In this document: positions 1 through 64,000 of the stretch, piece by piece
How the letters are laid out: each line of letters begins with the position of its first letter
Numbering within the stretch: the first letter of the stretch is position 1
Origin: a virus
Direction: 5' to 3' (one strand)
Virus record (IMG/VR): IMGVR_UViG_3300029309_000014
Span: 5,323-69,322 of that record
Length of the DNA: 64,000 bases
Position numbers and translations under genes: made by a program
Notes under the pieces: generated by a model
Database searches by the model: none
Seen by the model: the letters and a program-made list of their open reading frames with translations, nothing else
What the model was told of the DNA's origin: nothing

Positions 1-136
1 CAAATAACAGATTCATAGAACGTTTAGCCGTTTTTAAATCATAACCTGTTCTAACCTCTAAGCCACAACGCTCAAAAGCTTCCTCAATGTAATCACTTAC
101 ATCAAGTTCAAAATCTGTGGACTCAGAGGTAGCCAT
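1..136 (-). CDS. Head-tail connector/adaptor-like virion protein, N-terminal part (runs off window); homolog of 58429..59097
   Basis: Manual translation MATSESTDFELDVSDYIEEAFERCGLEVRTGYDLKTAKRSMNLLF matches MAVSGSVNFELDVAEYVEEAFERCGLEVRTGYDLTTARRSLNLML at 59097; ATG overlaps the TAA of the upstream gene. Confidence 0.8.
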   Translation of the reverse strand, partial: MATSESTDFELDVSDYIEEAFERCGLEVRTGYDLKTAKRSMNLLF

Positions 137-402
137 TAGCTATACGGACCTTTGATAACTTTTGGGTTATTTCTGTTGACCATACCACCTTTTGACATTT
201 TCATTGGCTTTTTGACCATACCGCCTTTAGCCATTTTTTTCATGTCTTTTTTGACCATACCGCCTTTAGCCATCTTCATTTTTTTGACCATACCGCCTTT
301 AGCCATCTTGGTCTTTTTGACCATACCGCCTTTAGCCATTTTTCTTGGCTTTTTTACCATGCCGCCTTTTGCGTACATTTTCTTTTTCATCTTTTTCGCC
401 AT
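136..402 (-). CDS. Lys/Met-rich MAKGG-repeat basic protein (copy 1)
   Basis: Six (M/Y)(A/S)KGGMV units; start placed at ATG 402 (MAKKMKKK); counterpart at 59779..60075. Confidence 0.75.
   Translation of the reverse strand: MAKKMKKKMYAKGGMVKKPRKMAKGGMVKKTKMAKGGMVKKMKMAKGGMVKKDMKKMAKGGMVKKPMKMSKGGMVNRNNPKVIKGPYS
176..375. repeat. Coding tandem repeat (ttgaccataccgcctttagccat-like units)
   Basis: Imperfect ~33-39 bp units encoding the MAKGGMVKK repeat. Confidence 0.85.
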
Positions 403-1084
403 TTTCTTCATCCTCTTCTGCGTAAAGATTATCAAAGATCCGATTTACATCCATTGTATAGTCTAAATCAGATTTTGAATAGTGAATGTGTTGTGAAGGT
501 TTAAACTTAGGAGCACCCTCACCTGTTACATACCAAGCAGGATGTGTAACCCTCACACGATTATTAGGCAAAGCCACAATATTTCCTGTCCACTTACCAG
601 CATCTAATAACTCTAACACATGGCTTTGTTTGTGCTGAGCTGGATCATCTGCTACCTCACTATCTGTATAATCAACAGTGAAAAAATATTTAGCTGGATA
701 AAATTCACCTTCTATCTTAGCAAGCCACGGACAGGGTTGGGCTCTGTTTAAACTGTATACAGAGTGTGTGTGAGACATACAATCCCAAGGCTGTGCTTGG
801 TATACATCCATCGGTTCAGGCCAGCCCTCAAATGCTGTATCACCGACTAAAGCTGTTATTGGCATCCTTGCCCACATAGCACCACCATGAACGTTTTCTT
901 CACCAGTTATATCACTTTCACAACCTGTAAATAAAACTTGGAAACTCAAGCATCTATTTGGCATAGTCGTTACGGCTATTGCCATTGCATGAAGGAACTC
1001 TCCATGGAAGTCTTCGTGATTGCAAGTATACTCTCTCCTCACCCAACATTTGAAGTAAGGGACGTTACTTGTTAAAAAACTCAT
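332..1084 (-). CDS. Conserved phage protein of unknown function (copy 1; HGGAMWARMPI / WDCMSH / ALPNNRVR motifs)
   Basis: 250 aa ORF with a close homolog at 59097..59774. Confidence 0.8.
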   Translation of the reverse strand: MSFLTSNVPYFKCWVRREYTCNHEDFHGEFLHAMAIAVTTMPNRCLSFQVLFTGCESDITGEENVHGGAMWARMPITALVGDTAFEGWPEPMDVYQAQPWDCMSHTHSVYSLNRAQPCPWLAKIEGEFYPAKYFFTVDYTDSEVADDPAQHKQSHVLELLDAGKWTGNIVALPNNRVRVTHPAWYVTGEGAPKFKPSQHIHYSKSDLDYTMDVNRIFDNLYAEEDEENGEKDEKENVRKRRHGKKAKKNG

Positions 1085-1353
1085 GTTTTCTTCTTAGCCT
1101 CCTTTTTGGGCTTTTTACCTTTGCCAAAAATATGTGCATCTACCTTGGCTGCTTTGCCACCAGTTAAAACACTATTCACTCTAGCCATTGCCCATTGGCT
1201 AGGTGTTGTTCCAGGACGATGTCCTGTTCTATACGCTGCCAACCCCTTATTATAAACCCTACCGAGTTGTCCAGCGGTAACTTTTTTACCTTTTTTCCGT
1301 GCCGCTTCAGCTTTTTTTGCGAGTGACTTTTTTGTTGCTGCGCTCAGTGCCAT
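1081..1353 (-). CDS. Small basic protein (VYNKGLAAY..GHRPG..QWAMARVNS motif)
   Basis: In-frame ATG at 1353 (MALSAATKK); K/R-rich. Confidence 0.65.
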   Translation of the reverse strand: MALSAATKKSLAKKAEAARKKGKKVTAGQLGRVYNKGLAAYRTGHRPGTTPSQWAMARVNSVLTGGKAAKVDAHIFGKGKKPKKEAKKKT

Positions 1354-1639
1354 TTTTTCCCCTTTCTTTACGGATACTATCTTTACCTTGCCTAAATATT
1401 TGAGCCACTTTTTGTTTGCCCATAACCTTGGCTCTTTGCTCACCAACAGTTAAAATCTGTATTTTTCTAGCAAAAGGTTTATTAACTTTTTTAACTTTTG
1501 CCACAGTAGCTCTTGCATCCGCTGGTGTAGCAAATTTTATCCCTACCGTATCCTTTGGATTTTCATCCGTATAAAGCCTTCTACCAGAACCTTTAGGTTT
1601 TTTTCCTGTTCCTTTTTTTGGATCCTGCTTTTTTACCAT
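1307..1639 (-). CDS. Small basic protein (GRRLYTDENPKDTV motif)
   Basis: 110 aa K-rich ORF in the gene run. Confidence 0.7.
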   Translation of the reverse strand: MVKKQDPKKGTGKKPKGSGRRLYTDENPKDTVGIKFATPADARATVAKVKKVNKPFARKIQILTVGEQRAKVMGKQKVAQIFRQGKDSIRKERGKNGTERSNKKVTRKKS

Positions 1640-1754
1640 ACTCTGTAAACTTTTTATTTTTGAGGAGTGTGCTTAGAGACTTAGCTTGTTTAGAATGTAA
1701 TTTAGAGGCTTTTTTTAAACCTTTAACTACTTTTTTTACTCTTTTTTCGTGCAT
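1593..1754 (-). CDS. Small basic protein (KKVVKGLKKASKLH), missing from the ORF track
   Basis: Manual translation, 53 aa; homolog at 60464..60592. Confidence 0.7.
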   Translation of the reverse strand: MHEKRVKKVVKGLKKASKLHSKQAKSLSTLLKNKKFTEYGKKAGSKKRNRKKT

Positions 1755-1872
1755 TTTTTTGACCTCTAGATTTATTTTTAGCAGCAGTAATTATATCCGC
1801 ACGAGTAATTTTGTTTCGGGGCGGTGCAAAAGCCGCTAACTTTTTTTGCTTTGCAGATAATTTTTTTGCCAT
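1723..1872 (-). CDS. Small basic protein (KLSAKQKKLAAFAPPRNKITRAD), missing from the ORF track
   Basis: Manual translation, 49 aa; fills the gap between coupled genes. Confidence 0.65.
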   Translation of the reverse strand: MAKKLSAKQKKLAAFAPPRNKITRADIITAAKNKSRGQKNARKKSKKSS

Positions 1873-1874
1873 AA

Positions 1875-2159
1875 CTATTTCTTTTTACCCCCAAACATTT
1901 TGCGAAATTTTTTGGTATGCACAGATTCTTTTGTTTTCCTTCTAGCTCCTGACTTATTAGTATCACTTGGGAAAACATAAGCTGAAGGATCCTTTGCTGA
2001 TTTACGAGCATTACGTTGTATTTCTTTACGACGTTTAGCTTTATCCCCAGAACTTAAACCAGCTAAATATTTGGCTGGTATTTTACGTTTTTTATTTTTC
2101 TTACGGCTCGCAGGGGCTTTTTTAATCTGTTTTGCCATATTACCACGAGTCATTGCCAT
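1875..2159 (-). CDS. Small basic protein (IPAKYLAGLS..TKESVHTKKFRKMFG)
   Basis: In-frame ATG at 2159; K/R-rich. Confidence 0.65.
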   Translation of the reverse strand: MAMTRGNMAKQIKKAPASRKKNKKRKIPAKYLAGLSSGDKAKRRKEIQRNARKSAKDPSAYVFPSDTNKSGARRKTKESVHTKKFRKMFGGKKK

Positions 2160-2163
2160 TATA

Positions 2164-2448
2164 TCACCAAGCCTTACAAGACCAATACCGCGCACTAAAT
2201 TTATCTTTAGCACTGGCACAATTATGTCTAGCCCTAAAAGATTTACGTCTTGCTGGTTGGTCTTTTTTAATACTCATATTAGGATCACCGAAACGCACCA
2301 ATTTAATCTGGCTACCTTTTTTAGCTAATACGGCAGATTTTTTCTTTGCTCCTGGAGTGCGTTTTGGTTTGTTATATCCAGGAAACGTCTCCCCCCGATA
2401 AGTTAACTTACCGGAAGGAGTGCGTTTTACATCTTTAGTGGTAGCCAT
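2164..2448 (-). CDS. Small basic protein (RFGDPNM..RRKSFRARHNC..YWSCKAW)
   Basis: 94 aa; RRKSF/Y and terminal Trp pattern also seen in 61071..61358. Confidence 0.75.
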   Translation of the reverse strand: MATTKDVKRTPSGKLTYRGETFPGYNKPKRTPGAKKKSAVLAKKGSQIKLVRFGDPNMSIKKDQPARRKSFRARHNCASAKDKFSARYWSCKAW

Positions 2449-2852
2449 TATGCGTATTCCTTACGGACTTGCAGTATAATGGTATAACTATCCGCAGAGC
2501 TATGGCCTACAGTTGTGAATAAAATGTCACCTGTTTTGCCACTGCCAGCATTATTAGTTATCCCACCAAAAGAGCTATAATCATGGTATCCGCTTTGGTT
2601 CTCACCTAGTTCAATCGCAATAACATTTGATGTAGCATCAAAAAGCATTTGGACTTTCATGCCGTTGCACTGCCACCATATTTTTTCTATAGAGCATCCT
2701 GTGCAAGTTTGTTTATTGCCACTAACCGATAAAGAGCTAACGTCTACTTTTGCTACAGCACTTTCGCCGGAACCATCGGAGATGTTTGTAAACTTTAATA
2801 CAGCAGTGCGCTCACCGTCTATCAAAGTTTGTGAAGTGACTGCATCAGCCAT
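2448..2852 (-). CDS. Conserved virion-associated beta-rich protein (copy 1)
   Basis: 134 aa; same-length homolog at 61370..61774. Confidence 0.75.
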   Translation of the reverse strand: MADAVTSQTLIDGERTAVLKFTNISDGSGESAVAKVDVSSLSVSGNKQTCTGCSIEKIWWQCNGMKVQMLFDATSNVIAIELGENQSGYHDYSSFGGITNNAGSGKTGDILFTTVGHSSADSYTIILQVRKEYA

Positions 2853-2864
2853 AACATTCTCCTA

Positions 2865-3485
2865 TTAGTAAACTGAGTATTCTAGCTCCACAGTAAATCT
2901 GCCAGCGGTGACATCGGCATTTACAGTTGTTGTAGCTCTAGCATACAAATGTACGTTTGCGACAGCCGCAGTAATGTTTGGCACAAAAATATGATAATTA
3001 CCTGCGGTGTCGTTAAAGTTCACATCAATCTCAGTAATAGATTGAGTTGCGCTCAACTGCTCGTTAAAAGAGGTAACACCAGCACCAACAATTTCAGTGC
3101 CTGAAACAGCAGCATTAGTAGCTGTCCCACTTGTAGAACTCAAAGCAAGGTTTCCAGCAAGAGTTTGACCAGCAGCAGTTGTAATGCCAATTAATGCACG
3201 ATGAATAAATATTTTGCTCGGTGTAACCAGATCATCAGGGGCATCTACATTTAAAGTGCCAAGCTCTACAAGACAATCACCATCTGCATAAGCTGTTGAA
3301 GCAGCGTTTGTTGCTGCTAGAGTACCAGCAAAAGACTGTATCTTGCGTGTCCCCATTGAAACAATCTGGCCTGTGGCATTAACAGAAAAACCTGTTTGCG
3401 TAACCGCACCAGTTGTGCTGCTTTCATTGATTACATTGAAACCGCCCTTTGAACGGACTGGTCCCGAAAAAGTGGTAGTAGCCAT
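2865..3485 (-). CDS. Putative capsid decoration/spike protein (MATTTFSGPVRS N-terminus)
   Basis: Directly downstream of MCP; N-terminus shared with 61801..62349; T/A/G-rich. Confidence 0.6.
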   Translation of the reverse strand: MATTTFSGPVRSKGGFNVINESSTTGAVTQTGFSVNATGQIVSMGTRKIQSFAGTLAATNAASTAYADGDCLVELGTLNVDAPDDLVTPSKIFIHRALIGITTAAGQTLAGNLALSSTSGTATNAAVSGTEIVGAGVTSFNEQLSATQSITEIDVNFNDTAGNYHIFVPNITAAVANVHLYARATTTVNADVTAGRFTVELEYSVY

Positions 3486-3490
3486 GTCGA

Positions 3491-3535
3491 TCTCCTGTCT
3501 TGGCTAATGTCAGTCACACTATGTAACTGTCAGGA
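3491..3535 (-). promoter_or_regulatory. Conserved structured 5' leader sequestering the RBS (copy 1)
   Basis: Minus strand TCCTG-A-CAGTTACA-TAG-TGTGACTG-ACATTAGCCAAGA-CAGGAG; same architecture at 62355..62399 with compensatory changes. Confidence 0.6.
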
Positions 3536-3542
3536 TGGAAAA

Positions 3543-3582
3543 ACTATAAACAAAAAAAGGGCGGCTCGCAAGCCGCCCTTTT
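3543..3582 (-). terminator. Intrinsic terminator after MCP with overlapping sigma70-like promoter
   Basis: GGGCGGCT-TGCG-AGCCGCCC followed by T7; TTGCGA-N17-TATAGT. Confidence 0.75.
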
Positions 3583-3594
3583 GAATATTTTATG

Positions 3595-4503
3595 TTACGC
3601 TCCCGGAGAGGCGAAAACGCAACGTGGGTCAGATACTCCAAAGCTATAACGCTCACGAGCTTTGTACCGCACGTTACCTGTATCAAAATCGCCTTCCATA
3701 GCAGTTTGCATCGGTGTACGAACAAAATGCTTGAAGCCGTTTGGTGCATCCGTTTTAATGAAAAATGCGTCCGTATCGGTTAAAAAGTGGTTGACCACAT
3801 AACCTTCAGGTAGCATACCCATATTACGGAGGGCGTTGATATCGTTGTCTGCTGTTGCAGTACGCAGATTCGAAGCCATCAACCGCTCTGCCACAAATTG
3901 CAATGCTGGTGGAATAATCATCTTCATACCGCGAAGTGCAATCTTAAGACCGCGCTCATCGATAAAAGCTGAAATATCAATCAGTGATTGCTCAAGTGAC
4001 GTTTCATTCAAGTCAGCCGCAGTTGTCAACTCATTACGGAAGTTGCCACCAGCAGTGGTTGGATGATCTGTTGCACACAATTCTTTACCATCACCAAGTG
4101 TAAAGCTAGAATCAAAAGCATTGTTCAGCACTGCTGCTGCTTTGACTTGCTTTGTATTAGCCATGGAACGAGCCAATGCACGAGTATAACGAGAGCTGAG
4201 CTTGTCGTAAAGGTTATCCTCAACGGCTTCTTCAGTGATCGAAAACGCAAGTGCGATTGTTTCATGTGTGTAACGAGCGGTAAATGCTTCATTAGCAATA
4301 TCAAATGATACCGCAGCACCTTCTTGTTTAATGGGTGCTGAGCCAAAGCCAGCGAGCATTACCTCTTCTTCGAACGCACGATCAGAGTTTTCTGAATCAA
4401 AAATTTCAGCATGCTCATTTTCGTAACGATCATACTCCATACCAAACAGAGCGTTTAGTCCAGGCTCTAGTTCTTTAAGGAGTTGGGATCTTGCAATAGC
4501 CAT
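3595..4503 (-). CDS. Major capsid protein (copy 1)
   Basis: MAIARSQLLKELEPGLNALFG..EGDFDTGNVRYKARERYSFG pattern typical of this marine phage MCP family; position after scaffold genes and before a strong terminator. Confidence 0.9.
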   Translation of the reverse strand: MAIARSQLLKELEPGLNALFGMEYDRYENEHAEIFDSENSDRAFEEEVMLAGFGSAPIKQEGAAVSFDIANEAFTARYTHETIALAFSITEEAVEDNLYDKLSSRYTRALARSMANTKQVKAAAVLNNAFDSSFTLGDGKELCATDHPTTAGGNFRNELTTAADLNETSLEQSLIDISAFIDERGLKIALRGMKMIIPPALQFVAERLMASNLRTATADNDINALRNMGMLPEGYVVNHFLTDTDAFFIKTDAPNGFKHFVRTPMQTAMEGDFDTGNVRYKARERYSFGVSDPRCVFASPGA

Positions 4504-4516
4504 ATCTAATTACTCC

Positions 4517-5140
4517 TTATAGACCAGTGGTTGCAGTATGGAATGGGAGGTTCAATTTAACAAGAAGTGTAACACCAGCAGATGCTACATCAATCTCATC
4601 AAATGGATCTTTAATTCCCACAATACGGAAGTTATCCGTAGCCGTAGTTGCACCAGCAGTTGCCACAGAAACTTCACCGATAGAAATACCAGTTGAACCG
4701 TTCTGTGAACCAAAGTTTACCCCTTCTGCATTAGAATGGATCAACGCAGTCGCTGTTGCAATATTAGTGAGTGAAGCATCAGCTTTGACCTCATAAACTT
4801 GGTGGGGGTTATCATAAACAAAAACCCTCGCTTCGCTATTTGATTTCAAAGAAGATGTTCCAGGATAGTTATTATCAAACACTGTTTCACCAGCAGTGTT
4901 TACATACTGACATCCTGCCATAACACCTAGGATAGCAACACTACCACCATCTGCCGCACTTACATCTACAAGTCCATTAGTAAGCGGGATCACCATATCA
5001 CCTTGAAAAATAGATGATGAAGAACCAGCCGTTCCATTTACTTGCACGAGATAAGACGTCAAACCGTTGGAGTTCGCTGCGCCACCTAGAAGATTATGCG
5101 GACGCAAGCCAAATGGGGCATCAAGATTTGTACCAGCCAT
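4517..5140 (-). CDS. Minor capsid/cement-like protein upstream of MCP (copy 1)
   Basis: FGLRP N-terminal motif; syntenic with 63399..64000. Confidence 0.6.
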   Translation of the reverse strand: MAGTNLDAPFGLRPHNLLGGAANSNGLTSYLVQVNGTAGSSSSIFQGDMVIPLTNGLVDVSAADGGSVAILGVMAGCQYVNTAGETVFDNNYPGTSSLKSNSEARVFVYDNPHQVYEVKADASLTNIATATALIHSNAEGVNFGSQNGSTGISIGEVSVATAGATTATDNFRIVGIKDPFDEIDVASAGVTLLVKLNLPFHTATTGL

Positions 5141-5158
5141 TATCTAGTCCTCTTCTTA

Positions 5159-5611
5159 TTACTCGGAGCCTCCTTTGGCTCCGAAGGTTACACGAGACTG
5201 CCTTTCATTATGAATAGGCATCGAACTATGTTGTTCCCTCATAAGGTCATTATCAACAGCAGTCATTTGATCAGCTGTTTTTTCACGATAAAATTTATCA
5301 CGCTCGGTTTTTGACTCAACAGGGAACCTTGCTAAAATGAGACCACCAACTCCAATAACTCCTGCGTGTTTACCATCTTGCACAGTAGGAGCTTCAAAAT
5401 TAGGATACTCATCGGCGCGAACTAATTCAAAGCCTTCGCGTAGGCGAGCTGAAAGGTTTTTATTATCATCATAACCCATAACCGATTCACGGATCCAACG
5501 ATGTATGTAACCCTCAGGGGGTGGTGGGGCGTCTAACGAAGACGGAGGTTGCCAAGGTTTACGACGTGTTTCTTTTTCACGAGTGGCAGTAGTGCGTGGG
5601 GTACGATCCAT
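5159..5611 (-). CDS. Conserved head-module protein (WQPPSSLDAPPPPEGYIHRWIR)
   Basis: 150 aa ORF between scaffold and capsid genes. Confidence 0.7.
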   Translation of the reverse strand: MDRTPRTTATREKETRRKPWQPPSSLDAPPPPEGYIHRWIRESVMGYDDNKNLSARLREGFELVRADEYPNFEAPTVQDGKHAGVIGVGGLILARFPVESKTERDKFYREKTADQMTAVDNDLMREQHSSMPIHNERQSRVTFGAKGGSE

Positions 5612-5622
5612 GATCTATTCCT

Positions 5623-6528
5623 TCACGATTGTAAGCGAGCAAGTTGCTTCGCGTATTGTTCATAAGATACACCTAATTTATCTGCGATTGCAACCTGAGA
5701 AGGTGTTAATTTGATTTTTTTATTTGCAGGCTTCCCTGAAGAGCGTGTTGCACCAGCTACAGGAGCACGAGAGGAAGACCTATTATCTTGTTGAAATTTA
5801 TGAGGAAACTCAGTTCGAATACGCTTATCCAACTCAGTGTAGTATTCATCTGAAGTAGGATCAAAATATTCAGTTTCAACAAGTTGTTTATGTATAGAAA
5901 ATGCTGTCAACGTCATAGGCTCATCCTGACCAAACCAAGTATTGCGTTCAGCCCATGACCGTGCTTTAGGGTCAATCTGATCGGGTGAGGGTGCTTGTGC
6001 CTGTGCTTGTTGAGGAGCTGCTTGAGGAGCTGTTTTACGTTGCTCAAGCTGTTGTTTCGCAACATTTAGTCGTTCCGTCTCAATAGCTAGTTTTGCTATT
6101 GATTTTTGTGCTTCTATTTGTGCATCAACATCACCAACATTGATAGCGTCACTTAGTTGCTTTTTAAGCACATCTTCCTGTGATGTTACCCTTTGATCGT
6201 ACTCATTTATGTACGATTCATCAATTTGAGAACTGCGTTTCTGAAGCTCTTCATTTTGCTTTTGAACAGATTGAGCATACTCAGTAGCTGCTTTTTCACG
6301 ACGCTCAGCTTCCCGCATTTTGTAGGTGAGCTTTTCAATTCGCTTTTTGACTTTGTCGCTGTAACCTTCAAGGTCTTCGTCTGAGGTTTCTTCGCTTGCA
6401 CTGACTTTTTCTGTGCTTTCTTCTTCGGCAGTTTCTTTGTTGTCTTCTTGGTTTTCTTCTGTGTCATTTTCCAATTCCACTTCTACAACGTCTTCTTCGA
6501 CTTTTTTAGCCTCTGGCATAAGATACAC
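5623..6528 (-). CDS. Putative scaffolding protein
   Basis: Acidic N-terminus, long coiled coil, C-terminal LTPSQVAIADKLGV motif; lies upstream of MCP. Confidence 0.65.
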   Translation of the reverse strand: MYLMPEAKKVEEDVVEVELENDTEENQEDNKETAEEESTEKVSASEETSDEDLEGYSDKVKKRIEKLTYKMREAERREKAATEYAQSVQKQNEELQKRSSQIDESYINEYDQRVTSQEDVLKKQLSDAINVGDVDAQIEAQKSIAKLAIETERLNVAKQQLEQRKTAPQAAPQQAQAQAPSPDQIDPKARSWAERNTWFGQDEPMTLTAFSIHKQLVETEYFDPTSDEYYTELDKRIRTEFPHKFQQDNRSSSRAPVAGATRSSGKPANKKIKLTPSQVAIADKLGVSYEQYAKQLARLQS

Positions 6529-6530
6529 TC

Positions 6531-6977
6531 CTATGTGTGGATAATGTCTTCAGGGTTATTGATTGTTGCTAAAATTTCATCATCATTCAGCAATCTAACT
6601 TCACCGCCTTCGATTTTAAAGCGACTACCAGCATACCTACCAAAAATAACCCAATCACCTTCTTTACACCAAGGCTCCCAGTTTTCAGTAGGATCATTAG
6701 GGTTTCCAAATTTAATGGGGTCTTTATAGGCTAGTGGACCAATTTTGACTACATAACCACAAACAGTGGCTAATGCCTCACGGTCTACTGTAGTATCTGG
6801 TATATAAATACCTCCTGCTGTTTTACCTTTGCCACGATAAGGCAAAATAAGAATACGCCAACCAGAGGGTTCTGGAAGTTTTTCTTTAGCAGTTATATTA
6901 TCAGGAGAAGTTTCTTTTTTAGCAGTTTGTTGTGCGGCCTTTGCATACCGCTCTGGAACAAATAGAGTTTTACTCAT
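6531..6977 (-). CDS. groES: Co-chaperonin GroES-like protein
   Basis: PSGWRILILP..KTAGGIYIP..VVKIGP..GDWVIFGRYAG..LLNDDEILATI, Cpn10 signature. Confidence 0.85.
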   Translation of the reverse strand: MSKTLFVPERYAKAAQQTAKKETSPDNITAKEKLPEPSGWRILILPYRGKGKTAGGIYIPDTTVDREALATVCGYVVKIGPLAYKDPIKFGNPNDPTENWEPWCKEGDWVIFGRYAGSRFKIEGGEVRLLNDDEILATINNPEDIIHT

Positions 6978-7161
6978 GTTCTATCCTTTTTAGCAGGAGA
7001 TCTAATTCCTGTTTAACAGTTGCAAGCTCTACGAGTCTAGCTCGTAGTTCCTTGAAAGCGGTTATATCATCTACTGAGCCTTGCAATAATTGCTCAGTAA
7101 TCATATTTTCCCGATCTACGATTATATTACGGAGTTTTTCGTGTATGTAAAGGGTAGACAT
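6970..7161 (-). CDS. Small helical hypothetical protein
   Basis: 63 aa, coupled to groES. Confidence 0.6.
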   Translation of the reverse strand: MSTLYIHEKLRNIIVDRENMITEQLLQGSVDDITAFKELRARLVELATVKQELDLLLKRIEHE

Positions 7162-7305
7162 CTATACTGCACGAACTTTTTTGCGTTTTTTAGCTGTTTT
7201 AGCAGCATTTCTAAAATCTGCCGCCGATGGTGCGCCTTTTTGTCCAGGCTTACGCATCTTTTTACCACTAGCTCTACGCTTTGCAATATTCCTGTATAAA
7301 CTCAT
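7162..7305 (-). CDS. Small basic protein (MSLYRNIAKRRASGKKMRKPGQKGAP), missing from the ORF track
   Basis: Manual translation, 47 aa; ATG overlaps the upstream stop. Confidence 0.65.
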   Translation of the reverse strand: MSLYRNIAKRRASGKKMRKPGQKGAPSAADFRNAAKTAKKRKKVRAV

Positions 7306-7679
7306 TTTTTAAATCCTTTAATACCACGGATTCCGAAACTAGCTCCAATTGAAGCATACATTGCCCATTGAAACCACTCAGGGGTGCGCGATAAAGCATC
7401 AAATCCACGCTCTACAAAAGGTTGCAAAGGTGGGATGAAACACATCCCAATAATAACAATAAATAAAATAGTCCATGCTTCATCTTTCCAGCTATTATCG
7501 CTGGCTTGAGCCATAATTTTTTCCCAACCAGCTTCATGCGTGGCGGCTGTAACCATAACTTGTGCTTCTGCTTCAGCACGAGCTTTAGCTACTGCACCTT
7601 TAGCTTTAGTCTGCTCAACCTTAGATTCCATCCAAGATCCTGCAAGGTTAGCAATAGGACCTATAAGTGCCTGTATCAT
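7302..7679 (-). CDS. Holin-like membrane protein
   Basis: SWKDEAWT motif followed by two hydrophobic helices and a basic C-terminus. Confidence 0.6.
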   Translation of the reverse strand: MIQALIGPIANLAGSWMESKVEQTKAKGAVAKARAEAEAQVMVTAATHEAGWEKIMAQASDNSWKDEAWTILFIVIIGMCFIPPLQPFVERGFDALSRTPEWFQWAMYASIGASFGIRGIKGFKK

Positions 7680-7897
7680 TCTACAATCCTCACAATATAA
7701 TTTGTGCCATCTGAATTCTTTGATACCTCAACAGTTTTATTTTCACAAGCATACCGCACAGAAGTTGATTTTTTATACAAGTTACGTTCAATAGTACGCT
7801 TTGCTTTTAGGCATTTAGCTATTTGCTCAAATGCTGTATGCTCAGCGACATCTCCTCCCATATATAATATCAGAGTAATTGTTTTAATTACTTCCAT
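7676..7897 (-). CDS. Hypothetical protein
   Basis: 73 aa, coupled to neighbours. Confidence 0.6.
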   Translation of the reverse strand: MEVIKTITLILYMGGDVAEHTAFEQIAKCLKAKRTIERNLYKKSTSVRYACENKTVEVSKNSDGTNYIVRIVE

Positions 7898-8282
7898 TAC
7901 GCATCTTTTCTATTTGTTCTTCTATATTAGTTAATCTTTTTTCATAAAAATCTAATGTTAATTTTTGTTGTTGATCATGTGGTGCGCGGCCTTCATCTAT
8001 TTGTTCTTGCAATTTAGCAAGTTGTTCCGACAAATGTTCAATCAGCATAAACTGTTCAGAGTCTGCTGGCAAAGCACCCATTTCTCCTCTAGGCCATTTA
8101 ATTCTAAAATCTGTATTTTGACCAAGATCTGCTTCCATTAGGATAATTTTATTTTCCATAGTATTAAGGCGTTCAATAATCCCAAAATACGCCCATGTTC
8201 CTATAGCCGCCCCTACAACCATAGCCATAAGGTTACGGATCGGCATTGATAATTCAGTATTCTCATTTAGTTTAGTTGCCAC
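7884..8282 (-). CDS. Membrane-anchored coiled-coil protein
   Basis: N-terminal TM segment followed by coiled coil. Confidence 0.65.
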   Translation of the reverse strand: MATKLNENTELSMPIRNLMAMVVGAAIGTWAYFGIIERLNTMENKIILMEADLGQNTDFRIKWPRGEMGALPADSEQFMLIEHLSEQLAKLQEQIDEGRAPHDQQQKLTLDFYEKRLTNIEEQIEKMRNGSN

Positions 8283-8521
8283 TACTCAACACCCATTATC
8301 CGTGACAGACCAAACACCTCCATAAGCATAAACGTAAAGAACAATAATAAAATACCACCAGCGATTAATTTCCCACTGAAATTGGTAGAACCTATTTTTA
8401 TAGCCACAAACTCATTGCCCAATATTCGCAAAACAAGCTCAAAACTATTTTCCCCTACGTTTACAGATACAGGTTTTTTCTTTTCTTCAACCAAAGAGAT
8501 AACCCCCCATAAAAGATACAA
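8282..8521 (-). CDS. Small membrane protein
   Basis: C-terminal TM helix; start uncertain. Confidence 0.55.
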   Translation of the reverse strand: MYLLWGVISLVEEKKKPVSVNVGENSFELVLRILGNEFVAIKIGSTNFSGKLIAGGILLLFFTFMLMEVFGLSRIMGVE

Positions 8522-8548
8522 ACCATATAATCGGTAAAATATGAATCA

Positions 8549-8761
8549 TTAATAAAGCTCCGTATTTTTATTCACCTTAACAGGCTTACAATACGCAGTA
8601 GCTCGGTGTTCTGCTGGAACAGAACTAAGACTACCATAATTTCCATACCTCTTTGTTACTTGCGATGCAAAGTAATTACAATCAACTATAGATCTGAAGT
8701 ACATATCTCTGCTCTGAACTTCACCGCCTAATACCACTACCAGTAAAAAAGCATGGATCAT
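8549..8761 (-). CDS. Small Cys-containing protein with hydrophobic N-terminus
   Basis: 70 aa, two Cys. Confidence 0.55.
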   Translation of the reverse strand: MIHAFLLVVVLGGEVQSRDMYFRSIVDCNYFASQVTKRYGNYGSLSSVPAEHRATAYCKPVKVNKNTELY

Positions 8762-9075
8762 TTCTTTGCCATATATGCCTGTGCGCCAAAGTAAAAACCT
8801 ACAATAGAGGCTTGACTTAAAAATAACATATCACTAAGACTTGCCAGAAACTCTAATCTTTTTTCTGGTATCCACGGTACAAGTGGCAAAAGTGCGAAAC
8901 CAACCATACTAGCAACAGCAACCCAAGCCATTCGTTTTTGGGCATCTGCCTTTTCCTCTCGCAACTCTAACTCAAGCATATCCTTCGCATGAGCTATTTC
9001 CTCATCGGTAACAGTACCATCATTATCTAAATCATACTGTGCAAACCTAGAATTTTCTGATAAGGATTTTGGCAT
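8758..9075 (-). CDS. Membrane protein with EF-hand-like loop (holin-like)
   Basis: DLDNDGTVTDEE loop followed by two TM segments. Confidence 0.6.
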   Translation of the reverse strand: MPKSLSENSRFAQYDLDNDGTVTDEEIAHAKDMLELELREEKADAQKRMAWVAVASMVGFALLPLVPWIPEKRLEFLASLSDMLFLSQASIVGFYFGAQAYMAKK

Positions 9076-9078
9076 CGT

Positions 9079-9309
9079 TTAAAAAACACCTTTAAACTTT
9101 GTTCCTTGCAGAGCTGCTCTACCACCACGCGAAAGAGAGCGTTTTGCAACCTCACCAGTTCTAGGGGAACCCTTACTGCGATTAGCAATACCTCTGCGCT
9201 TAAATTCTTCAAATGACATAGTTTCATCATAATTGCCATCATAAAACATTTCGCGCAGTGCTTGCTCTGGATCAATGGGTATTTCTTTTACATCTTTATC
9301 ATCTGCCAT
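9079..9309 (-). CDS. Small protein ending in SRGGRAALQGTKFKGVF
   Basis: 76 aa ORF in the gene run. Confidence 0.6.
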   Translation of the reverse strand: MADDKDVKEIPIDPEQALREMFYDGNYDETMSFEEFKRRGIANRSKGSPRTGEVAKRSLSRGGRAALQGTKFKGVF

Positions 9310-9318
9310 TAGGGTCTC

Positions 9319-10488
9319 CTAATCTAAAATATCTGTTAATGAAGCGATGCCACTTTTCCCAGCTTTTAAAGCTGCTTCATATGCTTCTTGTAAATTTGTC
9401 GTATCAAACCCAGATGAGCCCCTGTTCCGAGAAGTACCCACAGGGTTGCTAGTATAGGTTCTACCTTTTCGTGCTAATGTCGGTGAAAGCTGTTGCATTT
9501 TATCCCGCATAGCACCGAAATTAAAAAAAGCTAATTGATCAGCAGTAGAAGGACCACCTAAAGCACGGAAAGATGTATCTATGTTTTCTGGTGTAATACG
9601 AGAATCAGGTTCTCTATCTGGAAACCCTACATTTACATCACCAAAAGGTGTAGGCACATCTACAGTACGCGGCAAACCAAAATAATCTAAAGCATCATTT
9701 ACTGACGGTCCTGGAGGAGGAGCTATGTTTAATTCGGGTATAGTGACAGTGAGATCATCTAAATTAAATGCTGTTTGTTGTGTTCCTGGAGGCATACCAG
9801 AAGTGGTGGGGGCAGTATAATTATCCTGCATAAACTGTCCTGCTTTAGTTTGGGCTCTGCCAAGAGGAGCATCATCAGGGCGACCTGTATATTCACCAAT
9901 AATACTATCTTTACCCACTACTGTACTACCAGAAGCTATCCCTTGATTTTTTGTTGCAGGATTTGTTGTAGAACCTAGCCCCATCCTGCCAGCAATAGTA
10001 TTTGCTAATCCAACAATACCTTTCACAGTATCAGTTCCAGGAACAACTGCCGATAATATACCTAATGGTGTATTTCGTCCAGGAACAACCATATTCTCTA
10101 TATTTTGACCAAAACTTTTTTTAGTATCGTAGCCAAACATTCCAGGAATATCTGTTGGCTCTCTATACCCTAATTGATCAGCTACATAATTTTGTGTAGA
10201 AGTAGCATATGGATTCATACCTTGAGACAATGCATCTAAAGCCGCATTATACGCATCCGCTCCTGGACCAGACATTCTACCAGTAGCTTCATACCCAACA
10301 TTGCCACCACTTTCACTAAAAGGGCTGTCTTGTCTACCAATGCCAGAGCCACCGCCATCGCCACCACCACCACTAAAAGTATCGGCCGTTAAACTACTCT
10401 GTCCTTCACCCATACCTCCGCCAAAAGAGCCACCGCCATAGCCGACGTTGCCTCCACTTTCACTATCGGGACCATCTTGTCTACCCAT
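9319..10488 (-). CDS. Gly-rich low-complexity protein, possibly an internal virion protein
   Basis: Duplicated GRQD..SESGGNVGY motif; C-terminal GIASL; directly downstream of portal. Confidence 0.6.
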   Translation of the reverse strand: MGRQDGPDSESGGNVGYGGGSFGGGMGEGQSSLTADTFSGGGGDGGGSGIGRQDSPFSESGGNVGYEATGRMSGPGADAYNAALDALSQGMNPYATSTQNYVADQLGYREPTDIPGMFGYDTKKSFGQNIENMVVPGRNTPLGILSAVVPGTDTVKGIVGLANTIAGRMGLGSTTNPATKNQGIASGSTVVGKDSIIGEYTGRPDDAPLGRAQTKAGQFMQDNYTAPTTSGMPPGTQQTAFNLDDLTVTIPELNIAPPPGPSVNDALDYFGLPRTVDVPTPFGDVNVGFPDREPDSRITPENIDTSFRALGGPSTADQLAFFNFGAMRDKMQQLSPTLARKGRTYTSNPVGTSRNRGSSGFDTTNLQEAYEAALKAGKSGIASLTDILD

Positions 10489-12890
10489 TACCCACCCCCT
10501 CTATTAGCTGTGCGTTGTAGGGCTATCTGTGCTCGCATCGCAGCTATATCTTCTGTGCTGCCAATACGCTCACGTTGGATGGCGGCTTGCTCATTTGCTT
10601 TTTGTTTATTAAACTCCAGCTCCATTTGCTCTTGGCGAGCATCCTGCATTTGATCTTGTTGGCGTAGCATAAGCTCTTGCTGTTTTAATTCAACTAATGG
10701 GTCTTGTTTCTGCATACCCATTAATTGTGCTTCTTCTTGTAGATATGCTGTAATTAAATCCGACTCTATTTCATCTAAACGGCTTTGCATCATTTCAGGT
10801 GGTATTTGTTGACCCTGTTGTTGCATCTGCTGCATCTCTTGCTGAGCAATCATTTGTGCTTTCATAGATAAATGCTCAAATATATGTGTTTGCAAAATCT
10901 GCATTGCTGCAGGATTACCTTTTACAATAGCACTATTGAAATAAGCTAAATGTGATTTTATATGTGCATCATGGTTTTGTTCTGGGAAGGCTTTTAATTG
11001 TTGTCTACCAGCCATAGCTAATTGCAATTGACCATTTTCAGTAATGGCATTTGTGGGCTTTGGCTGTTGTGGGGGAGTAAGTATTTGCTCAATATTATCC
11101 ACACCCAAAGCACTATACATCCTGCGGTATGCTTCATAAGTATTATGCAACTGTGGGCTTGCTTGTGCGAGTTTTAATTGCTCACTCGCCAAACTCACAC
11201 GTTGTGACATACTGAAAATATTAGGGTTAGCTACTGGTACAATATCTACACGACCATCAAAATCCTGTGCTTTCATACCTTGTTGGTTGCCAGTAACATT
11301 GTACAAATAATCACTGCCATCTGTACCGATTATTTCAGCAAGTAACTTAAACTCTTGCTTCATAGCATTGTACAAGCGTTTATGCACCGCAGACATAATA
11401 CGGCTACCACGCTCCATCAAGGCTACTGTCGTACCAACAGGCATTTCAGTATTTTGGATATTGCCTGTGCCAATATCTGTAGTACCTACAAATTTTTGTG
11501 CTGCCTGAACTACAAAACCAAGCAGCTGGAACAGAGTCGCGCTCGGCTCTTTGTAGGGCAAAGGTAAGAGCGAGCCGCGTAACTCTGTTCCAACAACATC
11601 TACATCGCGCCATTCTCCGGGCTGAAGTGGCTGGTCATCATCACGGATACGTAACCCTCGTGCTTTAAATCCTGCTGGCATATTTGACAAAGTGCCAGCA
11701 TCTATCAGCTGTCTAAGGTTAGCTGTAGCTGTACGCGATAGATTACCAAGTAAATGAATCAAACCATTACCGTAAAAACCCAATCCTGGAGTAAACATAT
11801 AATGAATAAAAAACTGTTTTTTACGCTTAAACGTATCATTATCAGCATAATTACGGTAAATAGATAAAACTTGACCAGAATCTGCAGAAACAGTAACAAT
11901 ATATGGCAGTTTTATACCTGTCGGCTCACCATCTTCATCTTTATCAGCAAAATCTTCTATATCTAGGTAACAATGGCACTCATAAAGCACTAATTCTTCA
12001 TAAGAACCTGATTTTTCCAAACCAGAAAGCTCTTCTTTAGCCTCTTTTAACTCATCATACTCACCTTCTCCAGGATATACCTCTAAATCACGGTAAAAAC
12101 CATTTACTTGTAACTTGCGTAACTCATTTTCAGTCATACGAATGATATGTGTTACACGTTCTGTGCTTGCTAAATCAGTAGCATTGTATGGAACTAGCAA
12201 ATCTTCGGCTTGTATAAACTTACTTACCTGTCTGCCTAGTTGTGGATCAGGGTATACCTTCTTAAATGCACTACCGCATAGCCCTAAGTAGTATAACATC
12301 TGGTCAAATTCAGAATCATACTCTTCCATAACATGCAGAATCTGGTAATTCATCTCTGTTTTAATACGTTCTGCCTGTTTCTCTAATTCTGGTGATGTAT
12401 CACCCAAGACTTGTGTGCGGACAGGACCACTCGGAGGCAATAATTCTTTATAGGCTTGGCTTTGAAACTGGCTAACAGCTTCATTCAACATAGGATGTAT
12501 TACACCAGTAGCACCCTGAAAAGGTTCTGTACGATTATCGTACTTTACACCCAATAAATCTAAACCTTTTGTATATGTGCTTAACCATTCATTACGAGAA
12601 GCTTTATCCTCATCTACTTTTTCAAGCACCATACTAGATATACCTGTAAGTTCATCATCATCGATAAACTCAGCTAGGTTATCCATAAATTTTGCTTCAC
12701 CTTTATCCTCCGCATCAGGTTCGGCAAACTCTACTGAACCATCTTCAAGTGTGGACATCTCCATACCATCAAAAGAAGGTTCAGGGGCAGCGGTCGGTAG
12801 TTCTATTTCTAATTCATCACTAGGCAGTGGTTGACCAACTAAAGTAAATTCACGCTCAACATTATTATAAGGGCTAGGTTTTTTCGCCAC
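10488..12890 (-). CDS. Portal protein
   Basis: 800 aa after TerL; LCGSAFKKVY, GFYGNGLIHL, LRQLIDAGTLSN, PVGTTVAL motifs; Q-rich coiled-coil tail of P22-like portals. Confidence 0.88.
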   Translation of the reverse strand: MAKKPSPYNNVEREFTLVGQPLPSDELEIELPTAAPEPSFDGMEMSTLEDGSVEFAEPDAEDKGEAKFMDNLAEFIDDDELTGISSMVLEKVDEDKASRNEWLSTYTKGLDLLGVKYDNRTEPFQGATGVIHPMLNEAVSQFQSQAYKELLPPSGPVRTQVLGDTSPELEKQAERIKTEMNYQILHVMEEYDSEFDQMLYYLGLCGSAFKKVYPDPQLGRQVSKFIQAEDLLVPYNATDLASTERVTHIIRMTENELRKLQVNGFYRDLEVYPGEGEYDELKEAKEELSGLEKSGSYEELVLYECHCYLDIEDFADKDEDGEPTGIKLPYIVTVSADSGQVLSIYRNYADNDTFKRKKQFFIHYMFTPGLGFYGNGLIHLLGNLSRTATANLRQLIDAGTLSNMPAGFKARGLRIRDDDQPLQPGEWRDVDVVGTELRGSLLPLPYKEPSATLFQLLGFVVQAAQKFVGTTDIGTGNIQNTEMPVGTTVALMERGSRIMSAVHKRLYNAMKQEFKLLAEIIGTDGSDYLYNVTGNQQGMKAQDFDGRVDIVPVANPNIFSMSQRVSLASEQLKLAQASPQLHNTYEAYRRMYSALGVDNIEQILTPPQQPKPTNAITENGQLQLAMAGRQQLKAFPEQNHDAHIKSHLAYFNSAIVKGNPAAMQILQTHIFEHLSMKAQMIAQQEMQQMQQQGQQIPPEMMQSRLDEIESDLITAYLQEEAQLMGMQKQDPLVELKQQELMLRQQDQMQDARQEQMELEFNKQKANEQAAIQRERIGSTEDIAAMRAQIALQRTANRGGG

Positions 12891-12985
12891 TTGACTTACC
12901 TCCCTGTATCACACGCAATTTGGGACGGTCAATAACAGCTACCTCATCCAATACTTTTTCAATATATTGTTTTAATTCTTCTATT

Positions 12986-14458
12986 CTAACCGTAATAGGA
13001 ATTTGTTCTTGGCGGTGCATCGACATAATCGTTATAATCCTCTGGGTGTTGTATAAACCCACCTTCGCGGAAACGTCGGAGAGCCTGTGTTACTGTATCA
13101 ACAAAATCATCATTTTCGCCAACAGGAAATGAAGCACACTCTTCTATCACTTCCTCTGCCCATCTAGTATCCGGAGCCCATACTAACCCACTTTCTAGGA
13201 TTGGCGCAATGGAGTTTACACGAGTATATTTATCATTACCTCTACTCGGGGAATAATTCTGCACTGGAATACCCATACTACGCAATTCTTGCGTTAATGG
13301 CATACCACTGGCTTTTGCCTCAATAATCACACATTCTGGTTCCCAATAATCATATTCTTCTTTTGCAATACGTTTTAATTCAGGAAAATCCCATCGGCCA
13401 CGTCGCGCATCTACCAAAACAATATTAGGTGCTTCACCCTCAACTGGGTAAAATACACCCCATGTTGTTATTGCACTATAATCAGCATTCTCTTTTTTAC
13501 TGTATGCTGTATCATAACTCTGCATCACATAACTTAATTTAGGAATATCTTCTTTTTCCCACTTATTCCACCACTCACGCTTTAATATAGCTGTTGTTTC
13601 ACTCGTCGGGTTTTGCTGCCATTGTGCTTCCCATTTACCAACTGATAATGAAGCCTTCACCTTTAATAATTCATCTTTTTTCCAAAACTCCGGCCATAAT
13701 ACCTTTTCATCATCTAATAATGCTGGAAACTCTATTACCTCCCACTGGTCTGCTAATACATCCCGCGCCTGTTGCTTTAATAATTTGCCAGTCAAATCTA
13801 TCTCTGACCAACGCGTCATCACAATTACAATCGCTCCTCCAGGCTGCAATCTTTGCCGTGGACCAGATGTATACCACTCATAGGCATTCTCTAATGCTGC
13901 TGGGGATAAAGCATCTTGTTCAGAGTGTGGGTCATCAATAATCATTAAATCCGCACCACGGCCTGTAATCGCACCCCCTACACCAGCCGCAAAATATTCA
14001 CCGCCAGCATGGGTCTCCCATCGGCCAGCCGCACTACTATCCTGTCGCAATTTAACATCTGGAAAGACTAGAGAGTAATCGTTACTATTCATAAGGTTAC
14101 GCACCTTTCGGCCAAACCTTACTGCTAACTCACCTGTATGCGTTGCCTGTATTATCTTTAATTTTGGATTTAATCCCATTAAATAACTCGGCAATAAATA
14201 ACTTGCATACTCTGACTTTGTATGTCTTGGCGGCATATTCACAATTAACCGCTTAATACTACCATCAGCTAAACCATTAAACTTCTGCGCCATTATCTTA
14301 TGGTGCTTCCCCTCAATAAACTCAGGCCATACTGTTTTGCAGTAGGCCATAAAATCCTTCCTCGCGTGATCACTCGAGATATGCTGTTTCTGCTTCTCAA
14401 GCAACCGCGCATACTGCTTTAATACTTCTTCGGGGATAGTTACCGGAACATCACTCAT
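12986..14458 (-). CDS. terL: Terminase large subunit
   Basis: NMPPRHTKS Walker A-like, GADLMIIDDP Walker B, VMTRW, SYDTA nuclease Asp, NDDFVD. Confidence 0.93.
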   Translation of the reverse strand: MSDVPVTIPEEVLKQYARLLEKQKQHISSDHARKDFMAYCKTVWPEFIEGKHHKIMAQKFNGLADGSIKRLIVNMPPRHTKSEYASYLLPSYLMGLNPKLKIIQATHTGELAVRFGRKVRNLMNSNDYSLVFPDVKLRQDSSAAGRWETHAGGEYFAAGVGGAITGRGADLMIIDDPHSEQDALSPAALENAYEWYTSGPRQRLQPGGAIVIVMTRWSEIDLTGKLLKQQARDVLADQWEVIEFPALLDDEKVLWPEFWKKDELLKVKASLSVGKWEAQWQQNPTSETTAILKREWWNKWEKEDIPKLSYVMQSYDTAYSKKENADYSAITTWGVFYPVEGEAPNIVLVDARRGRWDFPELKRIAKEEYDYWEPECVIIEAKASGMPLTQELRSMGIPVQNYSPSRGNDKYTRVNSIAPILESGLVWAPDTRWAEEVIEECASFPVGENDDFVDTVTQALRRFREGGFIQHPEDYNDYVDAPPRTNSYYG

Positions 14459-14652
14459 ATTATTCTAATAATATAAAAATTTTCTCGGCGCAATGATCTC
14501 GGATCAATGTTTCAAAAAAGGGGGTATGGGTACGCTGTATAATTTTCAGAGTGGTAACGATTTGGACAGAACCGTGTACTGCGCTGGTGCTTGTACACCA
14601 CTCGTCGCGCTAGGGGGGTTGCCCTGTGGCAAAAGTGCAACAGTGTTGCAAA

Positions 14653-14681
14653 CCAGCCGCCAAGTACCTTTTGGCGGCTGG
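14653..14681 (-). terminator. Hairpin terminator after the 176-aa gene
   Basis: CCAGCCGCCAA-N7-TTGGCGGCTGG perfect 11-bp stem, followed by TTT on the minus strand. Confidence 0.65.
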
Positions 14682-14691
14682 CTGCTAGGGG

Positions 14692-15222
14692 TTAGCTGCT
14701 AACCACCAGTTTGCACAGTGGGTTGCCCCAGCCTACGCTGCTAGGGCTGCTGCCGCCAGCCATAGCCTTTAACACTGGGTTTTGGTTAAGGCTGCTGGTA
14801 ACGCTGCTGCCGCTATTAGCAGCAATAGCATTTACCATTGCAAGCGGCACAGCGGCTGGCACTTTAGTAGGCACTGTGGTTTTTAACCAGCCAAAGCTAG
14901 TAATAAACTTAGGCTTTGGTGCGGTATAGCCTTGTGCGCTAGGCTGCCAATACTTAGCTGGCAAGCCACCATTAACCATAACCCAAAGCATTTGCCCAAA
15001 GTGGCCTATTGCCTTGCCGTTGGCTGGCTGCATAGCACGCCAAAAGTTAGCACCGCCCATAAGCGCGTTGGCTTGCACGGCGGCTGGTGTTAGCTGCACG
15101 TTAATATTGCCAATGCCATTAGCAGTAATAAACGCCTTAATAGCAAGGCTGCAATAAACGCCTTGGCTACCCAAATTTGCGGCCGTAAAGGCTGCCGCTG
15201 CCTGTGTTGTTGTGTTACCCAT
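14692..15222 (-). CDS. Asp/Glu-free 176-aa protein, paralog of 17593..18051
   Basis: Long ORF with upstream AAAAGGGG RBS-like element and a terminator; collinear similarity to the 152-aa protein. Confidence 0.8.
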   Translation of the reverse strand: MGNTTTQAAAAFTAANLGSQGVYCSLAIKAFITANGIGNINVQLTPAAVQANALMGGANFWRAMQPANGKAIGHFGQMLWVMVNGGLPAKYWQPSAQGYTAPKPKFITSFGWLKTTVPTKVPAAVPLAMVNAIAANSGSSVTSSLNQNPVLKAMAGGSSPSSVGWGNPLCKLVVSS

Positions 15223-15356
15223 TGGTAAACCCCTTTTGTAAAAAGCAAAGCACCATTGCCTTGCCCTATTGTTATGGCATAGGTGGTATATGTTTGTAAA
15301 CCCCTAAAAGCACATTAATGCAAATAAAGTTATTATTGCACCAAGTATTGCCGCCA

Positions 15357-15539
15357 CTAACATTTATGCCGCCATGCGCTAATGTAACCATGCGCGGCTA
15401 ACACCAGCCCCATAACAAACATAAACACGTTTATATAATGGTGCATTGGCGGCAAGTTAAACGTGCCTAAACTAGCAAACATTAATGTAACACCAGCCAC
15501 CATATTTAACGTGCAAAAAAACATATATACATAAACCAT
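15357..15539 (-). CDS. Asp/Glu-free 60-aa two-TM membrane protein
   Basis: ATG 15539 preceded by AAAAAGGGG; MVYVYMFFCTLNMVAGVTLMFASLG..VFMFVMGLVLAAHGYISAW. Confidence 0.6.
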   Translation of the reverse strand: MVYVYMFFCTLNMVAGVTLMFASLGTFNLPPMHHYINVFMFVMGLVLAAHGYISAWRHKC

Positions 15540-15699
15540 AATAAAACCCCTTTTTGTTTGTTGCGTTATGTAAATACTTAAAAGCAAAAACACGCTCAAG
15601 CAAGCGGCAATGTGCTCAAAAAATATCGCGGCCTGATCTCTAAAGAGACCGTATATGATAGATGCGATCACGTCCAGGATCGGATGGAAAGATAGATCA

Positions 15700-15722
15700 A
15701 TCCATCCATCCATCCATCCATC
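15700..15722. repeat. (ATCC)5 microsatellite within a GATC-rich patch
   Basis: atccatccatccatccatccatc; four GATC within 15635-15698. Confidence 0.85.
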
Positions 15723-15737
15723 GGCTACAAAAAGGTT

Positions 15738-15763
15738 GGTAGGGCAACCGAAGTCGCCCTACC
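15738..15763 (-). terminator. Intrinsic terminator
   Basis: GGTAGGGC..CGAA..GCCCTACC stem-loop followed by AACCTTTTT on the minus strand. Confidence 0.7.
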
Positions 15764-15770
15764 GTTGGGG

Positions 15771-16136
15771 TTAACTGATATCGTGCCAATGCCAACGGTA
15801 CTCGTTTTTTGGCTCGTCAAAAGTTGGCTCCTCAAGGTTGGGTTTAGCCTCAAGTTTTTGCCAGCGTGGTTGGCTACCGTCAATGTACTTAAACCAAACC
15901 TCATCTTTACCGTCGGCAGTAAAGACATCCTTACCATGGTAAAAGATCTCGCAGTCTTGGTTGCTCCAACTTGGGCAACCGTCGGCGTCAAAAAGGTCGT
16001 CGTCTTTTTCATAATTTATGTACACGTTTTGATAAAAACGCAAACCTTGTATAAGGCTTAGGATGTCAACGGCATTTACCCGTCGTACATGTATAGCTGT
16101 TGTAAAGCTATTATGGTGGTCAACTATATAAAGCAT
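15771..16136 (-). CDS. Hypothetical protein (TC-poor coding strand)
   Basis: 121 aa; GAGG RBS upstream and terminator downstream. Confidence 0.65.
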   Translation of the reverse strand: MLYIVDHHNSFTTAIHVRRVNAVDILSLIQGLRFYQNVYINYEKDDDLFDADGCPSWSNQDCEIFYHGKDVFTADGKDEVWFKYIDGSQPRWQKLEAKPNLEEPTFDEPKNEYRWHWHDIS

Positions 16137-16308
16137 TGTACTTACCTCGTTTTGTAGCTGTTACCAAAATTAGTAACAATTAAAAGGTAGCACACAGCAC
16201 ATCGCTGAGTGTCCTACTTGGTCGCTGTGACGTCTTAAGATGTCCAGCTCTGATGTCTTTTGAGGTCTGTTTTGTTTGAGTATATATGATGGTGTATATA
16301 CATATGAA

Positions 16309-16770
16309 TCATTCGTCATCTTTCATCGTCCATCTATCCATGTCCATCGGGTCGTCGCTCGTCATCAATCGTCCGAGGACTCTTGCCCATCCATCACGAT
16401 CCATCGGCCATTCCATTCGATCATCGTACACTGGCTCATCATCCATCAATCTCTTGCTCAGGTTACGACCATCCAAAAATAATAGCTGACTAGACGAAAG
16501 ATGATGGACCAAGTTCCAAACGCATCCACCAACAGAGGTTCTTGAGGTCTGCCATGCTATTTGATGAGGACGCCATTGTGGGAACTTCTTGTCAGACTTT
16601 GTCGTAAGAACCTTTAGCTCAACCCAAAAGTCCTTGCCATTCAAGCAACCGTTGACGTCAGGTACTCCTGGACTCGCCCACGACTCCATCCTAGTCCAAT
16701 GCACCCCGAGGGGCTTGGTTCCATCACGTAGGGCTTTCCAAAGTTTAGATTCAGGCTTCTTTGTCGCCAT
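16309..16770 (-). CDS. PD-(D/E)XK nuclease, Holliday-junction-resolvase/VRR-NUC-like
   Basis: ESKLW..TRMES..GVPDVNG..FWVELK..RPHQIAW motifs. Confidence 0.75.
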   Translation of the reverse strand: MATKKPESKLWKALRDGTKPLGVHWTRMESWASPGVPDVNGCLNGKDFWVELKVLTTKSDKKFPQWRPHQIAWQTSRTSVGGCVWNLVHHLSSSQLLFLDGRNLSKRLMDDEPVYDDRMEWPMDRDGWARVLGRLMTSDDPMDMDRWTMKDDE

Positions 16771-17305
16771 CAGGTAGAACCTCCAAGTTGTCCATTTCTA
16801 TGACAGGGCTGGTTGCTTCTACCAATGCTGGATACTCTTGCTGTATCCGCTTAATTTCAGTGAGCACTTCTTCTTTACTCATTTGGTCTATTTTACCATG
16901 CAGTATTTCTTTACGATCAATGTAAAGACCTGCCGCTGAACCTCTGGCTTTTTCAGCAGATACGGCGGCGGCATAGTTTCCATTTTGCAATGCTTGGTCA
17001 CGCAGTTGTGCGAGCTTTTGTACATGACTTTCAAAAGTAACCTCGTACTTATGCTGTAGCTCTTTCTTGATTTCATAAACCCTTTGCAAGACTTGTGGGT
17101 AGTTACGACCATTTAGCATATGACTCGCAATAGAGTGTGCGTTGGATTCAGCATACCCTGCCCTGAGTGCCGCTTCCGTTTGCGTAACCTCTTCTGTAGC
17201 ATAAATCATTGCAAATTTTTCCTGCATGGGTGTCAGCCCTTTTTCCACCCGAGGGTTTGCAACAATGTCCAAACTATTTTTGTGAGTGACTTTTGCTTTT
17301 GCCAT
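16751..17305 (-). CDS. terS: Terminase small subunit
   Basis: LTPMQEKFAMIY..TQTEAALRAGY HTH; AAVSAEKARG..GLYIDRKE. Confidence 0.85.
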   Translation of the reverse strand: MAKAKVTHKNSLDIVANPRVEKGLTPMQEKFAMIYATEEVTQTEAALRAGYAESNAHSIASHMLNGRNYPQVLQRVYEIKKELQHKYEVTFESHVQKLAQLRDQALQNGNYAAAVSAEKARGSAAGLYIDRKEILHGKIDQMSKEEVLTEIKRIQQEYPALVEATSPVIEMDNLEVLPDGDKEA

Positions 17306-17592
17306 GAGATCATACTACTTTTCTATAATAGGAACGTAAATAGAAATCGAGTCATTACAAAAAACCAACGGCTCAAACTCGCGTAGCTGTCTAAAGTTTA
17401 GACTACAATATATGAATTAGAGGTATAATCCTTTGATATGATTGTATAGCCATATATCGTATATTTGAATATCGGATAGAGTACAATACCCCATATTTCA
17501 TTTTTGATACTATATATAAAAGTAGCACAATATCAAAGAGAGCCATGATCCGTGGACCATGACCCTCTACTTGCCTTTCGTATAATTTGTGA

Positions 17593-18051
17593 TTACTTGG
17601 CTGGGATAACAAACAACTCAACGAAAGCATTACCCCAAGTCGCTTTTTTAGCTGGCGACTGCCCACCATTAAGCGCATCCAATAAAGCATGAAACTTGCG
17701 TGCTTTAATTGAGCGGTGGCAATTATCAACATCTTGTAAAGTAACAAGCTGATTACCAGAGTTGATCAACTGCCAGACCACTTTACCACGAAGTGTAGTT
17801 TTTGGCTGACCGTCAGTATCGTACAAAGTACGCTTGGCCTCGTACGGTAATGGCTGGTCGGTCTTTGGGTCAACCGTTGCCACTAGGCGAACACCGACAT
17901 TGTTTGGGTTGCCGCCAGCGTGCTCCTGAACAAATGAATCAATGTGGTCGGCAGTGATGCCAAACTTTTGTTGATCCTCAGGCAACTCATTGATGCCACG
18001 AAAAACGACTTCTGCCACTTGGGACTTTTTAGCTACAGCTGATTTAGCCAT
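17593..18051 (-). CDS. Hypothetical protein, ordinary-composition paralog of 14692..15222
   Basis: ATG 18051 after TAGAAAGGAG; C-terminal ALNGGQSP..WGNAFVELFV. Confidence 0.75.
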   Translation of the reverse strand: MAKSAVAKKSQVAEVVFRGINELPEDQQKFGITADHIDSFVQEHAGGNPNNVGVRLVATVDPKTDQPLPYEAKRTLYDTDGQPKTTLRGKVVWQLINSGNQLVTLQDVDNCHRSIKARKFHALLDALNGGQSPAKKATWGNAFVELFVIPAK

Positions 18052-18207
18052 AATGATGCTCCTTTCTACGAGCAATACCGCGACTACATTGCCGCTTTGG
18101 TAAGTATAGAGTACCGCAGTTGATAAACGATGTAAATACTTATTTACTCATTTAGAGAAAAAGAATTACCAGTAAAACAGGTATCATATCCCAGAGTAAT
18201 TCCATGA

Positions 18208-18612
18208 TTACCACCAACAGTGATACACGACTTGTGTACCTTCTGCCATTGCTTGCCGAGCGGCTATTACAAACTGATGATCATAATTTTCATATTGTTC
18301 TACCGATTCTTTTTGGAATTGGTCACCGTAGAAAAAACCATTATTGCTAATATTTTCGGCGTACCCTCTAAACACAGCCTTTTCAAGCTCATCTATATCA
18401 GCTTCGGTAAGTACCATATCCTCACAATTTAACTCAACGGCTGGTCTGCCAGTTTTTTTAACCCACAGTTTTTCCATAAATTTTTGAAGCCGAGCATGTT
18501 TACGCCAGTAAAATTCTTGGTCGGCCATTTTTACTTCAAATTCTTTACCAGTATCTGTATCGGTGCGCTTTTCGGTTTTAACGCCAATCATACCATATTG
18601 ATCAAGTCCCAT
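18208..18612 (-). CDS. Conserved phage protein (MGLDQY..YWRKH..YHCWW)
   Basis: 134 aa; GGAGG RBS; motif common in phage early regions. Confidence 0.75.
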   Translation of the reverse strand: MGLDQYGMIGVKTEKRTDTDTGKEFEVKMADQEFYWRKHARLQKFMEKLWVKKTGRPAVELNCEDMVLTEADIDELEKAVFRGYAENISNNGFFYGDQFQKESVEQYENYDHQFVIAARQAMAEGTQVVYHCWW

Positions 18613-18652
18613 TGTACCCTCCAGTTAAGATTGAGCAGTTACACTGCCTATA

Positions 18653-18698
18653 ATTATATAATAAAGCGTGATGCCACATGAAGTAGTATTAAATACTC
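18653..18698 (-). promoter_or_regulatory. Repeated early-promoter element (GAGTA box..CATCAC.CTTTATTATATAAT)
   Basis: Same spacing at 19117-19162 and 20038-20080. Confidence 0.6.
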
Positions 18699-18773
18699 CA
18701 TGTGACTATTTTGTTTAACCAAGTATCCACAGAACTATGAGCAGTGTTATTGCTCCTAAAATGCCAAACAGTA

Positions 18774-19076
18774 TCATGTTTCCCTCAATACACGTTGTTG
18801 GCGAAACCATTGGTGAGTAGCCCCACCCTCTTGTGGATAACGGTGCTCAATGTAAAGCCAGTCATCTGTTACAACTTGCAGATAAATGTAATACTCAAGC
18901 CCACGCTCTACTTCACAAGTACCTGTGGGGTCTTCACAAAGATGCCCTATTTGTTGCTCTAACAAACAATTTTCATATTGCACAATTTCCTCAGGGGATA
19001 ATGTGGCGCAATCAGTATACCATACCTGATGGGTACTATCATCACTGATTACATTTTGCCAAGTATTGTTAGACAT
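18774..19076 (-). CDS. Hypothetical protein
   Basis: 100 aa; GGAGG RBS. Confidence 0.6.
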   Translation of the reverse strand: MSNNTWQNVISDDSTHQVWYTDCATLSPEEIVQYENCLLEQQIGHLCEDPTGTCEVERGLEYYIYLQVVTDDWLYIEHRYPQEGGATHQWFRQQRVLRET

Positions 19077-19116
19077 TACTGCCCTCCATTAGTTGATGTA
19101 GCCACCATTGGCTACC

Positions 19117-19162
19117 ATTATATAATAAAGTGTGATGGGCAAAGAGGTTGGTCATAATACTC
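19117..19162 (-). promoter_or_regulatory. Repeated early-promoter element
   Basis: GAGTAT-N19-CATCACACTTTATTATATAAT. Confidence 0.6.
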
Positions 19163-19224
19163 ATCGCGAGTAAAAAGACGGTCGCCGTAGCGACCGCCAG
19201 TCTTCCAAGGGAGGAGATTTATCA

Positions 19225-19446
19225 TTACTCATCTTTTTGTATCGCGCAAGCATCAATCATTGAGTGTGCGATATTTTTTGCACGAAGGGCAGTATGCTCA
19301 TCAATGAACTCTTCAATCTCATCAGGATCCATCAATCCGCTACTATTGAGTCGCTCTGCACATTGTCGTGCATTAATCTGTCCATCCACAAAATCACTCT
19401 GAGCATCTTCCATAATACCCATCGCCCATGCTTTGACTTTACCCAT
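19225..19446 (-). CDS. Hypothetical protein (MGKVKAWAM)
   Basis: 73 aa; coupled to the upstream ORF. Confidence 0.65.
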   Translation of the reverse strand: MGKVKAWAMGIMEDAQSDFVDGQINARQCAERLNSSGLMDPDEIEEFIDEHTALRAKNIAHSMIDACAIQKDE

Positions 19447-19618
19447 CTTTCCTATACTCCTCCATCCATGTGTTTACAACTTCTGTAGCTGCATGTCTTG
19501 TTAAACCAAACTCTTCCATGATGTATGCGGTAGCCCCGAACATATTGGTTTCGCCACTATCCCGCAAATCATCAAGGAATTGTTTGTACGAATTACTCAA
19601 TCCACCAGAGCTACCCAT
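19439..19618 (-). CDS. Small phage protein (FLDDLRDSGETNMFGA), missing from the ORF track
   Basis: Manual translation, 59 aa; ATG overlaps the upstream TAA. Confidence 0.65.
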   Translation of the reverse strand: MGSSGGLSNSYKQFLDDLRDSGETNMFGATAYIMEEFGLTRHAATEVVNTWMEEYRKDG

Positions 19619-20001
19619 TAGTATTCACTCGGTAGCATAAGTACGCCATCCTGTAAGTAGAACTTGAAACCAGAGTTAGTGGGCAGATCAGTATACTCAA
19701 TAGTGCGAGTATGCAGGGTTATCGGACCACCGCCTTTATCACCATCTGTACCTACAATCACTGCACTATTATCATCATTAACAGTTACTTCAATGAAGAT
19801 AATATAATCTTCTTCACTGAGCAGTGGCAGGAACTCAGTAGCTATAATATCCATAAGCCAGTAAGCACCCATCTTTTCAGCAAAGGATTTAGTACCATCC
19901 GTGAGCCGTAGTTCAGGCGTCATAGGTAATTGGTGGGAATAATGATTTAGGCTACCAGTAAAGGCAGTAAAATCAAAGATCAAGTCTTTTGCATTATTCA
20001 T
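19618..20001 (-). CDS. Conserved phage/MGE protein (LTDG..GAYWLMDII..IEYTD..MLPSEY; DUF6876-like)
   Basis: Motif recognition; TAGAAAGGAG RBS. Confidence 0.7.
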   Translation of the reverse strand: MNNAKDLIFDFTAFTGSLNHYSHQLPMTPELRLTDGTKSFAEKMGAYWLMDIIATEFLPLLSEEDYIIFIEVTVNDDNSAVIVGTDGDKGGGPITLHTRTIEYTDLPTNSGFKFYLQDGVLMLPSEY

Positions 20002-20037
20002 TCTATGCTCCTTTCTATAAGCATTTATACCATACTT

Positions 20038-20080
20038 TAACTATAAAGCCTGAGGTATTGAAAACAACTAATAAATACTC
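20038..20080 (-). promoter_or_regulatory. Repeated early-promoter element
   Basis: GAGTAT-N19-CCTCAGGCTTTATAGTT. Confidence 0.5.
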
Positions 20081-20284
20081 AAAGTAATCGGTTAGGTGTT
20101 CCATGGATTTGCAGCCAATGATTTAAGGTAACATCTGCTTTTGCTCGCCACATCCCGTATAATCAATCAATGAGGGACAGAATGTTTAGAGATCCATGGC
20201 CTTGTATTCCACGATGCTAGACTCCTCTAAAACATCGCTAGGACGTCGTCAAACCTAATACACGTCGCCCAGAAAGGTGTGTCG

Positions 20285-20557
20285 TTACCCCCTCTGTCTC
20301 GGAACAGGATTATTATCATCCTGCCCATACCTATAATTCAAACCCCAAAACTCCGATGCTTCCTCATCACAGTGCATAATACGCAACTCTTGCCTATCAA
20401 TAATCCAAACTTCATTATCGGGGCGAAAGCATATCCTAGCATGTAGGTTATCACTTATATCAAACGCACTACACTCAGCAGTAGTCGGGCTTGCCCAGTC
20501 AAATGAAACAATTAGTTCCAGAAGCTCTGGATCCTTTTCCAAATTCTTTTTATCCAT
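20285..20557 (-). CDS. Hypothetical protein
   Basis: 90 aa; AAGGAGG RBS. Confidence 0.65.
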   Translation of the reverse strand: MDKKNLEKDPELLELIVSFDWASPTTAECSAFDISDNLHARICFRPDNEVWIIDRQELRIMHCDEEASEFWGLNYRYGQDDNNPVPRQRG

Positions 20558-20605
20558 CGGTCCCTCCTTGGTGTTGCAGATAAAATATGTAACCCAATCA
20601 ATGAG

Positions 20606-20824
20606 TTACCCCCAGTCTTTACGGTCTTCTTCTGTATCATAACCATTACGATACTCCTTTATTTGTTCAGGAGTCATATTTTCTATCTTTACTTCACGAA
20701 AACACAGCTCCATCTTGCCAGCGATAGACTCATATGTCCATACATGATAATGCGGTCGGTACACCCGACCGTAGTAGCGATCAACACTACCACGATCGGC
20801 TGGTGTACCATGATTACCCCACAT
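20606..20824 (-). CDS. Small phage protein (HGTPADRGSVDRYYGR..RPHY)
   Basis: In-frame ATG 20824 overlapping the upstream gene end. Confidence 0.6.
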   Translation of the reverse strand: MWGNHGTPADRGSVDRYYGRVYRPHYHVWTYESIAGKMELCFREVKIENMTPEQIKEYRNGYDTEEDRKDWG

Positions 20825-21047
20825 TACTCTCAAGCTCCCTATCAATACGAGCTTGGGCAATACGCTCAGCACATAACATAGCTTCTTTATGCACTTGAGG
20901 ATGCCGTGCTTCAACATAACCAACATATGCGAGTAGCTCACCGTATATTTGGCTCAAGTCACCAATAGCATGAGCAGCATCAAGTATACCGTGATGCACC
21001 TTGGTAAACTCTTCAAGGTTTTCAATCAAGTCTTTATTTGCAGTCAT
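20814..21047 (-). CDS. Hypothetical protein
   Basis: 77 aa; AGAAAGGAG RBS. Confidence 0.65.
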   Translation of the reverse strand: MTANKDLIENLEEFTKVHHGILDAAHAIGDLSQIYGELLAYVGYVEARHPQVHKEAMLCAERIAQARIDRELESNVG

Positions 21048-21085
21048 GGCTTGCTCCTTTCTTTAACAATATGCCATAATTAACT

Positions 21086-21412
21086 TTATGTATTTACAGC
21101 CTCATGTGCAAGCCGTAATTTATCACGCCGATAAATATTGTATATCATCTGTCGGCTTACACCATAATCATTAGCGATACTTTGGTATGACTCACCAGCC
21201 TCCCGTCTATTGCGAATATCAATACGACGAGCAGTAATCCAATCAGCATCTTGGCGTGTATGTCTACCATCGGGTAGATCTAGGTTATACTGCATCTTCC
21301 ATCGGAGAACGGTCGGTGGTGCAATATCAAAATGATCGCGGAACTCTTTATGGCTACCGACAGTAGCTGCTACTTCACGCAATGTTTCTACATCAATCGG
21401 AGTTCTAGCCAT
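21086..21412 (-). CDS. HTH DNA-binding protein
   Basis: GESYQSIANDYGVSRQMIYNI helix-turn-helix plus an N-terminal HTH-like segment. Confidence 0.7.
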   Translation of the reverse strand: MARTPIDVETLREVAATVGSHKEFRDHFDIAPPTVLRWKMQYNLDLPDGRHTRQDADWITARRIDIRNRREAGESYQSIANDYGVSRQMIYNIYRRDKLRLAHEAVNT

Positions 21413-21662
21413 TTTGCTTCTCCCAAAACTCATCCGGCCTATCATACGGATGTTTAGGTGTACTAGAATCACCCGAGCGTAATTTATAGTGACGAGTGGT
21501 ATTCTCTTTAGGTGTTGCGTGGAATGATTTCATATACCGATGTAACTCATCTAGTGATGGAAACATAAGTGGGTCTTTAACCATAGGTCCATCCAGTAAC
21601 CAGATTTTACAACCTGTATCAGTAACATCATTAGCTTGGTAGACTTCCCATACAGGTTTCAT
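21405..21662 (-). CDS. Hypothetical protein
   Basis: 85 aa; ATGA coupling. Confidence 0.6.
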   Translation of the reverse strand: MKPVWEVYQANDVTDTGCKIWLLDGPMVKDPLMFPSLDELHRYMKSFHATPKENTTRHYKLRSGDSSTPKHPYDRPDEFWEKQNG

Positions 21663-22105
21663 GCTGCCCTCCTTGCTACAAGTGCATTATGAGAACGGAT
21701 GCCCTGTTGTGTTATATGGTAATAGTAAGGGCGACCAGAAGTGCCAATGCGTTGTAAATCACCACGAGTACAAAGTGTTGACAGTATTTTAGATGGGTCG
21801 CACTCATTGGCTAGATGGTCAAAATCATCTTTACACATTGTTGCTCTTGTCTGTGCAAACTGCTCAAGTATCTTAGAAGTGTAACTTTCTTTTGTACGCA
21901 TTGAGCTTTGTGCAGCAGTAACTTTTTTCTTACGACGTATAGGCACGGCTGGCGACATTGGTTTAAGGTCAGCGAGCATTGGCATTTGTTTAATAAGCCA
22001 ACGGATCTGACCACCAATAGTACGGCACTCATGGTCAGCTACTCGCTTGAGTATTTCATAGGTCTCAATATCGAGAGCTACGGATTTATGGTTATTGGTG
22101 TCCAT
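21659..22105 (-). CDS. Ribbon-helix-helix (Arc-like) regulator with C-terminal winged-helix-like domain
   Basis: HKSVALDIETYEILKRVADHECRTIGGQIRWLI; LSTLCTRGDLQRIG..YYYHITQQG. Confidence 0.6.
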   Translation of the reverse strand: MDTNNHKSVALDIETYEILKRVADHECRTIGGQIRWLIKQMPMLADLKPMSPAVPIRRKKKVTAAQSSMRTKESYTSKILEQFAQTRATMCKDDFDHLANECDPSKILSTLCTRGDLQRIGTSGRPYYYHITQQGIRSHNALVARRAA

Positions 22106-22114
22106 TTCTTTCTC

Positions 22115-22588
22115 CTATGCACACAGGTCTAACATAAAGTCAGGGATAGGTCTATTAGTCCACTTACAAAATTTTGACTTTTCCCCACGGTAGTAATCAC
22201 GGTACGCAACCATAACATCATGGTGTTTATACTCATCTGGCATAGCTTGTGGAAATTTAGTAAACCCACGAGCAGTAAGAGCAGGAGGCGCACATCGCAC
22301 CGCATACAATACTGATTCGGACTTATGTACATTGCCGTATCGGTAAGTGTATTCTTTGAATAGGTGATAACCCACACTCCAAGCTAAACGGTAATTATCT
22401 ACAGTTTGGCCTACCCATAGAGTGCAGGGGTGTTTTTCATGTACAGATAGATAAGGTGCTTCATTGCCATGTTGCCAATGAGTAGTGCAAAGCATCTGCA
22501 CCATCTCAAGTGGCATTTTGACAACATGCTTATCACAGTGCATTTGAGCGCACTGCTGAGGATCCATAGATAACCAGAATATATTCAT
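22115..22588 (-). CDS. Pyrimidine-dimer DNA glycosylase / endonuclease V-like family protein
   Basis: MNIFWL..CAQMHCDKHVVKMPLE..QML..HPCTLW..FPQAMP..AYRDYY. Confidence 0.75.
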   Translation of the reverse strand: MNIFWLSMDPQQCAQMHCDKHVVKMPLEMVQMLCTTHWQHGNEAPYLSVHEKHPCTLWVGQTVDNYRLAWSVGYHLFKEYTYRYGNVHKSESVLYAVRCAPPALTARGFTKFPQAMPDEYKHHDVMVAYRDYYRGEKSKFCKWTNRPIPDFMLDLCA

Positions 22589-22833
22589 GGCAGTCTGTGC
22601 TCCGCAATAGGTAAGCTGACTGTGAGTAAGCGGTTGGGTGGCTGACATATAGCATACATGAGTACCCTACGCTGTGGCTCCTCAGCTTTTAGTTTGCGTA
22701 TTGCCATAGTGCAATCCTGTAAATCATCATAACGCCATGTGCTGTATTTGGCACAGCCATGGAACTCTGTAATTGTGTAATAAACTACATGGTCAAACAT
22801 ATAGTCTTCATATTGTTGCCAATCCATAAGCAA
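22585..22833 (-). CDS. Hypothetical protein
   Basis: ~80 aa; AGAAAGG RBS. Confidence 0.6.
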   Translation of the reverse strand: MLMDWQQYEDYMFDHVVYYTITEFHGCAKYSTWRYDDLQDCTMAIRKLKAEEPQRRVLMYAICQPPNRLLTVSLPIAEHRLP

Positions 22834-22915
22834 ACCTTTCTGCGTTTACTTAATTATAGTAGCATACCTATTTACGGATTTGTACTTCAAGGTAATAAAA
22901 AAGTTATCTTTTTTA

Positions 22916-23443
22916 TCAAACGCTTAAATTATAATGGATTAGCACTTTATTCACTGGTTCAAAATCAGCTAAATCAGAAAACTTTTTATAGAGATAGTTG
23001 ATGCCTGTGTGCATTATCACTTTCATCTGGTCACTTTGATTTGAATGGCGATGGGAATAGAGTACGAGTTCAAGCATATCTGCCATTTTCAATCTATTCT
23101 TTTCTTCTGGAGTGAGAACAAATATCAATCCAAGGTCATCCATCACTTTCTTTTCAGCATCTTCAAATGCTTTATGTACCTCAGGAAAAGACCATTTAGC
23201 TGTGGCTGGTATATCACCAAGAATGAGTTCAGGTACATCATGGTACAATGAAGCCATAATCAATTGTTTTGTACTATCAGGCCAAAGCTGGTCAATCAAT
23301 ATACTTACTGCGTATGAATGTGCTCCCACTGTCTGTCTCTCTGCTTGCATGGCAACTGTGTGGAAGCGCAATAAGAACTGAGCATCCCACGCTGTTGTCA
23401 AAGTTTTAATGTTCGGTATTGTCTTGCATTGGCGTTGCGCCAT
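22916..23443 (-). CDS. HD-domain 5'-deoxynucleotidase (YfbR-like)
   Basis: RFH..QTVGAHS..LYHDVPE..GDIP..KMADMLE. Confidence 0.82.
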   Translation of the reverse strand: MAQRQCKTIPNIKTLTTAWDAQFLLRFHTVAMQAERQTVGAHSYAVSILIDQLWPDSTKQLIMASLYHDVPELILGDIPATAKWSFPEVHKAFEDAEKKVMDDLGLIFVLTPEEKNRLKMADMLELVLYSHRHSNQSDQMKVIMHTGINYLYKKFSDLADFEPVNKVLIHYNLSV

Positions 23444-25325
23444 CGCTTACCCCTCTTAACCACGGCTTATCACTAAATGTTTTCTTTGCTTCGCCCCAAC
23501 TCGGACCAAACTCAGCATCTACCACACTTGGTATTTGCATATCAACACATGTCTGCATTATTTCTTTTATTTTCAATCCATTATCCGGATCACCAACTGA
23601 TATATCTAATTCATCATGCACTTGTATGAGGGGTACTATCCCTTCTTTATGCAAAGCTACCATCGCAGCTTTTGTCTGATCGGCAGCACTGCCCTGTATC
23701 AATCGGTTAAGTGCTTTATAAGTGAAGGCACGTTTGATAGCTGGACCATGCTCTGCATATGCATCCTCATATTTCTGTGGTTTATACAATCCATACGCAT
23801 TTGGTTCCCACTTATCAAACCTACATTTGCGACCAAGCAGGGTACGGATAACACCTTTATTAGAAGCACGGTTGACTACATAATCAGCAAGCTGTTGAAC
23901 AAAGGGGACTTTACCGTGGTACTCAGCAAATAAATCTTTAGCATCTTCAAACTCTAAACCAAGCTGCTCTGCCAGTTTATTCTTACCCATCCCATAAAAC
24001 AGACCAAGGTTTATATCTTTAGCTTGTTTGCGTGGCACTCCTACAATATCGGCAGCCATCTGGTGAAAGTCTGTATTAGCATCTACATTGTATTGGTCGG
24101 CAAACTCTTGTGCGCCTGTCAATTTAAGTAGACTTGCATAATGAACAACGAGCCGTGGTTCTTGGCTACTGTAATCAAAAGCCCCCCACAGTTCACCTTC
24201 TTCTGGTAAAAACAATCCGCGTATCATCGGACCAATCTCAGCATTCCTTGCTGGCACTTGCTGTAGATTAGGATTGCTATAACTAAAACGACCTGTAACC
24301 GTCCCACCATCATCACTGCGAAGGCTGTGTGCTTCCGCATGAATGCGACCATTATGTTGGTGCTTTATAATAGTATCGATAAAAGTAGTTCTAGCTTTAT
24401 TCAGCTCACGAGCTCGAACCACAGCCTGAGGTAATGAATGGGCATGGTTAGCTAGAAAATTTTTAGTAAAGCTAGGCTGTCCTGATTTGGGCGTTTTAGG
24501 GTAAGTCAACCCATTTGCATCAAATGCTTTAGCAATACTAGCTGCTGCCCATATATCAATATTACTGCCACCAGCTTCTTGTAATACTTTTTCTTCTTCA
24601 GCTTGCAGATACTGTTTTAACTCTTCAGCTTTACCAAGGTCTACACGCACACCTTTTTTACGCATGTCAAATACAACTTTGAGGACATTTAACTCAAGGT
24701 CAAATATATCTCCTACATCTTCTTTCTGTATGAGACCCTTAAAGAACTGCCATAGCTTCAGGGTAAGTGCCGCATCCTGTTCTGCATATGCTCCAACAAA
24801 ATGAGCTGGGAGTTTATACATCTCACTCTTAGCATTTACACCAAAAGAGTTAGCTGCTTCATATAAATCCCTTTCACTCTTACGTTCATTAAGGTAATCG
24901 CGACCAAGAGCATTTAAGGCATAACTAAATCTGTTTTCATCAAGTAATGCGGCAACAACCATTGTATCAACAATACGACCTTTTACTTCTATACCTTCTG
25001 CCCATAACCATCCGAGGTCATACATAGCATTATGCATAATGTAATCGCGCTCAATAGAGCATACATCAGCCAGCCAGCGGAGGGTTTGCTTTGCATCTAA
25101 ATTACTGCCATTTTCATGCCTGATTGGGAAATACCAAGAAGCACCATCTACAGCTACAGCGACGCCAATTACATAACCATCATTGCGAGGCCAGCCACTA
25201 CCCCGAGAAGTAAGGTTAGGGTCACAAGTTTCTAAATCAATAGATACTTCCCTAGCCTCTGCTAAGTTGGGATAGCCATCAGGCATAACCCACTCAGTCG
25301 GAGGTGTGAATAGAGGAAACTGCAT
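23406..25325 (-). CDS. polA: DNA polymerase family A with 3'-5' exonuclease
   Basis: DLET Exo I, HNAMYD Exo II, TGRFSYSNPNLQQVP, FDYSSQEPR (A), RKQAKDINLGLFYG (B), QVHDEL (C). Confidence 0.95.
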   Translation of the reverse strand: MQFPLFTPPTEWVMPDGYPNLAEAREVSIDLETCDPNLTSRGSGWPRNDGYVIGVAVAVDGASWYFPIRHENGSNLDAKQTLRWLADVCSIERDYIMHNAMYDLGWLWAEGIEVKGRIVDTMVVAALLDENRFSYALNALGRDYLNERKSERDLYEAANSFGVNAKSEMYKLPAHFVGAYAEQDAALTLKLWQFFKGLIQKEDVGDIFDLELNVLKVVFDMRKKGVRVDLGKAEELKQYLQAEEEKVLQEAGGSNIDIWAAASIAKAFDANGLTYPKTPKSGQPSFTKNFLANHAHSLPQAVVRARELNKARTTFIDTIIKHQHNGRIHAEAHSLRSDDGGTVTGRFSYSNPNLQQVPARNAEIGPMIRGLFLPEEGELWGAFDYSSQEPRLVVHYASLLKLTGAQEFADQYNVDANTDFHQMAADIVGVPRKQAKDINLGLFYGMGKNKLAEQLGLEFEDAKDLFAEYHGKVPFVQQLADYVVNRASNKGVIRTLLGRKCRFDKWEPNAYGLYKPQKYEDAYAEHGPAIKRAFTYKALNRLIQGSAADQTKAAMVALHKEGIVPLIQVHDELDISVGDPDNGLKIKEIMQTCVDMQIPSVVDAEFGPSWGEAKKTFSDKPWLRGVSDGATPMQDNTEH

Positions 25326-25467
25326 CGTTTACTTTTACCTTCATAGGTTGGTTACATTTAGAGCAGTGAGGCCATTTGTTTTTGAGTTTGCGAAAAGTCA
25401 TTACCCTCTTTTCCCTACCACACTCACACTCGGCTAATACTTCTCTATCCAGCTTTTCGTTTACCAT
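25294..25467 (-). CDS. Small zinc-finger protein (CxC..CxxC), missing from the ORF track
   Basis: Manual translation MVNEKLDREVLAECECGREKRVMTFRKLKNKWPHCSKCNQPMKVKV.., 57 aa. Confidence 0.55.
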   Translation of the reverse strand: MVNEKLDREVLAECECGREKRVMTFRKLKNKWPHCSKCNQPMKVKVNDAVSSIHTSD

Positions 25468-25858
25468 TACCTCGCATTCGCACTTCTGCTTCTACAAGAA
25501 ATAAATACCGACGTAAGTCACGGATATCATCAAGGATACCTTCCTCACGCATATCATCAAAGGCAGCTTTAAATACATCATAATTATATTCTGTAACTTG
25601 TTTTTCAAGCCTATCCCATTTACGAGCCAGCATCATAAAAGCACCAACACCGCCACGCTGCTTCCAGCTATCACCGTAAGACTGCTCTGAATTATGTAAC
25701 CCTTCTACATCTTGATTAGCTAACCCAACGATATTATTAACAATAGGGCTATAATCATCAGGGGTAATATCACCGTTTTTTGCCATATTTGTATACTCCT
25801 CCCAATCTAATTCCTGCATACGCCTTTTCATGTATTGTTCGTGGCTTTCTCTTGCCAT
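25445..25858 (-). CDS. Nucleotide-modification-associated all-alpha protein (Nmad1/DUF1599, MazG-like)
   Basis: SYGDSWKQRG..RKWDRL..ILDDIRDLRRY. Confidence 0.65.
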   Translation of the reverse strand: MARESHEQYMKRRMQELDWEEYTNMAKNGDITPDDYSPIVNNIVGLANQDVEGLHNSEQSYGDSWKQRGGVGAFMMLARKWDRLEKQVTEYNYDVFKAAFDDMREEGILDDIRDLRRYLFLVEAEVRMRGNGKRKAG

Positions 25859-26856
25859 TTATCTCTCCTACGTTCTAACCATTCCCAAGTAGCTAAATGC
25901 CAATCATCGGGTTTTATATCTGCACAATGGTCAAAAGCTAAAGCTAATTCTTTAGCTTTCCATGCTTGCCATACTCGGTGCATAGGTTGTGCCAAATCGG
26001 AGAAACAGGAATTTATATATGGTCTTGGCCTTTCAGTATCTTCCATAAACCATTCTAACTCTTCATCAAATGATTCTATATTATTTACAAGAGCATCTGG
26101 CCTAATCATACGCACATTGTATGATTCATAATCAGGGTTCATACCCTCTAGCTTTTTTAATACTTCAGTATAAGCATGAAGGTTATTACTAAACTGTGTA
26201 TAGATACCAACACTCGCGCCAATGCGAGAGGCTATATACTCTTGAAGAATGGACATATGGACAGCATTAGCTCCCAATGCACCCCAGATCATATCATTAC
26301 TACGGTTACATACTGTCATATCCAATATATTATCACGCACATTAAAATAGATATGAGTATTACAGGGATGGTCTTTACAGCTATTACTCATCCGTAAATC
26401 ACCCTCAGCATCCCACATTGCTAGAACTGCTCGTCTATCATTTGTATGTGTCATCAACCTGTGGATGATTACATCAATCTGATCACGATGAAAGTAATTA
26501 CGCCAACGGTATCCGTATGCTCCCTGTAATATTTTACCATCATCACTATACTCACCCATCCGTGCATTATAGCGTTGTATCCACTCTAAATCATTACGCC
26601 CTGCTAACATCCACAGGCTTTCCATAAAGTGAAATATTGGGTTTGCATCACGTTCGGGGTAAAACAGTACACGCTCGCGTGGGTTATTGTAGACAATAGC
26701 ACATGGTTCACGGAACTCAATTGCTTTACCATTACGAGTTTCTACTTCTACACCATTAGCTTCTAATGCTTGCTTCACAACAAACAATGCTTCGCTTACA
26801 TTTCCTACGGTGAAAGTATGCACCCCTCGCATGGGTGCTTTGCCATATAATGCCAT
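25828..26856 (-). CDS. Thymidylate-synthase-fold enzyme, probable dUMP hydroxymethylase
   Basis: Catalytic PC (KDHPCNTH); RSNDMIWGALGAN with Asn at the dUMP-specificity position; NLHAY; context of hypermodification genes. Confidence 0.8.
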   Translation of the reverse strand: MALYGKAPMRGVHTFTVGNVSEALFVVKQALEANGVEVETRNGKAIEFREPCAIVYNNPRERVLFYPERDANPIFHFMESLWMLAGRNDLEWIQRYNARMGEYSDDGKILQGAYGYRWRNYFHRDQIDVIIHRLMTHTNDRRAVLAMWDAEGDLRMSNSCKDHPCNTHIYFNVRDNILDMTVCNRSNDMIWGALGANAVHMSILQEYIASRIGASVGIYTQFSNNLHAYTEVLKKLEGMNPDYESYNVRMIRPDALVNNIESFDEELEWFMEDTERPRPYINSCFSDLAQPMHRVWQAWKAKELALAFDHCADIKPDDWHLATWEWLERRRDKWQEKATNNT

Positions 26857-26939
26857 ATTTAACCGCCTTTCTATGGGGTTTTAAAGCTGCTACAGCAGCC
26901 TGATTTAATTTGCCCTACCCTATTACTAAAAGCAACCCT

Positions 26940-27959
26940 CTAGCTTTCTGAGTAGCCTGTAATAAAGTCAAAATGTTTCTTAACTCTCTTAGTATAAGTG
27001 CCTCCTCTTAACGCCTCCTTGATTGCAAGCGTTGTTTCCTCAGTAGGCTCGGGTAATGCCTTGCGTCCCATGCGGTCAGGTAACAATCCATTACGCAGAG
27101 TGGTATTGTCACAACCGTTACAAGGACCGAAATCACGTTGCCCATGATACAATTTTGTTCTCGCTGCATGAAATGCTTCCCCCTGCCATACTTCTTCCAT
27201 TGGTACATCAACTACATTGCCACATTTGTACCATCCAGGCCAATCGTTACAGCAAACAGCGACATTACCATCCCAACGTATAGACATTTCACGGAAAGGT
27301 TTAGCGCAGCGTTTACCATCTTGTTCATGGTTTAGATGGAAAGCGTTACCAGCGTGGTTACTGACTTGGGCATGGGTTCCGCTTGTAGCGAGCGTAAGAT
27401 CCATTCCAACAACGATAATATGTTCTGTAACTTTTCGTCGTTGGTGAGGGTTTGCGTTGCGCTCTGCAGGGTATTCGTATACAGGGTATGGACCATTATA
27501 TCTCTCCTTTATTTTATCTACTATTTTGATACGATCATAATTATCAAGAAACAAAACATTAAGTCCTGCTTCCATCAGTTGGTTGACACTTTTTTGAGTG
27601 TCGCGTAAAAGACCACCGCCATTGCTTGTCATCATAAGAGAAGTTTTTGGCAACTCCTGACGGAATAGTCTAATCATGTCTATGAAGAAAGGGTGCATAG
27701 TCGGCTCACCGTGCATGGCAAACTCTAGCCGTGGGTTCCATCCTGCTTCTTTTATACGGTCACAGATAGACCTTGCTCTTTCTATTGTTAAATATCTGTA
27801 AGGGGCAGATGCTTTACCATGTATATTTTCTGGACCATCTGCTTCATTTTCACGTATAGATTGTATGCCGCAAAAAGAACAAGCAAGGTTACACCCCTCT
27901 GTTAATTCAATCTGAATAGAGTTGGGTGGGTCTTGGTGATAGTTAGATTGCACCGCCAT
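26940..27959 (-). CDS. Radical SAM enzyme with SPASM/twitch-like C-terminal domain
   Basis: CNLACSFC, HGEP, MTSNG; C..PF..IRWDGNVAVCC..CNGC. Confidence 0.88.
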   Translation of the reverse strand: MAVQSNYHQDPPNSIQIELTEGCNLACSFCGIQSIRENEADGPENIHGKASAPYRYLTIERARSICDRIKEAGWNPRLEFAMHGEPTMHPFFIDMIRLFRQELPKTSLMMTSNGGGLLRDTQKSVNQLMEAGLNVLFLDNYDRIKIVDKIKERYNGPYPVYEYPAERNANPHQRRKVTEHIIVVGMDLTLATSGTHAQVSNHAGNAFHLNHEQDGKRCAKPFREMSIRWDGNVAVCCNDWPGWYKCGNVVDVPMEEVWQGEAFHAARTKLYHGQRDFGPCNGCDNTTLRNGLLPDRMGRKALPEPTEETTLAIKEALRGGTYTKRVKKHFDFITGYSES

Positions 27960-28728
27960 CTTTAGCTGCCTTTCTCCATTGAACACGAACATCCCAACGT
28001 GTTTTCATACCCTCCCATCCTGTTTTAGTTTCTTTCTGCACTGCTTTTACATACAGTGGAAACTCTTCAGCTAATGCCCTACTTGCCTTTTCTTGTAACT
28101 CTGCATTACGGTATGAACTACAACCACCAGCCGCACCAGAAGCACCACGTTGATCCCATGTCCAATCTACAATTACAGCATTACGATGCCCTGATTGAAA
28201 CAGTTTAAGGGTAACATAATAATCCTCCATTAAGTCCATAGTATCGTATCTTATGCCTAGCCCATGAATAATTTCAGGACGTATAGCATGAACAGCATTT
28301 TGTCGCATACCGTACTTAATTGTATCAGGAAAATGTTTATCGTTCATTTGTCGTGGGCTAAGACCAACATGGGTATGGTTCATTAACAACCACTCCATAC
28401 GCTCCCATAATTCGTGCATTTCTTCTTGGTTTGTTTTTCTTAGATTTGGAATATCCCCAGATATACGCCTCCCAAATATAAGATCATCATCCAAAACAAT
28501 AATTTTATCATGCCCTGCCTCCATAGCGTGTTCTAATATGAACTGCCGTACATTATTGATTCCTTTAATTTCACCGCGATTTATACAATCACGCCCCTGT
28601 TTGGTATGCCAATTTATTTCTTCTTGTGGGCAAACAAGAGCAGCATACTCTCGGGCTTCCGGACCAATACTATCCCAAGTAATTTGGTTATTCATCCTAC
28701 CCCTTGTTGGTATATATATTGGTATCAT
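27943..28728 (-). CDS. GT-A glycosyltransferase, TET/JBP-associated (TAGT/GREB1/base-J-glucosyltransferase-like)
   Basis: IYIPTRGR..GINNVRQFI..IVLDDD..MEDY..GGCSSYR. Confidence 0.75.
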   Translation of the reverse strand: MIPIYIPTRGRMNNQITWDSIGPEAREYAALVCPQEEINWHTKQGRDCINRGEIKGINNVRQFILEHAMEAGHDKIIVLDDDLIFGRRISGDIPNLRKTNQEEMHELWERMEWLLMNHTHVGLSPRQMNDKHFPDTIKYGMRQNAVHAIRPEIIHGLGIRYDTMDLMEDYYVTLKLFQSGHRNAVIVDWTWDQRGASGAAGGCSSYRNAELQEKASRALAEEFPLYVKAVQKETKTGWEGMKTRWDVRVQWRKAAKDGGAI

Positions 28729-29033
28729 ATCTCATCCTCATCAAATCTTACTTGGCCTGTCATAATAGCTTCTTCTAGCTCTTCATCTGTAAGGGTGCGT
28801 ACATCTTCTAACTGATTCCATACTTTAGGGTTTTTCACTTTTGGTTTTAATTTTCTTTTCTTTGGTTTTACCAATTTCAGTTTGGGTGGCTCTTTGCTCT
28901 TGGGTGGCTCTAATACTTCCAATGTCCGATAGCTGTACTTGCATTTCTGACAAATCCTCTTCCTCCGTATCGTGCTTTCGTAGGATCGACTGTCTACGAC
29001 GGAAGATCTGCCATTGCATTTTGGACACAACAT
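28725..29033 (-). CDS. NrdR-like zinc-ribbon protein lacking the ATP cone
   Basis: MLCPKC..SSVVDSR..IRRKRICQKC..YRTLE matches the NrdR N-terminal pattern. Confidence 0.7.
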   Translation of the reverse strand: MLCPKCNGRSSVVDSRSYESTIRRKRICQKCKYSYRTLEVLEPPKSKEPPKLKLVKPKKRKLKPKVKNPKVWNQLEDVRTLTDEELEEAIMTGQVRFDEDEI

Positions 29034-29035
29034 AT

Positions 29036-29932
29036 TTACGCCACCTCCCCATTAACAGCCTCCAGCATTGAACCTTGTAATCCATTATACTTACTACGAG
29101 GAGTGCCTTGACCAAGACGTACACGCTCATACTTATCCCACTCGCAAAGGCTGTGTTCAATACAACGCATATCCACAGCCAGAGTCGGGATGTGATTGCC
29201 AAGATAACGGTGCGAATCTTCGAGTAAATCGTGCATCTCCCTATTGCTTTGATAAGCACCTAACGCTTTTGTAAGAGGTCTATCATGGATTCTATTGAGG
29301 CCTCGTTTTGCTCCTGGACCTGCATTTGCCCAACTAAAACGGTCTTTTGCCTTGTCCAATACAGGTGTGTAGTTGAGGTCGGTAACCACCTCGTATGACA
29401 TAAAACCTCCTCCTCCCCACCCTTTATACTTAGCCATCGCTTCATGTACCGCTTGGAGCGACTGCGTTTCGGTGGCAATCTGCGCCAACGCTTCTTTGTT
29501 CTCCCATATTGGCGAAAGGAAATAGTCAACTACTACCTCTGATTTTGGTAACTTGAGTCCTTGGTTAGTGATTATATAAGCACCAGTAAATGTCCGTAAA
29601 CCCTGCTCAAGCCGAGCCTTTATCAAGTCTTTAGTAAAAGTAGGGTTAAAATCGTGCGACCAACCATGTGCATCAGCAAACTCACTAGTCCCAACCATAC
29701 GAAACATACAGCAATTAAATATAATTTCACCATGTGGACGGTTACTATTTGGCTTAGTAAAATTCTGTCTCATCCACACAGTAACCCTATCATTCTCACG
29801 GAAAGGATTAGTAAACTTATAATCGCGTAATATAGGGTCATCAGTCCAAGGGGCTGGTTGCCCCTTGGCTCGTTTTTGGTAAATAGCGTGACGCTCGTTT
29901 ATCCAGTAGCAGAACCTTTCTATGTTCTCCAT
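29036..29932 (-). CDS. aGPT-Pplase clade 1 thymidine-hypermodification protein (HhH-glycosylase-like fold)
   Basis: ERHAIY..PWTDDPILRDYKFTNPFRENDR..FTGAY..GFMSYEVVTDL..GPGAKRGL..EHSLCEWDKY. Confidence 0.82.
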   Translation of the reverse strand: MENIERFCYWINERHAIYQKRAKGQPAPWTDDPILRDYKFTNPFRENDRVTVWMRQNFTKPNSNRPHGEIIFNCCMFRMVGTSEFADAHGWSHDFNPTFTKDLIKARLEQGLRTFTGAYIITNQGLKLPKSEVVVDYFLSPIWENKEALAQIATETQSLQAVHEAMAKYKGWGGGGFMSYEVVTDLNYTPVLDKAKDRFSWANAGPGAKRGLNRIHDRPLTKALGAYQSNREMHDLLEDSHRYLGNHIPTLAVDMRCIEHSLCEWDKYERVRLGQGTPRSKYNGLQGSMLEAVNGEVA

Positions 29933-29935
29933 AAT

Positions 29936-30553
29936 CTATTCTCCTAACTGGATACAGCCTTTTTCGATAGCAAGGCGAATATCAACACTATTGCCTCCTG
30001 GACTCAATGCTTTCATAGCGGCAAGTGCTTCACCCACTGTGTTTGATTTTACAAGGGCTTCAAAATTATGCCACCGATTACTACCCTCGCGGTAAGGGTT
30101 TTGGTACACACCTGAAGCACCAGCGATCACAAGTATCTTTGCATTTATGTTATACTTGGATTTAGCTACACGCTTTGGTTTATCGGTTACAACAGCCTCA
30201 ATGCCTTGTGGCTCAGGCGTGATATCTACTACTTCAGCAGTCATTTGTTTCTCCTTTGAAACAGGTTTATATTTTTTAGCTCGCTCATGTACAAACTCAG
30301 CAAAGTTTTTATGGAAGCTGGGATAGTTAGGCAGGGAACACTCACCCTGAGTAGCAGCAACCACACTCCGTAACTCTTCTTCACTATATGTATCCTGTAA
30401 TTGTTGTACTTCTGAGAATACAATACTGTGTTCGTTTAACTCTTTACACCCTTTTAGTTCGCGTAAAGATTTGAAAACAAAGTAAGAATACGCATCGTTA
30501 CGGTTACTGGTATTATCATTTTCTAACACCGCATATGTTTTGATAGCTGCCAT
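29936..30553 (-). CDS. Hypothetical protein with C-terminal NPYREGS..TVGE..D..G.IQL domain
   Basis: 205 aa; TAGAAAGGAGG RBS; first gene of the modification operon. Confidence 0.7.
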   Translation of the reverse strand: MAAIKTYAVLENDNTSNRNDAYSYFVFKSLRELKGCKELNEHSIVFSEVQQLQDTYSEEELRSVVAATQGECSLPNYPSFHKNFAEFVHERAKKYKPVSKEKQMTAEVVDITPEPQGIEAVVTDKPKRVAKSKYNINAKILVIAGASGVYQNPYREGSNRWHNFEALVKSNTVGEALAAMKALSPGGNSVDIRLAIEKGCIQLGE

Positions 30554-30698
30554 AACTGCCTCCTTTCTATGGGGCTAATATATAAACTCTAACTACATAT
30601 AGGGAATCAAGCAAGCCCTAATTACTCCAATGCCCTACTAAAAGTTATCTCCTAGCAGGGCATCGGGCGAGTGGTGAGCTTCTGCTCACCACCACATT

Positions 30699-31724
30699 TT
30701 AAGCAGCATACTCAAGTGCTTTAGTCATAGCTTTACGCTTAGTGCTTGCAGCTGAACCAAACCATGCAGAGTTAAGTGCATGGTCACGAGTCTTGGCTCG
30801 CTTTTGGTGATCCATAACATAAGTAACACCATTCAGTGCTCCCCACCAAGTACCCTTGGCAGACTTTAGGTCATGTCCTGGAGATGTTTCAATAGCCTCC
30901 AGTATAGACTGGGAGGTTTTAGTAAACTCCTCATGCAGAGGTGGTAAGTCAGCTTCCTTAGACTTAGCACGTTCAATAAGCAGTTTAGGTTGGAACAACT
31001 CGGCAATGTAGTTATCGATCTGCTCTTTGGTAGCTCGCTTACTGGCAAGGAACTCTGACTGTTCTTGGAACTTAGTCATTTGCTCACCACTAATACCGAG
31101 TGCAGTTTCAGCCGCTTGCATAATTTCCTCATCAAACATTTGTAAATGCAATACACGAAACTTACCAGTCATACCCTCTTGGTTAAGAGCTAGGGTAATC
31201 GTATTGTTACATACAACACGGATAGGTGTGAACATTACAGTCATAGCTGTGCCGACCTTATGGCTATTTGCCATAAGCAAGTAACCTTCAATATCATCAC
31301 CGCCAGCCAGCTTGAAGCCTTTCTTAATTTTAGCCAAGCCCCAAACACGCTCACCATCACTTAGGCTACCAGCCGTATCCATCTCCATATGCCCTGCTTC
31401 AGTAAACTTTTTAAAGAAGGACATTGTTTCGTGGTTTTGGAAAGGTACAAACCCTTCACCACAGTGGGATAGTACACGGTTATCTGTATCACGAACAACC
31501 ACATAATGTTCGTTAGCGCGAAGCATAGCTGCTTCACCGCGTGGGTCATTAAGATCCCATGTATTAGGTTTATCCGCATAATAGATAGGACGTTTACTTA
31601 CTGTCCAATCAAGCCCTGCGGCTTTGAGCATCTCTTCGGGTGTAAGGTTATGCTCAACTTTTTCACCAAGCCCATGCCAAGGAACCTGTCCTGCATAAGC
31701 CATTGTTTCTACCATATGTGCCAT
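30699..31724 (-). CDS. DUF932-family phage/plasmid protein
   Basis: MAHMVETMAY..VPWHGLG..AGLDW..TPIRVVCNNT..GTWWGALNGVT. Confidence 0.85.
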   Translation of the reverse strand: MAHMVETMAYAGQVPWHGLGEKVEHNLTPEEMLKAAGLDWTVSKRPIYYADKPNTWDLNDPRGEAAMLRANEHYVVVRDTDNRVLSHCGEGFVPFQNHETMSFFKKFTEAGHMEMDTAGSLSDGERVWGLAKIKKGFKLAGGDDIEGYLLMANSHKVGTAMTVMFTPIRVVCNNTITLALNQEGMTGKFRVLHLQMFDEEIMQAAETALGISGEQMTKFQEQSEFLASKRATKEQIDNYIAELFQPKLLIERAKSKEADLPPLHEEFTKTSQSILEAIETSPGHDLKSAKGTWWGALNGVTYVMDHQKRAKTRDHALNSAWFGSAASTKRKAMTKALEYAA

Positions 31725-31748
31725 AATATATCTCCTTTCTATAAGATG

Positions 31749-32012
31749 TTAAGCACTGGTGTCAACCGTAGGCAACACATCAAAGTCGGACAAAGCAATG
31801 TCCAACCAGCAAGTATTACCCTCGGAACTGGTTGCTATGTGGCAACGCATCTCCACATCATTATGTAGCAGTGTTTCAATAATCGGAAACTTTAGGCCAT
31901 CTGATAAACGCTTTACAAACTTAGGCTCAACTGTACGGTTAGCCTTGCGTTGAATAGCGCGGTCATTTAGCCGTGCGAACTGCTCTTTGGTTAAGTATTT
32001 TACTTCTGACAT
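31749..32012 (-). CDS. Hypothetical protein
   Basis: 87 aa; TAGAAGGGG RBS. Confidence 0.6.
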   Translation of the reverse strand: MSEVKYLTKEQFARLNDRAIQRKANRTVEPKFVKRLSDGLKFPIIETLLHNDVEMRCHIATSSEGNTCWLDIALSDFDVLPTVDTSA

Positions 32013-32103
32013 ATAATAAGCCCCTTCTATGGCTGTTTAGGTTATGCCCATATTAAATAAGTGTACGCTTTGGAGCGCAACCATAAACCACTCCACATGA
32101 CAA

Positions 32104-33621
32104 TTATGCTGGGATTTGATAGCCACGGCTGTACATTGGATGTACCAGATGTAGATGTTGTAAAGCGCGAGTAAGCCCCACATAAAAAACGCGAGCCTCA
32201 TCCAAATGTTCGTTCTCAAACTTTCGCCACATAGAATAGGAACGACGCATAGTATCAGTGAGAAGCATAACGTGATCAGCTTGCGCTCCTTTTGCAGAAT
32301 GAATCGTAGAGATTCGGATACGAGGCTCCTCCGTTAATGACTCACCTTTACGGAGGCAAGCCATAATATACCTTTTATCATTTTCTGATATTTTACCTAA
32401 TCCTTCATCCCAAGGTAAGGTATGCAATAAACCATGGAAATCTAACAGGTCTTGCATAGTATAACGCTGGTCAGATTGTCCTTTACTAAAAGTCTTATGA
32501 CCATACTCAACTTGGCTACCTAATAACATCTGGCTGTATATTATACGCACCTGTTCAGCATTGAGTGAAGAGCCATTCCTCATATTTTCCCATAAACGCA
32601 CAGCCTCTAAAACTTTACCATCAATAGATTTACTGCCATTATAGATATATAGGTGACCTCTACGACGCACTTCTTCTTCTATTTGTTTTGCGCCTCTGGT
32701 TGTACGGCTTAATAGAAGCCACTCACCACTGCTCATATCTACTTCTTCGGAGTGCCTATGCCAGTTAATATAACCATCCTCATCCCTTGGGTTGAACTCT
32801 TTGGGTCTGCGGTCAACCACTCGTTGAATAACTTTTTGACTAAGTGTATGGTGGCTGGCGGGAATCCTGTAACTTTGATCCAGAACAGTAACAGAACCTT
32901 GCAGCCCTATGAAGTAATCTACATCTGCACCAGCATAACGGAATATGGCTTGGTCATCATCGCCAGCTACAAACATCTCTTTGGAGTTAGCCTGTAATAG
33001 ATGAACCATACTCCACTGTAATGGTGATAGATCTTGTGCCTCATCAATAAACACAACCTCTAGTTTTGGTGCTAACTCTCTATAACAAAACTGCTCAAGC
33101 ATATCCGTATAATCAAAAAGCTGGTATCTATCTTTCCAAGCTCGTAACCCTCTATCTACATAATCCACCCTTGCCCAATCTGTTTTAAGTGGAACGGTAG
33201 ATTCATTGTAGGCTTTGCGTAGAGGTTGTTGTAGGATCCTAGATATATTAATGATCTCTAAAAACTTATCACCATAACCAAAATCTTTGTATGGACCTTG
33301 GTCAGTAAGCCCTGAGTTAAAAAACCCACCTATCTTTAACCACTCACCAATCTCAGGGAATTTATCAGCAGTCATAATCTGGTTATGATTTATACCCATC
33401 TGCATAAATGCCAAGCTATGTAGAGTCCGGAAAAAAGGTAAGTCACGCCTATGTAATTTAAACTTTTCACAAGCACGATCAATAGCCTCACTTGCTGCAC
33501 GACGAGTAAAACCAAAGTAACCTATGCGATCTGGTGGGACACCCTTTTGTAAGTACTCTTCGACCTTATTCAGTAAGTAGGTTGTTTTCCCTGTTCCTGG
33601 AGGTCCGAGTATTATATTCAT
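32104..33621 (-). CDS. UvrD/Rep-like SF1 helicase
   Basis: GPPGTGKTT, FRTLHS, IDEAQD, GDDDQAI, QSYR, STIHSAKG, YVGLTRA. Confidence 0.92.
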   Translation of the reverse strand: MNIILGPPGTGKTTYLLNKVEEYLQKGVPPDRIGYFGFTRRAASEAIDRACEKFKLHRRDLPFFRTLHSLAFMQMGINHNQIMTADKFPEIGEWLKIGGFFNSGLTDQGPYKDFGYGDKFLEIINISRILQQPLRKAYNESTVPLKTDWARVDYVDRGLRAWKDRYQLFDYTDMLEQFCYRELAPKLEVVFIDEAQDLSPLQWSMVHLLQANSKEMFVAGDDDQAIFRYAGADVDYFIGLQGSVTVLDQSYRIPASHHTLSQKVIQRVVDRRPKEFNPRDEDGYINWHRHSEEVDMSSGEWLLLSRTTRGAKQIEEEVRRRGHLYIYNGSKSIDGKVLEAVRLWENMRNGSSLNAEQVRIIYSQMLLGSQVEYGHKTFSKGQSDQRYTMQDLLDFHGLLHTLPWDEGLGKISENDKRYIMACLRKGESLTEEPRIRISTIHSAKGAQADHVMLLTDTMRRSYSMWRKFENEHLDEARVFYVGLTRALQHLHLVHPMYSRGYQIPA

Positions 33622-35147
33622 CAGAGTATTTCTTCTTGCTCTGGTAAGTCAGGTAAAGCTAATGGCTCTTGACTATCTGCAAAGTAATCCTGTGGTAATG
33701 ACCACACATGAATACCTTTATTTTTCACACGCCAAAACATTTTTTCTGCTTCCAACCCTTGCAATCTTAGAGTTATTTTATTTGAAGAGTAATGGTTAAA
33801 GTCGTTTACTGTTAAATGCTTTTTAATATCTTTAACTTGAAAAAATACTTTCCCATCAAGCCAAACAGCAACACCTTGTAACACATCTTCACGCTCTGTA
33901 CCTTTAGCTCTATCAATACAGAACTGTGAAAGTAAATCTTCAAACTCCCCTTTTATTGTAGCGTCAGGTGGTACTTCCACAATAGTTAAGTTGTCTAATA
34001 ATAACTGTATTCGTGTCTGCCATGCTCTTTGGCTAACAGCAATCGGCAGCTTATTTATCTGAGATACACAATCTTTTTGAAACCTTGTTTGACTAATCAA
34101 ACCATCAGTGCTAAGTTCAACACGCAAACCATCAACATCTAATATCCATATGGGTGGGTCACCATCGATCTTTGTTAAACTTGACATCTGGTTTTGTACA
34201 CCAGCTGGACCAACACCAAATTTACGAGTAACGCATATATCTTTATTACAAAAAGGCTTAATGGGTTGATCATCACATTTATAATAATAATCTTTACGTT
34301 GTAATTGTTTGATTACCGCACCTACCTCAGTATGACTGAGTGGTGGCTGTAAGTAATCCACATTATATCTTTGTACTAATGCTTCCCAATTATCAGAGTC
34401 AAACATCCTCGCGTACACACCAAGGTTAAAGAGAGCATTGTTGCGTGAGCCTTCGCCAAACCCCTGTTGGCAAAGTTCGTTCAAGCAGGGTGGACCATCC
34501 TTTAACTTAGGTTCTGGTTCTGATATACGGTACTTTTCAAAATCCTCTGGTATAATTAAATACTTAGAGGCTTTAGTTACAAAATCTTTGGGCGACATAA
34601 GTTCACCCTTAAAATCGTATACAGACCTAGTGCTTAAATCACCTTTGAAATACGGCATATTCAAACCATTACCAGTATCCCCACGGTCTACTAGAATAGT
34701 TGTTTGTTTAGGGAATATTTCGCCCTCAGCATGTCCTAATGATGCAGCTAACTCAGTAAGTTTAGATTGCACAAACTCAGCTTGTAGCGCATCTTTGAAG
34801 AAAAAATAAATATGAGCACCACCGCTTTTACTACGACCTACCCACCCTATAATCTTAGCTTCTTTTAATTTATTTACTAATGATTTATGGTCAACACTGT
34901 AATTATCAATATCAATAGCACCCCATTTACACAGACTATCATCCCGTATGGGTATAATGCCAAGACCTTGTTTACCATCAAGATGCTGTTGCCAGAGTTC
35001 TTCTGTGGGTGGTTCTTTTATAATTTTATATACGCCTAGACGTTTACCATCACCACGTTGTTCATCAGGATTAAACACCCCATGAGCGCGTTTATTACCA
35101 TCAAAAAGTTTTAAGAACTGTTCAGCTAATGTCATTGCTTTCTCCAA
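33621..35147 (-). CDS. Primase (AEP-like N-terminus with PriCT-like domain)
   Basis: GAIDID, RSKSGGAHIY, GPPCL, EGSRNNALF. Confidence 0.75.
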   Translation of the reverse strand: MEKAMTLAEQFLKLFDGNKRAHGVFNPDEQRGDGKRLGVYKIIKEPPTEELWQQHLDGKQGLGIIPIRDDSLCKWGAIDIDNYSVDHKSLVNKLKEAKIIGWVGRSKSGGAHIYFFFKDALQAEFVQSKLTELAASLGHAEGEIFPKQTTILVDRGDTGNGLNMPYFKGDLSTRSVYDFKGELMSPKDFVTKASKYLIIPEDFEKYRISEPEPKLKDGPPCLNELCQQGFGEGSRNNALFNLGVYARMFDSDNWEALVQRYNVDYLQPPLSHTEVGAVIKQLQRKDYYYKCDDQPIKPFCNKDICVTRKFGVGPAGVQNQMSSLTKIDGDPPIWILDVDGLRVELSTDGLISQTRFQKDCVSQINKLPIAVSQRAWQTRIQLLLDNLTIVEVPPDATIKGEFEDLLSQFCIDRAKGTEREDVLQGVAVWLDGKVFFQVKDIKKHLTVNDFNHYSSNKITLRLQGLEAEKMFWRVKNKGIHVWSLPQDYFADSQEPLALPDLPEQEEIL

Positions 35148-35149
35148 TG

Positions 35150-35230
35150 AAAAGGTGGGAGAGTAGTGTTAGTTGATACCTAGACACTACCCTCCCGAGC
35201 AACCTAGAGGCGATCAACCCCCTCGGTTGT
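35150..35230 (-). terminator. Tandem hairpins ending in a terminator-like structure after the SSB-like gene
   Basis: CAACC..GGTTG hairpin, then GGGAGGGTAGTGT..ACACTACTCTCCC followed by ACCTTTT. Confidence 0.55.
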
Positions 35231-35232
35231 AC

Positions 35233-36033
35233 TTAAAAAGGCACATCATCATCAGTTGCTATACCTTTATCCTCAGGTGCAGGAGGGGCTGTTTCTTTAA
35301 CCTCTACTTCACCAGCTTTTACTGATTTAGCAAAAGCTACAGCCATCTCAAACACATTAGCTTCTTCAGCATCGCCAAGGCTTATCGGACCGATTTTACT
35401 AATTTCCCAACCGAACCAATTACCTTTATCATTGCTTTCAGCAACAGTAGATAGCTGGTATTTATGGGACATCATAGGCAAAGTGTACGGACCATTTTTA
35501 CCCTGTGCCGTAAGAGCTTGCATTTGTGTAACCCATTTACGAGCCTTCTTTAGCTGTGTGCTAGACATGGTAATCAGGCAACGCTGTGGACCATCATCAT
35601 CAAGCAGGATTACAAAGAACTGTGCAGTATTAGTGAGTATATTACCATTTGGCAGAATATCTTCACCACGCTCATTCTTTGTTGTAGTGTTAGTAATAGG
35701 GTCATCTGGGTGGTATGAACCAAAGTAACCACCACCTTTTTCCCTAGGAGCCCACTCTACAAACCTACGATTGTAATAGCATGGCACTACAGTCACACCC
35801 TTCTCACCATCGTATGCTTTATTAGCTACTGTATTAAACATCATACCAGCTTCAGCACCCTCAACATAAGCACCATCGCGCTTATTCACTTGTGGACTAA
35901 GTTGTGCTAATATCCGTAAAAACGGTACAGCCATATCTTGGGAAGTGGTTTCTTCAAAACCCAACCCACCTAAATCTTCAAACTGTGCTACTGCTACAGC
36001 AGAAGACTCTTTCTTTGCTACTTCTGTTGCCAT
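35233..36033 (-). CDS. Putative single-stranded DNA-binding protein
   Basis: PFLRILAQLSP..MSSTQLKKARKW..KGNWFGW; acidic DDDVPF C-terminus. Confidence 0.7.
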   Translation of the reverse strand: MATEVAKKESSAVAVAQFEDLGGLGFEETTSQDMAVPFLRILAQLSPQVNKRDGAYVEGAEAGMMFNTVANKAYDGEKGVTVVPCYYNRRFVEWAPREKGGGYFGSYHPDDPITNTTTKNERGEDILPNGNILTNTAQFFVILLDDDGPQRCLITMSSTQLKKARKWVTQMQALTAQGKNGPYTLPMMSHKYQLSTVAESNDKGNWFGWEISKIGPISLGDAEEANVFEMAVAFAKSVKAGEVEVKETAPPAPEDKGIATDDDVPF

Positions 36034-36035
36034 AT

Positions 36036-36578
36036 CTACCTCCGTATTTTGGCTCGCTGCCCCACAAATATTCCCAACAGGTCATACGGCAAATTCTCAC
36101 CTTTTTCTACCTGTTCCTTCACAAACGACTTGAGAGTCATGGGTTCAACCCAAGTCTTAGTTTGTGTTTGCAAACCGCGCTGTTCAAGCTCGGCAAGCAA
36201 ATCTTTAGCAGAGTTATCCTCACCACGGCCAAAAGCCGCTGTAACGTGGTTCTTAATTAGCGAACCATGCCCTGCTGTAGTAAGCCATTGAAAGGCTTCA
36301 TCCTGACGGTCTTTAGCAATGCTTGCACTATAATAAGGTGCAACAGTAATCTCACTGCCATCATCCATCTTGAGTTCAGTAACACCATACTCTTGCAAAG
36401 CTGCTGGCAATAAATCTTCTGCCACTTTACGATGCTCGCGTTTAGCGTCCTTTAACTCTAACTCTAGATCAGCAATGCGCTTTTCTAACGCAATTTGTTG
36501 TTTGCATAGGTTACTCACAGTGCTGATACCTGATTGATTTATGCTGGTTAGGTCTCCAGCTACACTTTCAAAGTCCAT
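36036..36578 (-). CDS. Conserved replication-module protein
   Basis: Coiled coil followed by AFQWL..GHGSLIKN..VEPMTLKSFVKE. Confidence 0.7.
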   Translation of the reverse strand: MDFESVAGDLTSINQSGISTVSNLCKQQIALEKRIADLELELKDAKREHRKVAEDLLPAALQEYGVTELKMDDGSEITVAPYYSASIAKDRQDEAFQWLTTAGHGSLIKNHVTAAFGRGEDNSAKDLLAELEQRGLQTQTKTWVEPMTLKSFVKEQVEKGENLPYDLLGIFVGQRAKIRR

Positions 36579-36901
36579 TATATAGACTCCTTCCTATGAT
36601 ACAGATCCACTTCCAAAGGATAGTAGCGTTCCTCTAGCCTGTCCCACTTCAATGCTTTGAACCTACCGTTATTCAAACGAGCTGCTTCTGCACAAGCAAT
36701 GCCTATACATAAAGGGTCACCTGACATTAATAGGTAATCATTATCATTAAAGTTACGAAGACCACGAGCAATCCTACGCACCGTTGGCTGAGTGCTGAAT
36801 GAAACCTGTTCCTTGGCCGGAACAAGTATCTGCAAGTCACCAAAGGCAACTGCATCTGTGATATCTCTACCACGCACTTCTTGTGTAATGTAGACTGTCA
36901 C
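36578..36901 (-). CDS. Conserved hypothetical protein (DYLLMSGDP..LKWDR)
   Basis: 107 aa; GTG start after TAGAAAG. Confidence 0.65.
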   Translation of the reverse strand: MTVYITQEVRGRDITDAVAFGDLQILVPAKEQVSFSTQPTVRRIARGLRNFNDNDYLLMSGDPLCIGIACAEAARLNNGRFKALKWDRLEERYYPLEVDLYHRKESI

Positions 36902-37161
36902 GGCTTTCTACTCCGCTGCTTTCTATGCTTGGCATTATTACCAAACACCTACACCCTACACTTTTATATATAGGGGTAAAACAAAAAAGTTATCTTACTG
37001 ATCAATCCGATATTTTAATATCTGATATCTGATATCTGGGTTTTGTTCGTTTACAAATACTTACTTTGAGCCCCCACGCGAGATATACTAAGAACATAAA
37101 AAGCTATGCAAGATTTTGTTTCCTGTGCTATTATAAAAAGTACCCAATAGAAAGCGGTGTC

Positions 37162-38598
37162 ATGCGTTACAAATTTAAGTACCAGCCATATGAGCATCAG
37201 CTCGAGGCTTTGAAAAAATCTTGGAATAAGAAAGAATTTGCTTACTTCATGGATATGGGGACAGGTAAATCAAAAGTTCTTATTGATAATATGTGTGTAC
37301 TCTACGACCGTGGAGAGATTACTGGTGCATTGATAGTAGCCCCTAAAGGTGTGTACCGAAACTGGGAGCAAGGTGAACTGCCCACGCATATTCCAGAACA
37401 TGTTATGTATGATACTGTACTATGGAACCCTAATCAAACTAAAACACAAATAGAAAAACAAAAGAGGTTATACCAAGTAGATGATAACCTGAAAATATTT
37501 GTTATGAATGTAGAAGCTTTCAGCACTAAAAAAGGGTGTACTGAAGCAGAGCGTTTTTTAAATTCACATCACTCAATTATGGCTATAGATGAAAGCACCA
37601 CTATAAAAAACAAAGATGCAAAACGCACAAAGAGTATAGTGAAAATAGGTAAATCAGCGCATTACAAACGCATATTAACAGGGTCTCCAGTAACTAAAAG
37701 CCCTATGGATTTGTACACACAAGCTGAGTTCCTTGATGAATGGTTATTAGGTCATAGTAGTTTTTTCAGTTTCCAATATGAGTATGCCATCGTACAAAGA
37801 CGTAGTATGGGAGCGCACAGTTTTAATCAGGTAGTTGGCTATCGTAATTTAGATAAGCTGAATGGTATACTTGAGAATTTTAGTTACAGAGTAAAAAAGG
37901 AGGACTGTTTGGATTTACCAGATAAAGTGTACATCAAACGCAGTGTTGAACTGACTGATGAACAAAAATCGGTATATAATAGTTTGAAAACTTTTGCTCT
38001 TGCCCTATTAGAGGAAGGCTCAGTAACCACTGATACAATACTCACACAATTACTTAGGCTGCAACAAGTATGCTCAGGCCATGTGAAAATGGATGATGGT
38101 GTTATGAAAACTTTTAACTCTGCTAAACTACCAGAGCTTATGTCTGTACTAGAAGAAGTAGATGGTAAAGTTATTATATGGGCGAACTTTACGCATGATA
38201 TAAAAACAATAGAACAAGAAATATCTAAAGTATATGGTGCTGAAACAGTTGCTACATACTACGGTGAAACAGAGAGTGATGATCGGCAGTCTATTGTAAA
38301 TCGTTTCCAGGATCCTAATGACCCACTCAAATATTTTATTGGACAACCACGGACAGGTGGTTATGGATTAACGCTTACAGAAGCTAAAACAGTAGTGTAC
38401 TACAGTAATAATTTTGACCTTGAGATAAGGTTACAAAGTGAAGATAGAGCTCACCGTATTGGTCAAACAAGTAAAGTTACTTATATAGATATTGTTGCTG
38501 ATAAAACTGTGGATGACCGTATACTCAAAGCCTTGCGTAATAAAATCAATATAGCCAGCCAAGTGCTTGCAGAAGATTTTAGGGAATGGATTGTTTAA
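37162..38598 (+). CDS. SNF2-family (SF2) helicase
   Basis: MDMGTGKS, IDES, LTGSP, LRLQQ, GGYGLTL, QSEDRAHRIGQ; start at ATG 37162 after TAGAAAG; the only large plus-strand gene. Confidence 0.92.
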   Translation: MRYKFKYQPYEHQLEALKKSWNKKEFAYFMDMGTGKSKVLIDNMCVLYDRGEITGALIVAPKGVYRNWEQGELPTHIPEHVMYDTVLWNPNQTKTQIEKQKRLYQVDDNLKIFVMNVEAFSTKKGCTEAERFLNSHHSIMAIDESTTIKNKDAKRTKSIVKIGKSAHYKRILTGSPVTKSPMDLYTQAEFLDEWLLGHSSFFSFQYEYAIVQRRSMGAHSFNQVVGYRNLDKLNGILENFSYRVKKEDCLDLPDKVYIKRSVELTDEQKSVYNSLKTFALALLEEGSVTTDTILTQLLRLQQVCSGHVKMDDGVMKTFNSAKLPELMSVLEEVDGKVIIWANFTHDIKTIEQEISKVYGAETVATYYGETESDDRQSIVNRFQDPNDPLKYFIGQPRTGGYGLTLTEAKTVVYYSNNFDLEIRLQSEDRAHRIGQTSKVTYIDIVADKTVDDRILKALRNKINIASQVLAEDFREWIV

Positions 38599-39086
38599 GA
38601 AGATCTGGCTATAGTGTAAATCATTGCTAAAAATAAAACAGCAGCAACCAGTATTGCACCACTAATTGTGAGAACTTGTTTCATATTCTCAGCACGTTCT
38701 CTCTCTTCTTGTTTTCTTTTACGGCGAGCTTCAGCCTCTGCCTCTTTAGCTTCGCGTATACGTTTAGCTCTTTCATCCACAATACTTCTCCATGTGCCAT
38801 GACCAAACCGCATATCTACCATACTAGCTATTTCTTGCATTTGTTCTTTAGCTAATTTAGCATCAATAATTTCTTGAGCAACGTGCTTGATACCAAACTG
38901 TTCACCAACACCAACTCCAGACTGTTGGTTACGACGTTGTTGGACTTGTTTCTCTCCCTCAAAGAGCTTGTCTATAAAACCAGCAATCTCTCCAACATCA
39001 TTAGCAGTGCCAATCGCGCCTTTGATGCCATCAACAGCACTTTTGAATAAGGCGATCCCTGCGAGAGCAGTGGATATAGGTTCCAT
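38595..39086 (-). CDS. Coiled-coil protein with C-terminal TM (lysis-associated?)
   Basis: 163 aa after lysozyme. Confidence 0.6.
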   Translation of the reverse strand: MEPISTALAGIALFKSAVDGIKGAIGTANDVGEIAGFIDKLFEGEKQVQQRRNQQSGVGVGEQFGIKHVAQEIIDAKLAKEQMQEIASMVDMRFGHGTWRSIVDERAKRIREAKEAEAEARRKRKQEERERAENMKQVLTISGAILVAAVLFLAMIYTIARSS

Positions 39087-39087
39087 G

Positions 39088-39528
39088 TCATACTTCTCTC
39101 ATCCTTTGAACTAACCGTTCAGCGCGATTAGTTACTTGGTGATACCATTTCGAGTCAACCATTTCATCAGCTGCTTGTTGCCAATCACGTGCATCAACAC
39201 CAGCCTTCATTCCTTTAAATTTACTCAAACGTGGATATCCCATATTGAACATCATATTCGCTATTATTAGTTGCACTTCTTCTGGTAAGGAATCAAAGTC
39301 GGGGTACAATCGTTCACAGTCTGAAATGACTGTTTCAACATCTTTATTAAAGCACTCTGCGACTCTATCTGCTGTGATAAATGTTCCGACTGGACGGTTA
39401 TATTCTTCGTCAGATTCAGTGACCAAGTGACCAATCCCAAAAGTAGGCAGACCCAAATGATCCAAGTATATTTCATACTTACACCCCTCATCTGCTTCAA
39501 TTTGTTTTCTAAGTATTTCTAGATCCAT
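39088..39528 (-). CDS. T4-type lysozyme (GH24) endolysin
   Basis: DEG..IYLDHLGLPTFGIGHL..NMMFNMG..DSKWYHQV..RAERL. Confidence 0.88.
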   Translation of the reverse strand: MDLEILRKQIEADEGCKYEIYLDHLGLPTFGIGHLVTESDEEYNRPVGTFITADRVAECFNKDVETVISDCERLYPDFDSLPEEVQLIIANMMFNMGYPRLSKFKGMKAGVDARDWQQAADEMVDSKWYHQVTNRAERLVQRMREV

Positions 39529-42500
39529 TACACTATTCCCATAATACCTTGGTTACGACGATTTGCTATTGCACCACCTAACTCATCTTGTGGGAATAGA
39601 CTAGAAAAATTTGTAATACCTGTACCACGACCAGCCATCTGCATGGGTTTTGCTGGTGGTGGCATACTTAAACTAGCAACTGGAGTTCCTAAATTAGGGG
39701 GAACATTTGTTCTAATTTCTTCTTCAGCTGGTGTTTCAAATCCAGGAGGAGCTTTAGGCTCTAAAGTTGGCACAGGTGTATTGATCACACCGATATTTTC
39801 AGTTAAATTTAACCCGTCTGCCCATTGGTTGAATAGAGTAATAGCAGCTCGCATTCTTGCATTATTAGTTCTTTGACCCACAGCTCTTTCTAATTGTTCT
39901 ATAGAGGGTTTTGAACCAAAAATATTTGCTAGTACTTTATTTGTCAGCAAAGTTTTAGAAGCCCTCAATGTTCCAGATAATTGAGCAGAAGTAATAGCAG
40001 ATCTTATTGCACCTGTGGCAAAAGGACCACCTACATCAGCTGTGGTAGCAAGAAAACTTGAATAAAGTTGTGCATCTGTAATAAGATCTAAATATTTCTT
40101 TTCAGCAGCAGTGGGTAATATTTTTTGTGTACCATCTGTATCTACTTTTGAAGAAAACAAGTATTTGAAATTTGCATATGGACCTTTAAATTCTTTTAAC
40201 ATGGCAAGCTCTCTGGAAAGAGCTTCAGAATTTATTACCATGTCTGCATGAACATCACTAGTAGGATCTAATTTTACTGTGGGATTTTTTTCTAAAATAT
40301 CTCTTAATATAGCTGCTCGCATTTGATCAGCTAACTCACCATTAATACCTCCATTGGCATCAATAAATTGTTTGATAGCTAGATCATCTTGTTTCCCACC
40401 AGCACTCCTAACATATTGCAAAGCTAAAGAAGCATTATCAGCATTACTTTTTAAAACAGCTTGTGCAGGGTCAGTCGCTAATAATCGTGCTGTATCTTCA
40501 AATCGACCTAATTGAGCTCTAATTTGTTCGTTAGGGAATAGTTGATTGAACAACACACCATCATCAACTTTTTTCATCGTTGCTATTTTTTCAGCAGCAT
40601 TATCTGAATTCCGTAACAAATACGCAAGAGAGGCATCTTGTATATCGGTTATAAGTTGTCTACCAGCTTGCCTTTCAGTTTCATTTAAGGCAGTAGAGTT
40701 TGCCATGCGTTTAATGATACCAAATTGCTCTACATTTAATTTACCATTTATGAGACCCTCTGCTACTTCAAGTGGAACAATATCTGCTTTTTTACTTCCA
40801 AAAATTTGCCCCACTTGCGTAAAATTTTTCACATCATTACGTTGTTTGACTAACGCACCAGCCTCTATGTAAGCCTTACGCCACGCATCACTACCACCTT
40901 TTACAAGGCCGTTTTCCACACCATTTAAAATAAGATCATCTATAGATTTTACTAAATCAAGAGCTCGGCCTTCACCCATATTAACTAAATCTTGTGCTTG
41001 GTCTCTTATATCTTTCAGCTGTTGAAAAGAGCTAACAGTTCTGCTATCAGACTCTCCCGCTACACCTTTTATCTTAAAATTTTTAACTGTTGGATCAAAA
41101 ACTTTGAGAAGTCTATCTGTTAAAGATTTAAGATCCCCACCATACTCACGACTACGAACAGATTGTTCTTCTATAAAAACAGTTCTGTTTGTGTTTTTAT
41201 CTTTACCTAACGGTTTTCCCGTTTTTGTGCGACCTGCGGGAGGCAGTTTAGTAACAGGTATACCATCAGCAATCCTTTGAGCAGTGCTTAAAACATTAGT
41301 TAAATCAAATGTCACATTTTCTGCACCAGCTAAACTAAAAGCTGCTTGATATTGATCATCAATAGCACGAGCATATCCAGCATCTACTTCTTTTGCTCTT
41401 TGAATTAAGCTAGTTGCTGCATCCGGGAAATCTCGTAAAGCATAATTACCTTCTTGAAAAAATCTAAAAGTAGCAAAAGTATCATCAGCTAAACCTTTAT
41501 TAGTTAGCTGGATGAATTTGTTTATCTCATCGTGAGAAAATTTATCAAAGGAACCACCATCGCTGCTCCATTTTTTAGAAAGAGCTGTCAACAAATTGCC
41601 TTCTGCTTTAGAAAGGTTTTTGGGCAGTGTTCCAGCAGTGCCAGAAACTTGTGATGCAATACCTCTTAATAAGATATTATTGCTTAATTGAGAGACATTT
41701 AAAGGTTCTATTTCAGCACCTGTAGTTGCGGCTAACCTTTGAGCTGCTGCCTGTGCTTGTGCTGCTTTAGGATTTACACTAAAAATTCCTAACTCATAAA
41801 GTAAAGAACCATCTGGCTTTTCTCCTAGCCCAAACCTTTTTGCAAGATACGCACCACCTCTTCCCATTCCAGGAAGGGCTTTTGTAATTACACCATCTGT
41901 TAAAGCTAATACAGCTCTATCACCAGCTAAAAATCTTGTATTGAATTGTTCTTCTGTTTCTATTCCTAAACCTGTAAAAGTGCCGTCGGCAAGACTGTTA
42001 GCGATATAATCATCTATAGTTGCTCCTATATATGCTCCCCCTGCCGTGCCAAGTAAGGGACTAAACACCGAGCCGATAACAGATCCTGCTGTAGTAAAAT
42101 TTAATAAAGCACCTGTGCCAGCACCCATATCTGCAAACGATAACACATCGTTAGAAACTCTATACACTTTACCCTGTGGAGAGGTTTTGTAGAGTTCTAC
42201 TAAATCACCATCAGTGCCTGTTTCCACACGAAATAATTCACCATTAGGAAATTTTCTTTTAAACCATGCCTGTCTTTGTTCAAATTTACGCATTCTTGCT
42301 AATGTGTCTCTATCACCAAAATTAAGAACACCTTCTTTTTTAGTGCCAGCATAATTAGGCACTATATCAAAAAGAACATCTTCAACACGCTCTTTTTCCA
42401 AAGCTAAAGATTGTTCATACGCCTGTTTTGCTTCATTTAATAATTGACTTTGTAAACTAAGGGGATTTGGCATTTCAGGCACAACCAACCCTCTATCTCT

Positions 42501-42713
42501 TAAGGCTGAACCCATGTCAAATGAGCTTTGTACGTCTTGGGTAAAGGCTTCTTCTGCCGCAGCTCTCGCAATGTCATCATCAACAGGTTGGATTGTATCT
42601 TTTAATTCAATAGGTGTTAAAGATACTCCTCCTGGAGTTTGAGGATCGACAGTTGCCATAGAAAACTTTGCGCCACCTGATGGCGTATTTGCGCTCATAG
42701 AAAACTTTGCCAT
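39528..42713 (-). CDS. Large internal virion/DNA-ejection protein
   Basis: 1061 aa, alpha-helical, last of four tandem genes after the tail genes; C-terminal LFPQDELG..GIMGIV. Confidence 0.6.
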   Translation of the reverse strand: MAKFSMSANTPSGGAKFSMATVDPQTPGGVSLTPIELKDTIQPVDDDIARAAAEEAFTQDVQSSFDMGSALRDRGLVVPEMPNPLSLQSQLLNEAKQAYEQSLALEKERVEDVLFDIVPNYAGTKKEGVLNFGDRDTLARMRKFEQRQAWFKRKFPNGELFRVETGTDGDLVELYKTSPQGKVYRVSNDVLSFADMGAGTGALLNFTTAGSVIGSVFSPLLGTAGGAYIGATIDDYIANSLADGTFTGLGIETEEQFNTRFLAGDRAVLALTDGVITKALPGMGRGGAYLAKRFGLGEKPDGSLLYELGIFSVNPKAAQAQAAAQRLAATTGAEIEPLNVSQLSNNILLRGIASQVSGTAGTLPKNLSKAEGNLLTALSKKWSSDGGSFDKFSHDEINKFIQLTNKGLADDTFATFRFFQEGNYALRDFPDAATSLIQRAKEVDAGYARAIDDQYQAAFSLAGAENVTFDLTNVLSTAQRIADGIPVTKLPPAGRTKTGKPLGKDKNTNRTVFIEEQSVRSREYGGDLKSLTDRLLKVFDPTVKNFKIKGVAGESDSRTVSSFQQLKDIRDQAQDLVNMGEGRALDLVKSIDDLILNGVENGLVKGGSDAWRKAYIEAGALVKQRNDVKNFTQVGQIFGSKKADIVPLEVAEGLINGKLNVEQFGIIKRMANSTALNETERQAGRQLITDIQDASLAYLLRNSDNAAEKIATMKKVDDGVLFNQLFPNEQIRAQLGRFEDTARLLATDPAQAVLKSNADNASLALQYVRSAGGKQDDLAIKQFIDANGGINGELADQMRAAILRDILEKNPTVKLDPTSDVHADMVINSEALSRELAMLKEFKGPYANFKYLFSSKVDTDGTQKILPTAAEKKYLDLITDAQLYSSFLATTADVGGPFATGAIRSAITSAQLSGTLRASKTLLTNKVLANIFGSKPSIEQLERAVGQRTNNARMRAAITLFNQWADGLNLTENIGVINTPVPTLEPKAPPGFETPAEEEIRTNVPPNLGTPVASLSMPPPAKPMQMAGRGTGITNFSSLFPQDELGGAIANRRNQGIMGIV

Positions 42714-45196
42714 TATTGATACGTCCGAATAATTGACAACATAAAGTCATTTATTTGTGCATTTGATACATTGTTTGGTAGTGGGTCAAACAACATAGGG
42801 TATTTTTGTTGAACAGAGGAGTAATCTTGTTTTAATGCTTCTGCTTTTTGTGCATCAGTACCTTGATAATTTGCAAACTCTGTTGAAATAAAATCTTGTT
42901 CTTGATTTGCTAAAGTCATTTCATTCTTTTTGTATTGCTCAAATTTATTCATAAGACCCTGCAACTCGGGGTTATTTTCAGGATCATTCAGCTTGTTATT
43001 AATCTCAACTTCGGCTTTATCAAGAATAAGTTTTAATTCAAAATCAGACTTACCTTGATTAGCTTGCGCTACTTTACCAAGCTCCTCCGCAACACGTCTT
43101 TGTCTAGCCGCTACATTTTCCATAGCCAGAGCGAGTATTTCGTTAGCCTCTGGTGTTTTACCAAGTCCTGCGACCGCGCTTTGCAGAATATCAATTTCTG
43201 TTTGGTTGAGGTTTCCAGGAAAATTAGCTGCTAGATCAACAACCAATGCCTCGCCCAAGGCACGTTGAACTTCAGCTAATTCTGTAGCACCACCTAGATA
43301 TTGTTCAAAATTATCTACACCTAATTTATCCGCTAAGAATGCCTCTACACCTAATTCTTTAGCAAGTTTACCAATAGCTGCTCTTTGCGGACCAAGTATA
43401 CCACCCTCAAAACCACCTTCAACAGAAGTTTGAGCAACAATCCTAGTTTTTCCTGCAAACTCAATAGCTCTAGAAGCTGTTTCATTAACCCTATCAAGTT
43501 GTTTAATCATAGAATCGGCAGAGGCTTTATTTCTAGCAGCTAAAGGATCAAACTGTCTATTTGGTGTATTTTTAGAGACAATGAAATCTTTTAACATTCC
43601 AGCTTCTACATCATTAACTATACGGTCTACTTCTTCTTTGGAAAGAGATGGCATTTCTCTTTTAACCTGTGCTCTATAATCTTCAATATACGATTCTAAT
43701 ACACGTTCAAACTCACCTTGTTCTGCACCTACTAAACTCTTAGTGAGAACTTTTAACTCTGCTGTTTCAGCTGTTGTGGGGTTTTCTTTAGCTTGTAACA
43801 TACCAAAACGCTCAGCATTTTTCATAAGCTCAGTGCGTTGGTCTCTTCCTGGATAAGTATATCCAGGGATTTCTAAAAGCGTAACCCTACCATCTAATAT
43901 TCGTGCAAAACCATCTGTTGCATTACCTACAACTTGACCACCGCCAGTTTGCACTGTTACTTTTTCATTAGGGTCGGCTTTGTTTACCATAAAAACATCG
44001 CCTTCTTTAGACTCTATTTTTACCCACTCTTTATTTCGAGTGCCGCCAACAGTATACGAACCTGTATTCCCATCAACAGTTACAAACTGACCCTCACCCA
44101 AAGAGATAGTTTTAAAATTAGGAGCTGCCTCACCCTCTAAAGTCATGGGGGTATAATCTTCACCTTTTAATGCTGCTTCTCTCATTGCAGCAGGATCAAT
44201 AACATACATTTTATTACCAATAGTTTGGAATTTAAGATCTTCTCTTTCCAATAATTTAGGTACTGCCGCAGTCAATATAGCTTGTTTAGATTTACTTTCT
44301 TGTGAGGCAGAAGCTGTTGCTGCTTCCATAGCAGCTTTTTTAGCTAAAAGATCAGATTGTCCTTTAGCTTTTGCCATTTCTAAAATAGGATCACTAACAG
44401 CTTTAATTGTTTCAGGTGCTAAAACAGAACTAATAAGTTCACCTTCCGGTGCATTAGCTATAGCGGCTGCTAATTGTAACCCTGATATATAAGGGTTTAG
44501 CTCGTATGCTTTACCAGCATCACCATATAATTCTTTATATTTAGGTAATAATTCAGCTGAAGTTTGCGCTTCTGGAACTTTTTGTAAAAGTTGGTTCAAC
44601 ATAGCTTGTTGAGGATTTACATTTTTAGCGAAAGGTACAGTTTTTCCTGGAAACAAACCTTTTGTTAGATCGATTATAGGATAATCTTGTGCCTCATAAC
44701 CCTCACCTCCTGCGGCAGTCTGTGGTGTGCCAGCAGCTCGCATTACAGGTTGTTCACCCATAGCCATACGAGCCATAGCTTCACCCTGTCCAGGAGCTTG
44801 TGTAAGGGCTGACATAATACCCTCATTCATACTTACATCATCAGTTTCTGGAGAGCCTTGTTCAGTGGCTTCTAGTAAAGTAAGTGAGGGCTGTATAAGA
44901 GTAAGCGCAGATTCAGGTGTATCTTTTGCATCCTCTTTACCTATATAACCAGCCAGCTCATTACGACGTTGTTCAATACTTTGATTATCACCACGGATAG
45001 CATTCATAATACCTACAAAATCATCAGCATTATCTATACCATCATTCATCTCTTTTAACTGACCAGCAACATCACCCAGTACACTTTCCATTTGAGCTTC
45101 TTGCTCAGGTGTAGTTTCAAGCCCAGAAGTAATACCTGTCCCAGCAGCTTGGGGTGGCTGACCACTAAACATTGCTCTCTGTAGCACTGGATCCAT
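42713..45196 (-). CDS. Internal virion/DNA-ejection protein
   Basis: 827 aa; N-terminal VLQRAMF..GTGITSGL; position. Confidence 0.6.
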   Translation of the reverse strand: MDPVLQRAMFSGQPPQAAGTGITSGLETTPEQEAQMESVLGDVAGQLKEMNDGIDNADDFVGIMNAIRGDNQSIEQRRNELAGYIGKEDAKDTPESALTLIQPSLTLLEATEQGSPETDDVSMNEGIMSALTQAPGQGEAMARMAMGEQPVMRAAGTPQTAAGGEGYEAQDYPIIDLTKGLFPGKTVPFAKNVNPQQAMLNQLLQKVPEAQTSAELLPKYKELYGDAGKAYELNPYISGLQLAAAIANAPEGELISSVLAPETIKAVSDPILEMAKAKGQSDLLAKKAAMEAATASASQESKSKQAILTAAVPKLLEREDLKFQTIGNKMYVIDPAAMREAALKGEDYTPMTLEGEAAPNFKTISLGEGQFVTVDGNTGSYTVGGTRNKEWVKIESKEGDVFMVNKADPNEKVTVQTGGGQVVGNATDGFARILDGRVTLLEIPGYTYPGRDQRTELMKNAERFGMLQAKENPTTAETAELKVLTKSLVGAEQGEFERVLESYIEDYRAQVKREMPSLSKEEVDRIVNDVEAGMLKDFIVSKNTPNRQFDPLAARNKASADSMIKQLDRVNETASRAIEFAGKTRIVAQTSVEGGFEGGILGPQRAAIGKLAKELGVEAFLADKLGVDNFEQYLGGATELAEVQRALGEALVVDLAANFPGNLNQTEIDILQSAVAGLGKTPEANEILALAMENVAARQRRVAEELGKVAQANQGKSDFELKLILDKAEVEINNKLNDPENNPELQGLMNKFEQYKKNEMTLANQEQDFISTEFANYQGTDAQKAEALKQDYSSVQQKYPMLFDPLPNNVSNAQINDFMLSIIRTYQ

Positions 45197-46098
45197 TAGC
45201 TAAATGCCTTCTGTGCTGCACCGTATAGGCTAAGACCGCCAATACCAGCACCTAGTAATTGATTAAGTATACTCGGTTGTGCTGATGCTCCTTGGGATAT
45301 TGTCATTTGTGAAGTAGGCGCACCACGCAATATATCACTGTAAAAACCAAGACGTTGATACGGCTCAAATACTGTTTGCATTTGTGTTTGACGAGTAGCT
45401 TCATCTTGCGCTTGTTGCAAGGCACGTTCTTGTTCACCAAGTGCAAATAGATTTGCTGAATCAGCTATACCTAATTTAGAAGTTAACTCACCCAATCCTG
45501 CTTGTTGCAATCCAAGTTGCCCAATACCCTGCCCTAATTGACCTGCCGCTTGCCCGACCTGTATAGCTCTAGCCATTTCATTTTGTGCAGCTTGTTGAGC
45601 TTGTAAAAAATTATCAGCTTGTGATTTTGCTAATGCAGCAGCTTCATTACGGCCTATCTCAGCTTGTTGCACGGCTGCACGGCTACCACCAAAAGCTCCT
45701 GCTTGTGCTGCTTGCTGACCTAATTGTGACCTTTGCATATCAAAAGCACGGCTAATTTCATTTTGCACCGCTTGTTGATAAGGGTTCATATAAGATTGCA
45801 TTTGGGCTTGTGTTGGCGCACCCATACCACCAGCTAGGGCAGCTTGACCAACACCAAACTGACCAAGAGCTGCTTGTTGTGTAGCTTGTCCAGATTGTAT
45901 AAAAGGTTGATAAGCACCCAACCCTGTTTGAGCAGCACTTAACGCATCTTGTTGTGCTTGCGTCATACCCTGTGAAGTAATTGCTGGTAGACCACCTGTA
46001 GGGGGAGCAGAAGTCAGAGCTTTAGCTTGCTCCATAAGCCCTAATTTATAGGCTTCTATTTCCGGTGATTCTTTTTGGATAATGGTTTCTGTAGCCAT
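45196..46098 (-). CDS. Gln/Ala/Gly-rich ejection (pilot-like) protein
   Basis: YMNPYQQAV..AGAFGGSR; C-terminal hydrophobic helix. Confidence 0.65.
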   Translation of the reverse strand: MATETIIQKESPEIEAYKLGLMEQAKALTSAPPTGGLPAITSQGMTQAQQDALSAAQTGLGAYQPFIQSGQATQQAALGQFGVGQAALAGGMGAPTQAQMQSYMNPYQQAVQNEISRAFDMQRSQLGQQAAQAGAFGGSRAAVQQAEIGRNEAAALAKSQADNFLQAQQAAQNEMARAIQVGQAAGQLGQGIGQLGLQQAGLGELTSKLGIADSANLFALGEQERALQQAQDEATRQTQMQTVFEPYQRLGFYSDILRGAPTSQMTISQGASAQPSILNQLLGAGIGGLSLYGAAQKAFS

Positions 46099-47576
46099 TA
46101 GCCCATCCTCTCAAACTTACGCATCATATTATACATACGTTGCGCTCCAGCTTTACGATCACCGCCCCCTGCCCCACGGACAGCTTTTGCATTCATAACA
46201 AATTCACCATCACTTAGCATAGCTGGTATAGAATCACTTGTTGATGTTCCAGGACCATTGATTGCACCACCTCTAGCCGCTGTCATCATTTGAGTCCTAA
46301 ATGTAGGGTCTTGATAATAAGGGTTTTCACCATAAAAATCATCACCAAAGAAACGATCTGGGTATTGTTGTTTATACTCCTCAAGTGTCAGACCTGTATA
46401 ATCATCTACCCCATCATCATCTTGATCGTTATAACCAGCTAATGCTGCCGCTCCTGCAACGCCAGCTCCAGCATATAATAGAGGGGCTGATTGTTTCAAA
46501 AATCCAGGAGCTCCTGCTGTAGCTGCTTCTGCTATTTGTTGGCTAGCTTTATTTGTAATTGCTTTTCTAGCTGCTTCATCAAGTGCTGTATCACCTAATG
46601 TACCAAGGGCTTTTGCAGCTTCACCTTTTGCTATTTGTGTTTGTAAAGCTGGATCTATACTTGCACGACTTGGGCTAAATATTGATTCTAATGTACCTTC
46701 ACCACTTACTGCTCCAGTGCTTGCATCAACAGTAGCAGGGGCAGGGTCATAAACATATTGTTCAAATAAATCTTTGCCTTTATCTAAAAGGCTTCTGTTT
46801 GGGTCTACAGTTTGCAAAGGATCTTTGAATGGAAGTTTTTCTCCTAGTTTACTCATCGCTACATCTTTAGAAGGTGCTGTTGCCTGAGCTGCTTTAGTTG
46901 CATCCGTACCTGATTGTCCTGCAGCAGCAGTAGGATCTACTGCTTTATCACCACCAAATAATTTAGCAAAAGATGCTCTTTGTTGTGCTGCTGCTTGTAA
47001 TGGGCTTCCAGCGGCAAATTGTATATTTTCCAAGAAACTACCTTGATTACCAGTAAAACCAGCACCTAGCGCACCAATACCACCTGATATAAGGGCTGAT
47101 TTAGCAGCATCTTTTAAACTACCACCCTGTAATAATGTAGTGATACCAGAGCCTAGCCCTGCACCATAGATAGGACCAAGAGCAAAGGATAAAGCAATAG
47201 GTAAAACAACAGGCGCGATCTTTTTAACAACTTTTTTAAGACCTCTTCCTATTTTCCTAAATATCTTTTTAAGGAAAAATTCTGGTTGACCAGTAACAGG
47301 GTTAATACTATTTAATTCATTACCTACAATATAACGTTCAGGCTCAATACCCATTTCTTCCATTTGGGTAAATAACATACTTTTGAGTTTAGGGTTTTCA
47401 TCTAACACTTCCATAGGAACCATTGTCTCACCCTCTGCAGCGTGGACAATATAAGTATCACCATTACGACCAAACTCCGCTAACATCTCTGCTGCGGACT
47501 TCATTGTTTGCAAACCACCTTCTGGAATGAGAGGTTGTTCGTGTACCTCGTATGGGAGTGTAGCTATACCTTGCAT
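46098..47576 (-). CDS. Internal virion protein
   Basis: GRNGDT..INPVTGQPEFF, Gly-rich TM-like segment, C-terminal GPGTSTSDSIPAMLSDGEFV. Confidence 0.65.
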   Translation of the reverse strand: MQGIATLPYEVHEQPLIPEGGLQTMKSAAEMLAEFGRNGDTYIVHAAEGETMVPMEVLDENPKLKSMLFTQMEEMGIEPERYIVGNELNSINPVTGQPEFFLKKIFRKIGRGLKKVVKKIAPVVLPIALSFALGPIYGAGLGSGITTLLQGGSLKDAAKSALISGGIGALGAGFTGNQGSFLENIQFAAGSPLQAAAQQRASFAKLFGGDKAVDPTAAAGQSGTDATKAAQATAPSKDVAMSKLGEKLPFKDPLQTVDPNRSLLDKGKDLFEQYVYDPAPATVDASTGAVSGEGTLESIFSPSRASIDPALQTQIAKGEAAKALGTLGDTALDEAARKAITNKASQQIAEAATAGAPGFLKQSAPLLYAGAGVAGAAALAGYNDQDDDGVDDYTGLTLEEYKQQYPDRFFGDDFYGENPYYQDPTFRTQMMTAARGGAINGPGTSTSDSIPAMLSDGEFVMNAKAVRGAGGGDRKAGAQRMYNMMRKFERMG

Positions 47577-47654
47577 CTTACTTTCCTTATAAAATGAGAT
47601 GCAGGGTAGCAATGCCTGATATTTGCTAACTGCATCATAAACATATTTTTTCTC

Positions 47655-47945
47655 CTATGCAACCGAGATAGTGACTGTTCCCACAGAACCTGTTGCAGAA
47701 ACAGAACCACTAAATGTCTCTGTTTTACCAATAACTTTCAGAAAACCACCATCTGCAATATAAATATCACCTTGTTGTAATAAATTATTGTTCCCATCTG
47801 TAGGCACTTCTTGAAAATTTAACTGTGGGTTTTGTGCTTGCCTTAAAAATATTTCTAAAGCTCTTACTAAATCAGCAAGATATTGAGCGTTTACTTCACT
47901 TGGAGGGGTAGGAAGACGCGGAAAAGGAGTTACATTAGTAGCCAT
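47655..47945 (-). CDS. Small tail-associated protein
   Basis: 96 aa, coupled to the tail protein. Confidence 0.6.
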   Translation of the reverse strand: MATNVTPFPRLPTPPSEVNAQYLADLVRALEIFLRQAQNPQLNFQEVPTDGNNNLLQQGDIYIADGGFLKVIGKTETFSGSVSATGSVGTVTISVA

Positions 47946-49831
47946 TAACGCCTCCCATCTTGCCTTATCTCGACCCGAGGACTACCTAACCGCCAACGAA
48001 CACCTTGAACAGAACAATCAACCTTAATAGAAAAAGCCCTACCACGAAGCCTAACATCAGCTTTATTAGTATATTGTTCAAAAGGCACTGTTGTAGAAGT
48101 GGCTGTTCTATCTATTTTAGAAATTTCAGATTGTAAAAAATTACCAGCGGGAAAATTATTAGATTGTAAAGTAACATTTACAGTAGGCTCTGCATTAGTA
48201 GAACCATTAAATGTAAAATCAGGTATCACCCTACGAACAAAAGAAAATTGGTCACCTTCACCTATATCAATAGGGCTAGATTCTATTGAAGATATCATGG
48301 CAGAACCATCATCATTATAACCTGTTTCATGGTTATATAAATAGCCACCCTCTGCTGCTATTGGAAAAGTCCTTATACCTCTGTCCAAAAAAGCAGTTCT
48401 ACTTAAAGTACCATAATACCAAGTTTGTTCTGCATAATTGTAAATCACATAACGGTCATTCTCACCTGTCCCCCCATTTGCAACAGAATTTGTATCGGAA
48501 CAATAATACCAAACTATCTCACTAAATTCAGAGATTACGCCAGCAAATACTTTATGTGCCTGATCATAATTAAAATCAAAAAATACACGTTCTTTTACAG
48601 AGCAGGGTAACTGTTGTGTTTTACCGTCGTAGATATAGAAATTTTGTCTACCCATCCAAAACACAGCATCTTCTACTGCTATAGCTGCATTTGGACCCAT
48701 AATAGTTGTATTTGATGCAAGAGGTTGAATACCAAAAGTAAACGGAGCACCAATAAACTGCATTGAATGCACTGAGCTATCTGTAAATATTATAATTTCA
48801 CGTTTAGTTTCAATAGCTTTTACAAACTCAGAACCAGAACCAATCCTTAAATCACCAGCCGTATTAGTAGCTTTCGGATTCCAATCAGTTAAAGATTCTT
48901 GATCTGAAAAACGTATGAGCAAAGGGTCTTGTGTTGAACTTCCAACAGGGTTAGTTCCAAAAGCAATTACATGGCGGTCAACATCTGAAACCATTATTTG
49001 TTTTGCTGTTATAGGTGTTTCTTCTGCTCCAGATACTGTCCCTATTTCTACCGCCCTTGTAGTGACTCCACTGCTTTTATCCCAGTAAAAAATTGAACCA
49101 TCTCTGGGATTTATTAATAAATCTTCCCCAAAGTTATCATGGCTCCACATTCGTAGAGAAGTAGTTACACCTATGGTGGCTCCGGAACCCCAAGTGCCTC
49201 TGCCCCAAGTTCCAGCACCCCAACCAGTGCCACCAACACCTGTATTCAAACCAGCATTGATTTGATATTCACCATCAACACCAGAGCCACCATTACCACT
49301 ATCACTAGCATTTGCTGTTACAGTAGCTCCTGTTGTATCTTTAGCCGTAAAAGTATAGGTGTTTCCACTGGGAACCGAGTCTATCTGATACTCTTGGTTA
49401 AGAACCGCAGCGGTGATATTACCACCTAAACTAACTGCGCCAGATATGGTCACAAAATCACCCTGCACTGCGCCATGTGTGGAGTCCGTAGCTGTAATTG
49501 TAGAAGAACCATTTGTCGCGGCAAACGTGATGCCATTAGTGGTTGTAGCTCTTATAGGGGTAACATCATAAAATGCTTGGCCTTGCTCTATATAATATTT
49601 TAAATGCGTTCCCACACCTAGAAAATCAGACCCATCAAGCGCAACCCAATTAAACAACGCCCTAGCTGTGCCGAGATACGTGTTTGAAGAATACTTTTCC
49701 CAACCACCAATTACTTCAGGAAACCCTTGCCTAAAACGTACTTTATCACAATCAACCCAACCACCCTCATTAGAGTAAGATGTTATATCGCGGTTGATTC
49801 CGGGTCTAAATTGTAACTTGGTTAAAGGCAC
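47945..49831 (-). CDS. Tail tubular/stabilisation (nozzle-like beta-propeller) protein
   Basis: 628 aa; RMWSHDNFGEDLL, LIRFSDQE, C-terminal RLRGR..WRLG..RQDGRR. Confidence 0.7.
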   Translation of the reverse strand: MPLTKLQFRPGINRDITSYSNEGGWVDCDKVRFRQGFPEVIGGWEKYSSNTYLGTARALFNWVALDGSDFLGVGTHLKYYIEQGQAFYDVTPIRATTTNGITFAATNGSSTITATDSTHGAVQGDFVTISGAVSLGGNITAAVLNQEYQIDSVPSGNTYTFTAKDTTGATVTANASDSGNGGSGVDGEYQINAGLNTGVGGTGWGAGTWGRGTWGSGATIGVTTSLRMWSHDNFGEDLLINPRDGSIFYWDKSSGVTTRAVEIGTVSGAEETPITAKQIMVSDVDRHVIAFGTNPVGSSTQDPLLIRFSDQESLTDWNPKATNTAGDLRIGSGSEFVKAIETKREIIIFTDSSVHSMQFIGAPFTFGIQPLASNTTIMGPNAAIAVEDAVFWMGRQNFYIYDGKTQQLPCSVKERVFFDFNYDQAHKVFAGVISEFSEIVWYYCSDTNSVANGGTGENDRYVIYNYAEQTWYYGTLSRTAFLDRGIRTFPIAAEGGYLYNHETGYNDDGSAMISSIESSPIDIGEGDQFSFVRRVIPDFTFNGSTNAEPTVNVTLQSNNFPAGNFLQSEISKIDRTATSTTVPFEQYTNKADVRLRGRAFSIKVDCSVQGVRWRLGSPRVEIRQDGRR

Positions 49832-49842
49832 AGATAGCTCCT

Positions 49843-50406
49843 TTATATAGCATCAGGCCAGTCATTGATTGGTGCGTTGCCCGTTGGCTTGCCATCACTA
49901 TCAACAGGTGTATCGTAGAGTGCCATAAAAGCGGCAAGGTCAGCGGCATTAGTGATAGCTGTTTCAATGTTATTGCTGGCTGTACGAACAGCAGCCCTAT
50001 AAGTTGTAACACTTGACGGCACAGAGTAAGACTCAACTTCTGTTGCTTTGATAACTTGCCAATCGTGTGGAGCGAGTAAACTTGCTGCTTGAGCTTTTGC
50101 TGTTTCAATAGCTAAAGTCTTTAGTCCTTTAGTCACAAGCTGGTTGCCATCAATGTCGAGGATTGCTTTGCCATCTTCATTTACTTCGTTGACATCTGTC
50201 AGTGATCGAGGGATTAGCTCGCCATCAGCATCACGCCCCCAATAAAATCTGTTATCGTGAGCCGCAACCTCCTCTTCCCACGTTAAGCCAATCGCAGCTT
50301 TCTCATCTGCACTTAGGTTGTTCCACACGGCAGGATATTGTGTGCCGTTGTTATCGACCCACGCCTTACCAACTCTGATTATTCTTCCGCTATATTTCCA
50401 CGGCAT
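49843..50406 (-). CDS. Tail fibre assembly/chaperone-like protein
   Basis: LLAPHDWQVIK..YRAAVR..WP motif; follows the fibre gene. Confidence 0.65.
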   Translation of the reverse strand: MPWKYSGRIIRVGKAWVDNNGTQYPAVWNNLSADEKAAIGLTWEEEVAAHDNRFYWGRDADGELIPRSLTDVNEVNEDGKAILDIDGNQLVTKGLKTLAIETAKAQAASLLAPHDWQVIKATEVESYSVPSSVTTYRAAVRTASNNIETAITNAADLAAFMALYDTPVDSDGKPTGNAPINDWPDAI

Positions 50407-50415
50407 TGTTATCTC

Positions 50416-53400
50416 CTATCCCGAATTACTAAATTTAAATGGCTGGTCAGCAAAGGCGAGATATATATAGGTGTTTGCACTGCCATTTGACGTTCCATAA
50501 GTATTTCTAACTTTAAATCCGTTTGATAATATATCTAAATCGTTACTATTTGATTCTGCTGCGGTGGTGTTAGCATCTACTGTTTTTTCTGCTGGATTAT
50601 AACCGGGACGTTTATTATCGTGAATTTCCCAACCACCTGTTGTTCCGTAGTTTTTTACCATAATCCAAGCTGGCCTGAATCCTGTGTAGACAAACGACCC
50701 ATCTGCATTTCCGTTTCCAACGTAGCTGCCAACCTTGCAGTAGCCTTCGACTGAGTGAAATGCGTAACAGATGTAGTTATCTCCACTTTCATTAATATGA
50801 ATGTTGTTGCCAATACTAAATACTGTGCTTGTAGGGGCTGTGTCGTTCCAAGTTGCAGAAGCCGCTGTCCCACTATCTTGAGCAAGTGTGTAATTCAACC
50901 AAATACGCTTTGTTGCCCCCAGCGCAGAGTGATAAACCATCCAATCTCTTGCAGTGTCTTTGTTTTTGACAATTAACATTTCTGGAGCAGCACTTAATCC
51001 ATGCTTTATTGTCCCTGCTGAACCTGTCCCAGTATAAGAGACTATACTAAATCCAGCCGTTGTGTTTACCTGACCAGTGCTATCAATCGTGCCAACGCCT
51101 GTTGCTGAAGCATCGTTGCTAAACGCTGTGCCAGCAAGCCAATTCCAAGCTACATAGGTTGCTGAATTAGTATTCATGGAATAATCATTTGCATAGTAAG
51201 GAACATCAATAGTGCCATTTGCATTAGAATTAAAAGGACCAACCCCATACTCAGCAATAGTTTGATTTGAGTTTAGTGCTTTGTCCCCTCTCACAGAATC
51301 GACAAGGCTGTGATGTCCTGACCCACTGCTTCTGCTTTTTATCCATGTAAAATCGGGGTCAAACCCAACAGTTACATTTTGAGTGGTACTTCCATCGCCA
51401 GTATAAAGGACCGTATTAAAATTATCAGTGCCATCAATGATATCTACGTCGGGCAAGTTCTGAGAACACAAGGCAAGAAACCCACTTGGCGGTGCGTAGG
51501 CAAAGCTGCCGTGACCGTTTCCATCTGCGTTACTGTTGGCTGTGGCGTGAAGACCAGCAAAGCTGCTGTCTTGACCAAAATTAAAATGAACAAGATTATC
51601 TGAGCCACTAAGATATGCGCCAAAAGCAAAAAACTTACCAACACCAACAAAACTAGAAATGTCTCGTTGTGTTTGTGAAGCATTATTAATAAAAAACTCA
51701 ACTGTTCCACTGTCAAAATCGGCAGCAATTCCAATTATGTCACCATCCGAAACACTATCAACAGCAGACACGCTTGTTCCATTGTAGTCTTTTGAGCCAT
51801 TTTCGAGGATTAAAGCATATCCTGCACTTGTAGATGAATTTGTAAAATGACTAAAACCTACCCACCCAAATCCAGCAATGCTTTTGACCTCTACATACCA
51901 TTTCCCAGAATCAACAAAGATAGTGGAAGCTGCAAAAAGTGCGCCTGATGTACTGCTATAATCTGCTCTAAGGTTTCCTTCCGAAAGAGTGGGTGAAAAA
52001 TAATTTGTCCCCCCACTTTGAAAAGTGTACAGAGGATTTAAAGTTACAAAGTTATTCGTGGGTACGTCAGGGACGGAATCCCTATAGTCTAGATTCACAG
52101 GTGTGAAGTGATTGCCGTTGCTTGAAACATCTTTGAAGAAGGCTGCTTCTCTTGTGTCGGCAAAGGCCATGTAGATGTATGTCGCGCTTGATGTGTTTAC
52201 GTCTGAGCCGGTATGTTTAATCTGAAAGCCTGTTGCTGTTACTTCAATGTCGTAAGAACCACCAGCATCTTCGGCATTGCTTAAATTAGCATAAAGTCTA
52301 TCGTCATTAGGATTAGAAGGATGTCTGGTAGTATCCCATATGTTCCAGTGACCAATAGTACCAACACTGCTTTTTATCATAATCCAAGCTGGAGCAAAGC
52401 CAGTCGTGACTGTTGGACCTGTTGCAGACCCATTTCCCGTGTATGAACCAAATTTTGAGTAGCCAGAAACTTCTGCCCAACAATAAAGTACCATACTGTC
52501 TCTGTTCACATATTCGTAAGTCCCAATATTAACAACTGTGCTAGAAGGGCTGTCTGTCCAAATAATACTACTAGATGTATTAGCGGCAGTACTATCTAAT
52601 CTCAGATAAGAGCCGCCTCCGCTGTTTACACTGTCATGGTAAACAGGCCATTCGGTTGATGAATCTCTGTTTTTTGCAATGACCCATTTTGGCGCAGATG
52701 ATAAGCCATGCGCAACTGAGCCAGCCGTTGATGTACCCTCAAAAGTTACAATAGAAAAACCTCTAGCAGTGTTTGCAGATATTCTTGTTGCAGCTATTGA
52801 ACCAGCTAATGCTGAACCAAGATTACTGCCATCTATCTTAACTGACCCTGATGTTGGGGTAGCCCCTGCGCCAGCAGAGTTGTCGGCTGTTGGTGCGCCG
52901 CCAGCTTCCCAGCACCATGCAACCATTGAACTACCATTATTGTTGTAAGTTCCATCTTCAAATTGTCCGACAGAAAATCCATCTGCATCAAAACTAATCA
53001 AATCTTTGTCGGTTGCGGCAGCGGCAGATACTTCTGCATTTGTGGCATTTGATATAAGGTTTCGGCCTCGTCCCCGAACAACATCTGACCAAGCATGAGA
53101 ATTTCCGTTATCACGGTCTTTCACCCAAACTAAGCCCGGAGAAAATCCCAAACCGCTTATGCTTTGAGTCGTTGAATTTCCTTCAAAAATAGCTGTATTG
53201 AACCCCTCAGAAATAACATCATCTTTGAAAGTCAGGTGAAAACCATTGGTTCCGAATGTTAAGCCGCTGGTATCTTTTGGTATCCAGATGCCGTTTTTAG
53301 TCTCGCCGAAGCTGGCAGCAGTTAGGGCGGCTCCGTCAATCGCGTTTACTTCTGCTATATAACCATCAAGAAGGGATACAGCGGAATAACTTGATCCCCC

Positions 53401-53892
53401 TATTGCATGAGCAACCGTGTTATTCATATGCGTATCTAAATTTTGTGTTGGGGTTGTTGTGCTTGTGTAAGCGTATGATGTTCCATTGACAGAAAGTACA
53501 ATTCTATTTCCAGCAGTGCCATCGGTAGTATCGACTGTAACAACTACATTATACCATGCTGAAGGATCTCTAAATTTAGCGGTAGTATAAACATAAATTT
53601 GATCACTATTAGATGTGTTTTGGTAAACAGCTAATCTGTCACTGCTATCAATCCAAATCTGAAATCGGTTTTGAGCATCAGCACCAGCCGAATAAAGTAC
53701 ATGATCACCGCTTGATGTAAGGCTACGTTTAACCCAACAACTAAACGTAAATGTCCTACGATTACCGGCAGACGCAGGGGTTCTTGTTAATCGCTGACTC
53801 AACCCATCATCAAACTTCAACGACTGGTCAAGCAGTAGCTTGTAAAAGCCTGTGCTTACTTCGCCTGAACCCGCTGCTTGAATTATACTCAT
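50416..53892 (-). CDS. Tail fibre/receptor-binding protein with ConA/LamG-like, SPRY-like and duplicated beta domains
   Basis: TFSCWVKR..AWYNVVV (LamG), SGKWYVEV (SPRY), two VAWCW/VAWNW..GFSIV..GSY.GNG..YIY(M/L)AFAD modules. Confidence 0.75.
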   Translation of the reverse strand: MSIIQAAGSGEVSTGFYKLLLDQSLKFDDGLSQRLTRTPASAGNRRTFTFSCWVKRSLTSSGDHVLYSAGADAQNRFQIWIDSSDRLAVYQNTSNSDQIYVYTTAKFRDPSAWYNVVVTVDTTDGTAGNRIVLSVNGTSYAYTSTTTPTQNLDTHMNNTVAHAIGGSSYSAVSLLDGYIAEVNAIDGAALTAASFGETKNGIWIPKDTSGLTFGTNGFHLTFKDDVISEGFNTAIFEGNSTTQSISGLGFSPGLVWVKDRDNGNSHAWSDVVRGRGRNLISNATNAEVSAAAATDKDLISFDADGFSVGQFEDGTYNNNGSSMVAWCWEAGGAPTADNSAGAGATPTSGSVKIDGSNLGSALAGSIAATRISANTARGFSIVTFEGTSTAGSVAHGLSSAPKWVIAKNRDSSTEWPVYHDSVNSGGGSYLRLDSTAANTSSSIIWTDSPSSTVVNIGTYEYVNRDSMVLYCWAEVSGYSKFGSYTGNGSATGPTVTTGFAPAWIMIKSSVGTIGHWNIWDTTRHPSNPNDDRLYANLSNAEDAGGSYDIEVTATGFQIKHTGSDVNTSSATYIYMAFADTREAAFFKDVSSNGNHFTPVNLDYRDSVPDVPTNNFVTLNPLYTFQSGGTNYFSPTLSEGNLRADYSSTSGALFAASTIFVDSGKWYVEVKSIAGFGWVGFSHFTNSSTSAGYALILENGSKDYNGTSVSAVDSVSDGDIIGIAADFDSGTVEFFINNASQTQRDISSFVGVGKFFAFGAYLSGSDNLVHFNFGQDSSFAGLHATANSNADGNGHGSFAYAPPSGFLALCSQNLPDVDIIDGTDNFNTVLYTGDGSTTQNVTVGFDPDFTWIKSRSSGSGHHSLVDSVRGDKALNSNQTIAEYGVGPFNSNANGTIDVPYYANDYSMNTNSATYVAWNWLAGTAFSNDASATGVGTIDSTGQVNTTAGFSIVSYTGTGSAGTIKHGLSAAPEMLIVKNKDTARDWMVYHSALGATKRIWLNYTLAQDSGTAASATWNDTAPTSTVFSIGNNIHINESGDNYICYAFHSVEGYCKVGSYVGNGNADGSFVYTGFRPAWIMVKNYGTTGGWEIHDNKRPGYNPAEKTVDANTTAAESNSNDLDILSNGFKVRNTYGTSNGSANTYIYLAFADQPFKFSNSG

Positions 53893-53901
53893 GATTTAGT
53901 C

Positions 53902-54894
53902 CTAAGTTAAGATAGCTGTAGCACCTACAAGAATTGTGTTATTGCCACTGGCCGCAGTTACATAATATGTCACAAAGTAAGTGCCTGTTGCACTCAGCGC
54001 AGTTAATATGTCTGCATTAATAGCTACATCTGCGTGTGCGCTAACTGTATGATTACCGCCATTTACAAATTTAATAGAGCCTGATTGACCCGCAGCTTTA
54101 TTTGTAAAAGTCATCGTTACAGTTCCGGCTGTAGTAGTAGTAAAATTATTTGCCGTTGCTAAATCATAAGTCGCATCATTTTCAGCCGTTATTGTGCTGC
54201 CGATTGCCCTGCCAACTACCGTAACATCATCATTTACAGTTAAAATTGTTGTGCCTGTTGCAATGGAAGCCACAGTAGCATCCGCGTCATTTTTAATAGT
54301 AACATCTGATGTAGAGCCTTGGCCCGTTAGGATCAGGCCCTCTGCCGCAGTAAAACCAATCGCGGCATCATCTCCGGCAGCAGTATCTCCTGCGGCTTGT
54401 AATGTCCCTGCCGCAACAATATCGGCAGCAGCATTGAATGTGCCAGCTATAGATAAATCAGTAAGGGCATCAACTACGGCCGCACCACTTCCCGCACCGT
54501 CCAAATAAACCATAGATACCTGACCATTTGGTATAGTTACATTGGCTCCAGACCCTTGACTAATTATAATACTATAAGGACCAGAACTACCACTGTCTGT
54601 AGTGGCGTTCTCAATTATATGAACTCTGCTTATAGTGTTTGGGGCTATTGTAATTGTGCAGTTAGAGTCCAAAGCACCTGTGTATTTTACATACATATTG
54701 CGAACAGGATCTGCTGCCCCATCAGCTATAGTGCTTGTGTGCGTATCAGCATTTGTTGTTATAGCTTCTGTGCCAAAACCAAATGCTTCAGCTATAAGTT
54801 CAAGGTTTGTATTTGTTGTTGTTCCCCAAGTACCAGAACCATCGCCAGTACCTAGCTCATTAAGTCTTAAATCATTTACATAGGTGCTTGCCAT
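53902..54894 (-). CDS. Tail/fibre base structural protein
   Basis: MASTY..GTWGTTTNTNLELI; T/A/G-rich. Confidence 0.65.
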   Translation of the reverse strand: MASTYVNDLRLNELGTGDGSGTWGTTTNTNLELIAEAFGFGTEAITTNADTHTSTIADGAADPVRNMYVKYTGALDSNCTITIAPNTISRVHIIENATTDSGSSGPYSIIISQGSGANVTIPNGQVSMVYLDGAGSGAAVVDALTDLSIAGTFNAAADIVAAGTLQAAGDTAAGDDAAIGFTAAEGLILTGQGSTSDVTIKNDADATVASIATGTTILTVNDDVTVVGRAIGSTITAENDATYDLATANNFTTTTAGTVTMTFTNKAAGQSGSIKFVNGGNHTVSAHADVAINADILTALSATGTYFVTYYVTAASGNNTILVGATAILT

Positions 54895-54904
54895 TTTTCT
54901 GTCC

Positions 54905-55375
54905 TTACGCTGCTATATCCGTCCAATTAGGTGTTTGTGAAACTGTAACTCCTGTCCAACTTGGTGTTTGTGATGGAATTATTGGTCTATAAAGTATTTC
55001 TTCCCCTACCGCGCCTGTCGCTGAAACCCCCGTTAAAAAGAAGCCTATTGAAGCTATAGGTGCTACTGTCCCTGTTCCTAATGTAGCAGTTGATGAAGCT
55101 CCTGTAACTGCGAAAGTTGCTGCCCCTGTTTCGGTAGTGTTTCCTAACGCACTTGTTCCGGCAGACCCAGTAACCGCAAAAGCTGCTGCACCTAGTACGC
55201 TAACAGATCCTACCGCCCCTGTTCCAGCAACTCCTGTTACAGAGACTTCCAAAACATTTTGTACAGTAGGAGACCCTAATGCGGTAGTTCCAGCAACCCC
55301 TGTTACAGCAAGTGGAACACTTTGGTTCCACGCACCTTCACCCCAAGTTCCTCTACCCCATCCTGTTAACGACAT
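54905..55375 (-). CDS. Structural protein with VTGVAGT-type repeats
   Basis: GWGRGTWGEGAW N-terminus plus repeats. Confidence 0.6.
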   Translation of the reverse strand: MSLTGWGRGTWGEGAWNQSVPLAVTGVAGTTALGSPTVQNVLEVSVTGVAGTGAVGSVSVLGAAAFAVTGSAGTSALGNTTETGAATFAVTGASSTATLGTGTVAPIASIGFFLTGVSATGAVGEEILYRPIIPSQTPSWTGVTVSQTPNWTDIAA

Positions 55376-55386
55376 AGGTTACCTCA

Positions 55387-55839
55387 TTAGGCTATCCGAA
55401 TAATTGCGTTACTTGCATCTGCTGTTGGGAACTGAATGGTAAATGTCCCAGAAGTAGAGGTTTTATTTGAACTAAAATCCAAAACCGCAACAGCTTTATC
55501 ACTATTTGTATCGTTGTAAATTAACGCGCCCATTGCTGTAATTGTAGCTGTTGTGAAACTAAGATCTGCAAAATCAGTCAAAGCTGTCGTACCAGAAGTG
55601 GTCGGAGCAACTTTAGTAAGAGTACCACCACCCGCCGTGTAAGAGCCGCTGTTGGCTACCTCACCCGTGGTTGTGTAAGCTGTCGTTGCTGCACCAAGAG
55701 TAGCTGTAGTGCTAGACTTACCGCCACCACCCTCTGCGTAAAGAGCCAGCTTAAAAGCATTACCGTTTGTTGCGAAATTGTGCGTACCCAACATCAATTC
55801 TTGTTTGAATGCGGTACACATTGCTTGTGCTATTGCCAT
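55387..55839 (-). CDS. Conserved virion structural protein
   Basis: FKLALY..YTAGG..GALIYN..FTIQFP. Confidence 0.7.
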   Translation of the reverse strand: MAIAQAMCTAFKQELMLGTHNFATNGNAFKLALYAEGGGGKSSTTATLGAATTAYTTTGEVANSGSYTAGGGTLTKVAPTTSGTTALTDFADLSFTTATITAMGALIYNDTNSDKAVAVLDFSSNKTSTSGTFTIQFPTADASNAIIRIA

Positions 55840-56141
55840 TACAGTCTCCCTATAGCGTCAGCTAGTTGATGTTGACCCGCCTCACGGACCTTGGCGCAAA
55901 TACTAGCACGTTCTTCCTTCCTAGCCAACTCTATATAGTATTGTGCTAAATTTCGGACTCGATCCTTAAAAGCCTCCGCTTGTAAGCGGATGGGTTCTGG
56001 AGCATCGTCAGAAATATAAATAAGTTTGTTAGCCAGCATCTCTGCTATTTGATCATTAGATAAACCACCGTTTTCGGAAGTCATTATATTAACGGCTCCC
56101 ACACTTCCTGAACCTAAATCAAACATTGTCATGTCTCCCAA
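55839..56141 (-). CDS. Conserved hypothetical protein
   Basis: ~95-100 aa; APEPIRLQAEAFK. Confidence 0.6.
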   Translation of the reverse strand: MGDMTMFDLGSGSVGAVNIMTSENGGLSNDQIAEMLANKLIYISDDAPEPIRLQAEAFKDRVRNLAQYYIELARKEERASICAKVREAGQHQLADAIGRL

Positions 56142-56796
56142 AAATTATAGGGTCGGACTCTACTGGCTCTGGAGGTTGAATCATGGACTGTTTTGTTATC
56201 AACAGACTACCATTCTCAACCGTTTGAACTAAAGGATCCTCTAATCTATGATACCCATATAACTTTTCATTTTCTGGCACATTGGTATCCATTAAGCCCG
56301 ATCGATGCGCTATCTCTATCTTTATGCCTTTGGAAATAGCTGTAGCGCACCAAAACTCTACACAAGCTCTTCCAGACTCAGCCATGTTTACGTTTTTGTA
56401 AGTAAAATCTATGCCAAATAGGCATATTTTTTTTACTTTTTTCCAAATGGCGTAAGCTATAGCGTAAGCTACCGTGTTATTAAAATAACATAGCCCAGTT
56501 GCTTTAGCTATTTTTTCTAATGGATACAACTCTATAGCCGGGAAATCTGGATGTTCTATACAAGAATATATGGGGGCCGTATTTTTAGCTAAAAACTCAC
56601 GAGCTATGCCTGTTTGAGAACCGGCATTTTCTGTGTCTATAAACCTAGATACAGGATCCATCATGAAAGTCCTATCGACGTGTATGATGCCACCAATACA
56701 ATTTATACCCCAAGTTTCATCAAATTCTTGAGAGGCAACTCTGGCAGAAATATAGTCAGCGTAGCTGCCCCCTAGTCCAACAATAGCAATTTTCAC
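56119..56796 (-). CDS. Rossmann-like transferase (sialyltransferase/MptE-like fold)
   Basis: KIAIVGLGGS..TWGIN..NTVAYAIAYA..ICLFGIDF. Confidence 0.55.
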   Translation of the reverse strand: MKIAIVGLGGSYADYISARVASQEFDETWGINCIGGIIHVDRTFMMDPVSRFIDTENAGSQTGIAREFLAKNTAPIYSCIEHPDFPAIELYPLEKIAKATGLCYFNNTVAYAIAYAIWKKVKKICLFGIDFTYKNVNMAESGRACVEFWCATAISKGIKIEIAHRSGLMDTNVPENEKLYGYHRLEDPLVQTVENGSLLITKQSMIQPPEPVESDPIIFGRHDNV

Positions 56797-57647
56797 GAAC
56801 GGGCCCTTCTTGGTAGCCCCTGCCTGTTTGCATCATCATTTTCACGGGCCTCACCTAAGTCTTTCAGCCTGACTAAGGACTCTATAAATCTCTCACTGTA
56901 CATCTTCATCACATCCGCTTCACCCTTCATAAAGGTGTAAGCCTCTATAAGACTTCCATACAAAAGAGCATTAGGCGCGTTCTCGCTTAACCAAGTTAAT
57001 GTTGTATCGGCAGAGGTTGATACAACTGTCCCGGTAGCCCCACTTGTGCCCCCTGTAACCGTCTCTCCAACGGTAAAATCTCCCGTAGGCAAAACTATTA
57101 CAAATACAGTAGACGACGTGATAGAGTTAATCGTCGTGCTCTCCCCGCTAGTTCCACCTGTAATGGTCTCATTAGCAGCAAACGTGCCAGTAACACTGCT
57201 TACCGTTAAATTAACCTTACTTTTTGTTAAGCTAACAGGTCTGTAATAATAATGAATTTCTGTTTCAAAAGATGCGTTTGGCGTAGGTGCAAGTATAAAG
57301 TTATTTACGTCATACATGGCGTAATATTTTGGAACACCCGTGGTTGATGAATTAGGGTTATACTCCTGCACAAAATTAACATCTTTTTGTAACAAAAATT
57401 CTTTAGAACTAGAGTTCACTATGGATAAACTAAAAGAAGCTAAATAATCATCTGGTGTGGCCATAAATTGATTACCAGAAGTCATTGTTCCAGATGCGTT
57501 TTTTCTAAAAAACTCTAAATCTACACTTTTAAATATACGTTCTTCAGCGGATCGAATAAACGTGTCTAAATGAGACACAAAAACTGTTTCTTGATTGTCT
57601 GTGTAATTTTTTACAGCCGTTTTTAGCTCTGTGTATGTATAACTCAT
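56793..57647 (-). CDS. Head-tail adaptor/tail tubular A-like protein with inserted duplicated beta module
   Basis: FIRSAEERI..GVPKYYA..LAPTP..LLYGSLIEAY; insert of two TG.F..(N/G)ET(I/V)TGGTSG units. Confidence 0.65.
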   Translation of the reverse strand: MSYTYTELKTAVKNYTDNQETVFVSHLDTFIRSAEERIFKSVDLEFFRKNASGTMTSGNQFMATPDDYLASFSLSIVNSSSKEFLLQKDVNFVQEYNPNSSTTGVPKYYAMYDVNNFILAPTPNASFETEIHYYYRPVSLTKSKVNLTVSSVTGTFAANETITGGTSGESTTINSITSSTVFVIVLPTGDFTVGETVTGGTSGATGTVVSTSADTTLTWLSENAPNALLYGSLIEAYTFMKGEADVMKMYSERFIESLVRLKDLGEARENDDANRQGLPRRARS

Positions 57648-58429
57648 GGTGTGTTCGCCTGCCAACCCATACCACTGTGATTAGTACAATAGTAATACAG
57701 AGTAGGAGCTCCGGAAGCTACTGTTATTTGTGTATAGGCTCCAGAGTATCCGGGTGTACCGCTTGTGGTTACGCCAGTTGTGTATTGAGATCCACCACCA
57801 TGTGTCCCATTTGCGGTGGTGCTGAATCTTAAAGGGTGTCCTGAATTAGAGGAGTCACTTTGATCAAACCTATAGGTGCTGCCCTCTGACAAACTTAACA
57901 ATACATCTGACGTAGCGGTAGACCCGTTGATTGCAAATTTATTAGAAGAACCCACATTGTAATAGGGGTGATTTGCGGGATTACCGCTCACTACAGTAAC
58001 CGTATATGTGGCAGCGATTGTAACGCCTGTTACGGAAACAGTAACAGTACCTATAGAACCCGTGGCCGCTTGAGCCCCCGAAACAAGATGGCTAGTAGGT
58101 GTATGCACATCTCCACCGAAAGTAACGGTCCCTATTTCTCCAAGAATTGAAGGAAGTTTAGGTTCATAACTAAGGGTGTTCTGGTTAAAAATTGGAAAAG
58201 TAATCGTCACACTTTCAGTAGAAATCTCAGGTCTATCTGGACGAGGATCACGTAAAGTCTGAGGATCAAACACCTTTCGGAAAGGACCTAACTGTGGATG
58301 CTTTCTTTCAAACTCGTCTTTTCCAACAAGCAAACCATTCCACTCTTTACGCATGTCCTTATATCTGTAGCGAAGTCCAGAACGATCTGAAATAGCATAA
58401 GCGTATTTCCCGGTTGCATACCTAGCCAT
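57644..58429 (-). CDS. Virion protein with C-terminal cupredoxin-like module
   Basis: AISDRSG..KEWNG..KHPQL N-terminus; YRFDQSD..GHPLRFS..LYYYCTNHSGMG. Confidence 0.6.
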   Translation of the reverse strand: MARYATGKYAYAISDRSGLRYRYKDMRKEWNGLLVGKDEFERKHPQLGPFRKVFDPQTLRDPRPDRPEISTESVTITFPIFNQNTLSYEPKLPSILGEIGTVTFGGDVHTPTSHLVSGAQAATGSIGTVTVSVTGVTIAATYTVTVVSGNPANHPYYNVGSSNKFAINGSTATSDVLLSLSEGSTYRFDQSDSSNSGHPLRFSTTANGTHGGGSQYTTGVTTSGTPGYSGAYTQITVASGAPTLYYYCTNHSGMGWQANTP

Positions 58430-59097
58430 TAGTTTGTCCTAAAATAGGAGTATTCAGGAGTGACGGTGAAACTAGACCGGTCACGATCCTCCCCCATAGC
58501 TCTTTCAAACTCTTCTTCATAAATAACTTTTAACATTTGAGTTCTATTAGGAGCTCTTTTTAAAGATATGTAGTAAGCCAGTCCCGCCGCTAAACAGGGG
58601 TAGAAACGAAACGGCACATCCATTGTGTTGACCGCAGCATCCCCATCATCAATACGAGTTAAAGCGTTATATACAATAACATCTGTGCTATTATCCGGAG
58701 TGGGCCACACACGAAGACTAGGAGTTACTTGTCTGTCTAAGAAGAACTGGGTAGGACGCCCTTCAGTAGCTTTGTTTGGAATATTTAAGTCATCGTCCCG
58801 ACTAACACGAGTTAGAGCAAAGTCTGTGCTGCTACGAGTTACCACCGCACTTAGTATATCAATAACATCTTCGGATAGAGCGTAAGTTCTAGTGCCAGAA
58901 GTAAGAGCTTGCGTTCTTTGTGCAATGGTCCATTGATTTAATCCTCTGTTAGCCCATTCTGCCAACATAAGATTTAAAGAACGCCTTGCTGTGGTTAGAT
59001 CGTAACCAGTTCGCACTTCTAATCCGCAACGCTCAAACGCTTCTTCAACGTACTCAGCTACGTCTAGTTCAAAGTTTACGCTTCCTGATACCGCCAT
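58429..59097 (-). CDS. Head-tail connector/adaptor-like protein (copy 2)
   Basis: EEAFERCG..WANRGLNQW..GRPTQF..VWPTPD..RFYPCLAAGLAYY. Confidence 0.7.
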   Translation of the reverse strand: MAVSGSVNFELDVAEYVEEAFERCGLEVRTGYDLTTARRSLNLMLAEWANRGLNQWTIAQRTQALTSGTRTYALSEDVIDILSAVVTRSSTDFALTRVSRDDDLNIPNKATEGRPTQFFLDRQVTPSLRVWPTPDNSTDVIVYNALTRIDDGDAAVNTMDVPFRFYPCLAAGLAYYISLKRAPNRTQMLKVIYEEEFERAMGEDRDRSSFTVTPEYSYFRTN

Positions 59098-59774
59098 TAT
59101 TTATCCTTCGCATACAAATTATCGAAGATCTGATTTACATCCATTGTATAGTCTAAATCAGACTTTGAATAGTGTATATGCTGTGAAGGTAAGAAATCTG
59201 GTGCACCTTGCCCCGTTTCAAACCAAGCTGGGTGTGTAACACGAACACGATTATTAGGTAAGGCCACTATATTTCCAGTCCACTCACCGGCGTCTAACAA
59301 CTCTAAAACATGGCTTTGTTTATGCTGTGCAGGGTCATCGGCTATCTCACTTTCAGTATAATCTACAGTGAAATAATATTTAGCCGGAAAAAAATCAGGC
59401 CCTATTTTAGCTAACCACGGACAAGGATGAGCTCTATCTAAACGATAAACAGCGTGTGTATGGGACATACAGTCCCAAGGTTGCGCCAAATGGACAGGCA
59501 TAGGTTCTGGCCATTCTTCATAAGGCGTGTCACCAACAAGGGCTGTTATGGGCATTCGGGCCCACATGGCTCCACCGTGAACATTAGGTTCGTCCGTGTC
59601 ATCAGCCTCACAGCCGGTGAATATCATCTGAAAACTTAAACACCGGCTGGGCATGGTGGTAACTGCAATTGCCATAGCGTGAAGAAACTCGCCATGATAA
59701 TTAGAGTGATTACACGTATACTCTCTTCGCACCCAACACTTGAAATGCGGAATATTACTTTGAAGATAGGGCAA
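59097..59774 (-). CDS. Conserved phage protein (copy 2 of 332..1084)
   Basis: Near-collinear homology; TTG start. Confidence 0.8.
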   Translation of the reverse strand: MPYLQSNIPHFKCWVRREYTCNHSNYHGEFLHAMAIAVTTMPSRCLSFQMIFTGCEADDTDEPNVHGGAMWARMPITALVGDTPYEEWPEPMPVHLAQPWDCMSHTHAVYRLDRAHPCPWLAKIGPDFFPAKYYFTVDYTESEIADDPAQHKQSHVLELLDAGEWTGNIVALPNNRVRVTHPAWFETGQGAPDFLPSQHIHYSKSDLDYTMDVNQIFDNLYAKDK

Positions 59775-59778
59775 GATC

Positions 59779-60075
59779 TTATACCTTGCCGCCTTTAGCC
59801 ATGCCCTTCTTCTTCATCATGCCGCCACCGGCCATCTTCTGGACCTTACCACCTTTAGCATAACCTTTTTTCTTCATCATGCCGCCACCGGCCATCTTCT
59901 GGACCTTACCGCCTTTGGCATAACCCTTCTTCTTCATGCCAACCTTACCGCCTCTGGCCATGCCTTTAGCTTTTACTTTACCGCCTTTAGCCATGCCTTT
60001 TTTCTTCATGGTAGGGGCTACGTTGCCAACAAGGCTAGACGCATACTCATCCATTGTCATAAATTCTTTTGCCAT
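59779..60075 (-). CDS. MAKGG/YAKGG-repeat basic protein (copy 2)
   Basis: Seven xxGG units, including two near-identical 60-bp DNA repeats at ~59807-59938. Confidence 0.75.
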   Translation of the reverse strand: MAKEFMTMDEYASSLVGNVAPTMKKKGMAKGGKVKAKGMARGGKVGMKKKGYAKGGKVQKMAGGGMMKKKGYAKGGKVQKMAGGGMMKKKGMAKGGKV

Positions 60076-60084
60076 TTTACGCTC

Positions 60085-60462
60085 CTATGCTTGACTTACA
60101 GAACCTTTGGTTCTCTTCCTACGGTTAGCCATAACAGCACCACAACCTCGTGCTACCGCGGTTCCCGCAATTCTTTTACCTTTAAACGGTCTTTTGGGCT
60201 TTGTCACGGCCCCACCATTTTTTAAACCTGTTACCTTCGCAGCTTTCGTATTAGCGACTGTAGTTTTTCCTTTAGAGCCTGCCCGCTTCTTTTTACGAGC
60301 CGTCGTAGCGCGTTCACTTTTCGACAAACTATTAGCTTTAGATCTAGGAAGACAACGATCAGGGTTACTCTTATCTTTTGAAGTACCACATTTACCTTTG
60401 ATAGAGCCATCTGATCCAATCCTAACCCAGTCCTGTTTCACCCATTCTTTAAGCTGACCCAT
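60085..60462 (-). CDS. Small basic protein (LKEWVKQDWVRIG..KCG..RCLP)
   Basis: 125 aa, K/R-rich. Confidence 0.7.
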   Translation of the reverse strand: MGQLKEWVKQDWVRIGSDGSIKGKCGTSKDKSNPDRCLPRSKANSLSKSERATTARKKKRAGSKGKTTVANTKAAKVTGLKNGGAVTKPKRPFKGKRIAGTAVARGCGAVMANRRKRTKGSVSQA

Positions 60463-60463
60463 T

Positions 60464-60592
60464 TTAGGCTCTTTTCTTCTTACCTAACACACGTTTTAAA
60501 GTTCTTGCCTGACCTGCGTGTAATTTAGAGGCTTTGTTTAAACCTTTAACGACTTTACGAACTTTTTTCCTATTTGATTTTGTTAAGCTCAT
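60464..60592 (-). CDS. Small basic protein (RKVVKGLNKASKLH), missing from the ORF track
   Basis: Manual translation, 42 aa; homolog of 1593..1754. Confidence 0.7.
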   Translation of the reverse strand: MSLTKSNRKKVRKVVKGLNKASKLHAGQARTLKRVLGKKKRA

Positions 60593-60840
60593 TTTCCTTT
60601 CCTCTTTCCGCCTTTTGACTTTTTGGCGTAGTTAGGGTCTTTACAATACTTTGATGCGGCCAAGTTTGCATACGCTGACGGGTATGTGTCAAATGTGCGT
60701 TTAGCCCATGCCTTGCCTTCGGGACAGATCTTACCACCACTTTTTACCTTCCCCCCTTTTTTCATGCGTACAACACTACTTTTACGAGTTGGACAGGAGC
60801 CTGCTCCTAAATTAACCGCGCTAGTCATGTTAGACCTCAC
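60589..60840 (-). CDS. Small basic protein (KICPEGKAWAKRTFDTYPSAYAN)
   Basis: ~80 aa; MKKGGKV motif. Confidence 0.65.
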   Translation of the reverse strand: MRSNMTSAVNLGAGSCPTRKSSVVRMKKGGKVKSGGKICPEGKAWAKRTFDTYPSAYANLAASKYCKDPNYAKKSKGGKRKGK

Positions 60841-61083
60841 TTATTTCTTATAAACGGCATTGTTCTCAAAGCTGCGCCCTGTAAATTCTTCCCACATAGG
60901 CTTCAGCATGACATGTAACTCATCTATTTTTCTACTGTTTTGATCTGTTTGTACAGACATTACAGCTATATTCTTGTCCACGTCTATCAAAGTAGAAGAT
61001 ATCCAAGTAACGCCAGTTACGCACACACCCACTAAAGCAACAAAAAGAGTGCCTACCACAAACTGTTGATTTAACATTTCCAT
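60841..61083 (-). CDS. Small membrane-anchored protein
   Basis: N-terminal TM plus short coiled coil. Confidence 0.55.
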   Translation of the reverse strand: MEMLNQQFVVGTLFVALVGVCVTGVTWISSTLIDVDKNIAVMSVQTDQNSRKIDELHVMLKPMWEEFTGRSFENNAVYKK

Positions 61084-61358
61084 CTCCTACGAGCAGCGCA
61101 AATACGCTTTTTCGGTGTTTTTGAACAATTTATGTTATGCATCTTCATCTGGCCTTTAGAACGACTACAGTATGATTTACGACGTTTTGCGTCTTTACTG
61201 CCCGGTTTAACTTTGCCCGTCACAGCCGTCTTTAATTTAGAGCCGGGATTAGCTTTTCTATAAGCTGCAACACCGGCTTTTGTCATTCCCGCCCCAGATT
61301 TTGTGGGACGGAAATTTTTCTTGTTACGTTTTGGCATCGTAGCTTTACGAGTTGCCAT
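61071..61358 (-). CDS. Small basic protein (GAGMTKAGVAAYRKANPGSKLK..RRKSYC..RRRWKC)
   Basis: 95 aa, K/R-rich. Confidence 0.7.
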   Translation of the reverse strand: MATRKATMPKRNKKNFRPTKSGAGMTKAGVAAYRKANPGSKLKTAVTGKVKPGSKDAKRRKSYCSRSKGQMKMHNINCSKTPKKRICAARRRWKC

Positions 61359-61369
61359 CTAGTTACTCC

Positions 61370-61774
61370 CTACGCATACTTCTTACGCATGTATAACATA
61401 ATCGTATAAGTGTCCGCAGAGGAGTGACCAACTGTTGTAAATAAAATATCTCCAGTTTTTCCACTGCCTGCATTGTTAGTTAAACCGCCGAAAGAGTTGT
61501 AATCGTGATGACCACTTTGGTTTTCACCCAACTCAATACAGAAAGCATTAGAGGTGGCGTCAAACAGGATTATTACTTTCATCCCGTTACACTGCCACCA
61601 AATACGTTCTATAACGACTTCACTACACGCAACACCGTCTAAACTACTGGCCAAAGCTGATACATCTACCTTCTTTACGGCAGACTCTCCGCTCCCGTCA
61701 GAGACGTTAGTAAACTTCATAACGGCATGTTTAGGACCATCAATCAGCGTTTGTGAGGTTACTGCATCCGCCAT
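61370..61774 (-). CDS. Conserved virion-associated protein (copy 2 of 2448..2852)
   Basis: 134 aa, collinear homolog. Confidence 0.75.
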   Translation of the reverse strand: MADAVTSQTLIDGPKHAVMKFTNVSDGSGESAVKKVDVSALASSLDGVACSEVVIERIWWQCNGMKVIILFDATSNAFCIELGENQSGHHDYNSFGGLTNNAGSGKTGDILFTTVGHSSADTYTIMLYMRKKYA

Positions 61775-61800
61775 GTAAATCTCCTTTTATGAACAACTTA

Positions 61801-62349
61801 CTAGGCCACCTGAACGTATTCAATGATGAACGTGAAAGACCCGGCTGTCGTAGCATCTACAGTGTTTGTAATGTTACAGAAAATTGTTCTTTCAGCCGAA
61901 GTGTATTGAGGAGAAACTGGCGCAGTAGTTGCATTTTGTGTTGTCGCAACTAATGTGGTAGTTGTCACGTTACCAACAACAACAGTTGTTCCACCATCAA
62001 GGATCTCATCCGTTATAGCTGCAACAATCTGTGCTCCAGAACTAGAAGTGCCGACCTCATATCCAATATCACCTGTTCCAATAACTGGGGCGGTAACACA
62101 AAAGATTTTAATGTCAGTAATGATCGTGTTGGCGGGCTGTGTAAACTCACCGATAGCAGGACTATCCCCTGCTGTTGTGTTTACTGTTACACCTGTTGCA
62201 AAACCAACGTGTTTTACGAATTTGTTTGTGATAATGCCCGTAGAGGCGATAGAAGAGGTTTCTGTTACCGCACCTGTAGATGCGTTTTTATTTATAACCT
62301 TGAAACCATTTTCGGAGCGTACTGCTCCGCTAAAAGTAGTGGTAGCCAT
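61801..62349 (-). CDS. Putative capsid decoration protein (copy 2)
   Basis: MATTTFSGAVRS N-terminus; divergent body. Confidence 0.6.
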   Translation of the reverse strand: MATTTFSGAVRSENGFKVINKNASTGAVTETSSIASTGIITNKFVKHVGFATGVTVNTTAGDSPAIGEFTQPANTIITDIKIFCVTAPVIGTGDIGYEVGTSSSGAQIVAAITDEILDGGTTVVVGNVTTTTLVATTQNATTAPVSPQYTSAERTIFCNITNTVDATTAGSFTFIIEYVQVA

Positions 62350-62354
62350 TTGAG

Positions 62355-62399
62355 TCTCCTGTCTTGGCTAATGTCAGCCGCCCAATGCGACTGTCAGGA
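62355..62399 (-). promoter_or_regulatory. Conserved structured 5' leader (copy 2)
   Basis: TCCTG-A-CAGTCGC-ATTGG-GCGGCTG-ACATTAGCCAAGA-CAGGAG. Confidence 0.6.
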
Positions 62400-62408
62400 A
62401 GTGAAAAA

Positions 62409-62447
62409 ACTATACAATAAAAAAGAGCGGCTGTGAAGCCGCTCTTT
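62409..62447 (-). terminator. Intrinsic terminator after MCP with overlapping sigma70-like promoter
   Basis: GAGCGGCT-TCAC-AGCCGCTC followed by a T-run; TTCACA-N17-TATAGT. Confidence 0.75.
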
Positions 62448-62475
62448 AAAAACCTCTCTACGGGAAAAGAGGTTG

Positions 62476-63387
62476 TTAGGCTGCGCCCGGTGTTCCAAAC
62501 ACACAACGCCAATCAGAAACGCCGAAGCTGTAACGCTCACGGGCCTTGAACCGCATGTTTCCGGTGTCAAAGTCACCTTCCATAGCAGTCTTGATTGGAG
62601 AACGGTTAAAATGTTTGAAACCGTTAGGTGCATCGGTCTTGATGAAAAACGCATCTGTATCTGTCAAGAAATGGTTAACTACCGCCCCTTCAGGAAGCAT
62701 GCCCATGTTCTTGATAGCATTTGCGTCGTTATCAGCCGTTGCTGAACGCAAGTTTGAGTTAATCACACGCTCTGCGATAAACTGCAATTCTTTTGGAATG
62801 ATCAGTTTCATTCCACGAACTGCGATTTTCAGACCACGCTCATCAGTGAAACCTGCAATATCAATCAACATCTGCTCAAGCGAAGTTTCGTTCAAGTCAG
62901 CAGCGGTTGAAAGCAAGTTACGCTGGTTACCTGTGAGTGAGGGGTGTGATGAAGAACAAAGTGCTGCACCATCACCGATTGCAGATGCGCCTGTGCTGAA
63001 CGCATTGTTCAGGATAGCCGCAGCTTTAATCTGCTTGGTCTGGGCCATAGAGCGGGCCAGAGCCTTGGTGTAGCGTGATGCCAGACGGTCATACAGATTA
63101 TCCTCAATGGCTTCCTCAGTAATTGAGAACGCCAAAGCGATTGTCTCGTGTGTGTACCGGGCAGTGAATGTCTCTTGAGCATCGTCAAAAGAGATGGCTG
63201 CGCCTTCTTCTTTAGTCGGTGCTGTTGAGAAACCCCCAAGCATCACTTCTTCTTCAAATGAACGATCTGAAGACTCTTCTGCGAAGATCTCAGCATGCTC
63301 GTTCTCGTAACGGTCGTACTCAAGCCCAAAAAGTGCATTTAGACCGGGTTCTAGCTCTTTAGCTAGTTGTGCTCTTGAAATAGCCAT
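62476..63387 (-). CDS. Major capsid protein (copy 2)
   Basis: 303 aa; about 70 differences from copy 1 by hand alignment. Confidence 0.9.
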   Translation of the reverse strand: MAISRAQLAKELEPGLNALFGLEYDRYENEHAEIFAEESSDRSFEEEVMLGGFSTAPTKEEGAAISFDDAQETFTARYTHETIALAFSITEEAIEDNLYDRLASRYTKALARSMAQTKQIKAAAILNNAFSTGASAIGDGAALCSSSHPSLTGNQRNLLSTAADLNETSLEQMLIDIAGFTDERGLKIAVRGMKLIIPKELQFIAERVINSNLRSATADNDANAIKNMGMLPEGAVVNHFLTDTDAFFIKTDAPNGFKHFNRSPIKTAMEGDFDTGNMRFKARERYSFGVSDWRCVFGTPGAA

Positions 63388-63398
63388 GTGCTAGCCTC

Positions 63399-64000
63399 CT
63401 ATATTCCGGTGTTCGCTGCGGTGCCTACGGCAGCAGCAAAGCCTGAGTTGAACGGTGCATTCAAACGAACGATGTACTGATGACCAACTGCGGAATAATC
63501 CGTGTTGCCTTCTTCTTCGTAGAGTCCAACAATACGAACATCCAAGTTTGCGGTTGTCGCAGCGGTGCTAATATCAAGCATGTCTGAAGACTTGCCTGTA
63601 TTTGTGCTACCGTTGTTAACACTCGCCATGTCACAGTTAGCAAAAACATCTGCCAACGCGGTTGCCCGGTTGGTATTAGTTCCATCTGCCACTACAACAT
63701 ATAACTGCATTGGATCATCATACACATAAGCTTTGACAGGATGATTAGTGTCAACACTTACAGCGTTTGAGCCGGGCCAGTAATTAAGGTGAGTCGACTT
63801 ACCGGTAACGGAATCAACGTACTCAACACCACCTAGAACACCTAAAGGAGCTACTGCCTGATCAGAACAAATAATTGTTCCAGCAGAGCTTGGGACAACA
63901 ATCCCACCGTTATAGATAGCAGTTGTGTAGTTGTTAGCAATTTCATACATCGTCGTAGCGTTGTTATTGATATTGCCGCCCGTTTTACCAATAGGACGAA
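63399..64000 (-). CDS. Minor capsid/cement-like protein (copy 2; 5' end outside the window)
   Basis: Frame stays open to the window edge (..RPIGKTGGNINNNATTMY..), matching FGLRP..; YDDP motif. Confidence 0.6.
   Translation of the reverse strand, partial: RPIGKTGGNINNNATTMYEIANNYTTAIYNGGIVVPSSAGTIICSDQAVAPLGVLGGVEYVDSVTGKSTHLNYWPGSNAVSVDTNHPVKAYVYDDPMQLYVVVADGTNTNRATALADVFANCDMASVNNGSTNTGKSSDMLDISTAATTANLDVRIVGLYEEEGNTDYSAVGHQYIVRLNAPFNSGFAAAVGTAANTGI

Follow-up and report, generated by a model that had tools for sequence, protein, structure and literature searches.

The window analysed here, a stretch of 64,000 nucleotides, is part of an IMG/VR contig of 69,322 bases (CheckV completeness 100). 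The contig represents a unit of ~59 kb; its first 9.8 kb and last 10 kb are 66-81% identical by segment. The carrier is an uncultivated marine podovirus-like phage, kin of the HTVC023P/027P pelagiphages. Families were assigned by Pfam, PHROGs, and NCBIfam HMM searches on the ORFs of the contig, and the scan took in 82 of the 91 ORFs of at least 45 aa. A preliminary description had placed an hmU hypermodification gene set at 22916-30553; HMM matches to its families, except Nmad1/MazG and the Zn finger, were found there on the minus strand. The genes form one co-directional block. The tenth ORF of this block, p205, was missing from the earlier gene list. The features are as follows:

29936..30553, minus strand: p205, first gene of the block, without family
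29036..29932, minus strand: PF18723 protein (HMUDK_hel, former aGPT-Pplase clade 1), stand-alone, without a kinase domain (Pfam E 1.6e-50)
28725..29033, minus strand: NrdR-like zinc ribbon, 102 aa (Zn_ribbon_NrdR PF22811, E 2e-10)
27943..28728, minus strand: TAGT-family (GT-A type) glycosyltransferase (PF20691 E 8.9e-15; phrog_842 E 1.8e-43)
26940..27992, minus strand: BtrN-like radical SAM enzyme (Radical_SAM 2.4e-9 and SPASM 1.2e-11)
25828..26856, minus strand: TS-fold enzyme, predicted dUMP hydroxymethylase (Thymidylat_synt 2.8e-20; phrog_5131 1.3e-104)
25445..25858, minus strand: p137, small conserved protein encoded between the TS-fold and Pol A genes, no family above cut-off
25294..25467, minus strand: Cys-rich protein, 57 aa, with a CxC...CxxC sequence pattern, without family
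23406..25325, minus strand: Pol A, family A with 3'-5' exonuclease (PF00476 5.8e-58; PF01612 1.7e-6; phrog_17 2.4e-112)
22916..23443, minus strand: HD-domain YfbR-like 5'-deoxynucleotidase (PF12917 1.4e-8; phrog_6047 3.1e-34)
14605..15596, no strand assigned: GA/TC-free island that contains two ORFs and lies directly upstream of the large terminase gene

The cassette was compared across 81 distinct IMG/VR viral contigs carrying the radical SAM (rSAM) enzyme, with rSAM identities of 43-99%. Among 50,697 phage records, the best rSAM match was 23% identical, TAGT relatives occurred in only six, and no cultured member of the cassette was found. Systems of the M6, ViI, and phiW-14 type have a P-loop hmU-DNA kinase, an amino-acid:DNA transferase (ADDT), and a PLP enzyme, whereas the present cassette has none of the three. 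Six-frame searches of the whole contig at E<=10 gave no match to PF18748 (P-loop 5-HMUDK) or PF18724 (ADDT, former aGPT-Pplase2). Custom HMMs found no kinase, ADDT, or PLP enzyme on the contig, and these families were also absent from the 82 scanned ORFs. Of the ORFs containing a Walker A word, 32104-33621 (UvrD-type helicase) was the only one to match a P-loop family; the others lay among structural/packaging genes or had no family match. Kinase, ADDT, PLP enzyme, M6-type rSAM, and Nmad5 were each found in 0/81 rSAM contigs. The kinase and the PLP enzyme, already reported as lacking from the window, were thus lacking from the entire 69,322-base contig and from 81/81 related contigs. Because kinase, transferase, and PLP enzyme are absent both here and in all these relatives, the cassette is not of the M6/ViI/phiW-14 type.

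The TS homolog scored 257 bits against M6 gp58, 145 against SPO1 gp29, an annotated dUMP hydroxymethylase, and 53.5 against T4-like td. All NCBIfam TS equivalogs scored far under their cut-offs on it. The homolog keeps the catalytic Cys ('PCN') as well as the uracil-specific Asn. The Asn at the uracil site, which had been noted previously, was confirmed by alignment: the Asn of 'GAN' aligns with the uracil-specificity Asn of TS, at which a CMP hydroxymethylase has Asp. These results suggest that the TS homolog, present in 76/81 rSAM contigs, is of the hydroxymethylase kind and would act on dUMP. The HD nucleotidase likely serves pool control, such as removal of dTMP; members of its family are also neighbours of the TS homolog in M6, Pam3, and distant relatives.

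The PF18723 match covers positions 4-276 of the 281 in the model. The protein is 34-39% identical to M6 gp55 (34%), Sonora gp42, and other homologs, which GenBank depositors label aGPT-Pplase clade 1. C263, D185, D197, G205-P206-G207, E264, and K267 were invariant in 65/65 distinct relatives. Its 'IEHSLCEWD' aligned with the Cys247 motif of ADDT, 'VETVLCKWK', in a weak hhalign match (E 0.055), and no PDB relative was found by HMMER profile. Cys247 is the catalytic nucleophile of the ADDT PaMx11 gp46, according to the accessible part of that report (PMC11472151). The PF18723 protein is, judged by alignment, a paralog of the amino-acid:DNA transferases with their nucleophilic Cys. It was present in 71/81 rSAM contigs and directly adjoined rSAM in some (e.g., L063). 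Six of the ten contigs without it are cut off on its expected side, and a seventh (L090) on the other side. L059, L097, and L105, with full flanks, keep the glycosyltransferase (GT) and rSAM but miss both PF18723 and the TS homolog. PF18723 therefore tracks the TS homolog rather than GT or rSAM, and rSAM, which retains GT in these three contigs, appears tied more to the sugar than to PF18723.

The TAGT match to PF20691 spans the full model, and TAGT is predicted to glycosylate 5-hmU in DNA; to our knowledge, the members characterised so far act on 5hmC, and activity on hmU is assumed here. At least one GT was found in 77/81 rSAM contigs, from three unrelated, interchangeable families (TAGT in 60, the GT-B family 'X330' in 25, and a second GT-B type in 7). 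Both GT-B families had atlas feature scores of 0.97-0.99 to glycosyltransferase clusters, which include T4 alpha-GT (AGT, PF11440) and T4 beta-GT (PF09198). The X330 structure had a TM of 0.76-0.86 to GT1/GT4-type clusters. One relative (L061) has an extra nucleotidyltransferase-cupin sugar-activation gene in its cassette, and in another (L105) rSAM and GT are paired with Tet_JBP, without the TS homolog.

The rSAM ORF likely starts at 27959, because its relatives begin at Met12. The C34xxxC38xxC41 motif is invariant among relatives, as are C229, C247, C248, C291, and C294. BtrN was the best PDB profile match (E 1.7e-13; next family 0.05) and the best Foldseek match (E 5e-9, TM 0.68-0.71 by target), a modest likeness with 16% identity and a model pLDDT of 73. 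anSME, as second-best, and peptide maturases were the next fold matches, and the sugar-acting rSAM enzymes SpeY and DesII were also among them. By these matches, the enzyme carries a predicted BtrN-like, twitch-type auxiliary cluster domain. BtrN, its nearest relative by both profile and fold, is a sugar-alcohol dehydrogenase that acts on the secondary alcohol of a cyclitol. The substrates of BtrN, DesII, and SpeY are free sugars or cyclitols, and anSME oxidises a CH2OH/CH2SH group to the aldehyde. The function of rSAM enzymes is hard to read from the fold. A complex of rSAM and PF18723, modelled from custom alignments, scored 0.53 (runs 0.53, 0.38, and 0.55) against 0.00 for the best of three controls; the pass mark is reached by 58/80 solved complexes and 2/110 mismatched pairs, and passing scores of 0.60 or below belong to only 7/80 solved complexes plus both passing mismatches. 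The runs had at least 58% of contacts in common, with a partner pLDDT of at least 86, and weakly support a contact between the two proteins.

Since kinase, transferase, and PLP enzyme are absent, GT and rSAM travel together, and rSAM resembles BtrN, glycosylation followed by rSAM tailoring is the best-supported route. We lean towards a kinase-independent pathway that would run from hmU through glycosyl-hmU to an rSAM-tailored sugar. As its homology suggests, the TS-fold enzyme would hydroxymethylate dUMP while the HD nucleotidase helps to bias the nucleotide pool, and the phage Pol A would incorporate 5-hmdU for T in DNA. From its family and context, TAGT would then take a sugar off a host nucleotide-sugar and attach it to the DNA at the 5-hydroxymethyl group, so that a base-J-like O-glycoside results. 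The BtrN-like twitch rSAM enzyme, judged by its closest relative of known structure and its consistent association with GT, would oxidise or rearrange a hydroxyl-bearing carbon of the sugar on DNA, and the final base would be a tailored glycosyl-hmU, so far undescribed. PF18723 probably flips out and engages the 5-substituted uracil in DNA, and may present the base to rSAM or process residual hmU. A different route, for example glycosylation and then rSAM tailoring, had been suggested in the preliminary description; gene content, absences, GT pairing, and BtrN likeness agree with it, whereas we infer the chemistry, the step order, and the sugar. Literature searches found no paper giving this gene set a product, in line with its suggestion of an undescribed modification. 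TS, aGPT-Pplase1, 5'-nucleotidase, and a 'glucosyltransferase' near Pol A have been noted in HTVC023P-type pelagiphages (PMC9599517); the main text of that report does not contain the term 'radical SAM', and no remark on the missing kinase was found in its accessible passages. If true, the pathway would be a route to modified DNA unlike known ones, with an undescribed product.

We regard it as rather unlikely that the radical chemistry is directed at the base. The rSAM enzyme on PF18723 would then act on the 5-hydroxymethyl itself, for example by oxidation to 5-formyluracil or by forming a C-C bond, and replace the kinase as the activating step; PF18723 and/or GT would complete a non-O-glycosidic adduct. 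This would fit the frequent co-occurrence and occasional adjacency of PF18723 and rSAM, the catalytic-type Cys of PF18723, the aldehyde-forming anSME as second-best match, the cassette's lack of another activating enzyme, and, weakly, the predicted complex. However, GT stays with rSAM in the three full-flank contigs without PF18723 and the TS homolog, the best match BtrN acts on a secondary alcohol (PDB title), and literature searches gave no precedent. It is also unlikely that rSAM never touches DNA and alters the nucleotide-sugar (e.g., to a keto- or deoxy-sugar) before GT transfer, which would yield an unusual glycosyl-hmU. All three unrelated GT families, served by one conserved rSAM, would need the same unusual donor, and most cassettes, including the present one, have no sugar-activation gene, although L061 has a sugar-nucleotidyltransferase and BtrN, DesII, and SpeY do act on free substrates. 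A further, weak argument against such a donor is the contact predicted with PF18723, which is DNA-directed.

The genes of GT and rSAM are flanked by those of PF18723 and the TS homolog, all in one co-directional block, which speaks against there being two pathways. In that quite improbable case, the TS homolog, PF18723, and the HD nucleotidase would serve hmU/T metabolism, and GT and rSAM would have a target other than DNA (a glycan of the host envelope, a protein, or a small molecule), the genes merely sharing the replication module. Phage GTs often act on host surface glycans, but the GT families here are DNA-directed ones (TAGT, and GT-B resembling T4 AGT and BGT), and a hydroxymethylpyrimidine source accompanies rSAM in 77/81 contigs (76 with the TS homolog plus L105 with Tet_JBP), at rSAM identities down to 43%. 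A hidden kinase is highly improbable; p205, p137, a small Zn protein, or a host enzyme would phosphorylate hmU-DNA, with PF18723 as the transferase. p205 lies upstream of PF18723, where M6-type phages carry the P-loop kinase, and PF18723 keeps the ADDT-like Cys. However, p205 has no Walker A motif and no Pfam, PHROG, or NCBIfam family. Its AF2 model (pLDDT 73) shows two small domains with a disordered linker (residues 100-131) between them and gave no PDB fold match, kinase-like or other (best E 0.8). p205 also evolves fast (52-60% identity where rSAM has 74-77%). The PF18748 searches and the 0/81 kinase count also argue against this. According to the accessible part of PMC8989533, M6 gp55 (PF18723) is dispensable in vitro and does not substitute in amino-acid transfer.

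The longest run free of GA and TC on both strands measures 991 bases; in 200 Markov-1 simulations the maximum was 114, and for the nine remaining dinucleotide classes the longest free stretches were 53-468. Both ORFs of the island are recoded to avoid GA and TC and have zero Asp and zero Glu, and contigs from two further runs span the island without a single difference. Homologous or analogous islands were found in G001, G002, G004, G008, and G012. An island of ~1 kb beside the terminase gene was present in 6/11 TAGT-bearing relatives and 0/5 TAGT-less ones. The cassette had been named as the candidate cause of the TC/GA patterning; islands in 6/16 cassette genomes, all TAGT-bearing, and in 0/2 control phages agree with this link, though as a correlation. 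In known systems, hmdU is converted post-replicatively in sequence-specific contexts, as stated in the accessible part of PMC8989533. The island distribution hints at TC-context specificity of the modification, and the island is possibly a read-out of that sequence context.

The label 'Nmad1/MazG-like' for p137 was not supported: with matches up to E 10 considered, no Pfam family reached its cut-off, and no PHROG matched at E<=0.001. p137 shares 49% identity with Pam3 gp54, for which the depositors give the annotation 'nucleotide modification', and has 52-65% identity in L060-L072, where the TS homolog has 42-50%. In the NrdR-like zinc ribbon, PF22811 matches residues 1-39; the middle of the protein is Lys-rich and its tail acidic. 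It had no tblastn match in L022-L024 or in 58/59 loci of L047-L105, where other cluster genes matched; the sole match, L073, is the same contig as L025. The zinc ribbon is, by this distribution, a dispensable accessory. The 57-aa Cys-rich protein is conserved in position among relatives.

The modification block lay on the minus strand at window positions 22916-30553 and occurred once in the contig. Its genes were assigned as follows.

Genes of the modification block, with the evidence for each assignment
29936-30553, minus strand: p205, no family
29036-29932, minus strand: PF18723 protein (E 1.6e-50)
28725-29033, minus strand: NrdR-like Zn ribbon (E 2e-10)
27943-28728, minus strand: TAGT (GT-A type) glycosyltransferase (E 8.9e-15; phrog_842, 1.8e-43)
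26940-27992, minus strand: radical SAM enzyme with SPASM-type domain (Pfam)
25828-26856, minus strand: TS-fold enzyme (phrog_5131, 1.3e-104)
25445-25858, minus strand: p137, no family
25294-25467, minus strand: 57-aa Cys-rich protein (sequence)
23406-25325, minus strand: Pol A (Pfam, PHROG)
22916-23443, minus strand: YfbR-like HD nucleotidase (Pfam, PHROG)

In the current Pfam nomenclature, PF18723 is HMUDK_hel, PF18724 (the former clade 2) is ADDT, the amino-acid:DNA transferase, and PF18748 is the P-loop kinase; homologs of the PF18723 protein are still labelled 'aGPT-Pplase clade 1' by depositors. All families named in the preliminary description were confirmed, but its label of p137 as Nmad1/MazG-like was not, with zero family matches at any threshold tried. 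p137 was 49% identical to Pam3 gp54, which is annotated 'nucleotide modification' and also had no family in a Pfam search.

The TS-fold enzyme contains the catalytic Cys. The Asn reported earlier at its dUMP-specificity site was borne out by alignment, in which it matched the uracil-specifying Asn of TS and the Asp of CMP hydroxymethylase. The enzyme was judged on pairwise bit scores, which were 257 against M6 gp58, 145 against SPO1 gp29 (annotated as dUMP hydroxymethylase) and 53.5 against T4-like td; a single dTMP synthase and a single dUMP hydroxymethylase of known biochemistry served as references. All NCBIfam TS equivalogs scored far under their own cut-offs. The enzyme is predicted, by homology only, to be a dUMP hydroxymethylase. 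The TAGT matched Pfam PF20691 with 55.6 bits (gathering cut-off 27.5) over positions 1-205 of 205, and a sequence search against the PDB returned nothing meaningful. It is predicted from its family to catalyse O-glycosylation of 5-hydroxymethyluracil (hmU) in DNA.

We found no activating kinase or amino-acid:DNA transferase. None of the 82 ORFs scanned in the window matched a kinase, ADDT, PLP or FAD family, and none matched Tet_JBP. When the whole 69 kb contig was searched in six frames, neither PF18748, the P-loop 5-hmdU DNA kinase, nor PF18724 had a match at E<=10; as positive controls, M6 gp54 and Pam3 gp49 were matched by the PF18748 model. HMMs built from the gp52-type and gp53-type proteins of M6 and Pam3 (PLP and SPL-like radical SAM tailoring enzymes) also found no match in the contig. 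Among ORFs with a Walker A motif, only 32104-33621, a UvrD-type helicase, matched a P-loop family, and the others lay among structural and packaging genes or had no family match. The six-frame, ORF and HMM searches were all empty, as was a survey of 81 related contigs for the kinase, ADDT and the PLP enzyme, in agreement with the earlier statement that a P-loop kinase and a PLP enzyme are absent. The position of the kinase in M6, Sonora and Pam3 is occupied here by p205, whose model has two small domains joined by a disordered linker. p205 had no family, Walker A motif or fold match (best E 0.8), and its candidacy as a hidden kinase was rejected as unsupported.

BtrN is a twitch radical SAM 2-deoxy-scyllo-inosamine dehydrogenase of butirosin biosynthesis, which oxidises a ring carbinol. 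A family profile of the block's radical SAM enzyme matched BtrN in the PDB with E 1.7e-13, the next entry being at 0.05. Foldseek with the AF2 model (pLDDT 73) also placed BtrN at the top (E 5e-9; TM 0.68-0.71 depending on the target); anSME and peptide maturases came next, and the list further contained SpeY and DesII. The motif C34xxxC38xxC41 was invariant in 15/15 diverse relatives, and C229, C247, C248, C291 and C294, which align with the BtrN C-terminal domain, were invariant in the same set. The C-terminal auxiliary-cluster domain is called SPASM by Pfam, and its Cys spacing matches BtrN. The two enzymes share the CxxxCxxC site and probably one such C-terminal domain, and BtrN is the best PDB match by both profile and fold. 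Unlike BtrN, the block's enzyme is phage-encoded and stands in a DNA-modification context; it is ~16% identical to BtrN and exceeds it in length by 80-100 residues, its inserts being modelled at low confidence. The enzyme is common in marine viromes: 1313 of 2327 candidate proteins were relatives at E<=0.001, many of them from ocean surveys and all with generic names, and 81 viral contigs carried one. A search of 50,697 deposited phage genomes gave no more than 7 matching records, at 23% identity, and no close relative.

We determined the gene content of these 81 distinct contigs, obtained from two IMG/VR scans (radical SAM identity 43-99%), using HMMs built from fetched sequences.

Families in the 81 contigs that carry the radical SAM enzyme
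TS homolog: 76/81
PF18723: 71/81
TAGT: 60/81
GT-B family X330: 25/81
Second GT-B family: 7/81
At least one glycosyltransferase: 77/81, with a weak match in a 78th
Kinase, ADDT, M6-type PLP enzyme, M6-type radical SAM enzyme and Nmad5: 0/81 each

M6, Sonora and Pam3 were positive for the five absent families, which is a sanity check only, as they supplied training sequences. The same M6-type proteins were not detected by tblastn in 59 related loci. The two GT-B families, which had no Pfam or PHROG match, replaced or accompanied the TAGT (L061:5955-6992, L076:938-1912, L081:4837-5841, L082:4163-5236, L083:7942-8943 and L085:5268-6269; L068:6027-6998 and L088:8291-9430). The protein atlas grouped both with glycosyltransferases (0.97-0.99), among them clusters that contain T4 AGT (PF11440) or T4 BGT (PF09198), and X330 had structural TM values of 0.76-0.86 to GT1/GT4 clusters.

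Six of the 10 contigs without PF18723 were truncated on the relevant side and one (L090) on the other side, while L059, L097 and L105 had full flanks and still lacked it. In L105 (7963-8895), the radical SAM gene adjoins a Tet_JBP dioxygenase in place of the TS homolog. In L059 (8061-8708) and L097 (8283-8936), a DUF2284 metal-binding protein comes after the TAGT and radical SAM genes, and a GT9 or a methyltransferase is nearby. Given the distribution over the 81 contigs together with these three variants, the cassette has a stable core made up of a hydroxymethylpyrimidine source, a glycosyltransferase of the DNA type and a BtrN-like radical SAM enzyme, and PF18723 goes with the TS-based versions. 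A nucleotidyltransferase-cupin (ManC-like) gene was also seen inside the cassette of one relative (L061:5114-5977). In a distant relative (G014:C1:31522-32526), the radical SAM homolog reads through one in-frame TGA.

In 65 distinct PF18723 sequences, C263, D185, D197, G205-P206-G207, E264 and K267 were invariant. The PF18723 segment 'IEHSLCEWD' was aligned to 'VETVLCKWK' of ADDT in a weak local hhalign comparison with three ADDTs (E 0.055), and the aligned ADDT Cys is residue 247 of M6 gp51. Cys247 acts as the catalytic nucleophile, according to the text of the paper on the structure of PaMx11 gp46 (PMC11472151). PF18723 and ADDT have been called a 'paralogous pair' in the literature. Because searches of the PDB with the sequence and with a HMMER profile found no relative of PF18723, its likeness to the solved ADDT, PaMx11 gp46, rests on the hhalign match and on that statement. 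It has been reported that M6 gp55, a PF18723 protein, is dispensable in vitro (text of PMC8989533). A complex of the radical SAM enzyme with the PF18723 protein was predicted from custom alignments with a score of 0.53 (runs 0.53, 0.38 and 0.55), against 0.00 for the best of 3 controls. The runs had at least 58% common contacts, and the partner pLDDT was at least 86. The pass mark was reached by 58/80 solved complexes and 2/110 mismatched pairs; among these passes, scores of <=0.60 belonged to only 7 of the 80 complexes and to both mismatched pairs. The models lend weak support to a complex of these two proteins.

At window 14605-15596, immediately upstream of the gene for the large terminase, 991 bases contain neither GA nor TC on either strand. 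The next-longest such gap in the window was 74 bases, and the maximum over 200 Markov-1 simulations was 114. Contigs from two further runs span this island with 0 differences. The two ORFs inside it contain zero Asp/Glu, with codons that avoid both dinucleotides, and the ORF of 176 aa has homologs in G001, G002 and G003. We surveyed 16 whole contigs with the cassette, of which G000-G004 are close relatives and three are 57-78% complete. GA/TC-free gaps of >4x expectation were found in G000, G001, G002, G004, G008 and G012.

Further GA/TC-free islands in contigs with the cassette
G001: ends of the contig
G002: 19605-20337
G004: 18072-18728
G012: 30287-30764
G008: 2991-3258

The islands of G002, G004 and G012 are filled by Asp/Glu-free ORFs, and when 42 di- and trinucleotide classes were ranked, GA/TC came first in 8/16 contigs. 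No island was present in the controls HTVC027P (50 of 57.6 kb, without the cassette; longest gap 65 bases) and M6 (49 of 59.4 kb, kinase type; longest gap 51 bases). The proposed co-occurrence of the gene cluster with islands held for 6/11 TAGT-bearing contigs but for 0/5 cassette contigs without a TAGT. Since known systems modify hmU in sequence-specific contexts (text of PMC8989533) and the islands were seen only in contigs with a TAGT, it is reasonable, but unproven, that a TC-specific step, perhaps that of the TAGT, ties the cassette to the island. A short (GGAT)n run was present at the upstream island border (window 15695-15722, minus strand).

In the pathway that we propose, the TS homolog would convert dUMP to hmdUMP, Pol A would put hmdU into DNA, the glycosyltransferase would form O-glycosyl-hmU, and the radical SAM enzyme would tailor the sugar while it is on DNA, with PF18723 engaging the flipped base. 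We consider this the most likely reading, and slightly favour it as a whole. The radical SAM chemistry might instead take place on the hydroxymethyl group itself, which we consider rather unlikely; the enzyme's nearest structural relative acts on a ring carbinol, and a glycosyltransferase accompanies it in nearly all related contigs. That the radical SAM enzyme acts on the nucleotide-sugar donor, before transfer, is unlikely too, and a little more so.

The glycosyltransferase and the radical SAM enzyme could also be aimed at a target other than DNA. This is improbable; the two genes keep company with a hydroxymethylpyrimidine source in nearly all of the 81 contigs, and the alternative GT-B families resemble T4 AGT and BGT. 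The least probable alternative, which we would hardly expect to be correct, is a hidden kinase: the place for it exists in the gene order, and every kinase search was empty.

The M6, PaMx11, ViI, phiW-14 and SP10 systems use the 5-HMUDK kinase and an amino-acid:DNA transferase, followed by PLP, radical SAM or FAD tailoring. The TS homolog is 42-45% identical to those of M6, YuA and Pam3, the PF18723 paralog is held in common, and the HD nucleotidase and Pol A have the same order and neighbourhood; post-replicative hmU modification is expected here as well. In contrast to the M6 type, the cassette lacks the P-loop kinase, ADDT, the PLP enzyme and Nmad5 and has a glycosyltransferase instead, and its radical SAM enzyme is BtrN-like, whereas M6 gp53 is an SPL-like isomerase. 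With its TS homolog, PF18723, Pol A and HD nucleotidase, the cassette begins as an M6-type system does, but three defining M6 features are absent, namely the kinase, ADDT and PLP/SPL-type tailoring. Base J of kinetoplastids, made by the thymine hydroxylases JBP1/2 and by the glucosyltransferase JGT, resembles the system in the predicted O-glycosylation of 5-hmU by a TAGT-kind enzyme; JGT and TAGT are reportedly kin, as Iyer et al. are said to have proposed in 2013. Unlike in base J, hmU would arise from the TS homolog before replication and not from a JBP/TET dioxygenase, and the cassette adds the radical SAM enzyme and PF18723.

The phage 5hmC sugar systems (T4 glucosyl-hmC; TET/5mYOX with glycosyltransferases, Burke 2021, Pyle 2023/2024) likewise have DNA-directed GT-A (TAGT-like) and GT-B (T4 AGT/BGT-like) enzymes beside a TS-family or 5mYOX enzyme, but the pyrimidine of the cassette is predicted to be uracil, with Asn at the specificity site where dCMP hydroxymethylase has Asp. 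Glycosyltransferases near ThyS homologs have been reported in metaviromes, in a text in which 'Radical SAM' does not occur (bioRxiv 10.1101/2023.12.21.572611). SP-15, YerA41 and Carin-5 have sugar-bearing thymidine derivatives, with glycosyltransferase and sugar-modifying genes beside the polymerase; unlike the cassette, they have a dihydroxypentyl linker and a UDG-fused polymerase, and the text describing them contains neither 'Radical SAM' nor 'aGPT' (PMC12686479). In HTVC023P-type pelagiphages, TS, aG/PT-PPlase1, a nucleotidase and a 'glucosyltransferase' were noted and treated as M6-like (mSystems 2022, PMC9599517); 'radical SAM' is absent from the main text of that paper, and its passages on these genes carry no remark on a missing kinase or transferase and no proposed product. 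A metavirome screen published in 2021 was seeded with 5-HMUDK queries, according to its text (PMC8989533), and kinase-free clusters were therefore not recoverable by it. We did not find the gene set described with a product in the running text of the papers searched.

Thymidine hypermodification is known through one activating logic, in which hmU is phosphorylated and the phosphate is displaced by an amine. The cassette suggests a second logic, of sugar and radical, and offers three candidate enzymes: a glycosyltransferase for hmU-DNA, a radical SAM enzyme that is the first candidate for acting on a sugar carried by DNA, and PF18723, through which the orphan aGPT-Pplase1 family may gain a function. 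TC specificity of the modification, if real, would account for the GA/TC-free islands and would bear on restriction evasion, virome sequencing bias and DNA-labelling tools. Taken jointly, the observations could describe a widespread ocean-phage hypermodification that needs no kinase or amino-acid transferase. All T would first be made as hmU, and interchangeable DNA glycosyltransferases would add a sugar only at 5'-TC-3'. The BtrN-like radical SAM enzyme would dock on an ADDT paralog that flips bases and depends on a Cys, and would oxidise or rearrange the sugar on DNA, giving a thymidine derivative of a new chemical type, and a ~1 kb TC-free recoded island by the terminase gene would be kept adduct-free. 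That all of these parts are correct together is doubtful.

The window forms the final 64 kb of an IMG/VR viral contig of 69,322 bases, whose CheckV completeness is 100, and nearly all genes are on the minus strand. Contig positions 1-9825 and 58959-68709 (window 1-4503 and 58970-63387), which are offset by 58,958 bases, had segment identities of 66-81%, and the capsid gene is present in two diverged copies (window 3595-4503 and 62476-63387) within these repeated ends. The contig looks like one circularly permuted unit of ~59 kb whose assembly continued into a related strain. The portal and adaptor proteins matched SU10-type families. Because its Pol A matches that of Pelagibacter phage HTVC027P at the DNA level, the phage probably belongs to the same group as the HTVC023P-type pelagiphages. 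Of the 24 metagenome runs listed, all marine, seawater or estuary, 20 contained the stretch whole or in part; they span 10 studies, and four of them may be the source.

Homologs of the cyanophage Pam3 gp32, gp33 and gp34 families lie beside the primase (window 35233-36901), and Pam3 itself has a complete M6-type kinase/ADDT/PLP/radical SAM set. A DUF932/TIGR03299 protein is encoded upstream of the block (window 30699-31724). The motif YATAGAARGG occurs in 6 copies on the minus strand of window 20010-32031, where 0.57 would be expected, and every copy is on the coding strand. Five copies precede the start codon of a replication or modification gene by 8-10 bases, and one falls within the PF18723 gene, at its 5' end; the motif may act as an extended ribosome-binding site or in regulation.
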